A stretch of DNA of 38,057 nt from Guillardia theta CCMP2712 (Eukaryota; Protista; Cryptophyta), in NCBI RefSeq assembly GCF_000315625.1, contig NW_005434560.1, positions 57,978 through 96,034 of the forward strand, read 5' to 3'. A program made the translations under genes and the position numbers. The notes beneath the pieces were generated by a model, which searched no databases, was not told the origin of the DNA, and saw only the letters and a program-made list of their open reading frames with translations. Positions 1 through 38,057 of this stretch are shown here, one piece after another; positions within the stretch are counted from its first letter, which is position 1; each line of letters begins with the position of its first letter.

Positions 1-1668
1 TACAGAATCAAGCAGTATGATTTCTGTCGCAACTGTGTGCTGACTGTAGTTGTAGAGACTGCCTGGAGACAGCGCTTTGGGAGCAACTTTGAACTTCAGT
101 GGGATTCATCCCAGCTTGAATACAATGGGGTTCATCGTACAGCTGGTATCAACGAGCAATCGCCTACACCAATCTCTGATTCAGGGAGGGAGAACCTTGG
201 CAGGAAGGTTTGATATTGAGAAGTAGAATCAGATGATTGGCGTGGCGTGGTATCAAGCTTCTTCTCCCGAAGACTGTTCAAGGAACTCCAGGTCAAGTCA
301 AGCAGGTTAGGATGTGAAGCCTTCCATCATGATCGCAAGATACAAGACCTATGATCGCAAGAATTGAAATGAGAATTGAAATTGATGAAAAATCGGCCGT
401 TGAGAAATTGAAAAAATTCAAAATGAAGAGATGATTGATGGGAAAGGCAAATGAAAGAAGATCATATGGTCAATATGAGAATTGAAATGAAAATGCATGC
501 AAATGAAATCTCAAGAGCTCTCAGGTGACATGGCGCCAAATCATTCATACCGCGGTTAGATAGCGATTTGTTAGAAGGGCCCGTAGAGCAGGATAGTTAG
601 GACAAACACATTGGTCATGAATGGTGGACATCACTGGGTGGAAAATTTGGATTGAGAAAGTCAGATGGGTGACAATTGAAATCGATGGGATTTGAAGCAC
701 AATGATGGGATGGACGACTAGATGATCAGAAAGGTGTCTGGGGAGCCTGACTGATCAGAGGGGAAGCCTGACGAACAAGTGCAGTGCGGCACAGTCGAGT
801 TCAGGTGGTGGAGGAGTGTTGAAGGTACTGACGAGGTTTCTATGAAAGAGAGTGTGTAGGTAAAAGATGGATGGAGAAGGATCTAGGAGCCTGAGCAAGA
901 AGCAGCTTGGAGCATGGAGGAGGATCTGGATGCAGGAGGATCTGGGTGCAGGGAGGAGCTTGGAGCATGGAAGAGGAGATTGCGATTCAGAAGGATGCAG
1001 GGTGCAGCTAGCATGGAGGATGCAGGAAGCTTGATGGAGGATGCAGGAAGCTTGATGGAGGAAGCAGGGAGCTTGATGGAGGAGATTGGGATCCAGGAAA
1101 GAGCAGGGAGCTTGGAGGAGGAGAGCGCGGTGGTGCAGCTTGGAGGAGGAGCAGGGAGATGTTTAAAAAGGGGGTTCCCAGAGGATGAAGGATGAAGTGG
1201 AAAAGGAAGCTGAGAATCTCGCTTAACTTCGTCAGGGAGGGTGTAAGAACTCGGATAAGTTCTTGGAGACGGCGAGAAGTTCAGGGTATTGCGTCTCATC
1301 GATGGACGAAGCTCAGCGAGATGGAAGTGGGTTTCGACATAGGTCTGGAATTAAGGAATCTACGAGCCTGAGGGTCAGGCGGAGAAGAGGGGGTTAGAAG
1401 GACACGTGTCCACTGCGCGCTGTGCATCGTACTGGGTTGCAAGGGACTGAAGGGAAGGTGACTGCTGTGAATAAAGGAAGTGTTGGTGGTGTTGTGTGGT
1501 TCTTCTGAGAGTTCTATCATCATCAGTGAAGGTGTTAGAGACTGTACAGCTGTGTATCGTTGAGGTGAATAAGGTTGGTGTAAGGATCTCAGGTGTACTG
1601 AGAGTTAGTCTTTGGTGGATCTTGGGTTAAATAGATTCTGGCCAGTGAGGTGGAGGTTGATTCGATTA
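1..1668. other. Degenerate, largely non-coding repeat/TE-like segment (probable host flank)
   Basis: Strong G/A skew on + strand, only short low-complexity S/P-rich minus-strand ORFs, frames broken by stops, short direct repeats (atgatcgcaaga x2 near 329-362; gaattgaaat several times). Texture unlike the gene-dense block downstream. No TE domain recognised. Confidence 0.35.
1013..1083 (+). repeat. 21-bp tandem minisatellite ATGGAGGATGCAGGAAGCTTG (~3.4 copies, degenerate copies 900-1150)
   Basis: Units start at 1013, 1034, 1055 and 1076 (partial). Confidence 0.9.
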
Positions 1669-1820
1669 CGGTCACGTGATGTGTCACGTGACCGGTCAGG
1701 TGAGCCTGTCAGCCGGGTCACGGCCCCTGTCAGCCGGCTGACATGTCACAGGCCTGCTGACACGGTCCGCTGACCGGTCACGGCCGCCCGGAGAGATCGG
1801 GCCCCCGGCCAATCTCCGGG
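1669..1820. repeat. Cluster of overlapping palindromes built from TGAC/GTCA half-sites
   Basis: CGGTCACGTGA-tgtg-TCACGTGACCG hairpin (1669-1694), TGACCGGTCA (1689-1698 and 1771-1780), TGTCAGCCGGCTGACA (1728-1743), TGACATGTCA (1739-1748), CCCGGAGA...TCTCCGGG (1787-1820). Confidence 0.85.
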
Positions 1821-1930
1821 CCGGACACTTAGCCTCCTGGCGGGCCTCCAGGGGGTCTGAGGCGGGGCTGAAGGCTGCAGTCGGTCTACTGACGGGCCCG
1901 GCCGGCAGGATCCGTCGAGAAACAGGGGGG

Positions 1931-2278
1931 TCAAGGGCAGAGACGGTACAGCTTCTCCTTCCCCTGTGTCTGCAGCGTCTCCACCATGGCCTGCACAGAC
2001 TTGATGTCTCCCATCACCTGCTGCACCCCCGCGTGAACCTTGATCGCCCAGACATCGGCGTTCTCCTTGCATTGAGAGAAGTACCGCTTGTACTGGTTGT
2101 CGTCCCCGATGACCTCAAAGGCCTTGTTGCAGCAGTAATCCTTGAAGTTCTCATATGTGCTGAAGCATGAGGTAGACTCACAAATCTCCTCCTCCACCGC
2201 CACATCCTTCGTCGCACACACGATGCCGCGCAGCTCTGATACAAAATCCGACACACTCATCTGAGGCCGGCCCGGCAT
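1931..2278 (-). CDS. Hypothetical protein (115 aa; alternative ATG at 2260)
   Basis: ATG-initiated ORF, globular composition, T10A8 tract ~40 nt upstream. Confidence 0.7.
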   Translation of the reverse strand: MPGRPQMSVSDFVSELRGIVCATKDVAVEEEICESTSCFSTYENFKDYCCNKAFEVIGDDNQYKRYFSQCKENADVWAIKVHAGVQQVMGDIKSVQAMVETLQTQGKEKLYRLCP

Positions 2279-2315
2279 TGCTTGCCCCTACGCTTGCCGT
2301 TGAGCCCCGCGACCG

Positions 2316-2333
2316 TTTTTTTTTTAAAAAAAA
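2316..2333. promoter_or_regulatory. T10-A8 tract in divergent promoter
   Basis: Lies between divergent genes starting at 2278(-) and 2410(+). A second TTTTTTAAAAA lies at ~2357-2368. Confidence 0.5.
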
Positions 2334-2409
2334 GAATTCAAATCCCCCTCCGGACCCTTTTTTAAAAACAGGGCCGCCACTGGCCATTCCCACGCACCAC
2401 CTACCACGC

Positions 2410-2676
2410 ATGGCCACCACGCCGCAGCTCGCCCCCTGGCTCATCAAGTCGCTCAACGAGGACACCATATTCGTCAAGCTTGCAAGAAAGGCAGAATGCA
2501 GCGAGGATGAGGACGACTTCGACGGGATCCTGTCCCCGCTGCCGACCAAGGTTGATCTGCAGGTGCCAAATACCCCAGTGAAGAAAAGGAAGACCTTCAC
2601 GCCGATCCACTCGCCGGTAGAATCCGACGCCGAATCCTCCTCCCTATCCGACTCGGACTTCTCCTTGAATGAATAA
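2410..2676 (+). CDS. Small acidic/Ser-rich protein with NLS-like KKRK and S/T-P sites (88 aa)
   Basis: First ATG of track ORF 2278..2676. Stop codon overlaps AATAAA. Motif TPVKKRK. Confidence 0.7.
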   Translation: MATTPQLAPWLIKSLNEDTIFVKLARKAECSEDEDDFDGILSPLPTKVDLQVPNTPVKKRKTFTPIHSPVESDAESSSLSDSDFSLNE

Positions 2677-2738
2677 AAAAAAAGGGATCCATCCATCACT
2701 TAGCACACCCCCGCACCACGCACGGCAAAACAACATCG

Positions 2739-3650
2739 ATGTCCCTCTCAGGGAAGTACGACCACGTCCTGATCCACAGCATCATCGACCCGGCGTCGCT
2801 GCCCGCCTTCACCGACTTCCTCATCGAGATGAGCAACTACATCGTCGCCCCGAAAAACGAGCACAGCGACGCGGTGCAGAGGGCGGCGTTCTACGGCTTC
2901 GGTGACATCCATTTCCGCGTCTCAGTCTTCCGCCTCCTGCAAGCATGCTTCATGGCCGAGTGGTACTGGTCCTCCGAGGTAGTGCCACACCGCTGGGAGA
3001 TGCTTGTCCACATCCCCACAAGGCACAACATCACGGCCGCCCAGCTCGAGCGCTTCTGCTCCTTCTGCCGCAACGGGATCAGCTGCGACGTCATCGAGCG
3101 CGGCATCAACAACGGGCTCGTCGTCTTCCTCGACCGCATCGACAAGGGCAAGAACCACGCGGGCTGGATGCGGCACCGCCTGCGCATCGCCTGCGACCGG
3201 CACAGGGAGCGGATGCGGATGCAAGAGGAGCGGGACAGGATACGGAGCGAGACGGGCATGGAATTCACCACCAGCAACATGCTCTACTTCTATCACGAGT
3301 GGCAGAACACCCGCATCGACATGCAGGCCCTCCGCGAGACGATCGAGGAGCTCAACAACAGGAACATCCAGATGACCCGCAGGGTGCACGAGAACGCCAG
3401 CTTCATAAACACCCTCTGCACCTCGGTGATGAACATCGCGGAGTCCATGCGGGCGGAGCTCAACGGCGAGGCGCTCGACGCCTTACAGGAGCACCTGACC
3501 CGCATCCAGGACATGAGCCGGCAGGCCAACAGCCTCTCCAATAACCTGCGCACGAGCTCTGTCCTCTACCGGTCGAGGACGGGCAACACCCTCGACGACC
3601 TGCTCATCGTCGTCGGGTCGGACGAGGATGACGGAATGGTCATCCAATAA
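2739..3650 (+). CDS. Hypothetical protein with C-terminal coiled coil (303 aa)
   Basis: Long ATG ORF with strong GC3 codon bias. Stop overlaps AATAAA. Confidence 0.85.
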   Translation: MSLSGKYDHVLIHSIIDPASLPAFTDFLIEMSNYIVAPKNEHSDAVQRAAFYGFGDIHFRVSVFRLLQACFMAEWYWSSEVVPHRWEMLVHIPTRHNITAAQLERFCSFCRNGISCDVIERGINNGLVVFLDRIDKGKNHAGWMRHRLRIACDRHRERMRMQEERDRIRSETGMEFTTSNMLYFYHEWQNTRIDMQALRETIEELNNRNIQMTRRVHENASFINTLCTSVMNIAESMRAELNGEALDALQEHLTRIQDMSRQANSLSNNLRTSSVLYRSRTGNTLDDLLIVVGSDEDDGMVIQ

Positions 3651-3657
3651 AGGATCA

Positions 3658-4104
3658 TTAAAGAACGGAAGACCGCGGCTTCCTGATGCAGATCAGCAGG
3701 TTCTTGTACACCCGCGGACTCTGCTCCGACAGCGTCAGGAGGTAGTCCTGTTGGTACCGCTGATCGAACCTCGCGTCGTTGCTATCCAGCATCCGCCACG
3801 CCACGAACGTCCAGTCCTGACCCCGCATCCATCGGTGGCACACGCGGCAGAACACCCGGAACACACTCCTCACGCACTGGACGTGCTGGACCGCCGCATT
3901 CCCCCCCTTGTACACCATGGGGGAGACGATCCTCAGACCCTCCGGCCCGTACGTCAGGCGCTCTTCCGAGAGGGGGCCAAAGGAATGCCCCTGCATCGCG
4001 AGCTCGTCCTCTCTCTGCAGCAGGTCCAAGAAGTCATGGATCAGGCGGTTGTACCCCCACGGGCACTCCATCGCAGTATCCAGCCTACTCTGCATATGCT
4101 GCAT
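3658..4104 (-). CDS. Hypothetical protein (148 aa)
   Basis: Fits exactly between neighbours (convergent with 2739..3650), natural composition. Confidence 0.75.
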   Translation of the reverse strand: MQHMQSRLDTAMECPWGYNRLIHDFLDLLQREDELAMQGHSFGPLSEERLTYGPEGLRIVSPMVYKGGNAAVQHVQCVRSVFRVFCRVCHRWMRGQDWTFVAWRMLDSNDARFDQRYQQDYLLTLSEQSPRVYKNLLICIRKPRSSVL

Positions 4105-4217
4105 ACTTTACCGTCCCCCTCCCATGCACTCCCCAAATACACGGATGGAACGAAGCATTACACACAATCCATTTATTTACGATCCAGGCAATGGCACAAA
4201 CAAACAAAACAAAACAA

Positions 4218-4424
4218 ATGGCCCCGGGGTCATCCAGGAACGGGAAACACACGACCGCAGCCAGGCGCTTCCTCCTCGGCTTCATCCTCGCCATCTTCTC
4301 CCTGCAGATCTTCGCCATCTTCCTCTCCATCCAGATCTCCAAGGCCCTCCGCAACGTCCACCTCCCCCGCCTCCTCCCCGAGGACATCGGCCTCCTCGTC
4401 GCTTCCAAGGCATACACCCACTAA
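4218..4424 (+). CDS. Small single-TM protein (68 aa; alternative ATG 4191)
   Basis: Hydrophobic stretch FLLGFILAIFSLQIFAIFLSI; A-rich leader CAAAACAAAACAA before ATG. Confidence 0.6.
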   Translation: MAPGSSRNGKHTTAARRFLLGFILAIFSLQIFAIFLSIQISKALRNVHLPRLLPEDIGLLVASKAYTH

Positions 4425-4426
4425 GC

Positions 4427-4666
4427 TCACAACGTCGCAGTCTCCGCAGGGAAACGCACGAAGCCGTGCCGGATCTTGTACGCTAGATCCATCAGGTCCT
4501 TCATCTGGAACTCCATCTTCGTAAGGATCGCATCGCAATTCTCATCTTCATCCCCGGCAGGCATGCCAAACCGCGCCATGGATGAGCCCACAGAGCCATC
4601 AAGGCTGTCCACGTAGGCCTGGATCGCATCGATCTCCCGCAGCACGTCGCCCACAGAATCTCCCAT
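4427..4666 (-). CDS. Small coiled-coil protein, HGFVR-cap family (79 aa)
   Basis: Ends LAYKIRHGFVRFPAETATL; CATTTAA box 4697-4703 upstream. Confidence 0.8.
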   Translation of the reverse strand: MGDSVGDVLREIDAIQAYVDSLDGSVGSSMARFGMPAGDEDENCDAILTKMEFQMKDLMDLAYKIRHGFVRFPAETATL

Positions 4667-4707
4667 TTCCCTGCCATGCCGCCACCCATCCGCGTCTTAA
4701 ATGCGCT

Positions 4708-5610
4708 TCATCGCACGCGGCCCGACTGGAAATCGTGCAGCGCGCTCGCCACGGTGGCGAGGCACTGCTGCAGCGCGATAAGGCGGGGCTTCAGTTCCGA
4801 TGCCTCATGTTCCATACCGTCTGAATCATCTTCATCGTCTGGTTCTTCTTCAATCTCTCCGGGCGGAGATGGGCGGTGTTGTTTTGCATGGTTGATGCGA
4901 TATCTTTCGAATTCTTGATGATTCCGTGTCAGTTTCCAATCTAAATCCTTTTGAGATTGTAAAATCTCTGCATTCTTTTTAGCCAACGACGTTTCCATGT
5001 TACGCAAATCCGTTTTGATATCTTTCAATAGATGTTGTTCACGAATATTAATCTTATGTTCGACATCTTCATTGATTTTTGACTGGATATGTGCGTCCAC
5101 ATTCAAAAGAATTCTTTTTTCAAGTTCAATGGAATCCTTCTTGAAACCTTCATTGAGTCGTGTTTTCATATTTGCTATACCTTTCTGCAAATCTGTTCTC
5201 ACACCAGACAGTTCTGCATTGATTCTTTTTTGTTCTGTATCCAATCCTTGAACAAACTGTGTTTTCATATTTTCTATATCTTTATCGATTTTCGCAATCG
5301 CATCATTGTGCAATGTTTCATGAGTCTGCAGTTCTGTTTTTAGACTAGACAATTCTGCATCGATTCTTTTGTGTTCAGTATCCAATTCATTAAACCTGAC
5401 AGCCAGATCATTCACCCTCGTTAAAATATCATCAATTGCTTCAACCAATTCATCATGATGATTTACTCCCAGCACACCTATCTGTTGATCATCCCCGGAT
5501 GCCGCATCCCCGTCCCCACCGGATGACGAATTCTCGGCGGCGGCAGGGGATGGGAACACCGGTGCAGCGCTGGATTGATTCTTGTTCTTCTTTTTAGCCC
5601 CAATCAACAT
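4708..5610 (-). CDS. Coiled-coil protein with internal duplication, divergent cap SGRVR (300 aa)
   Basis: First ATG at 5610 with CATTTAA box at 5637-5643. Repeat LDTEHKRIDAELSSLKTELQ / LDTEQKRINAELSGVRTDLQ. Confidence 0.85.
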   Translation of the reverse strand: MLIGAKKKNKNQSSAAPVFPSPAAAENSSSGGDGDAASGDDQQIGVLGVNHHDELVEAIDDILTRVNDLAVRFNELDTEHKRIDAELSSLKTELQTHETLHNDAIAKIDKDIENMKTQFVQGLDTEQKRINAELSGVRTDLQKGIANMKTRLNEGFKKDSIELEKRILLNVDAHIQSKINEDVEHKINIREQHLLKDIKTDLRNMETSLAKKNAEILQSQKDLDWKLTRNHQEFERYRINHAKQHRPSPPGEIEEEPDDEDDSDGMEHEASELKPRLIALQQCLATVASALHDFQSGRVR

Positions 5611-5653
5611 CCTCCCTGTCCCGCCCACTGCACCCCTTAAATGCTCTCCCGCG

Positions 5654-8600
5654 CTAACGGATGAAGCCGTGCTCGTACTGCCAGAAGATCCTGGACGCCT
5701 TCTCGAGGTCGGCCTGCAGAGCACGGAGGCGGGGGGCCAGGGCTTCGTTGTACTCCTCCGCTACAGCATGGCCCTTCTCGCTGCGATCAGAGCTTCGGGG
5801 GGAGGCCGTAGGAGAACGTGCCTCCAGCGCGGTGACCTTCCCTACCAGGTCCATCACCTCTTCCTCTAAAGTGTTCAGCTTCGTATCCTTCTCTTGAACC
5901 ATATCCAGTGCACTCTTTGCAATGTGTTGAACGTTGTTGATCCGAGTGCCCAAGTTATCGAATTCTTTCGTGATTTCGTCTTTGAAAGCATTCAACGCAG
6001 AATCGTCCGGGACAACAGGCGCGGGAGGGGGGAACTTAGAAACGGCATCCACCTTGACATCCAGTTCACCCTGTCTCCCCTCCAATGCCTTGATGGCTTC
6101 ATCCTGCCTGGCATCCACTTCCTTGACAGCATCCAATGAAGCTTCCAGCTCTGTCGCCTGGCGCAGTGCCCTTTCAACGAACTCATTCTGTGATTCGGCC
6201 AATTCAGACACAGCCACCACAGTCTTTTGGAAGGTCTCCATACGGGCCTCCATCCCTGTTGTTTTCTCCTGACACACCCTCTCAGCCTCGGTTCTCGCCT
6301 CTCCTAGCATGGTTCCTTTCCATGCATCCAAATCGGGCTGGTTTCTTGTAATGGCGGAATGTTCTTTTTTGACTCCCTCGATTTTCTGTTCAAGGCCATC
6401 CACACGAAGCTTCAGACTCCCCGATTCATTCTTGAGAGCCTCTATTGAAGTAAAAATTCCAGTATCTTTCTCATGCTGCTGTTGCATTAGTTTTTCCTGC
6501 TTCATATCCACATCCTCGATACCCTTTTGCAACCTTCCAATATCAGTAGCCAATACACCCGACATTTCCAGGTATTCCGTAATCGACTCACGCACTTTGG
6601 ACATACTCACATCAAAGTCACGTATCCTCTGCTCGATATCTTCCATACGGGTGACCAGCTTGCCCACCTTCCCCTTCTCAGAACCATCCCAGCCACCCGT
6701 CACATCCGAACGCTGGCCATCCTTGTTGGAACCGCGGTTGATTTGGCTGGGGATGGCGGCCGTGCGTTGCTCATTCATTTCCTTGATTTCCGATTGCAGA
6801 GTCTCCATAACACCGTTCATTTTCTGCATCGCAATTGTGAGTTCTTCCACCGCATGTCGCTGATGTTCCACCAAAACTATATTATCATTGACATCCTTTT
6901 GCATCTTCTGCAATTGCATATCCGTGGTTTCTGTACAGGTTTGGTAAGTCCCCCGCATGAGCTGCATCGTCTGCTTCAATTTAGCAATATATTCCTCCAT
7001 CTCCTTTTTCCTTTTCGCCCAATCACTGGCCTCCTCCGACATGCCGTTGTCCTGTGGGTTGTAATGGTCCGGCACTGACTCCCAGATATCATTCACATTT
7101 TTTTCAATCCTGGCTAGTTCATTCTTGAAAGACTGCATCGATTCATCCATGGTGATTTTCCAGGTGCTCACTTCCTTGTTCGAATCAGTCTGTTTACGTC
7201 GAAATTCACCCAACCTATCCAACTCCAAGTCCATGTTCTTCATATTCGTAGACAGACCAATGGTATCTTTCTGCAACGACAAAAATCTATCGTCCCATTG
7301 CAACTCTGACTGCTTCGTATTGTATGTAATCTCCCGTATTTGTTTTGTATGATCACTTACCTTCTTCTGCAATCTTTCGATCTCATCTTGCATATTTTTC
7401 GATTCGTCCTTTCCATCGTACTGGATGTCCTCTTCTATCTCCCCTGAACCATGGCCTGTTGTTGGTGGGATGGGCACACGACCTCGATGATTCACCTCAT
7501 TACGAAGCTCTTCAACATGTTCAACAATGTCAAGAACGTTTGATTTCAGATCCTCAACCTTCAGGTCAACCTTTCGCACTACATTATCAATATAGGGAGT
7601 GTAAATCCTTTCGAATGCATCCTCGACGATATCATGGCAAAATATCTGCAGATTACCACGCTGCTCCTTCCCACGCAGGTCCATCTCTGTCACCAGATCT
7701 TGTTTCACCCTTTCGAAATCCTTCCTGTGTGTAACTCGGATCGTCTTCAATTCGCCATCGAAATCATCAACCCTTGCAATCAAACCTCTCAGATCACGCT
7801 GAATCGAGCTGAAATTAGTAAAAGGAATACCCGGGGTTGCATCAGTGGCTTTACCCTCTGCGGTGTTCTGGGGTACATTCCTGGTTAGTTGGTCTTCTAA
7901 CCCCTTAATTTGGAATGACAGTTTTGTGTACTTCGTTTCAAATTCGGTCCTCATCGCTGAGTTGTTATTATCATTGTGTTGCAAAGTTGACTTGTAGTCC
8001 TTCTTACACTCTTGACTCACTTCCTGTATATTCTTGTAAAGCTTCATGTACTCAGCCTTCAAACCATCCAGTTCACCCTTATCAATTGCATGTATAGCTT
8101 CAACATCTTGCAATTTTTCATCGATGTAAACCTCGAGCTTCTTCTGAATACCAGCTACTTCTGACAACATCTTGGCAGCATCCACGGATCCTCTCTGCAC
8201 GTTTTGTGGTTTTGACTGAAGCCCCTTGACTTTATCTTCCAAACTCTGAAGCTCCTTTTCAAGGTCTTCCATCACAGAAGACTGCTTCCCAATGATATCA
8301 TTGAATTTCGTGACATCTTCACGAACCCTCTCTATATTCAATTCCAAGCTACTCCTGTGTTGGTCCAACACCTGTCTCATACCCGTCATTTCAATTTTGA
8401 CCTCACGTTGAAAACTATTGACACGCTGATCACTTTCAAGCACACGGCGTTGAAAATCGGTGACTTTGGACTCCATGTCATTAACAGAATTCTTGATCTC
8501 CTCGTACGCATTCGTAAAAACATCGATGTGATCTGCACATTGTTTGGCAGCCTGTTTCATAGTATCAACATCCTGCAAGACACCCTGGTCCTTCGATTCA

Positions 8601-9418
8601 ATCGCTTCAATCCGGCGGGTAATATCTTCACGGGTGTCCTTGTATTTGTTCACCAGGTCCTCCACTTTGTGTTCAGCGACAAATATCGAATTTAGCTTTT
8701 GAAGTAAATTATCCCGCACATCTTTGATCTGATGTTCGAATCTATCCGTGCGTTCTCTGTAAGATCGGTCCTCTGCGTCATACCGCGCCTGTTTGTGTTT
8801 CATTTCTTCCACTGCATCGTTGATGTTCTTCATTCTCTTATCTGTCAATTCCATCTTTGTTTCGTTCTGCTTGATCGCCACACTCTGCGGCTCTATCTTC
8901 TTTTCAATCACAACTTCCAGTAACCCCAGAATCTTTTCTTCCAGGGCTGCATCATCGATGTCAACCCGGGACCTTGCCTCCGTCTTCGACTCCGCGTAAG
9001 GTTTCAAGGAGTTGTACTTCTCATCGATCATTCTCTGTAGATCGTCCGCATGTTGCTTGATCTGTTTCGTGACCATCTCGTGAATCTCATCGTGGTTCTT
9101 CGCTACATACTCGTAGCTGGCATAGTTTTTCAACTTATCAGAAAGCTCATCCACTTGTTTTTTCAAAGCCTGCTCGCGTATTTTTTGTTTTTTTTTATCC
9201 TCTTTGTAACTACTGATGAACGTGGCTATGTCTGTTTTTTTTCTCTCTTCCATCTGCTTATCCCTCTTACGTTCAGCTGCTCTTTCCTCTCTTTGTTTCT
9301 CCTGTGATTCTTCAAGTTCCTTTCTCCTTACATACTCCTCGGGACTAGGCGGTGATTGTGGAATATTTTGTTTACGTTTTTCTACTACATCCTTATCCTC
9401 TGTATCATCAAGCACCAT
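5654..9418 (-). CDS. Very long coiled-coil protein ending in HGFIR (1254 aa)
   Basis: 3.76-kb uninterrupted ORF, E/K/Q/L heptads throughout. First ATG 9418, GATTTAA box 9452-9458. Confidence 0.93.
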   Translation of the reverse strand: MVLDDTEDKDVVEKRKQNIPQSPPSPEEYVRRKELEESQEKQREERAAERKRDKQMEERKKTDIATFISSYKEDKKKQKIREQALKKQVDELSDKLKNYASYEYVAKNHDEIHEMVTKQIKQHADDLQRMIDEKYNSLKPYAESKTEARSRVDIDDAALEEKILGLLEVVIEKKIEPQSVAIKQNETKMELTDKRMKNINDAVEEMKHKQARYDAEDRSYRERTDRFEHQIKDVRDNLLQKLNSIFVAEHKVEDLVNKYKDTREDITRRIEAIESKDQGVLQDVDTMKQAAKQCADHIDVFTNAYEEIKNSVNDMESKVTDFQRRVLESDQRVNSFQREVKIEMTGMRQVLDQHRSSLELNIERVREDVTKFNDIIGKQSSVMEDLEKELQSLEDKVKGLQSKPQNVQRGSVDAAKMLSEVAGIQKKLEVYIDEKLQDVEAIHAIDKGELDGLKAEYMKLYKNIQEVSQECKKDYKSTLQHNDNNNSAMRTEFETKYTKLSFQIKGLEDQLTRNVPQNTAEGKATDATPGIPFTNFSSIQRDLRGLIARVDDFDGELKTIRVTHRKDFERVKQDLVTEMDLRGKEQRGNLQIFCHDIVEDAFERIYTPYIDNVVRKVDLKVEDLKSNVLDIVEHVEELRNEVNHRGRVPIPPTTGHGSGEIEEDIQYDGKDESKNMQDEIERLQKKVSDHTKQIREITYNTKQSELQWDDRFLSLQKDTIGLSTNMKNMDLELDRLGEFRRKQTDSNKEVSTWKITMDESMQSFKNELARIEKNVNDIWESVPDHYNPQDNGMSEEASDWAKRKKEMEEYIAKLKQTMQLMRGTYQTCTETTDMQLQKMQKDVNDNIVLVEHQRHAVEELTIAMQKMNGVMETLQSEIKEMNEQRTAAIPSQINRGSNKDGQRSDVTGGWDGSEKGKVGKLVTRMEDIEQRIRDFDVSMSKVRESITEYLEMSGVLATDIGRLQKGIEDVDMKQEKLMQQQHEKDTGIFTSIEALKNESGSLKLRVDGLEQKIEGVKKEHSAITRNQPDLDAWKGTMLGEARTEAERVCQEKTTGMEARMETFQKTVVAVSELAESQNEFVERALRQATELEASLDAVKEVDARQDEAIKALEGRQGELDVKVDAVSKFPPPAPVVPDDSALNAFKDEITKEFDNLGTRINNVQHIAKSALDMVQEKDTKLNTLEEEVMDLVGKVTALEARSPTASPRSSDRSEKGHAVAEEYNEALAPRLRALQADLEKASRIFWQYEHGFIR

Positions 9419-9484
9419 CACTCCCACCTACACACCCACTGAAGCCACCGCTTAAATCCGCACTGCAAGGCACCCTCCCCCTCG

Positions 9485-9664
9485 TTACAATTTCGCTGCC
9501 TCCCTGCCCTCGAAGCGGATGAATCCATGCTTGATCTTCCACGCGACCTTCTTCAGCTCATTGACGCTCTCGCGGATGCTCCTGACCTCCTCCTGAAGAT
9601 CGCCCGCTCCATCGAACTCCGCGGATATCAGCGGCACACGCACTTCCTTCGCCCTTCCACTCAT
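9485..9664 (-). CDS. Small coiled-coil protein, HGFIR-cap family (59 aa; absent from ORF track)
   Basis: Manual translation MSGRAKEVRVPLISAEFDGAGDLQEEVRSIRESVNELKKVAWKIKHGFIRFEGREAAKL*. ATG overlaps the TGA of the upstream gene (ATGA). TATAAG at 9692-9697. Clear similarity to 4427..4666. Confidence 0.85.
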   Translation of the reverse strand: MSGRAKEVRVPLISAEFDGAGDLQEEVRSIRESVNELKKVAWKIKHGFIRFEGREAAKL

Positions 9665-10743
9665 CCCCTGGCAGCCCCCCCGCCAGAACCGCTTATATCC
9701 ACCCTGGAGAGATAGAGCTCCAGCAGTCGCACGGGGCGGGGGTCCCAGAACACGGTCACCGAGTCTCCATCCCCCCTAAGGAGCCAGACCCTCCCCGGGG
9801 CGTGGAGCCAGCACCACTTCTCTTCCAAGATCCGGCGAAAGTCCACAGCCTCATGATAGAGAGGCAGTTCAGGGTACAGCTGCTGCAACACAGGAATCCA
9901 GTCTAAAGCAGTCCGGCCCTCCTCCTCGAAGTCCGCCAGGGACATGGGCGCGCGCCTCCTCTGGTATGTCGGCTTATGGAAGTATACGGCCTGGCTCACG
10001 GAATGGTACAGTCCGGAGAAGCGGTGCATGTACTGTAGGATTGCCCCGCAGTGGACGTCGTCGTGCATCGTCGCCCCGTGGTACGTGTCAGTCGCCGCCT
10101 CGAAGTGGAACCTTTGCAAGCTCAGCCCGTCCGACCCCGGGACGGAAGCGGGCACGGGCGTCTCCCGGGCAAGGAGCCAGAGGTACCGGAAGAGACAGAA
10201 GAAGGCGTCCAGAGCCTGGACCTTCGCGAGATCGGAAAGCCTGTGACCCTCCTTCCCCTCATGCTGAAGGACCTCTCGATCGTGCACGACGTCTACCCCG
10301 ATGACATCGCTCTCGTAGAAGCCATAGGCGGCGAAGAAGCCGAAGCGGGCGAGAAGCTTCCAGCACAGATCCCTTGCCCCAGGCAGGCACGACACCCGGG
10401 TCCAGTTGAGCTGCACGTTGTCCAGCGCGCCGCTCAGCTCCCGCCACCCCATCGAGTCCACCGGCTCCTCCGAGATCTCGAGCTCCTTGCAGCCCGGCAC
10501 CACGTCCTGCATCCTCCTCTCGTCCACCTCGAGCACCAGATGCGCCATCCTCGCCAGCACGCACCCTTGCACATGCATCCGGCTCAGAATGACCTGCGCC
10601 GTGCTCTTCTCCGTCGGGTCCGTCCTCGTCAGCCACTCCTCCATCATCTCCCCGACGTCCACCCCCTCTGGTATCTTCCCTCCCTCCGCCCTCGGGTCCA
10701 GTGCCCTCTCCACCTCCGCGTTCAACACCGCCCATCGCTCCAT
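9661..10743 (-). CDS. Hypothetical protein (360 aa)
   Basis: First ATG 10743, CATAAAT box 10777-10783, globular aromatic-rich composition. Confidence 0.85.
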   Translation of the reverse strand: MERWAVLNAEVERALDPRAEGGKIPEGVDVGEMMEEWLTRTDPTEKSTAQVILSRMHVQGCVLARMAHLVLEVDERRMQDVVPGCKELEISEEPVDSMGWRELSGALDNVQLNWTRVSCLPGARDLCWKLLARFGFFAAYGFYESDVIGVDVVHDREVLQHEGKEGHRLSDLAKVQALDAFFCLFRYLWLLARETPVPASVPGSDGLSLQRFHFEAATDTYHGATMHDDVHCGAILQYMHRFSGLYHSVSQAVYFHKPTYQRRRAPMSLADFEEEGRTALDWIPVLQQLYPELPLYHEAVDFRRILEEKWCWLHAPGRVWLLRGDGDSVTVFWDPRPVRLLELYLSRVDISGSGGGAARG

Positions 10744-10830
10744 TCGCTTTCCTACCACACTCTCACGTTCACTCTCATTTATGGAAAACCAAGTGAGCAG
10801 AATAGATGTTTATTTTTGCTTCATTAGCTC

Positions 10831-11883
10831 TCAACCGAAAAATTCCCTTGCGCAGGGGAAAGCGTACCGCTGTCTGGTGTCCTTGATAGTGCTCAAACTG
10901 AGGTCTTTGTCACGCCGATGATACCCGTGATACATCACCCAGGGTGCGTACACTTTCAGTATGCCCCTTCTGGCGACGTAGCCGGACAACCAGATATCAT
11001 CGTTATAGAAACACCCCCGGGGAAGTGTATCCAGGTATGTCCAGACGTCCTCCCCGAAGTTCCTGACGCGGTGGGCCACGGCGGTCCAGCCGACCAGCCA
11101 GCCGTTGCAGACCCGCGGGGTGGTCGCGAACGTGTTGTACAGGGAGTAGGTCGTGAACGCCTTGAAGTTGCTGTGGTGATTGTTCCACATCTCGCAACCG
11201 AAGGAGAGCGCCATGCCCTCGCGATCGATGCGGGTGGCGAGCCATTCAACCGTGTTCCTGTTGTACGCTATGTCGTCGTCGAATGTGATGATGACGGTCT
11301 CCGGGTCGTGCTCCAGCAGCAAGGCGCCGAGGACCTTGGTCCCGGGACCCCAGTCCTTGTCGAGGAACTGGACCGTGATCTCGGGGGACTCGAACACGTC
11401 GTGCTTGGTCTCGTTGAAGCTCGCGGTGGAGTAGTTCTTGAACCAGCTCAACACGCTCTCTATGCTCTCGTTGTAATCCGCGACGTTGATGTCACAGTCC
11501 GAGAGGGTGCATATGGTCTTTTCTTTCTTCCTGTATGTCTTCGGGATGGTGATGATCACCCGGTCTGGCTTCTGCGACTGCGAAAAGACGCTATCCAGGC
11601 AGGGTGCCATGTGGAAGATCCGCTCGCTGAACGTGGTGATGCTCACCACCGTGCGCGGGGGCTCGTGCAAGGCGAGGGCGACCTGCGCTGCGGAGATTAG
11701 CGCAATGCTCTCGCCGAACTGCAGCAGCGTGAACTGGACAGTGATCATCATGAGGGTGCAGATGATCAGCCCCATGCGGACCGACGATGCACAGCTATCC
11801 GATGCTGTACAGAGCTGGCGTTTTTCCTCCGGCTGGCTCGCCTGTTCCTCCAGGAGCTTCTGTGTCTCATCCGACGACTGCAT
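10831..11883 (-). CDS. Type II membrane glycosyltransferase, GT-A fold (GT2/GT64-like)
   Basis: N-terminal TM, then VVSITTFSERI, DWGPGTKVLG, IITFDDDIAY (DxD) and NDDIWLSG motifs. TATAAAA ~50 nt upstream of ATG 11883. Confidence 0.85.
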   Translation of the reverse strand: MQSSDETQKLLEEQASQPEEKRQLCTASDSCASSVRMGLIICTLMMITVQFTLLQFGESIALISAAQVALALHEPPRTVVSITTFSERIFHMAPCLDSVFSQSQKPDRVIITIPKTYRKKEKTICTLSDCDINVADYNESIESVLSWFKNYSTASFNETKHDVFESPEITVQFLDKDWGPGTKVLGALLLEHDPETVIITFDDDIAYNRNTVEWLATRIDREGMALSFGCEMWNNHHSNFKAFTTYSLYNTFATTPRVCNGWLVGWTAVAHRVRNFGEDVWTYLDTLPRGCFYNDDIWLSGYVARRGILKVYAPWVMYHGYHRRDKDLSLSTIKDTRQRYAFPCAREFFG

Positions 11884-11991
11884 AGAGCGTGGATGACAAT
11901 GTGAATATGATCTGTTCTCTAACCTGGCGTTTTTATAAACCCTTGACAAAAAAAAGACAAAAAAGGATTAAAAAAAACACAACAGAAAAAT

Positions 11992-12418
11992 AAAACTCAT
12001 CGCCCTCATACCCGACCCAGGGTCCCCAGGGAAAGGCCCCCCCTTGGCCAGATTTCTGAAAACCGTTAAACCGTTAAACCGTTAAAAGTCAACGGTCTTT
12101 AAAACCTTTAAAGAAGGTTCGCCGGACAGTATACATATAGTATGTATATAGTATATAGTATGTATGTATATGTATGTATGTATATTGTATGTATATACAT
12201 ACTCTCTTAATCAACAACCCGATGCCAACTTCACAGGTGGAACGATCACTCATGATATGCGAACCTTATTTAAAATGATTGAAGGAGAAGGATTGCCGGA
12301 CTATGGTTGAAGCTTTTAACGGTTTAACGGTTTAACGGTTTAACGGTTTTCAGAAATCTTGGCCAAGGGGGGGCCTTTCCCTGGGGACCCAGGGTCGGGT
12401 ATGAGGGCGATGAGTTTT
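11992..12418. repeat. Long inverted repeat (arms 11992-12088 and 12313-12418) with (AAACCGTT)3/4 iterons around an AT-rich core
   Basis: Arms are reverse complements except one mismatch, one extra base and one extra octamer; 224-nt spacer. Confidence 0.95.
12129..12202. repeat. AT-rich (TA/TATG)n tract
   Basis: gtatacatatagtatgtatatagtatatagtatgtatgtata...; ends in the 16-bp palindrome GTATGTATATACATAC (12187-12202). Confidence 0.9.
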
Positions 12419-12490
12419 TTTATCACCTGTTTTTTTTTGCCGCGGCAAGCATGGCGAGCGCCGCCATGCAGGCACCGATGCTATGTACAG

Positions 12491-12847
12491 ATGCCACCGC
12501 GGCAGAAGGAGGAGTGGAAGCCCAGCGACGACCTTCTCGATGTGTGGTACAAGAACTGGATGCCAGAGCCCATTGTGTGCTGGAGCTGTGGGCACTTCCT
12601 TGGGGAGAAGTGCCACTACAAGGGCGGGAGGAACGTTCCCTGCCGCCACGGAGGGGAGAGCGGGACGAGCCGAAGGAACCCGTTCCAGTGCAACGGTTTC
12701 GCCTCCCAGGAAGAGCCGGCTCCTGTCCGGCGGAACCATACCCCCCTCCCGAACTACTTCGCCCTCGTGGATGGGCACGTGATGTACGTAGAGGTCAATG
12801 GGGAGGAGAAAGTATTCGTGCCGCTGAATGAGACACACGTGGCATAG
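12491..12847 (+). CDS. Small Cys/His-containing protein, possible Zn-binding (118 aa)
   Basis: In-frame ATG at 12491 (track start lies inside the inverted repeat). CWSCGH...CH...CRH...C. AATAAA at 12881. Confidence 0.7.
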   Translation: MPPRQKEEWKPSDDLLDVWYKNWMPEPIVCWSCGHFLGEKCHYKGGRNVPCRHGGESGTSRRNPFQCNGFASQEEPAPVRRNHTPLPNYFALVDGHVMYVEVNGEEKVFVPLNETHVA

Positions 12848-12937
12848 GCAGTGTGAAAGCTTATCTTGCTCTCTCCCGCAAATAAAAGGATGCATCCTTC
12901 ATGAAGGGAACGACGCAGTGGGGCACGACACTGCCGC

Positions 12938-13624
12938 ATGAGCCAGAGGCCCAAGAGAAGGTGTGTGGAGGACGCCATGAACCGCGTCCGGGAGGTTCTC
13001 GAGTGGGAGCAGCTGGATGAGCGCAGCGCGCAGTTCCGCTCCGTCGCACAAGCGCTGGAGGCGGAGTTCGAGCGGGAGAGGCTCATGCGGAGGACTTGTC
13101 CGGAGATTCTACAAGAGGATACCAGGGAAAATAGCAACGACGACGATGAGGATGAGGGGGAGGAAGACAGCGGCGCCAGCGAGGTGAGCTTCGACTCGGA
13201 CTGGTACCCCGGGAAGAAGGGGGGTGGTTTCTTCCGGTATGACGAGGATGGTGAGAGCGAAGCAGAGGACGAAAGTGAATCAGAAGAAGCCGATGATATT
13301 ATCATCATTTCGGATGAGCTTGCAGACGACATCAAAACGGAAGAAATCAGCGATGTCGATACAGACATCCTTAGTGATACCGATACGGAAAACCTCAGCG
13401 ACACCGAGACGGTCGTTGACTGCAACACTACAGAAATCACACATCCTTTCTCTCATGAAGGCTCCATTGCATCCTCGAACGGTCCCGCAGAGAGGCAGGC
13501 ACTCGAGGCCGATGGGGACAGCTTCTTGTCCTCGCTGGGAGTAACAGGGAACGCCACCGCCTGCGAGGATGGCGGCCCGCTCGAAGTGATGAGCAGGTCG
13601 TGCTTGGAAGCGCCCGAGCCGTGA
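12938..13624 (+). CDS. Acidic, largely disordered protein with N-terminal basic NLS-like motif (228 aa)
   Basis: RPKRR, helical N-terminus, long D/E/S tracts, IIIISDE. Confidence 0.8.
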   Translation: MSQRPKRRCVEDAMNRVREVLEWEQLDERSAQFRSVAQALEAEFERERLMRRTCPEILQEDTRENSNDDDEDEGEEDSGASEVSFDSDWYPGKKGGGFFRYDEDGESEAEDESESEEADDIIIISDELADDIKTEEISDVDTDILSDTDTENLSDTETVVDCNTTEITHPFSHEGSIASSNGPAERQALEADGDSFLSSLGVTGNATACEDGGPLEVMSRSCLEAPEP

Positions 13625-13785
13625 GACAGCAGGGCACAGCCCCCGGCGCTGAAGATAGGCGGGTCTCTCTGGAATTCTTCCGCGTCAGGGACGACGAGCC
13701 TCAGTGTCTGGTAGCACACCATCAGCGCTACTGAGCCCATGACGGCAAGCACCATCGGGGCGACGTAGGCCAGGACAGGGATCAT
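13453..13785 (-). CDS. Possible small membrane protein (110 aa)
   Basis: Hydrophobic N-terminus, A-rich leader; fills the gap 13625-13785 but overlaps the end of 12938..13624. Confidence 0.4.
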   Translation of the reverse strand: MIPVLAYVAPMVLAVMGSVALMVCYQTLRLVVPDAEEFQRDPPIFSAGGCALLSHGSGASKHDLLITSSGPPSSQAVAFPVTPSEDKKLSPSASSACLSAGPFEDAMEPS

Positions 13786-13848
13786 TCTTCCTACTGTTTC
13801 TTTTTTTTTATTAAAATTGAGAGTGTGTTTCTTATACTTCCGCGTGTT

Positions 13849-14658
13849 TCAGACATGCCTTGCCATGCCTTTCCCTCCCATCACAGGCTTCCCCGTGGGA
13901 ATATCCTGGTCCTTCACGACGTACTCCACTATGTGTGCGTACTGCTTTGGGCATAGTTTCACGTACGCGTGCGCCGCGGTGAAATCGGTGTAGATGACGA
14001 TGTTGTTGAGTGAGATGAGGAGGTAGACGATATACTCGAGTATAATCACGTTGCTCATACAGGGGTCTGCCATGTTGTTGAAGGCGATGTAGACGATCCC
14101 AAAGGCGGCGAAGAAGACAATGCAGAGGCAGGTCAACGCCGCGGTGGCGTAGGCGGTGAATTTCGATATGCTCCCATACTCGAATACCGACAGGCTGTAG
14201 TTGAGCTGCGCCCAGATGTAGGTCAATGCCAGGACCCCTGCCCCAAGGAGGTGCACGTCTCCGTGGTCAGAAATGTTGTCGTAGAGCACAACTGCGATGG
14301 TGCTTGCGTAGCCGAGGAGGGCCAGCCATGTGACCACCCCGCGGTTCAGGAGGAGGTGGTTGCGGCTGCTGATGATGCCGAGCACTACCCAGGACAAAAT
14401 GCCGCTGATGACCATGAGGCTCGCCGTGCCCTTGTCCACCGCGAGCTTGTCGCTGATGTAGAAGAGCGACTGGCAGTACGGGGCGTCGAAGTTCCGGATC
14501 CCCCCCTTGCTGAACATGAGGTAGAAGAAGACGCTGTACTGCATGACAAAGGCCGCCGCCGCCAGCTGTGTCAAGACGAGCAGCTCCCCGAAGGCCACCT
14601 CTGTCCAGAGCCTCCGGAGGTTCTTCTTGGTGACCACCGCCTCGTACTTCATCTTCAT
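13849..14658 (-). CDS. Six-TM protein, Frag1/DRAM/Sfk1 (TMEM150)-like
   Basis: ~6 hydrophobic helices with family-like motifs YISD after TM1, VHLLGA at TM4 and LEY in TM6. TATAAAA 14678-14684. Confidence 0.6.
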   Translation of the reverse strand: MKMKYEAVVTKKNLRRLWTEVAFGELLVLTQLAAAAFVMQYSVFFYLMFSKGGIRNFDAPYCQSLFYISDKLAVDKGTASLMVISGILSWVVLGIISSRNHLLLNRGVVTWLALLGYASTIAVVLYDNISDHGDVHLLGAGVLALTYIWAQLNYSLSVFEYGSISKFTAYATAALTCLCIVFFAAFGIVYIAFNNMADPCMSNVIILEYIVYLLISLNNIVIYTDFTAAHAYVKLCPKQYAHIVEYVVKDQDIPTGKPVMGGKGMARHV

Positions 14659-14688
14659 GCCTTCCTTGCAATACCTGTTTTATATCCT

Positions 14689-17544
14689 TCACTTGTAACG
14701 ACAACACACGAGGGCCATGCCGACGAAGCCAACGAGGCAGGCAAACCCCGCCGCCGCGAGCCCCGTCGCTTCCCGGCTGTAGCCCATCACGTGGGGGCGG
14801 TAGGTGTCGTTGAAGGGGTTCTGGATCAGCACGCGGCGGGTGTTGAGCACGATGTCGAGGTAGTCGGCGTAGACCATGCAGGTGAAGCGCTGCTGGATGG
14901 GGTCCTGCACCGCGATCCTCCCCGGTGTGCATATCCACGTGCAGCCGGAGGTCCAGATGGCGTACTGCGGAGGGATGGCGTTGGTGCAGGGCTCGCAGAG
15001 GAGCTGCGGGCTGAGGTACTGCCCCGGGGGGCACGAGGAGGGCGGCGTCTGGAGCGGTGCCGGGGTTGGGATGATGTCGCTGGCGCGGGTGACGCAGGCC
15101 AGCCCCCCCGTGGCGTTCCTCCCGAGCACCGTCCCCACCGCGCACCTCCAGGTGCAGGAGTAGGGCTGGTAGGGTTCACCAGAGGTAAGGTACAGGACGC
15201 TGTGGTTCTGCTCGAGGCCGTTGCGGCACAGGGAGCATCCTTCATAGGAATTGCTGGCCTTGCAGTCGTCGAAGTAGGTACCCACCCCGCACACCCTCCT
15301 AGGGTCGCAGAAGCCGCAGTAACTTGCGTTGTGCCTGACATAGTCTGGTATGCATTCCACGATGCACTCCGCTAGGAATCTGGCGTGCTGGGGGAGCGGG
15401 TTCAGGCACCGGTCGCAGACGCGGTCCGCATAGTCGGAGCAAGGGGCGGCGGTGAAGTATCCAGGGTCACAGGATACCGAACAGGGCCTGCAAGAAGCGT
15501 CTGAGGTGGGAGTGCAGGTCTGGATGTAGTTGGAAGAGAGGTTGCATGAGAGAGAGGCTTCGGGGGTGCAGGCTGTGCAATTGGTGAGCGCTGAAGGTGA
15601 CCAGTACGAGGTGGAGCACTGGTTGGGGCAGGAGTCCGAATCTTCGAAGAGACCCTCCGCGGTATACTCCCTGTGGGGGTCTGCCAAGGAAGTACAGGGG
15701 AGGCAGGTGGCTTGCAGGTGGCATCCGGACTGGTACTCACCTGGAAGGCAAGCCTTCCCAGGGCAGTAGATGCAGTTCTGTGGCTTCGAGGCAGTGGGGC
15801 TCTTGACGTAATTTACATCGCAAACGTAGGAGCAGCCCGCAGTGTAGGCACCGTTTGATAAAGCCGTTTCCATGCAGGGGTTGCAGACGGTTAGGTTGAA
15901 GCGCCTCTCTGAAAACGTCCTATTGTCTGCCCTTGTTTTAGCCTCCCAGAACGGCAGCGTAAAGGCCACCTCGGAAGTTGCCGGGTAGTACCCCGCGTCG
16001 CACACGACTGGGCAATCCTCATCCATCCCGGTGGCATACCCCGTGTATCTCCCGTGCTGCAGCCCCACGCAGGCGACGGCCAGCGCGTTCTGGACTTGCG
16101 TGCACGATAGTGTACGATGTGGGGTGGAGTTTCGCAGCTCCCATCCCGCGAATGGAAGGGTACGGCACGGCAGGCAGTTGGGCTCCCGGCGGTAGGAGCC
16201 CTGCGCGCACTGCGTGATGCAGTTATCCGAGTCGAAGGGTATACCGGGCGTGATGAACTCTTCAAACGTTTCGTAAGCTGCGATCGTAGACCTTTTGGTT
16301 GTGCACTCTTGACAGGGAGCTCCGACGACTGCCTGACACTCCGCCCGGTGCTGGCCCACGGTGCAGGACGACGTGGGGCATGCCAGGCACGCGCTGGAGT
16401 TGGCCGCGTAGTACCCTTGGAAGCACTCGTACTCGCACACATTGGGGAGCCAGCTGGCGAAGGCGGGAAGGGCCTCCGCGCAGGTCACGCATATCGGGGT
16501 CCCGTCCGGGTTGCAGCCTTGGAAGGCCGAGCCGGGAAGGCAGGTGGTGTTGCAGCGCACGCAGCGGTCGTTTGTGAAGAAGTATTCACTGAAGAGGCAG
16601 CGGTAGGAGCACGCCATCGGGTGGAGGGTGAGGTGCAGGCTTCCTGTCCCTAGGCCGGGTGGGCCTTCCGTGACGAGGGGGTACTTCGCTGTCCCCCGCC
16701 AGCTCAGGTACACCGGGAGCGTGCAGATGTGCCGGAGCGACACGCTGCTAGAGAGGTCCTTGGTGCAGATCGGGACCTTCTCGTCATTGACCTCCATCCA
16801 CACGGAGAGGCTGCCGGCTATAGCCGCATGGGTGAAGACGAGGTGGAACTGCCGGACCCCGAAGGGGAGGGTGGCGGGGAGTGTGCCTTCGCCGTAGATT
16901 TCCTGGAGGTTGGCCTCGTGCGGGAAATTGAGCTGTGCACCGGAACACAGTTCGATGCCGTCTGCTGTATTGCAGGTGGGGGCGCCGTACAGGAAGTTGG
17001 GGACCACGCTGAACTCGTCGAGGTAGAGGTCCGTCCAGACGATGGGGGTGAAACCCACCGATAGCACCGCGGAAGATGAGTAGTAATCGAAGCCGGTGAG
17101 GATGGCGATGTCCCATATTGCCTGCGATTGAAGGGTGATAGTCAGGGAATTACCGAGTGTGATCCGTGCTTCTGCGTTCTGCGTCGTCTTGTAGTGGAAA
17201 GACACGACCCAACCATTGATCTTTCCATCTGCGGAAGACAGGTCTAATGCGCCTATCCTCAGCGTCTTTGTACCTGCGAATAGCTTTAAGAAGAGGACCG
17301 TGTCGCCCATTTGGTTGTTGTTCTGCGGTATGGCGTACGCGACCGCGTCCGTCTCCCACTGCGGGGTGCCCGGTTGGACGAAGCGGTTCTCCAAGGGTAG
17401 GAGCTGGAGGTTGTCCTGCCAAGTCAGGTCCCCGTCCCAGTAGCAGCGGGTGGGGAAGAGGAACACCTGCGGATCTGCGAGCGAGTTGTAAGAGGCACTC
17501 CCGAACCCGTTGATCTGCCCGACAACTTGGTTCCCCTGACGCAC
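14689..17544 (-). CDS. C-terminal half of giant Cys-rich type I membrane protein (TNFR/furin/GCC-like repeats, C-terminal TM)
   Basis: Many CxxC..C repeats, TM GLAAAGFACLVGFVGMALV. No ATG or signal peptide at start; overlaps 17424..20186 in the -1 frame. Confidence 0.8.
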   Translation of the reverse strand: MRQGNQVVGQINGFGSASYNSLADPQVFLFPTRCYWDGDLTWQDNLQLLPLENRFVQPGTPQWETDAVAYAIPQNNNQMGDTVLFLKLFAGTKTLRIGALDLSSADGKINGWVVSFHYKTTQNAEARITLGNSLTITLQSQAIWDIAILTGFDYYSSSAVLSVGFTPIVWTDLYLDEFSVVPNFLYGAPTCNTADGIELCSGAQLNFPHEANLQEIYGEGTLPATLPFGVRQFHLVFTHAAIAGSLSVWMEVNDEKVPICTKDLSSSVSLRHICTLPVYLSWRGTAKYPLVTEGPPGLGTGSLHLTLHPMACSYRCLFSEYFFTNDRCVRCNTTCLPGSAFQGCNPDGTPICVTCAEALPAFASWLPNVCEYECFQGYYAANSSACLACPTSSCTVGQHRAECQAVVGAPCQECTTKRSTIAAYETFEEFITPGIPFDSDNCITQCAQGSYRREPNCLPCRTLPFAGWELRNSTPHRTLSCTQVQNALAVACVGLQHGRYTGYATGMDEDCPVVCDAGYYPATSEVAFTLPFWEAKTRADNRTFSERRFNLTVCNPCMETALSNGAYTAGCSYVCDVNYVKSPTASKPQNCIYCPGKACLPGEYQSGCHLQATCLPCTSLADPHREYTAEGLFEDSDSCPNQCSTSYWSPSALTNCTACTPEASLSCNLSSNYIQTCTPTSDASCRPCSVSCDPGYFTAAPCSDYADRVCDRCLNPLPQHARFLAECIVECIPDYVRHNASYCGFCDPRRVCGVGTYFDDCKASNSYEGCSLCRNGLEQNHSVLYLTSGEPYQPYSCTWRCAVGTVLGRNATGGLACVTRASDIIPTPAPLQTPPSSCPPGQYLSPQLLCEPCTNAIPPQYAIWTSGCTWICTPGRIAVQDPIQQRFTCMVYADYLDIVLNTRRVLIQNPFNDTYRPHVMGYSREATGLAAAGFACLVGFVGMALVCCRYK

Positions 17545-20186
17545 AGGGTGTTTTCGTAGGCCACCGCCCGCTTGAGGATCATGAGGTTCTCAAAGCTGCC
17601 GATCCGGGAGTTTGAAACCTTGTCAATCCAGTTGGTTTCCATGGAATACGCCCCCGCGCCCACGATGATCCCGTCGATGTTCGTGTGTGTGTTGATGCAC
17701 TCCTCGCAGTACGCCTTCCGCGGTGGGGAGCAGGGAATGGGGAACGTTACCCCGCTGCAGGTCGGTGCGTCCCCGCAGGGCTCCGTGCAGACTTGTTCGA
17801 GAGATATGCCGGTGTAACCCTGCTGGCAGGTGACCTGGCAGGACAGCCTCTCCGTGGCTTTGTAGATGACGGCATTGGGAGAGACGACAGGGAAGCATGT
17901 CTGGCAGTGCTGCTGGGGGGTGCAGGCCGCCTGGGTCCCTGCGGATGTGTCGCTGCACTGGCACGATGCCACGTACTCCCCGGCAAGGCAGGTGGAGGCC
18001 AGCGAGTAGCAGTCGAAGCAGCTCCCGTACCTTGGAGTCGGGTTGCCCTCCCCGCGGCTGAACCCCTGGCAGTCGTACCTCCCGAAGAGGGCGTACTGCG
18101 GGTCGTTGGACAGCTCCGTGCGGAATGCAGTGTTGCACACCTCGAAGGGGAGGGCTGCGCACGACAGGTAGCTGAAGCCCGGCACATCCGACTGGTTCAC
18201 GAAGAGCAAGCCCTGCCCCACATCCTGTTTCGTGGTGCTATCGAAGCCCAAGGCAACGCAATATTTGCACTCGTCCGTGACAGTGTGGGTGGGGCTCTGC
18301 TTCAAGACAGCGCAAACAGGTGAACCGCAGTCCACACAGGTGCTGGTAGGCTCCCGGTCCGGGCACACCTTGTCCCCGCTGTATTTGGTATACGGGGTGA
18401 CGGAGTTCCAGTACTCGCAGAAGCCACCGCAGGACTGTACACAGTGGACGCTGTCGATGGAGTGGTTCGTCGCTCCGTCGCAGTAGTGGCAGGAAGACTC
18501 ACCGTAGCCGGAATACTGGTCAAAGGGACAGGGCTTGCAGTAGTCAATCTCCGGGGCACCGTCCTGGTACGTGCCGGGTTCACACGGGACACAGACATAC
18601 ACGACGTTGGTGCCCTGGTCCGGGAGGAGCTGTAGCTTCGTCCCACGTGGACAGTCTTTGCACGCCGTTTGCTGTTGGTTGGGCTCTTGTCCGAGGGGGC
18701 AGAACTTACACCCGATGTCGTAGTCCGTGGAGTACGTGTGGGAGGGGCAGCGGGCACACATGTAATACGCGGTCAGCAACTCCCCTTGATACGTCAGGCA
18801 GTTCGTCTCCTCTTCCGTCAATGCGTCCTTGCTCTGGTACTTCACGTAGTACCCCGCACGGCAGGCGCACTGTGCAAAGGCGTACCCGCCCGACACGATC
18901 GTGGTCATGATGATGCGGTTCACAGTACAGTAGCGTTCGAAGGGGGACATACAATACTCGTGTTCGATCCAGGTCATCGTGGGGGTCATGCCATCCGATT
19001 GATACTGCTGCGAGAGCATGGAGGCAGTCTTGGGTGCACATACCGTATCAAAGACGTGGTATGCAGTGGAGTAGATATAACCCCCGTCATTGGCTATTCT
19101 GCAGGAGCTTCCTTGCTGGCAGACCTGTGATGTGCCACAATTGGGGACATACTGGTTGTAAACGCCCATAGAGAGGCATGTCTCCGGGCATGGTACACAT
19201 GTGCCCACACTGAATGCACGTGAAGTGTCGGCGCCATCTACCCCACAGCCTATCTTCACCTCATTCGGATTTGCACAGGCGCAGTCGATGCATTCGATGT
19301 CGGACAAACCTCTCGAACAAACGTAGTCTGGATTTCTGTATTGTCCTTCTGGACAGTACTTGTTCGTGGCAGTCGTACAGGATGTACAGGTCCCAGGGTT
19401 AAAACCACCACAGTCTTTCAACCATTCCGTAGCAGAACATTTTTGTGCTCGATTGATGCACCAATCGCAGGTCCCTGGCCCGTTTATGCCGCTACATCCG
19501 GTGGTATACTGGTTTCCATATCCCTCCTGGTAGCCATTGCATGATGTGCAAGCAGTACATGTCCCGGAGCTGGTTCCCGTGCATCCCGATCTGTATTCGA
19601 CAACCAGCCCACTCACAGTATCACATACAGGGCAATCATTACACACACGGTTCTGCGTTACTCCACCCTCTTGGCAGTCTCTGAATTGGTATTTCCCTGT
19701 CTCACATGCTCCTCGACAATCGGTACACACGCGGTTCTGAGTTACTGCGCCCTCTTGGCAGTCTTTGCTTTGATATGTATCTGCACCACATCCACTCCGA
19801 CAAGTAGTACATTGACGGTTAGTACTAGCTCCATTAGCTCTACAGGCAGTTGTTTCATATTCATTTGAACTACATTGATAACAAGCAGCGCACGTAGTTT
19901 GGTAAATACTAATACAAATCCCTGTTTGATAGTTGTCGCCAGTACAGGTAGTACATGCCCCGCACGCGTTCTGTCCTGAGATTCTATAGTAATTAGCAGC
20001 GCATCCACATAATTCCCACAAACCTGATCTACTGATTGATACCACCCCGGTACCTGTACAGCAGCTAGTGAGACAAAAGGTGATTTCCCATTGGTCGACG
20101 TTTACAGCGCCACAATACTGAATGCAAGACCACAACACTGAAAGCGACAATAGCGCTGTACATCTCATATTTTTCATATTCAACAT
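17424..20186 (-). CDS. N-terminal half of giant Cys-rich surface protein (signal peptide, TNFR-like and GCC/ephrin-receptor-like repeats)
   Basis: Signal peptide MRCTALLSLSVLWSCIQYCGA, tandem CQEGxVTQNRVCxDC repeats, CxPCxPGTY repeats. Last ~35 aa look out of frame. Confidence 0.85.
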   Translation of the reverse strand: MLNMKNMRCTALLSLSVLWSCIQYCGAVNVDQWEITFCLTSCCTGTGVVSISRSGLWELCGCAANYYRISGQNACGACTTCTGDNYQTGICISIYQTTCAACYQCSSNEYETTACRANGASTNRQCTTCRSGCGADTYQSKDCQEGAVTQNRVCTDCRGACETGKYQFRDCQEGGVTQNRVCNDCPVCDTVSGLVVEYRSGCTGTSSGTCTACTSCNGYQEGYGNQYTTGCSGINGPGTCDWCINRAQKCSATEWLKDCGGFNPGTCTSCTTATNKYCPEGQYRNPDYVCSRGLSDIECIDCACANPNEVKIGCGVDGADTSRAFSVGTCVPCPETCLSMGVYNQYVPNCGTSQVCQQGSSCRIANDGGYIYSTAYHVFDTVCAPKTASMLSQQYQSDGMTPTMTWIEHEYCMSPFERYCTVNRIIMTTIVSGGYAFAQCACRAGYYVKYQSKDALTEEETNCLTYQGELLTAYYMCARCPSHTYSTDYDIGCKFCPLGQEPNQQQTACKDCPRGTKLQLLPDQGTNVVYVCVPCEPGTYQDGAPEIDYCKPCPFDQYSGYGESSCHYCDGATNHSIDSVHCVQSCGGFCEYWNSVTPYTKYSGDKVCPDREPTSTCVDCGSPVCAVLKQSPTHTVTDECKYCVALGFDSTTKQDVGQGLLFVNQSDVPGFSYLSCAALPFEVCNTAFRTELSNDPQYALFGRYDCQGFSRGEGNPTPRYGSCFDCYSLASTCLAGEYVASCQCSDTSAGTQAACTPQQHCQTCFPVVSPNAVIYKATERLSCQVTCQQGYTGISLEQVCTEPCGDAPTCSGVTFPIPCSPPRKAYCEECINTHTNIDGIIVGAGAYSMETNWIDKVSNSRIGSFENLMILKRAVAYENTLCVRGTKLSGRSTGSGVPLTTRSQIRRCSSSPPAATGTGT

Positions 20187-20189
20187 ACT

Positions 20190-21388
20190 CTACAAATCTT
20201 TAATAACAAACCTAGAAACAAACCAAGCGAACACACAGACCACCACGAAGCTCGCATCCCCCTCGAACGGGAAGAGGAACGACCTCCGAAACCCGACGTA
20301 GTGGGTCAAGGCCACGACGGTGGCATCAAAGAGGAGCAGCAGGGTCTCGCACGCCAGTTCGTCGCTCCGGACATCCTTCCCCTCCGCCCATCTCCCGACC
20401 TGGAGCTCCAGGAGTTTATAGAAGCTTCTTAGGGTGAGCATGACGAGGAGGATCCCGACGTATGGATTCGCGAGGGTCTTGTACACGCTCTGGGTGAGCA
20501 AGAGAAGTATCCCTGTGTTCAGGTTGAAGGTGAGGAAGTGGGCGACGCGGTGCCTTACGTCTGTGGTCAGGACCTTGTAGCTGAGTACAGCGAAGTGTAT
20601 GGCGATGTAGACGATCATGACGACGGCGTATGCGATCTCCTCGTTGAGGACGAGCTCGCTTCCAGCGAGGGTGTACCCCACGGAGAGTCCCACGGTGGTA
20701 GCAACCCCTCCGACCTCCACGGCGCGGGCGGTCCAGCGGAGGTACGATTCCGGGTGTACCGGGGTGGTTGTCTTCTGTTGGTCCTGGAATAACAGATGGG
20801 AGAGGTTCTGGGCGGTGCAGCTGACGAGGTAGATGCTGGTGAGGCTGATGACGACGTAGAGCCAGGTCGGGGTGGCCATCCTGCGGTGGTAGGTGCGCTC
20901 CCCATCCCAGAGCACATCCAGCCTCTCCCCGATCGCGTCGCAGACGGAGACGTCGTAGACCCCCGCTGGGTTGACAATGATCCTTCCCGTCCCCGCCGAG
21001 CTACATCCTACCTCCGCAATCGGGTAGATCTCGGGAGACACGCCTGACACGTTCCCCGAGATGAAGGTCGAGCCGATCGGGAAGAAGCGGCTTCCCCGTC
21101 AGTGGTGCACAGGGATGACGGGCCCGGGCGGCACGGGATTGCCTCCCACCCCTCCGTCCGGATCCCGTCGGCTCGGATGAACAGGATTCCCCTCTCGTTG
21201 ATCCGGACGCCGCGGCTGGAGCGGAGGAGCTGGTGTGTGTCCCCGCCTGTCCACCGGATCAACCTCTGTCCCTCCGCCGTCACTGCCGTCGGCATACCCT
21301 GGTCGGAGAGGCTCAAGAAGTACGCGGCTGCTGCCTGGAATGTTCCCAGAAGGGTGAGCGTGGGAAGCATGATGGGACGGTATCCCAT
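20190..21388 (-). CDS. Signal-peptide + multi-pass membrane protein, split by a frameshift near 21094-21097
   Basis: ORF 21388->21008 has a signal peptide. The -1 frame is open from 21098 to 20190 with ~7 TM segments. TATTTAG at 21437-21443. Confidence 0.7.
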
Positions 21389-21534
21389 GTCCCGTCTCAC
21401 CGTCCTCCGAATCAAAATAGCCGGGCTGCACCCTTGCTAAATACGTCGCGGAAAGGTACCGCAATGCGTACCTCCAGTGCACCATCCTACTTGGGTCCGG
21501 TCGGTAGCCCCGCCCGTCTTATACACCATCGGGC

Positions 21535-22200
21535 TCAAAAAAGAAGATCTTGCGCCTCGGGCATCATTCTTTGCACGCAGGTCATTGTCCTCCAGAGGAT
21601 GCGCTTCGTGTTGTTGAGGCGGGGTCCCATGTCAGCATCGCGGACCTTATCGGTGATCTCTGAGATGCACTCCTTTAGTTTGTCGAACATGGTTCGATCA
21701 CCTATGCTGGTTTTGTAGGCCGTGTGTGTGGACTGATACTTGGAGTGTACTTCATTGAAGACATCATCCAGATCCTTGCAAGTCTGGAGCAGCTGGCCAA
21801 ACTGGTCAAAGACCTCGTTGATCTGCGCCGTGCCATCGTCATTGTCAACATTGGTGATCCCATCAAAGAAGCTCATCATGATGGGGGCGCAGTTCTGCAT
21901 GTGAATATCCACGATCTTCATGCAGTCTACCCGGACCTCCAGAGAGTTACGGAAGTTATCACTGTCAATGAGTGTGTAACGCATTGGGAATATCTTTTCC
22001 AGCTGCAGGACATTCAATAGTGTCTGGAAGAAACAGATGATATATTCTAGCTTCTTCTTCCTGGTGGACACAGTAGAACTGTACAACAGCTTGATGACAG
22101 CTTGATTAAGCTCTTCAATGTTGGATTCAAGCGCATGGAGCTTTTCTAAATCTTCTTTGGGTATCCCTGTCTCATCCTTGATCTTGAGCCACTTGCCCAT
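21535..22200 (-). CDS. Hypothetical helical protein (221 aa)
   Basis: ATG 22200 with TATTTAA box at 22232-22238; the track extension upstream runs through the T-rich promoter. Confidence 0.8.
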   Translation of the reverse strand: MGKWLKIKDETGIPKEDLEKLHALESNIEELNQAVIKLLYSSTVSTRKKKLEYIICFFQTLLNVLQLEKIFPMRYTLIDSDNFRNSLEVRVDCMKIVDIHMQNCAPIMMSFFDGITNVDNDDGTAQINEVFDQFGQLLQTCKDLDDVFNEVHSKYQSTHTAYKTSIGDRTMFDKLKECISEITDKVRDADMGPRLNNTKRILWRTMTCVQRMMPEAQDLLF

Positions 22201-22371
22201 AATCCTTGCCCTTCTCAACAATACCATCATGTTAAATACACACCATTGTGCAGTGACGATACGGAGAAGATGGTGCGTCGTGATTTTTTGTTTCTTCTCT
22301 TTTTTCTTTCTTTTTTTTGGGTCCAGTGGGGACGGGCGTCGCTTGGCACAGTCCAATGCAAAAAAAATCGA

Positions 22372-23694
22372 ATGACGATCAACTCGGAGTGGATCAAGCT
22401 GTGGAAGGAGGTGGCGAGGGACGCCTTCAGCAAGGGGCTGCCCTTCTCACCCACCGTGGCCTTCATCGACGGGCAGATCAAGCTGATGAAGCCATCCAGC
22501 ATCAACACGTGGGAGGGCTTCCTCTCCTGCCAGTTCGTGAGCTGCGTGAGGAGGCACTTCCAGTCCGGTTGCAAGACCGTGGTCCTGGCCTTCGACAACT
22601 ATGAGCACGTCCCGACTTGCAAGGGCATGACGCAGCACAAGCGCAACCGCAAGGTGTCGAGCTTCAGCTTCGCCAGCGGGGACTGCCTCCCCCCCATCAT
22701 CCCGGAGGACTGGGAGGGAGCGATCCGGAATCGGCTCTTCAAGTCCCGGGTCATTGACTACATCAAGACGAAGCTCCCGGGGTACTTGACCCTCCAAGCA
22801 GACCAGAGGCTCATCATAGACCACAACGAAGCCCCTATCGAACACTTCCCCAACGGGACCTGCCGCCCCTTCCAGCTCACCCACGCGGACCTGAAGGGAG
22901 AGAGCGATGTGAAGTTCACCTCCTACACGCACCTTGGGGACATGGTTATCGACGCCATCGACGGCGACTACGTACCCATGGCCCTCGTTCACGTCGAGCG
23001 GCTGTGCCGGGGTGGGCTACCGGTGCCCCAGATCGCGGTGTACCGCATCCGGGTGAATGCGAGGGGAGACACTCCCGAGAAGTCAGCCTCGGGCAGGATG
23101 GAGCACGAGTACGTCCACATCAACCGGCTGGCGCAGGTCCTCTGCCGCGACGTCGGGCCGCTGACGGGGGGGAGGCCGAACGCGTGCTCCGTGCTGGCGC
23201 TCTTCACCATCCTCACCGGCTGCGACTACACGCAGGGCCTGCCCACCGTGGGGCCCGTCCGGGTGTGGGCCAACCGCCGCGCCATCGTCCCGCTCCTTGC
23301 CCTGATCCAGGGCACCGAGGACAGCCACGACGACGACGTCTCCGTCATCTCCCTGGCCTCCGCCGTCCTGTATGCACTGGTTTACGAGAAGCGCGTCAGC
23401 CTGAGGGTCAACCAGTCCGCCACCCGTGAGGGGGTGGCCAGGGAGCTGCGCCGCGAGGAGGAGGAGCGCATCATCCGCGGGGTCAGGGGCTGCGGGCAGA
23501 TGAGCGCCGGGACCGTGGCGAAGCTCCCGGACGTCAACTACCTCAGGAGCCACGCGAGCAACGCCCTCTGGACACTCCACTACTGGAACGCCCAGGACCA
23601 CCACCCGGACCCGTACTCCAAGACCTTCGGGTACAAGCGGATCAAATCCGGCGCGGCGGGATGGGGCGTCAACCGTCCTAGACTGGAGAGGTGA
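22372..23694 (+). CDS. XPG/FEN1 (PIN-like) 5-prime nuclease (440 aa)
   Basis: Acidic motif series AFIDG, VVLAFD, KxxTQxKR, GESD, DGD, LTGCDY and H3TH-like LPTVGP. A-rich leader before ATG 22372. Confidence 0.85.
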   Translation: MTINSEWIKLWKEVARDAFSKGLPFSPTVAFIDGQIKLMKPSSINTWEGFLSCQFVSCVRRHFQSGCKTVVLAFDNYEHVPTCKGMTQHKRNRKVSSFSFASGDCLPPIIPEDWEGAIRNRLFKSRVIDYIKTKLPGYLTLQADQRLIIDHNEAPIEHFPNGTCRPFQLTHADLKGESDVKFTSYTHLGDMVIDAIDGDYVPMALVHVERLCRGGLPVPQIAVYRIRVNARGDTPEKSASGRMEHEYVHINRLAQVLCRDVGPLTGGRPNACSVLALFTILTGCDYTQGLPTVGPVRVWANRRAIVPLLALIQGTEDSHDDDVSVISLASAVLYALVYEKRVSLRVNQSATREGVARELRREEEERIIRGVRGCGQMSAGTVAKLPDVNYLRSHASNALWTLHYWNAQDHHPDPYSKTFGYKRIKSGAAGWGVNRPRLER

Positions 23695-23825
23695 GGTAGG
23701 TACATCAAGGGATGCCATGCTGCCTTGATTCTCCATTAAAGATCCCTTCCGTAACCCACTCGTCCTAGCTTCATTGATGCGTAGTATTAAAGAAGACATT
23801 GCGGGGCGCGAGAAACGGGGCACGC

Positions 23826-25463
23826 ATGGTGGTGGTGAAGAAGCCCACCTATCCCGGGACGCCCGCTTTCGACGCACCCTATTCACCTTACAATACCTCG
23901 AACAAGGCCGATGAAGACGACAAGAACGCGATCGTCCACGTGTTTGCGATAAACCACAGCTGGAAGATCGTGAATGGGTACATCGCCGCGCTCCTATTCG
24001 CTGCCACCGTCGCCCTCGCCATCACCTCTCTTATTTTGGACTTTAAGACCCGCGAGTTCCCGACCAGCATCGTCACGCACACCCTGCGCCCCTGGAACGA
24101 GTACGGGGGGCTGGAGGATGCACTCAAGGCCATCACCACCGGCTCCACCTCCTCGTCGCGAGTGCAGGCCCTGTGGCACTGGGCCAAGTGCGACCAGTAC
24201 ATCACCGACAAGCACGTCCCGCACCAGCACGACCCTTACACCCTGGCGGGTGTCTCGGTCAACAACTCCGTGTGGGTCCCGGGTGGCTGCAACTGCATCG
24301 CGCAGGTGGCCCACGCCCTGGGCAACACCTGGGTGTCGACGCAGACCACATCGCCGACCCTATCTGAGGTGAAGGACATGATCCACTTCTGCGCCTACGA
24401 GGGCGACATGCCATACCAGTACGACGTTGTGAAGACGGCGTACCGACCCCTCTACTATTTCTACTATTTCATGTTCGTCGCCACCTCAGCCATCGTCATG
24501 GCCAACTTCCTGCACAGCAGCAACTCGGAGACGATCAAGACAATGATTAAAAATAACGTTGATCCCAAGACAGCCCTTGACGAATCCAAGTCCTTGCTCC
24601 GGAAACTCGTCTTATACTTCGTCCTCACCTTTATCGTGGTGATCGTCTTCACGGGCCTCTTCCTGGGCATCAAGAACTCCTGCGACCAGGACATCTGCAA
24701 CTTCGACCCGGTGACCACGCTGTCCCTGATGTCTGTGTTCCTGGTCATCCTGTTTGTCCTCGTCATTCCGTACTTCTACCAGAGCAGCAAGACCCACATC
24801 GTCGATGCCCTGCGGATGATGGTGAACGGCGAGCATGACAGTTACACCATTGCGTACAGGGATGCCAATGACGCCACGGTCTACAAGGTCTCGGACTCGC
24901 TGAACTCGCAGGCGCAGCTCGAGCAGCTCTGGCTGGACGTGATGCTGGTCCCGGCGATGGTCGCGCTCTCGATCGGGACGGTGCTGACGCGCCAGTGGAC
25001 CGACAACGGCATCCTGTACTACTACGCCGTGCTCGTCGGTTTCTTCACTGTCGTGAGCATGTCGAACGATTGGATGACGTCGTTCTGGACGCGGTCCTTG
25101 AGGCTCTCTGGCGACCTGGGCATGAAGGGATCCGCCGTGTACGACCACTACCAGGGGTACAAGGACATGGTGACGTACGTGCAGCTCTTCATCCTCGTCG
25201 CGCTCATCTTCACGGCAGTGCCCACGGAGAGCATCACGGCCTACAGCTACATCCTCTTCTACAACTGGCTGTACTTTGTGTTCGGGCTGTTTGCCGTGTA
25301 CATGCTCCCCGATTTCATCAATGACAGGGCAGCGCTCAACATCCACACGGTCACGGCGATGAAGCAGACGGCTGTGCTCCTGCTCGTCTTCACCCTCGTG
25401 ATCACCCTAAGTGTGACGGAGTGGGTCAAGAAGGACATCTTTGCGTACCAGGGGTTGGTGTAG
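23826..25463 (+). CDS. Multi-pass membrane protein (~9-10 TM) with Cys-containing loop (545 aa)
   Basis: Repeated hydrophobic helices; loop with C..CNC..C; TATTAAA 23785-23791. Confidence 0.85.
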   Translation: MVVVKKPTYPGTPAFDAPYSPYNTSNKADEDDKNAIVHVFAINHSWKIVNGYIAALLFAATVALAITSLILDFKTREFPTSIVTHTLRPWNEYGGLEDALKAITTGSTSSSRVQALWHWAKCDQYITDKHVPHQHDPYTLAGVSVNNSVWVPGGCNCIAQVAHALGNTWVSTQTTSPTLSEVKDMIHFCAYEGDMPYQYDVVKTAYRPLYYFYYFMFVATSAIVMANFLHSSNSETIKTMIKNNVDPKTALDESKSLLRKLVLYFVLTFIVVIVFTGLFLGIKNSCDQDICNFDPVTTLSLMSVFLVILFVLVIPYFYQSSKTHIVDALRMMVNGEHDSYTIAYRDANDATVYKVSDSLNSQAQLEQLWLDVMLVPAMVALSIGTVLTRQWTDNGILYYYAVLVGFFTVVSMSNDWMTSFWTRSLRLSGDLGMKGSAVYDHYQGYKDMVTYVQLFILVALIFTAVPTESITAYSYILFYNWLYFVFGLFAVYMLPDFINDRAALNIHTVTAMKQTAVLLLVFTLVITLSVTEWVKKDIFAYQGLV

Positions 25464-25576
25464 AATGCGAAAGTTTGTTTAATGAATGTAAGAGAAAGAT
25501 GGAATTCCGCAACACCCGATCGTACCATTTAAGGACTTGCCTCGCCCCCCTGCGCAGAAGTGCCCGCCCGACCGCC

Positions 25577-26548
25577 ATGGCCCTGCTGGCACCGCAACCT
25601 GGGTACTTCTATCAACCGTTCCATGAACGCTACCGCTGTCATTCTACCCTTCCTACCCTTGACTCCCATCTCGAGCTCATGAGCTCTATCTCGTCCAACC
25701 CGGAGGTCCTCGACCTCATCGACGACCACCTGCAGGGGCAGCTTTGGGAGGACGTCAAGGAGTTCATCTCCGCAAATCCCGACATCCTGGATAGGTTGGA
25801 TAGGCATACGCTGGCGGGATTGGTGGATTGGTTAAAGAAGAAAGGGAAGGCAGCTTACGATTATGCAAAGGATAAGGCGACGAAAGCCGCCGATTATATA
25901 AGGGAAAAACTTAAGAAGAAGACGAAGGAAGGAGATGAAACTTCCGAGGAAGAATCGGAGGAAAACCAGCCTGCTGCAGCCACTGCAAGCAATCACTTCG
26001 GTGCCTCCATCCGTGGCTGCAGGACCGTCTCCCCCGCGGACCTCACCCACCTGAAGCTCACGATCATGCAGGACCCGGATGTCCTCGATGACATGAACGC
26101 CCACCTCCGCGACGGCCTGTGGCAGGCGATGAAGGGCGTCATCGCCGCCGACCCCGCGCTGATCCACCACCTGCCGTGCTTCCAGGGTTTCTGGACGAAT
26201 AAGGATGGAACCGATGGTTGGCTCAAGGGTGCGGGAAAAAAAGTCATGAATGCCGGCAAACATGTGAACAACCTGATCAACAAGGACCCACACGGACTTC
26301 GACACATGAGTACAGAGGAGATTCAAAAACTAACTAAAAAAAGAAAAGATGAGGCTGAAGCTAATCATGCGAAGCATGCCGCCAGACGAGAGGCGGAGAG
26401 GGCTTTTCAAGACTTAGAAAATTCAAAGAAGTACATGCGCAGCCCCTTCCATCCATACCCCTACGACACCATCGGCATCCGCGTCCCGGTCTACGGCGGG
26501 GACGGGAAGCTGAGCTCCTCGATGCTAGACAGATACGCTATGCACTAG
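25577..26548 (+). CDS. Two-module protein with amphipathic basic helices (323 aa)
   Basis: Perfect Kozak ACCGCCATGG, CATTTAA 25526-25532. Internal duplication NPEVLDLIDDHLQGQLWEDVKEFISANPDIL / DPDVLDDMNAHLRDGLWQAMKGVIAADPALI. Confidence 0.85.
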   Translation: MALLAPQPGYFYQPFHERYRCHSTLPTLDSHLELMSSISSNPEVLDLIDDHLQGQLWEDVKEFISANPDILDRLDRHTLAGLVDWLKKKGKAAYDYAKDKATKAADYIREKLKKKTKEGDETSEEESEENQPAAATASNHFGASIRGCRTVSPADLTHLKLTIMQDPDVLDDMNAHLRDGLWQAMKGVIAADPALIHHLPCFQGFWTNKDGTDGWLKGAGKKVMNAGKHVNNLINKDPHGLRHMSTEEIQKLTKKRKDEAEANHAKHAARREAERAFQDLENSKKYMRSPFHPYPYDTIGIRVPVYGGDGKLSSSMLDRYAMH

Positions 26549-26567
26549 ACTTGTTAAATAAGTAAAA

Positions 26568-26867
26568 TTAGTTTTGAACGATCTTATCATACAACCGCGT
26601 CATGGACCTGACAAACTCCATCCGATCGCGGGTGAGGGTGGGGCACTCGCGGAAGAGGTGCTGGACGACGTGCTCGGCGGTCTCGGCCTCGGATAAGAAA
26701 AAGGCGGTGTAGCTAGGCCGGGAGTCGGCAGCAGCGGGGCCGAGGATGCCGTTGATGATGTCGGTGAGGTCGATGAGGTCGGAGGCCTCGGCCTTGCGCT
26801 CCAGCCTGACGCGCTTGGAGTAGGACGGCTTCCCGACCCCACAGGGCGCGCCCGACTTGGAGCGCAT
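26568..26867 (-). CDS. Hypothetical protein (99 aa)
   Basis: ATG 26867; TATTTAG box (26899-26905) contains the stop of the upstream gene; motif DLIDLTD. Confidence 0.7.
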   Translation of the reverse strand: MRSKSGAPCGVGKPSYSKRVRLERKAEASDLIDLTDIINGILGPAAADSRPSYTAFFLSEAETAEHVVQHLFRECPTLTRDRMEFVRSMTRLYDKIVQN

Positions 26868-26898
26868 CACCTGTAGCTCATCGTCACCCGCGCAGATT

Positions 26899-27270
26899 CT
26901 AAATACACCCCTCCCAACGACTCACGGTAAACCGCGTTGCAGTGCGCTTCTTCTCCACGAGGAGCTGCGTGGGGATGCGGAGCTTCAGCCTCCCGTCGGG
27001 AAGGCGCTCGACGTTGCGGAAGCCCTTCGTCAGGCGGACGTGCCGGAACATGGCCTTCTGGATCCTGAGGCTCAGGGTGTAGTAACTCTCCCCCATCCGG
27101 ATCGCCGGGAACTGGTCCTGCAGCCCCCCGCCCGACGGCTGGAACCAGCTGCAGTAGCACTCCCTCCTCACCAGGTGCCGGATCATGTCACGGCAGCACG
27201 GGCTCCGCTCATGCTCCCAGGCCTTGCCCGCCACCACCAGCTGGTTGCGGGTGAGGTCGACCTGCTTCAT
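26899..27270 (-). CDS. Hypothetical basic protein (123 aa)
   Basis: ATG ORF tiling between neighbours. Confidence 0.65.
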   Translation of the reverse strand: MKQVDLTRNQLVVAGKAWEHERSPCCRDMIRHLVRRECYCSWFQPSGGGLQDQFPAIRMGESYYTLSLRIQKAMFRHVRLTKGFRNVERLPDGRLKLRIPTQLLVEKKRTATRFTVSRWEGCI

Positions 27271-27408
27271 TCCCTCCCCTCCCCCTTCGTCCCCTCCCCC
27301 AGCGACCTCCGTGGATTGAGCCTAAAAGGACTTGCTGCACGGTGTCGATGCACCCTGCCGCATATTTAAAGATCATCGCACACGCGTCGGAAAGGGCACG
27401 GTTGTACG

Positions 27409-28539
27409 ATGTACCTGTACAACGACGGTCAGAAGATCGACCTGATCTCATACACTGAGCTGGCGAGGAAAAACCCGGCCATCAAAGACCAACTGAACAA
27501 ATACATTGGTGAAAAAAGTCAAATAAGCAAAAGATTCAAGAAAGAAATATCAGACAAGAAAAATGAGATATTGCAAGCGATGAGTGAAAATCAAACAACA
27601 AATGCGAAGGAAAACGAGCTGAAAATACTAATGGATGATCAAAGGAAAAAGGTAAACCAGGGTTACATGGATATCGTAATTTCCGATAGTCAAAGAAGAG
27701 CAACGATTGATCTTCTACCTAGTGGATTTTTAAATCACAGTCCTCTATGGGACGACAATTCAGAATTTTCAATCATCACAGTTCTGAAGATACAACCATC
27801 TATCTTCCTTGGAAAGGTCCGCACACCCTTCGACCCCAACCAGACACTGATCCAACTTAACAAGAGGCTGGTCAACCTCAAGATCACAGACAAGAACATT
27901 GAGCAAACAATCAAAACCATTAATAACTTAAGTGGATCATCGAATCCTGATGTGCCAATGGCACCAGCAGGAGGCAGTCAGTTCAGCATGATTGGTTCTG
28001 CATTTTCCGCCCCACTCGACTTGGACTCGATCAACGTCCAGGCCTACCTTGGAGCCAAGTTAGAGACCAAGACACCCGAAAAGAGGGAAGAGATCAAAAC
28101 ATTGCTTAAAATGACAGAGAAATACAACGAAATCAAGGAGCGTATGATCAAAAAAACGATTACCATGCTAGAGAATGCATATGAAACTACTATAACCCCA
28201 ACCACGAAGAAAATGATAGCTTTGATCAAAGGTCTACTTCTATTCAATAAGACCATCCGTGTCCGTGGCAATACAAACACATCCCTTGCCAAGGCACTGA
28301 AGGCAGCCGCGAAGAACCCGACCGGGGAGAAGAAGGAGAAGAAACAAGCCAATACAGCAAACACCCCGTCGCACAAGCTCGCCAAAGAGCGCGGTGTAAT
28401 ACCCCCGGGCAGTAACAAAACAAAGAAGGGGAAAGGGAAGGGGAAAGGGAAAGGGAATGGAAACGGTAAGGGAAAAGGGAAAGGGAATGGAAAGGGAAAA
28501 GGGAAAGGGAATCAGAGAGGTCAGGCAGCCAAGAAATAA
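27409..28539 (+). CDS. Lys-rich protein with C-terminal (GK/GN)n tail (376 aa)
   Basis: Tail KKGKGKGKGKGNGNGKGKGKGNGKGKGKGN; TATTTAA 27363-27369. Confidence 0.88.
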   Translation: MYLYNDGQKIDLISYTELARKNPAIKDQLNKYIGEKSQISKRFKKEISDKKNEILQAMSENQTTNAKENELKILMDDQRKKVNQGYMDIVISDSQRRATIDLLPSGFLNHSPLWDDNSEFSIITVLKIQPSIFLGKVRTPFDPNQTLIQLNKRLVNLKITDKNIEQTIKTINNLSGSSNPDVPMAPAGGSQFSMIGSAFSAPLDLDSINVQAYLGAKLETKTPEKREEIKTLLKMTEKYNEIKERMIKKTITMLENAYETTITPTTKKMIALIKGLLLFNKTIRVRGNTNTSLAKALKAAAKNPTGEKKEKKQANTANTPSHKLAKERGVIPPGSNKTKKGKGKGKGKGNGNGKGKGKGNGKGKGKGNQRGQAAKK

Positions 28540-28621
28540 TGGGAAGAATGGCACGCCCACTCTTTTGGTCCGTATTTAAAGCCATGGGGAGCGGTATCGG
28601 AAGAGCTGGGAGTGACAAGCC

Positions 28622-29398
28622 ATGCCCACCTACTCCAAGCAAGATGGCAAGATCTACAAAGGCAGCTGGAACAAGGAGAACATGCATTACCAGACCTTCA
28701 AGAAGGCCCTGGCGGACCACCAAATCGACCACCCCAAGATCATCTTCAAGGCAGACGGGTCGGTGATGGCCCAGGAGCTCGACGCATTGCCTATCTGGAG
28801 GAGTGACCGGGTCGATGTCCTGGCAAACATTCACGACGGTGACTACCTGTACCTCCACATGGTGAACATCAACAACATGAACGCCGACAAGAAGTACGTC
28901 CACTTCTACATCCTGAAGAGCAACGCGGAGGTGGAGCTCGGCAAGGCCGGCATCACCGAGGAGCAGAAGGCCATATGGACCAAGCGTAAAGCATACGACG
29001 AGAGGATGATGAACGAGGCCAAGGCACTCGCCATGCAAGGCAAGCTTGTAAAGTGGCAGACAAGATTGTACAGCAAGCCCATCGAAGCCAAAGATATACA
29101 GGAAGGTGACTTTGATGAAGTTTCCATGTGGAATCCAGCCACGGGCATGCCAACGCGCTACAACCTGGATTATTGGATCATACTCTGCAACGAGAACAAA
29201 GCCAAGAAGCTGCCCACACCCAAGCTCAAGCAGCTCAAGCAAGAGAAGAAGGCAGAGGGGGCCATGAACGCCAACCCACAAGCCATGGTGACGGGAGCGT
29301 CGCAGTTCAACGGCGGCATGGACTCGGACTCGGAGCTTTCGGAGGACGACGACATCTCGGGCGCGCTGAACTCGGCGGCCCGCAACCTCTACATGTAG
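28622..29398 (+). CDS. Hypothetical protein with acidic C-terminus (258 aa)
   Basis: Kozak GCCATG, TATTTAA 28573-28579, strong codon bias. Confidence 0.85.
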   Translation: MPTYSKQDGKIYKGSWNKENMHYQTFKKALADHQIDHPKIIFKADGSVMAQELDALPIWRSDRVDVLANIHDGDYLYLHMVNINNMNADKKYVHFYILKSNAEVELGKAGITEEQKAIWTKRKAYDERMMNEAKALAMQGKLVKWQTRLYSKPIEAKDIQEGDFDEVSMWNPATGMPTRYNLDYWIILCNENKAKKLPTPKLKQLKQEKKAEGAMNANPQAMVTGASQFNGGMDSDSELSEDDDISGALNSAARNLYM

Positions 29399-29470
29399 AT
29401 TCCCATATCATATTATCATCATAAACGTTACGAATTTTACTCTCATGTTAGTTTAGAAAGACTTAGAAAC

Positions 29471-31180
29471 TCAGAACGAGTCGGCGTCCTCCACGCTGGG
29501 CGCGGCCCTCTTGCGGCAGGTCTTGGCCTCCTGGGCGGCGTTCCCCATCCCGGGGACGGAGGGGGCGCGGGAGGAGGAGAGGTTGAGCTGCATGCAGAGG
29601 TAGTTGGGGACGGCCTGCATGTCGAGGTCCACGGCGTAGCCCTCCGGGTTGAGCTTGGGTCCGAGGTCGATGTGGACGCGGCAGCACTTGGGGACGGGGT
29701 AGGACGCGTGGTAGGGCTGCCAGTCCATGGACACCGATGGGTCGACCGGGAGCTCCTTGGAAGGGTCCGACAGGATGCGGAGGTCGAGCCGGACGATGAT
29801 CTCCCGCTTGAGCTCCTTGCCGTCCTCCTCGAAGTTGAAGAAGCGGTGGGTCTCGTGGACGAGGCAGCGCCGCACCGCGTCGAAGCTGATCTTGGCGTTG
29901 CCGTCCTTGCGGATCACGACGGTGCTGTCCCGGGTCTGGGGGGCGTGGAGGAGGAAGCGGAGCACGTCGTCGTCCGTGCCGGCAGAGACGTCGATGCCGA
30001 GCAGACGGAGGAAGTCGATGATAGGGGCGGCGCGGTAAACGAGCCTTTTCTTCCACGTGTCTTCATCAACCTTGTAGGAGACCCAGGATTTGACGACCAT
30101 CAGTTGCAGGCAACCGCAACTCGCGGCGACCTCGAGCAGCTGGCACGCGCGCTTCACGGTGGAGCAGTTCGTGTACCGCATCAGCGTGGGGCCGTCGATG
30201 CGCACCTCGTCGATCATGGACTTGCCCATCTCAAAGTCGAGGCAGGCGTTCGAGATCGTGACGCCGGCGCCGTCCTCATCGACTGAGGCCCGGAGGAGAC
30301 AAGAGACGCTCCTCAGGAGCATCACCTCCCCGCCGTTGCTGAAGAGGTAGTTGGAGCAGGGGCGGCAGCCCTCGGGGGCGTAGGTCTTGCACACCTCCGT
30401 GATGGTCTTCTGCTCCTCGAAGGTGGCGGGGAAATCACCCATCGCGGGTACGAAGGAGTACAGCGTGAGCGGGATGATCTCGATGCTCTTGATCGTGACC
30501 ACGTCCCCCGGAGTGTCGACCTTCGTCGCATTGTTCGGCTTGAGAAAGAGCTTGACGAGCGTGAAGGGGTGGATGGTGTCCACATCCGGGAACAGCGCCC
30601 TCTGCCCGGTCTTCTTGTTCTGCTTCTCGAACTCGAAGGTCTTTGTCGTCGTCGAGAGCCGCAGGGTGCAGCCCGACTGGACCAGGGTAGCGACGTCCTT
30701 CCTTACGGCGCCCTTGTACTGCTGGTTGCTCTCGTGCTTGTCGAAGGAGTAGATCATCAGGCCGCGCCTCCCGTCCGCATCGACATGGATCTCACTCAGG
30801 AACTCGGCGTTCTTGAGCGGCTTGTCCTCCAGCGGCGCCTTGCCCCAGCCCGCGGAGAAGGGCGCCAGCACCACAAAGTGGCTCGGCAACGACCTGGAAT
30901 CGCCGCCCGACATCGTCTTCGCCTGGTTGAACACCCCCAGGCGGCAGTACACCGGGTCCACCACCATCGCGATCACCGTGGGGAGGTTCTCGTGGCGGTC
31001 CTCCGGGGAGGGGAGCACCAGCCCCTCCAGCCACAGGTTGCTGGGGTGGAGGAGCGGCTCGGGGACCAGGAGCTCCGTGTTGACGGTGGCTCCTGGGATG
31101 GATCCTGGGGTAGCTTCTACAACATCCTCAACCTCCATGGAGGCATCGGACTCGGGGCGGTTGCTCTTGTTAATCGGCAT
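29471..31180 (-). CDS. Hypothetical beta-rich protein (569 aa)
   Basis: Long ORF with strong GC3 bias; C-terminal RKR NLS-like motif. Confidence 0.88.
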   Translation of the reverse strand: MPINKSNRPESDASMEVEDVVEATPGSIPGATVNTELLVPEPLLHPSNLWLEGLVLPSPEDRHENLPTVIAMVVDPVYCRLGVFNQAKTMSGGDSRSLPSHFVVLAPFSAGWGKAPLEDKPLKNAEFLSEIHVDADGRRGLMIYSFDKHESNQQYKGAVRKDVATLVQSGCTLRLSTTTKTFEFEKQNKKTGQRALFPDVDTIHPFTLVKLFLKPNNATKVDTPGDVVTIKSIEIIPLTLYSFVPAMGDFPATFEEQKTITEVCKTYAPEGCRPCSNYLFSNGGEVMLLRSVSCLLRASVDEDGAGVTISNACLDFEMGKSMIDEVRIDGPTLMRYTNCSTVKRACQLLEVAASCGCLQLMVVKSWVSYKVDEDTWKKRLVYRAAPIIDFLRLLGIDVSAGTDDDVLRFLLHAPQTRDSTVVIRKDGNAKISFDAVRRCLVHETHRFFNFEEDGKELKREIIVRLDLRILSDPSKELPVDPSVSMDWQPYHASYPVPKCCRVHIDLGPKLNPEGYAVDLDMQAVPNYLCMQLNLSSSRAPSVPGMGNAAQEAKTCRKRAAPSVEDADSF

Positions 31181-31327
31181 GCTGCTCTCGCGTGGCGGGA
31201 ATAGTCTTGGACGGGCGGTGGCGGGACGGGCTACTTGGAGGGAAAACCTTTTTTTTTGGTATTAAAAAAAAGAAAAAAAAACACGGGGAAAAAAAGAACT
31301 AGGGGCAGGCTTCACTCCCCACAAAGC

Positions 31328-31516
31328 ATGGTGATGGAGCAAGAGAAGAAGAAGAAGCGAATCCGTTCCCTCGCTCTCTCCATCGAGCTCATCAAGAACA
31401 ACACAACCTACACACGCGCCGACGGGATCCAGCAGAGCTTCAACTACCGGGAGTCCGTCAACTCCCCCTCGGGGTCTTTCTTGGGAGTCACGCAAACCAA
31501 TGACCCGAGATCGTAA
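31328..31516 (+). CDS. Small hypothetical protein (62 aa)
   Basis: First ATG after A-tract promoter; convergent with 31537. Confidence 0.5.
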   Translation: MVMEQEKKKKRIRSLALSIELIKNNTTYTRADGIQQSFNYRESVNSPSGSFLGVTQTNDPRS

Positions 31517-31536
31517 TTGAAGGATCAAGCTTCGTT

Positions 31537-32205
31537 TTAGGTCTTGTCTGGTTGTTTAAGAGCGAACATCATGATGAAATGAAAATGATCTCCTGAAGTA
31601 TGCTGCTGTATGTTATCCAAAAAGTTGCTGTAATTAAATTTCATTCCGAATCTTTTGTTGATCTCTTTTTCCATATCTTTCATTCCACGTATTATTTTAT
31701 CGAGATGAGACAATCTGTAATTCATTATCATATATGGGTCATCCAATGAATGGATATACAACAAAGCACCTATATGATTCTCTATGCCGATTGAAGTTAC
31801 GTTCAATATATCATTCTTTCGTTTCTGTACGATATCAAAAAGTTTTCCACGTTCGTTTAATTCTTCGTAATAAGCATACAAGGATTTAGTCAAATAACTA
31901 AGGGTTCGATTCAATGATCCATTTGTAACGAAATTCGCATTTCTGAATTTAACTATTTTATCAATGATCGCATCAAGATTATTCGCATACTGTTCAATGG
32001 TCATAATGTTATTGTCCAGATTCTCAATGATTGAATCTAAAGCTTGATTTATCTTTAATAGATCCACTTGCAAAATTTGTTTTAGATCATCTTGCATTTC
32101 TTTCATCATTTTCTGGTACAGATCATGAGCAGTGTCCAACTTTGCATAGATGTCATCCTCGCTGAGCATCATTCCCATGTGCCTGTTGCATTCCCCGTAT
32201 TTCAT
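31537..32205 (-). CDS. AT-rich hypothetical helical protein (~222 aa)
   Basis: Open 670 nt despite AT richness; TATAAAA 32244-32250. Confidence 0.75.
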   Translation of the reverse strand: MKYGECNRHMGMMLSEDDIYAKLDTAHDLYQKMMKEMQDDLKQILQVDLLKINQALDSIIENLDNNIMTIEQYANNLDAIIDKIVKFRNANFVTNGSLNRTLSYLTKSLYAYYEELNERGKLFDIVQKRKNDILNVTSIGIENHIGALLYIHSLDDPYMIMNYRLSHLDKIIRGMKDMEKEINKRFGMKFNYSNFLDNIQQHTSGDHFHFIMMFALKQPDKT

Positions 32206-32403
32206 ATATATCCAAACACACTCACACACACACTCACAAACAGTTTTATATAGGGATACACATGGGGCGAGCGCCCGGTGGAGGACAGCATGATTGTGAA
32301 TACAGATATGATGAACCAGTACCCCTACAATTAACTATATACGAGGGTGGGTTATTCTGTGGTACTAAATTGAGTGATTTTATAATTATTAATAGAGTCC
32401 AGG

Positions 32404-32475
32404 CCCCAGGGAAGGCCCCCCCCCGGCCAGAATCTGAAAACCGTTAAACCGTTAAACCGTTGAAAACCGTTAAAA
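32404..32475 (+). repeat. Second-locus copy of the inverted-repeat arm with four AAACCGTT units
   Basis: CCCCAGGGAAGGCCCCCCCCCGGCCAGAATCTGAAAACCGTTAAACCGTTAAACCGTTGAAAACCGTTAAAA, homologous to ~12024-12087. Confidence 0.9.
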
Positions 32476-32522
32476 TTTATATTTTGCATATATTTGTGGC
32501 TTTTTGATCATTCCATATCCGA

Positions 32523-32622
32523 NNNNNNNNNNNNNNNNNNNNNNNNNNNNNNNNNNNNNNNNNNNNNNNNNNNNNNNNNNNNNNNNNNNNNNNNNNNNNN
32601 NNNNNNNNNNNNNNNNNNNNNN
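32523..32622. other. Assembly gap (100 N)
   Basis: Run of N. Confidence 1.
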
Positions 32623-33922
32623 GGATCCGGCGGTTTGCGGCGGAGGTGATAACCATGCGAAAAGGTAGGACAGTGCGGCGAAGAGGGTGGCGACGCGTCC
32701 AAGGCGGAGGAGGCGCATGAGTGCGGCGAGGAGGGCGGCGACCGGGTACTGGTAGACGAGGCCGAGCCTGGCGATGGGGAGGTGCTCGGAGAGCCACCTT
32801 GGGAGGTCTGCGGCGGCGGCGGCCTGGTGGAGGGAGCAGAGGAGGATGAAACCTGCGGGGACGGCGCGGGAGACGACCGGGTCGAAGTGGGTCATGCAGG
32901 GGGCTCCGAGGGCGATCCTTGCGCAGAGGGCGTCGTCGGAGGGCTGGGTCTGGTCGATCTGCGAGACCCACACGAGGAAGTGGAGGAAGAGGACGTGCCT
33001 CCAGTAGCGGATGGCGCGGATGCCTGCCCAGTGGAAGATGCCCGCGGTGGTCCTGCGGCTGATGTAGATGTAGCAGACGCAGCCGAGGGTGTACTCCGAG
33101 AAGCGGGTGAGGAGGAAGCGGAAGGAGAAGTAGAAGTGGTTGTCCCGCATGTTGACCGAGGTCATGATGCACGAGACGGAGATCTGGAAGAAGATGTTGG
33201 CCATGTTGACGTACTCGTGCCTCTCGGGGAAGTTCCTGACGGTGGTGGCGATGGCGAGGCGGACGAGCGGGAAGGCCGTCCTGCAGAGGAGGAGGGTCAT
33301 GAGGATGGAGGTCGACTCGTTGAAGAGCCTGTAGTGGGCCTGCTGCTGGGTCTCCATGAAGGGTGAGAGGTAGAGGAGCGAGCCGAGGTTGATGGCCCAG
33401 GTCATCGGGCTGGACCACAGGCCTTGCGCCATCATGCCGAAAGGGATGAGGAGGAGGTTCACCAGGGCGAGGTGCGGGTAGACCTCCGCGTTGACGTCGT
33501 AGAGCACGCGCAGGGGCTTGGCGTCTTCACTCCAGTAGTGGTGGGAGTCGGCGCAGCCCGTGAGGATGAAGAGGACGGTGACGGCGTCGACGGTGATGCT
33601 CTCCATGGTCTGCAGGACGCAGAAGATGTTGCTCTGTTTTCTGTCGTCGTCGTCGGCCCTGGAGAGCACTAGGGAGGTGTAGAACGCGAAGGTGACGATG
33701 AGGCAGAGCGACTGGGAGGCGCGGACGAGGATGAAGGTCGTGTCGAGGTCCAGGTCGTCGTCGTCGGTATAGTTGCCCGGTGGGATGCTTGGGTCGTTGG
33801 CGGTGTCCCTGCTCGGCGGGTAGACGAAGGCGTCCCTCTCTCCCTCCTCGCAGCCTCGTGCAGTTCATGGGTTCCTTCTTGGGGTTTTCATCATTGGTGT
33901 CCTGATCGTGGACTTCCTTCAT
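32623..33922 (-). CDS. Multi-pass membrane protein, acyltransferase-3-like; 5-prime frameshift near 33830-33865, 3-prime end in gap
   Basis: AVTVLFILTG, TRFSEYTLG and LVYQYPV resemble AT3 motifs (V..FF.LSG, R..EF..G, YL.H.PV). ATG 33922 frame differs from the TM-coding frame. Confidence 0.5.
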
Positions 33923-34057
33923 TCCTCCCTCTGGCCTTCTCGTGGTCCTCCCGCGTTTATGTAGCGCCGGGGCGCGGCGGGGTGAAACCTGCCTTGTGGG
34001 GAACGGCGCGGAGATTATATAAGCGCGCGGCTGGGGCTGGATGGTACTGATTCCATC

Positions 34058-34459
34058 ATGGATCGTGAATGGAGGAGAAAATGGACACTCAGACCCGAGC
34101 TGAGAGCGTTCCTTGAAGAGGAATCTGTCCCTGCATCCAGCTTCAGTACAAATCTGAGTCATTCACAGTTGAGTGCTGAACAAATCGAGAAAGAGAGGAT
34201 CGTTATCTCATCGGATGACGAAAATTCTAAGCCCTGCAAGAAGAAGTGTACCAAGGCCAGCGCAAAGAGTATCAAGACCAGCGTGAATAATGCCAAGGCC
34301 AGCGCAAAGAGTATCAAGACCAGCGTGAATAATGCCAAGGCCAACACGAAGAATCTTTCCCCCAGCAAGGAGAAGGAAGTATCCAACGAGAAGGTTACCA
34401 AGGCTGCGGACAACAAGCTCTCCAGTGATGATGGGGAAGAATGGGAGGAGTTGAATTGA
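34058..34459 (+). CDS. Lys/Ser-rich protein with 14-aa tandem repeat (133 aa)
   Basis: TATATAA 34016-34022; KASAKSIKTSVNNA x2; IVISSDDE. Confidence 0.75.
   Translation: MDREWRRKWTLRPELRAFLEEESVPASSFSTNLSHSQLSAEQIEKERIVISSDDENSKPCKKKCTKASAKSIKTSVNNAKASAKSIKTSVNNAKANTKNLSPSKEKEVSNEKVTKAADNKLSSDDGEEWEELN
34251..34343 (+). repeat. Perfect 42-bp tandem duplication (2.2 copies)
   Basis: CCAAGGCCAGCGCAAAGAGTATCAAGACCAGCGTGAATAATG at 34251 and 34293, partial at 34335. Confidence 0.95.
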
Positions 34460-34643
34460 GTATCCGGCGAAGAGTAGTATACCCTTCTTTCCCTCCCGCT
34501 CCCGCTTGCGTAGTGAATTAAAGTACGAAAGAATATCCCCTCGTGGTCTTGTTGAAGCCTGTCCCGTGGTGAACGGCGCGGGTATTGTATTTAGGACTTA
34601 CGCGGTGGGTTTGGGTGATTTGGGGCTGTGCGTTGGGTGCGGC

Positions 34644-37600
34644 ATGTATATTCTTTTGTTCGTGGCGGGGTTGGTCCTCGTGCTGGTGGTAGAGCGGGTG
34701 GTTCACTCTGTGCTGTCGCTGGTGGTGGACCGCTCGATGCGCCCTACCAAGAGGTATGCCTCCATGTCTCTCGTGGGCACGTTCTTCCAGAACATCTTTG
34801 CTTACTTTTTCTTCGCCTTCAATGTCCTGGCGATGACCGTTGGGTTCATCGCGCGGAACCTTCTCTGGTTTGGGTTCCTGGTGCTGGTCATGGCAGTTCT
34901 CAGCATGGTGTTGGACTTTGCTCCCGGGTTGGTTGCCGAGTATGTGTACGTTTACAACGCCGGGCTGGGGACCTACATTCACTTCTTCATCGTCCTACCG
35001 GTTCAGTTAGTGGAGCTGCTGTTTAGCCATGTCACCGCGCTGTATAACTGCATCATGTGGATCGTGAATGGGGTGTTCCTGTCAGTGCTGGCCCCGTCCT
35101 TCCTTGCGGACAACGTGAATGTCGGGTGGCTCCCTAGGTTCGGCACGTCTTTCTTCAAGTTCTCGGGTGAGGTGGTCCTGTCGATCTCGTCGTACCTTGT
35201 CAATGTGATGGCGTGCGCGACGAACCCCCTCGGCGGGGTGCCCAGGGGTGGCACCGGGAGCTTCCTGATCCTGAACGCGACGGGTTCGGTGGAGTGCTTC
35301 GAGCCCGGCATGATCAACCTCGACCTTATAACTCCTGCGGGCAGCTTCCGCGACATGTGCCTCTACATCGCGAGGTTCGTGGTGTTCTCCTGCCCCGCTG
35401 CGAATGCGGTCATTGATTTACTAACATTCCCGCTGAGCGATATGAACCTGTACAAGGGCATCCATTGTATCGTGAACGCGCTTTTGGGTCTGTTCGTGCA
35501 GCTCCCCTTCGTAACCCTGCACCGCTGCCGGTTCGGTGCGACGCTCCCGATGCTCGGCGTGCACCAGCGCATCCTGTGCGCCCCGGACTTCCGCCCGGCG
35601 ATGGACCTTTCGGTAGCTGGGGCTAGGTACCTGGGTAGGACCGTCGACAACTGGTTGGACTCTTCGCTGGTGATCCTGGAGACGCTCTTCACCGGCTCCG
35701 CACCGCAGTGCGACCCGGTCCCGATCCCCCTGAGCTACAGCGACGATGACTCCCGGGCGCTTTTCGGGGGCAACTTCCGCGCGGTGGTGGGGCTGACTCC
35801 GGGGATGTACGCGGTGACGGATGGGATCAGCACGGAGTACAACATCTTCTACAAGCAAGTGACAAGGGAGATTGCTTACAGGAACTGGCCCTTTCCTGTC
35901 GAACCGGCGTACGGCATCGCGGCGGTCAAGTACGGGGAGCTGCCCGAGGGGGACGTGGCGGGAGACCTGACGACTGGGATGCTGGGGTGCGAGTGCCTGG
36001 ACGTCCCCGGCGTAGGGGCGCAGATCACCTGTGCGATCGTCCCGTACCTCTCCGGGAGCAACATGCCCTCCACCACGGGTTCCGTGGCTTCGATGATCCA
36101 GGACTACCTCAAATCGAACAGCATACAGCAGGCGGTCAACTCGAGCAACGCGACGCAGCGCATCCCGGTGACCTTCTCCGTGCCCTCGTCGAGCCAGTAC
36201 GCGACCTGCAAGAGGCTGAAGATCCAGGTGGAGTCGCTCCGGTGGCCCGCGACGAGGGTGTCTGCAACGAGCACCAGCCCCGGTGCTTGGAACCAGATGG
36301 GTGCCGCGGCCCAGGTGAATATCCTGGATGTGGCCAGGGAGGTGAGGGCGGACGCTGCCATCTACGTCATGCCGCAGTGCCCCTTCTCGGCGGTCCCCGA
36401 CCCTTCTTGCATACCCGGCTTTGAAGGGTTCAGCTGCTACCCCTTCTGTGTGGGCCTGCACCTCACGGGGACGATCAACCAGGGGATTGTGCTGTACGGG
36501 GCCAACGACTGGAGGGACTCGGTGCAGTACCTCCTCCGGGACTGCGGGGTGGGGCAGGGCGCCGTCGGGTCGATATCCCCTTCTGCTCTGAGCCTTTCCC
36601 CGCTTGCATTCGGCCCTCCTGTCCGGTACACCGTCCCAAAGGGCGTGGTGTACAACGCGGCGGCGCAGAGCGCCTGGGACCCGGCGACGCAGAGCTGTGT
36701 CTCCAGCGCGGATGTTAATTCAAGGGTTTCTGTGAACCTTACTACGGTGTATGCCTTCCCTCCCGACCAGAGCGAGCCGACGATCCGGGAGAAGTTCCAG
36801 CCCTTCGTCTTTGCGAGCGATGTGGTGCTCACGGCGTACCAGGACGGTCTGGGGAAGTGGAGCGTCAAGGTCTCTAGGATCTTCGGGGAGGATGCGCTGT
36901 CCTTCAGGCTGGTGGATCTCCCCGGGTTGATCCCCGCGAACGACATCTGCCTGGGCTCTCCGTCCTGTGAAGAGCCGTTCCAGCCCAGTCTTATTGGGAT
37001 ACCGTACGCGTACCAGGACTACCCGCAGCTGTACAACCCCTCCACAACGAGCCAGTGGGCGGTGTTCTACGCGACGAACCCGAACCCGGAGGTGTACGAG
37101 GCGTATTCGCGGTACTGCGCGGGCCTCCCCACGAAGTTCGGCATCGTGATGGACTCCAGCTACGGGCAGGTGAGGGTGTGGAAGTTCAACGCCTTCGCGC
37201 TGGACCAGTCTGAGACGTCGGGGGCGGCGGTGATGACCTGGACCTTCGAGGGCTTCAACCGGGTGCAGGAGGTGAGCAACTGCGGGGCTCTGTACAACAT
37301 GTCGGTGGTCAGGCTGGAGTACATCAATGAATACAACGTCGCCGTCACGGTCCTGCAGGCCTCTATGCAGAGCTTCGATGTTGTGACGAGGATGCCGCGC
37401 CCCGGATTCGATGGCTTTGATTACGTGGTCTACTTCATTAACCCCACGACCAACGAAGGGCCTTCCGAGAGCATGTTCAGTGAGCTCGTCCCGCAGTCTC
37501 TCCTGAGCGAGGGCCTGCTGTGCCCTAGCCAGCGCCGCATGCCCGAGGTCGGCTCGAGCCTGGCGGAGGCCTGGGCCGGTGTGTTGTACTTCATGCGGCT

Positions 37601-38057
37601 GCCGCTCAACGCGGTGGTGCTCTTCCCTGCTATCTTCAGCGGTGGGGACTGGCCGCGCTTCACCGAGTGCTCAGCGGTGGCTCTGGGGCATTCTTTGCTG
37701 TTGGGGTGCGGGAAGGGGATCCTGAACGTCGACAATGCCTTCGAGGCTTGGCACCGTGCGTCGTTCCTGTTCTATCACTCCTTCGTGAAAATCGCCACCT
37801 TTGGTCAGAGCCTGAGCCCCTCGAATCCCATCCTCCTGTACACCAGGCAGGCCGTCGTAGGCTCCACCGTCGCGGCAACCTACCTGACCAACGGTGCGCC
37901 TGCCTTCATGGCGAAATTGCTAGGATCTGTGAATTTTAACCGTCCATTTGCGGATATGTCCCGCGCGATGTTGTTCGGGCTGCCCTCCTGGATCCGGATT
38001 TTTGGGCGCGTGGTCCGGTTCTCCTCGACGAGCTTTCAGATGTTCCTTCGCTTCCTG
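34644..38057 (+). CDS. Very large membrane protein, 3-prime truncated by window (>1138 aa; absent from ORF track)
   Basis: Starts MYILLFVAGLVLVLVVERVV..., several TM segments, then a Cys-dotted domain. The track lists no stop-terminated ORF in this frame and the last bases read in frame (..QMFLRFL). TATTTAG 34588-34594. Confidence 0.88.
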   Translation, partial: MYILLFVAGLVLVLVVERVVHSVLSLVVDRSMRPTKRYASMSLVGTFFQNIFAYFFFAFNVLAMTVGFIARNLLWFGFLVLVMAVLSMVLDFAPGLVAEYVYVYNAGLGTYIHFFIVLPVQLVELLFSHVTALYNCIMWIVNGVFLSVLAPSFLADNVNVGWLPRFGTSFFKFSGEVVLSISSYLVNVMACATNPLGGVPRGGTGSFLILNATGSVECFEPGMINLDLITPAGSFRDMCLYIARFVVFSCPAANAVIDLLTFPLSDMNLYKGIHCIVNALLGLFVQLPFVTLHRCRFGATLPMLGVHQRILCAPDFRPAMDLSVAGARYLGRTVDNWLDSSLVILETLFTGSAPQCDPVPIPLSYSDDDSRALFGGNFRAVVGLTPGMYAVTDGISTEYNIFYKQVTREIAYRNWPFPVEPAYGIAAVKYGELPEGDVAGDLTTGMLGCECLDVPGVGAQITCAIVPYLSGSNMPSTTGSVASMIQDYLKSNSIQQAVNSSNATQRIPVTFSVPSSSQYATCKRLKIQVESLRWPATRVSATSTSPGAWNQMGAAAQVNILDVAREVRADAAIYVMPQCPFSAVPDPSCIPGFEGFSCYPFCVGLHLTGTINQGIVLYGANDWRDSVQYLLRDCGVGQGAVGSISPSALSLSPLAFGPPVRYTVPKGVVYNAAAQSAWDPATQSCVSSADVNSRVSVNLTTVYAFPPDQSEPTIREKFQPFVFASDVVLTAYQDGLGKWSVKVSRIFGEDALSFRLVDLPGLIPANDICLGSPSCEEPFQPSLIGIPYAYQDYPQLYNPSTTSQWAVFYATNPNPEVYEAYSRYCAGLPTKFGIVMDSSYGQVRVWKFNAFALDQSETSGAAVMTWTFEGFNRVQEVSNCGALYNMSVVRLEYINEYNVAVTVLQASMQSFDVVTRMPRPGFDGFDYVVYFINPTTNEGPSESMFSELVPQSLLSEGLLCPSQRRMPEVGSSLAEAWAGVLYFMRLPLNAVVLFPAIFSGGDWPRFTECSAVALGHSLLLGCGKGILNVDNAFEAWHRASFLFYHSFVKIATFGQSLSPSNPILLYTRQAVVGSTVAATYLTNGAPAFMAKLLGSVNFNRPFADMSRAMLFGLPSWIRIFGRVVRFSSTSFQMFLRFL

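Follow-up and report, generated by a model that had tools for sequence, protein, structure and literature searches.

Four adjacent, co-oriented genes in the nuclear DNA of the cryptophyte Guillardia theta CCMP2712 encode coiled-coil proteins of very different size (59, 1254, 300 and 79 aa) whose C-terminal heptad modules, hereafter termed tails, are homologous as judged by alignment statistics. The block belongs to a compact, intronless, duplicated element and lies within the 38,057 nt stretch analysed here (the window; contig NW_005434560.1, positions 57,978 to 96,034 of the forward strand). By comparison across related loci, the tail is the constrained part of these proteins, while the rods are free to vary and diverge fast. 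On the available sequences the tail-bearing family is real and undescribed; its function we can only infer.

Organization of the cassette

A preliminary description of the window had reported four co-oriented genes, each with its own AT box. The coordinates, strand, sizes and C-terminal strings all matched the ORFs, and the sequence AT[TA]TAAG was present 32–39 nt upstream of all four ATGs. The features of the block and of the neighbouring gene are as follows.

4427–4666, minus strand: 79-aa gene, a small tail-bearing paralogue with two helices, the motif and 8 further residues
4454–4537, minus strand: tail of the 79-aa protein, 28 residues (44–71, the last being the motif Arg), with 8/9 a/d positions hydrophobic
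4696–4702, minus strand: box ATTTAAG of the 79-aa gene, ATG 36 nt downstream
4708–5610, minus strand: 300-aa gene, ORF from its ATG
4711–4794, minus strand: tail of the 300-aa protein, 28 residues (273–300, ending SGRVR), with 19/28 columns invariant
5636–5642, minus strand: box ATTTAAG of the 300-aa gene, ATG 32 nt downstream
5654–9418, minus strand: 1254-aa gene, ORF from its ATG
5657–5740, minus strand: tail of the 1254-aa protein, 28 residues (1227–1254, ending HGFIR), with 24/28 columns invariant
9451–9457, minus strand: box ATTTAAG of the 1254-aa gene, ATG 39 nt downstream
9485–9664, minus strand: 59-aa gene, a minimal tail-bearing paralogue with one helix, the motif and 9 further residues
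9515–9598, minus strand: tail of the 59-aa protein, 28 residues (23–50, ending HGFIR), with 9/9 a/d positions hydrophobic
9692–9698, minus strand: box ATATAAG of the 59-aa gene, ATG 34 nt downstream, within the 360-aa coding region
9661–10743, minus strand: neighbouring 360-aa gene, without a tail; synteny anchor and link to mirusvirus-like contigs

Across the window, AT[TA]TAAG occurred seven times, counting both strands, and four of the seven occurrences were those upstream of the cassette genes. The stop of the 360-aa gene overlaps the start of the 59-aa gene, and the box of the latter falls within the 3' end of the former. The ORFs of the element as a whole were dense and without introns, with one stop/start overlap. 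When the boxes were compared between loci, that of the 59-aa gene was in identical position in 5/5 loci and that of the 300-aa gene was 32 nt upstream of the ATG, again in 5/5. The box of the 79-aa gene was kept in loci L005, L001, L086 and L002, at 35–47 nt, and the box of the 1254-aa gene was also conserved.

Homology of the tails

All four proteins had been proposed to share a C-terminal heptad module closed by an HGF[IV]R cap. Homology of the four tails was upheld, but the cap is absent from the 300-aa protein, which ends in SGRVR; HGF[IV]R is the tail end in the other three. In a six-frame translation (73,981 residues), HGF[IV]R was seen three times against 0.07 expected, each time at the end of a cassette ORF. 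When the C-terminal 40 residues were aligned locally and compared with 2000 shuffles, the z values were 12 (59-aa and 79-aa proteins), 8.4 (59 and 1254), 4.2 (79 and 1254) and 5.5 (1254 and 300), which places the tail similarity beyond chance. The 300-aa tail showed no significant similarity to either small protein in this test; its link is transitive only, through the 1254-aa tail (z 5.5) and the tail of a fifth gene found in relatives (z 6.7–9.0).

The 59-aa and 79-aa proteins matched each other by BLASTP with E=5e-8 and aligned over their full length, the 79-aa protein having a 29-residue insert; by this alignment they are full-length paralogues. A profile spanning the small proteins from end to end gave no significant score against the large ones, so the similarity between the two groups is limited to the tail. 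The previously described division into two subtypes, the small outer genes and the large inner genes, was confirmed on the sequences.

The tails were also pooled into a profile from which one class was omitted per run. This leave-one-out test clearly recovered the 59-aa class (E 7e-4 to 1e-2) and recovered the 1254-aa class by rank only. The 79-aa tails of the window and of L005 came near the top, yet with an E of 1.6, and those of L001 and L086 were not recovered; the 300-aa class was missed entirely. An iterated search with all five classes (the four cassette genes and the fifth gene) over approximately 13,000 ORFs across the examined loci revealed no sixth tail-bearer.

Coiled-coil structure

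Judged by a 3–4 hydrophobic periodicity over at least four heptads without helix breakers, the proteins have the canonical heptad pattern of coiled coils. Strong heptad scores were obtained for a fraction of 0.19–0.62 of 28-residue windows, compared to 0.01–0.03 in shuffles. All tails comprise four heptads in one common register and close with G-x-x-R. Their a/d positions were hydrophobic in 8–9 of 9 cases in all five classes, and the hydrophobic face widens in the final two heptads.

For the 300-aa protein, the order is a basic low-complexity N-terminus, a coiled-coil rod with an internal repeat, a Pro/acidic linker and the tail, followed immediately by the stop; heptad segments were located at 47–150, 189–225 and 264–297. 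The 1254-aa protein has a long segmented coiled-coil rod (14 heptad segments), a Ser/Pro/acidic linker and the tail, again with an immediate stop. Basic clusters could be read from the translations at the N-termini of both.

AF2 modelled the 79-aa monomer with low confidence (pLDDT 63), placing helices at 4–32 and 44–66, the second of which stops just before HG. A profile of the small proteins searched against the PDB matched only to de novo designed coiled coils (8qae, 8a3k and others; best E=8e-8). These designs share the textbook heptad pattern with the tail helix and differ in having no HG-x-x-R end, and the match is one of pattern rather than descent.

Conservation across loci

The order of the cassette, together with its boxes, was retained in four other loci. 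A second collinear copy is present on another G. theta scaffold with a DNA identity of 83–92%, and further collinear copies were found in an NCBI assembly, a JGI metagenome and a Logan run. Wherever an ORF was present, it was uninterrupted between its ATG and its stop. The notion of a set four-gene unit did not survive this comparison. The 1254-aa gene is wholly absent from L002, making a fixed four-part complex unlikely, and a fifth coiled-coil gene of approximately 255 aa with the same tail is present in three relatives, a few kb away and outside both the cassette and the window, which shows that use of the module is not confined to the cassette.

The dN/dS values were 0.13–0.19 for the 59-aa gene, 0.16–0.31 for the 79-aa gene, 0.57–0.73 for the 300-aa gene and 0.36 for the 1254-aa gene, all in the range of purifying selection. 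Homologues of the 79-aa protein were 72–99% identical, and those of the 1254-aa protein were 1215–1254 aa long. For the two large proteins the identity was concentrated in the tail: 67–93% compared to 33–46% in the rod for the 300-aa protein, and 87–97% compared to 63–64% for the 1254-aa protein. Likewise, when the two G. theta copies were compared, their DNA identity fell in the rods and recovered at each tail. In the last 33 residues, 29/33 columns were invariant for the 59-aa protein (11 sequences) and 16/33 for the 79-aa protein (8 sequences); in the 28-residue tails of the 1254-aa and 300-aa proteins, the invariant columns given above were counted over four and five loci, respectively. 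Loss of the motif in homologues, or a 59-aa ORF without conservation, would have told against the preliminary description. Neither was seen: the motif was kept in homologues, and the 59-aa ORF was conserved in 11 sequences under the low dN/dS noted above.

Among more distant loci, the cassette was absent beside the 360-aa homologue in 80/80 cases, which marks it as an invention of a narrow lineage. No ORF resembling the 59-aa or 79-aa gene was found after the 360-aa homologue in relatives at 24–49% identity.

A mirusvirus-like element

The context of the cassette was approached through the neighbouring 360-aa gene, for which 265 representative homologues and 204 metagenome loci were obtained (dN/dS 0.10–0.15). 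Distant homologues were situated within 10 kb of genes for TBP, heliorhodopsin, HRDC and GIY-YIG proteins. In six long contigs with a 360-aa homologue, TBP was detected in five ORFs and heliorhodopsin in one, and two more genes of the window had homologues in such contigs. TBP and heliorhodopsin are among the core functions of mirusviruses, a recently recognised abundant phylum with a herpes-like virion module and mostly unannotated genes (PMC12768974). Mirusvirus capsid genes have been listed for G. theta, with the scaffold unspecified (PMC10827195). On these gene associations, and on the dense ORFs and collinear copies described above, the cassette is placed in an endogenous element of mirusvirus-like character within the algal genome. 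Neither TBP nor heliorhodopsin was found in the window itself, and no gene of the virion module (HK97-fold capsid protein, triplex proteins, portal, terminase) was recognised there (Pfam), so a virion role for the cassette is putative and drawn from its context. The copy in the window is integrated and partly truncated, and its genes may have lost their function.

For the 360-aa protein, AF2 gave a model of high confidence (pLDDT 92). Its fold matches were weak (best E 0.2–1.4, TM approximately 0.3), with recurring matches to two chains of the HSV terminase complex in the PDB and to approximately five herpesvirus terminase-subunit-2 homologues in BFVD.

Searches for known families

The four proteins had previously been assigned to no named family, and this remained so. 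Pfam produced nothing above its cut-offs: the weak hits (Baculo_PEP_C, TRIM_CC, ACBP4_C, Nup88, ATG17_like and Fib_alpha) scored 17–21 bits against gathering cut-offs of 24–43, and the 59-aa and 79-aa proteins had no hit at all. Over 27 ORFs of the window and eight ORFs of one relative, hits were likewise sub-threshold only. Golgin GRIP and other known C-terminal targeting domains were rejected, as no such Pfam family was matched at E up to 0.01 by any of the four proteins. SNARE/syntaxin-type proteins were also ruled out, there being no such Pfam hit in the four proteins and no hydrophobic C-terminal or transmembrane segment visible in their translations. A neighbouring 303-aa protein had a sub-threshold Syntaxin hit (16.6 bits, cut-off 26.7).

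A tblastn search of the 1254-aa protein against phage records returned nothing. IMG/VR was likewise scanned without a hit, using the 1254-aa and 360-aa proteins singly and the alignments of the 360-aa family and of the small proteins. A PDB sequence search with the 360-aa family profile and four other window proteins was also empty.

Discussion

The explanation we favour, tentatively, is that the cassette encodes coiled-coil paralogues, arrayed in tandem within an endogenous mirusvirus-like element, which possess a common C-terminal oligomerisation or docking module. Each gene has its own TATA-like box, and the encoded alpha-helical proteins have rods from a single helix (59 aa) to approximately 1200 residues. 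The tail would serve as the common assembly module, through which the proteins may bundle with each other or attach to a single partner belonging to the element, for example in a capsid-proximal or tegument-like layer. The rods could then be spacers of graded length, and the two mini-proteins, being the same helix without a rod, might cap or compete for the same site. Of the preliminary interpretation, the homologous tail module and the two subtypes are supported, while a hetero-oligomeric filament or fibre, with the mini-proteins as adaptors, chaperones or terminators, is conjectural.

Plain tandem paralogy without a shared partner is a somewhat unlikely alternative, though one with several observations in its favour. 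Here, the tail would be each protein's own folding trigger or end-cap in a homo-oligomeric coiled coil, and the family would have arisen by duplication with growth and shrinkage of the rod. The full-length paralogy of the 59-aa and 79-aa proteins is in keeping with this, as are the regular four-heptad segment of the tail, the termination of the AF2 helix of the 79-aa protein at Gly, the PDB matches to designed coiled coils only, and the absence of the 1254-aa gene from one relative. A generic trigger, however, would not need identical W/Y, H, G and terminal R residues across paralogues with wholly dissimilar rods, and a 59-aa protein that is barely more than a tail would be odd if the tail acted in self-folding alone.

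A more specific form of the docking explanation is that, in a mirusvirus lineage associated with cryptophytes, the tail is a novel 'address' domain. Its task would be to bring the length-graded rods (59 to approximately 1250 residues) to a single site on the particle or in an assembly compartment, with the rod-less mini-proteins as competitors or caps. In so definite a form we consider the proposal unlikely.

The tail could instead direct the proteins to a host structure (membrane, cytoskeleton or nuclear envelope), after the fashion of cellular coiled-coil tethers that end in short targeting domains, with the rods spanning distance and the mini-proteins blocking or tuning the host site. A long variable rod joined to a short conserved C-terminal module, made in several lengths, is a design that fits such tethers. 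Fast divergence of the rods (dN/dS up to 0.73) is to be expected of proteins facing the host, and the N-terminal basic clusters of the 300-aa and 1254-aa proteins would also be compatible. Against this, the proteins resemble no known targeting domain (nothing in Pfam above its cut-offs) and lack a transmembrane segment, and no tail-bearing host homologue emerged from the protein searches. A host-directed role is regarded as improbable.

Two further readings were rejected on the codon comparison, the intact ORFs, the dN/dS values and the boxes. Constraint at the DNA level, such as a promoter or recombination sequence keeping the 3' ends of the genes alike, might be suggested by the 1254-aa and 300-aa tails stopping 5–12 nt before the next box, and by a synonymous divergence lower in tails than in rods between the two G. 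theta copies. This was largely refuted by the codons: paralogous tails vary at synonymous sites with the residues kept, and dN is far below dS inside the tails. Furthermore, the gap from motif to next box ranges from 5 to approximately 55 nt, and the tails of the 79-aa protein and the fifth gene are not followed by a cassette box, leaving this reading very little probability. That the four ORFs represent exons of host genes joined by splicing, or that the small ORFs are not genes at all, is similarly hard to credit: the NCBI models GUITHDRAFT_145950 (of which the 79-aa ORF of the window is the start) and GUITHDRAFT_120169 do splice across cassette ORFs, but the ORFs are complete wherever present, evolve at dN/dS well below 1 and have their own conserved boxes, while the spliced extensions are unconserved and one model joins the final part of an ORF to the interior of the one that follows.

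For the favoured explanation, a common assembly module on paralogues of a viral element, three known systems are instructive. The first comprises cellular tethers with a short C-terminal targeting domain, namely GRIP golgins, PACT centrosomal proteins and KASH nesprins, the last with giant and mini isoforms. In these tethers the C-terminal module decides the place or partner of assembly, and, as in the cassette, a single short module follows weakly constrained rods of varied length, some proteins being nearly rod-less. The cassette proteins differ from them in having no sequence match (Pfam) and no membrane anchor, and in being tandem paralogues of a viral element rather than isoforms of a cellular gene.

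The second system, relevant in view of the herpes-like virion module of mirusviruses, is the capsid scaffold of herpesviruses, in which proteins with a common C-terminal tail bind the major capsid protein through it. There, as in the cassette, a single virus has several proteins with a common short helix at the C-terminus; the herpesvirus proteins use it to dock on one partner during assembly, as is proposed for the tail. The herpesvirus tail, however, is common to nested in-frame products of one protease-containing locus, whereas the tails described here belong to five separate paralogous genes. A nested scaffold of the herpesvirus type was excluded, as the cassette genes are separate, each with its own box and ATG, and the neighbouring ORFs contain no protease domain (Pfam). 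Long coiled-coil rods also set the present proteins apart, and no match in sequence or structure was found.

The third is the foldon of phage T4 fibritin, a C-terminal registration domain of a viral fibre. The likeness lies in a short module at the C-terminus of a coiled-coil rod, which fixes the register of the chains and their oligomeric state in the foldon and would do so here under the registration role raised in the preliminary description. In contrast to the foldon, which is a beta-hairpin on a single homotrimeric protein, the tail is helical and heptad-based and is common to paralogues, two of them rod-less.

To our knowledge, nothing is known of how mirusvirus particles are constructed beyond the capsid module. 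The family gives several points of entry for further work: a conserved and reusable tail on five coiled-coil proteins, varied rod lengths, a natural knock-out of the largest member and two rod-less versions. It may provide a compact system for how such viruses arrange their non-capsid layers, in a host that is a cultured and sequenced model alga. For this region, the public gene models of G. theta are best regarded as artefacts of a eukaryotic gene finder applied to viral DNA. Should the tail serve nothing but the folding of its own paralogue, this would be an ordinary lineage-specific gene family. If it is an address domain, it would be the first molecular handle on a tegument-like layer of herpes-related protist viruses.

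Cassette genes and their upstream boxes

The cassette consists of four tail-bearing genes, whose products end in a C-terminal heptad module (the tail), preceded in the two large ones by a long coiled-coil part (the rod). The C-terminal strings quoted in the preliminary description matched the translations of the four ORFs exactly.

Cassette ORFs, neighbouring gene and boxes (window positions)
4427-4666, minus strand: 79-aa ORF, cassette
4708-5610, minus strand: 300-aa ORF from its ATG, cassette; the open frame extends to a GTG at 5724
5654-9418, minus strand: 1254-aa ORF from its ATG, cassette
9485-9664, minus strand: 59-aa ORF, cassette
9661-10743, minus strand: 360-aa gene without a tail; its stop overlaps the start of the 59-aa gene
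4696-4702, minus strand: AT[TA]TAAG box of the 79-aa gene
5636-5642, minus strand: box of the 300-aa gene
9451-9457, minus strand: box of the 1254-aa gene
9692-9698, minus strand: box of the 59-aa gene
34011-34017: further AT[TA]TAAG box

Each cassette gene had been credited with its own AT box, and the heptamer AT[TA]TAAG was indeed present 32-39 nt upstream of each of the four ATGs, accounting for four of its seven occurrences on both strands of the 38-kb window. The box of the 59-aa gene sits within the coding region of the 360-aa gene. The boxes, 32-47 nt 5' of the ATGs, were kept in all relatives. In the window and its four collinear relatives alike, the 59-aa gene has its box 34 nt from the ATG, and the 300-aa gene 32 nt. 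TATTTAA-like or similar AT boxes lie 30-50 nt 5' of many other window ORFs, and related elements carry a TATA-binding protein gene of their own.

The 300-aa gene contains an internal 30-nt direct repeat (5214-5243 and 5355-5384, spacing 141 nt) giving two similar heptad stretches, with a weaker copy at 7133-7162 within the 1254-aa gene. Third-codon-position GC was 0.41 and 0.53 in the two rod genes (4708-9418) versus 0.73-0.93 in the flanking genes.

Two public models, GUITHDRAFT_145950 and GUITHDRAFT_120169 (window 4427-4666; 10001-10389 of L005, the second G. theta copy), splice across cassette ORFs. The first 78 residues of GUITHDRAFT_145950 are those of the window 79-aa ORF. One model continues beyond the stop into an opposite-frame region, and the other fuses the end of a 300-class ORF to a 79-class ORF. 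Both look like gene-finder artefacts; given the selection on the ORFs and the conserved boxes, spliced models for the cassette are unsupported.

Homology of the tails

The similarity of the tails exceeds chance. In the six-frame translation of the window, HGF[IV]R was observed three times against 0.07 expected, always at a cassette gene end. When the last 40 residues were aligned locally and compared with 2000 shuffles, z was 12 (59 versus 79 aa), 8.4 (59 versus 1254), 4.2 (79 versus 1254) and 5.5 (1254 versus 300), and the 300-aa tail matched neither the 59- nor the 79-aa protein. By BLASTP, the 59- and 79-aa proteins matched at E=5e-8; they align end to end, with a 29-residue insert in the latter. 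The BLASTP match of the 1254- and 300-aa proteins (E=0.045) was restricted to the final 28 residues.

Profile HMMs of the 28-residue tails were then used to search 13,372 ORFs, leaving one class out each time. The 59-aa class was recovered at E 7e-4 to 1e-2; the 1254-aa class headed the ranking, though only at E 1-14; for the 79-aa class E was 1.6 or worse; and the 300-aa class was not recovered.

The tail profile also revealed a fifth tail-bearing coiled-coil gene of ~255 aa, lying outside the cassette at a distance of a few kb, in the relatives L002, L001 and L005. Its stop immediately follows a tail ending in [HN]G[FM]YR, which scored z 8.4-11.5 against the 1254 tail, 6.7-9.0 against the 300 tail and more weakly against the 59 and 79 tails. 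It thereby connects the 300-aa class with the other classes. The four-tail alignment of the preliminary description was thus correct, with the qualification that the 300-aa protein joins the family only via the 1254-aa tail and the fifth gene. No sixth tail-bearing member was found among the sequences of all loci examined.

The window lacks the fifth gene because its collinearity with all relatives stops near 1938, inside a cut-short homologue of a 234-aa gene. This is the one truncation at the window edge (1-2378), outside which the fifth gene of the relatives would fall. Short imperfect repeats (895-1122) lie in the remaining 1.9 kb of the edge, as does a small inverted repeat (1687-1782).

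Copies, conservation and selection

L005, on scaffold JH993134.1, follows window 1937-15922 collinearly with a DNA identity of 83-92%; its ORFs of 360, 59, 1238, 336 and 79 aa are intact. Collinear copies also came from NCBI assembly GCA_036681025.1 (contig L001), from a Logan run (L086) and from a JGI metagenome (L002, a contig of 67 kb), with short ENA and Logan fragments as additional pieces. The order 360 / 59 / (1254) / 300 / 79 was retained at every locus, and all ORFs present were intact. In L002 the entire 1254-aa gene is missing and the intergenic DNA on either side of it remains, so at least one lineage can do without the largest member. Next to 360-aa homologues at more distant loci, the cassette was absent in 80 of 80 cases. 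It is a narrow-lineage invention.

dN/dS against three relatives, and invariant tail columns
360-aa gene: 0.10-0.15
59-aa gene: 0.13-0.19; 29/33 columns (11 sequences)
79-aa gene: 0.16-0.31; 16/33 columns (8 sequences)
1254-aa gene: 0.36-0.37; 24/28 columns (4 sequences)
300-aa gene: 0.57-0.73; 19/28 columns (5 sequences)

All tails are forms of a single homologous C-terminal module of four heptads, which is under purifying selection; the rods are fast-evolving and of very different lengths. Two findings that would have counted against the preliminary description did not arise: the motif is conserved in homologues, the tails being the most constrained part of the cassette proteins, and the 59-aa ORF is conserved as well. 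Identity in the last 30 residues was 87-97% versus 63-64% in the remainder of the 1254-aa protein, and 67-93% versus 33-46% for the 300-aa protein. Along the two G. theta copies, DNA identity was 0.90-1.0 in the 360-aa gene and the 59-aa gene, dropped to 0.46-0.84 within the rods and recovered to 0.85-0.95 in each tail.

A 303-aa neighbour without a tail (2739-3650, plus strand) has the same pattern of conserved domain and variable rod: when the two G. theta copies are compared, DNA identity is 91-99% over its N-terminal half and 51-65% over its C-terminal coiled-coil half. A Syntaxin match of this protein was sub-threshold.

Anatomy of the tail

Heptad periodicity was far above shuffles in all four cassette proteins. 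Counted back from the residue after the Gly, the a/d positions were hydrophobic at 8-9 of 9, in the same register, in all five tail classes. The motif Phe (Arg in the 300-aa protein) occupies an 'a' position and the motif Gly a 'g' position. The adjoining g and b positions of the final two heptads also frequently carry hydrophobic or aromatic residues, giving a wider apolar face. The PDB matches of the small-protein profile were de novo designed coiled coils only, and a low-confidence AF2 monomer of the 79-aa protein (pLDDT 63) placed a helix at 44-66, ending directly before HG. In the two large proteins a Pro/Ser/acidic linker leads into the tail and the Arg is the last residue; the two small ones have 8-9 conserved residues beyond it.

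Mirusvirus-like element context

A 569-aa ORF (29471-31180) is identical to a database protein whose 90% cluster is represented by a Guillardia theta CCMP2712 protein. With the match of the 79-aa ORF to GUITHDRAFT_145950, this marks the window as nuclear DNA of the cryptophyte alga and not as a virus of animals, people or crops. Its genes are densely packed, have no introns and, with few exceptions, are without Pfam domains. Homologues of the 360-aa gene form a large unannotated family (265 representative proteins, 204 metagenome loci). Within 10 kb of such a homologue, six long contigs carried a TATA-binding protein (5 ORFs), heliorhodopsin, HRDC, GIY-YIG and Cys-rich receptor-like domains (Pfam); homologues of two more window genes were also present in contigs with 360-aa homologues. 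TATA-binding proteins and heliorhodopsins are core mirusvirus functions (PMC12768974), and genomes with mirusvirus capsid genes include G. theta (PMC10827195). A mirusvirus-like endogenous element is well supported as the context of the cassette; it is taken as context and not as proven membership because no capsid, portal or terminase gene was recognised within the window.

Other features of the element were as follows. The AF2 model of the 360-aa protein was confident (pLDDT 92); a fold search gave no significant match, its weak top matches being repeatedly herpesvirus terminase subunit 2 (E 0.2-1.4, TM ~0.3). A 350-aa ORF (10831-11883, minus strand), flanked by the 360-aa gene and a repeat region, has an N-terminal hydrophobic segment, a DXD-like stretch and no Pfam match; it is present in the window copy only and absent from L001, L002 and L005. 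The inverted repeat at 11972-12438 has 79-nt arms, 87% complementary, based on arrays of an 8-nt AACCGTTT-type unit; one more such array, the third, lies ~20 kb off (32425-32473), and both L002 and L005 have conserved the repeats. The Cys-rich gene at 14689-20186 (minus strand), whose repeats resemble those of TNFR or ephrin receptors, reads as two overlapping ORFs in the window; its L002 counterpart is a single 1442-aa ORF spanning ~3/4 of that interval. An assembly gap of 100 N occupies 32523-32622.

Proposed working of the tail-bearing family

In this viral-element context there are five paralogous genes, each behind a promoter-like box of its own. We tentatively favour the reading that the tail serves all their products as an assembly module, by which these would either bundle together or dock onto a single partner that belongs to the element. 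The rods would serve as spacers, and the two mini-proteins (59 and 79 aa), offering the helix without a rod, may act as caps or competitors. The main rival, in which the tail is a private folding or trigger segment of each paralogue, seems doubtful. A host-directed address tag would fit the design equally well but lacks specific support, and we consider it quite improbable. Conservation imposed by overlapping DNA signals is largely excluded, because synonymous sites differ among the paralogous tails and, within the tails, dN falls well short of dS.

No cassette protein had a Pfam profile match above cut-off. Cellular coiled-coil tethers with short C-terminal targeting domains may work similarly, although the cassette proteins are without a membrane anchor. 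The shared capsid-binding tail of herpesvirus scaffold proteins may be another parallel in working, but the cassette is without a protease/scaffold locus. The C-terminal registration domains of viral fibres may likewise be similar in working, whereas the cassette module is helical and not a beta-hairpin. The tail-bearing family is a member of none of these three, and is best filed as a new version of an already known type of design.
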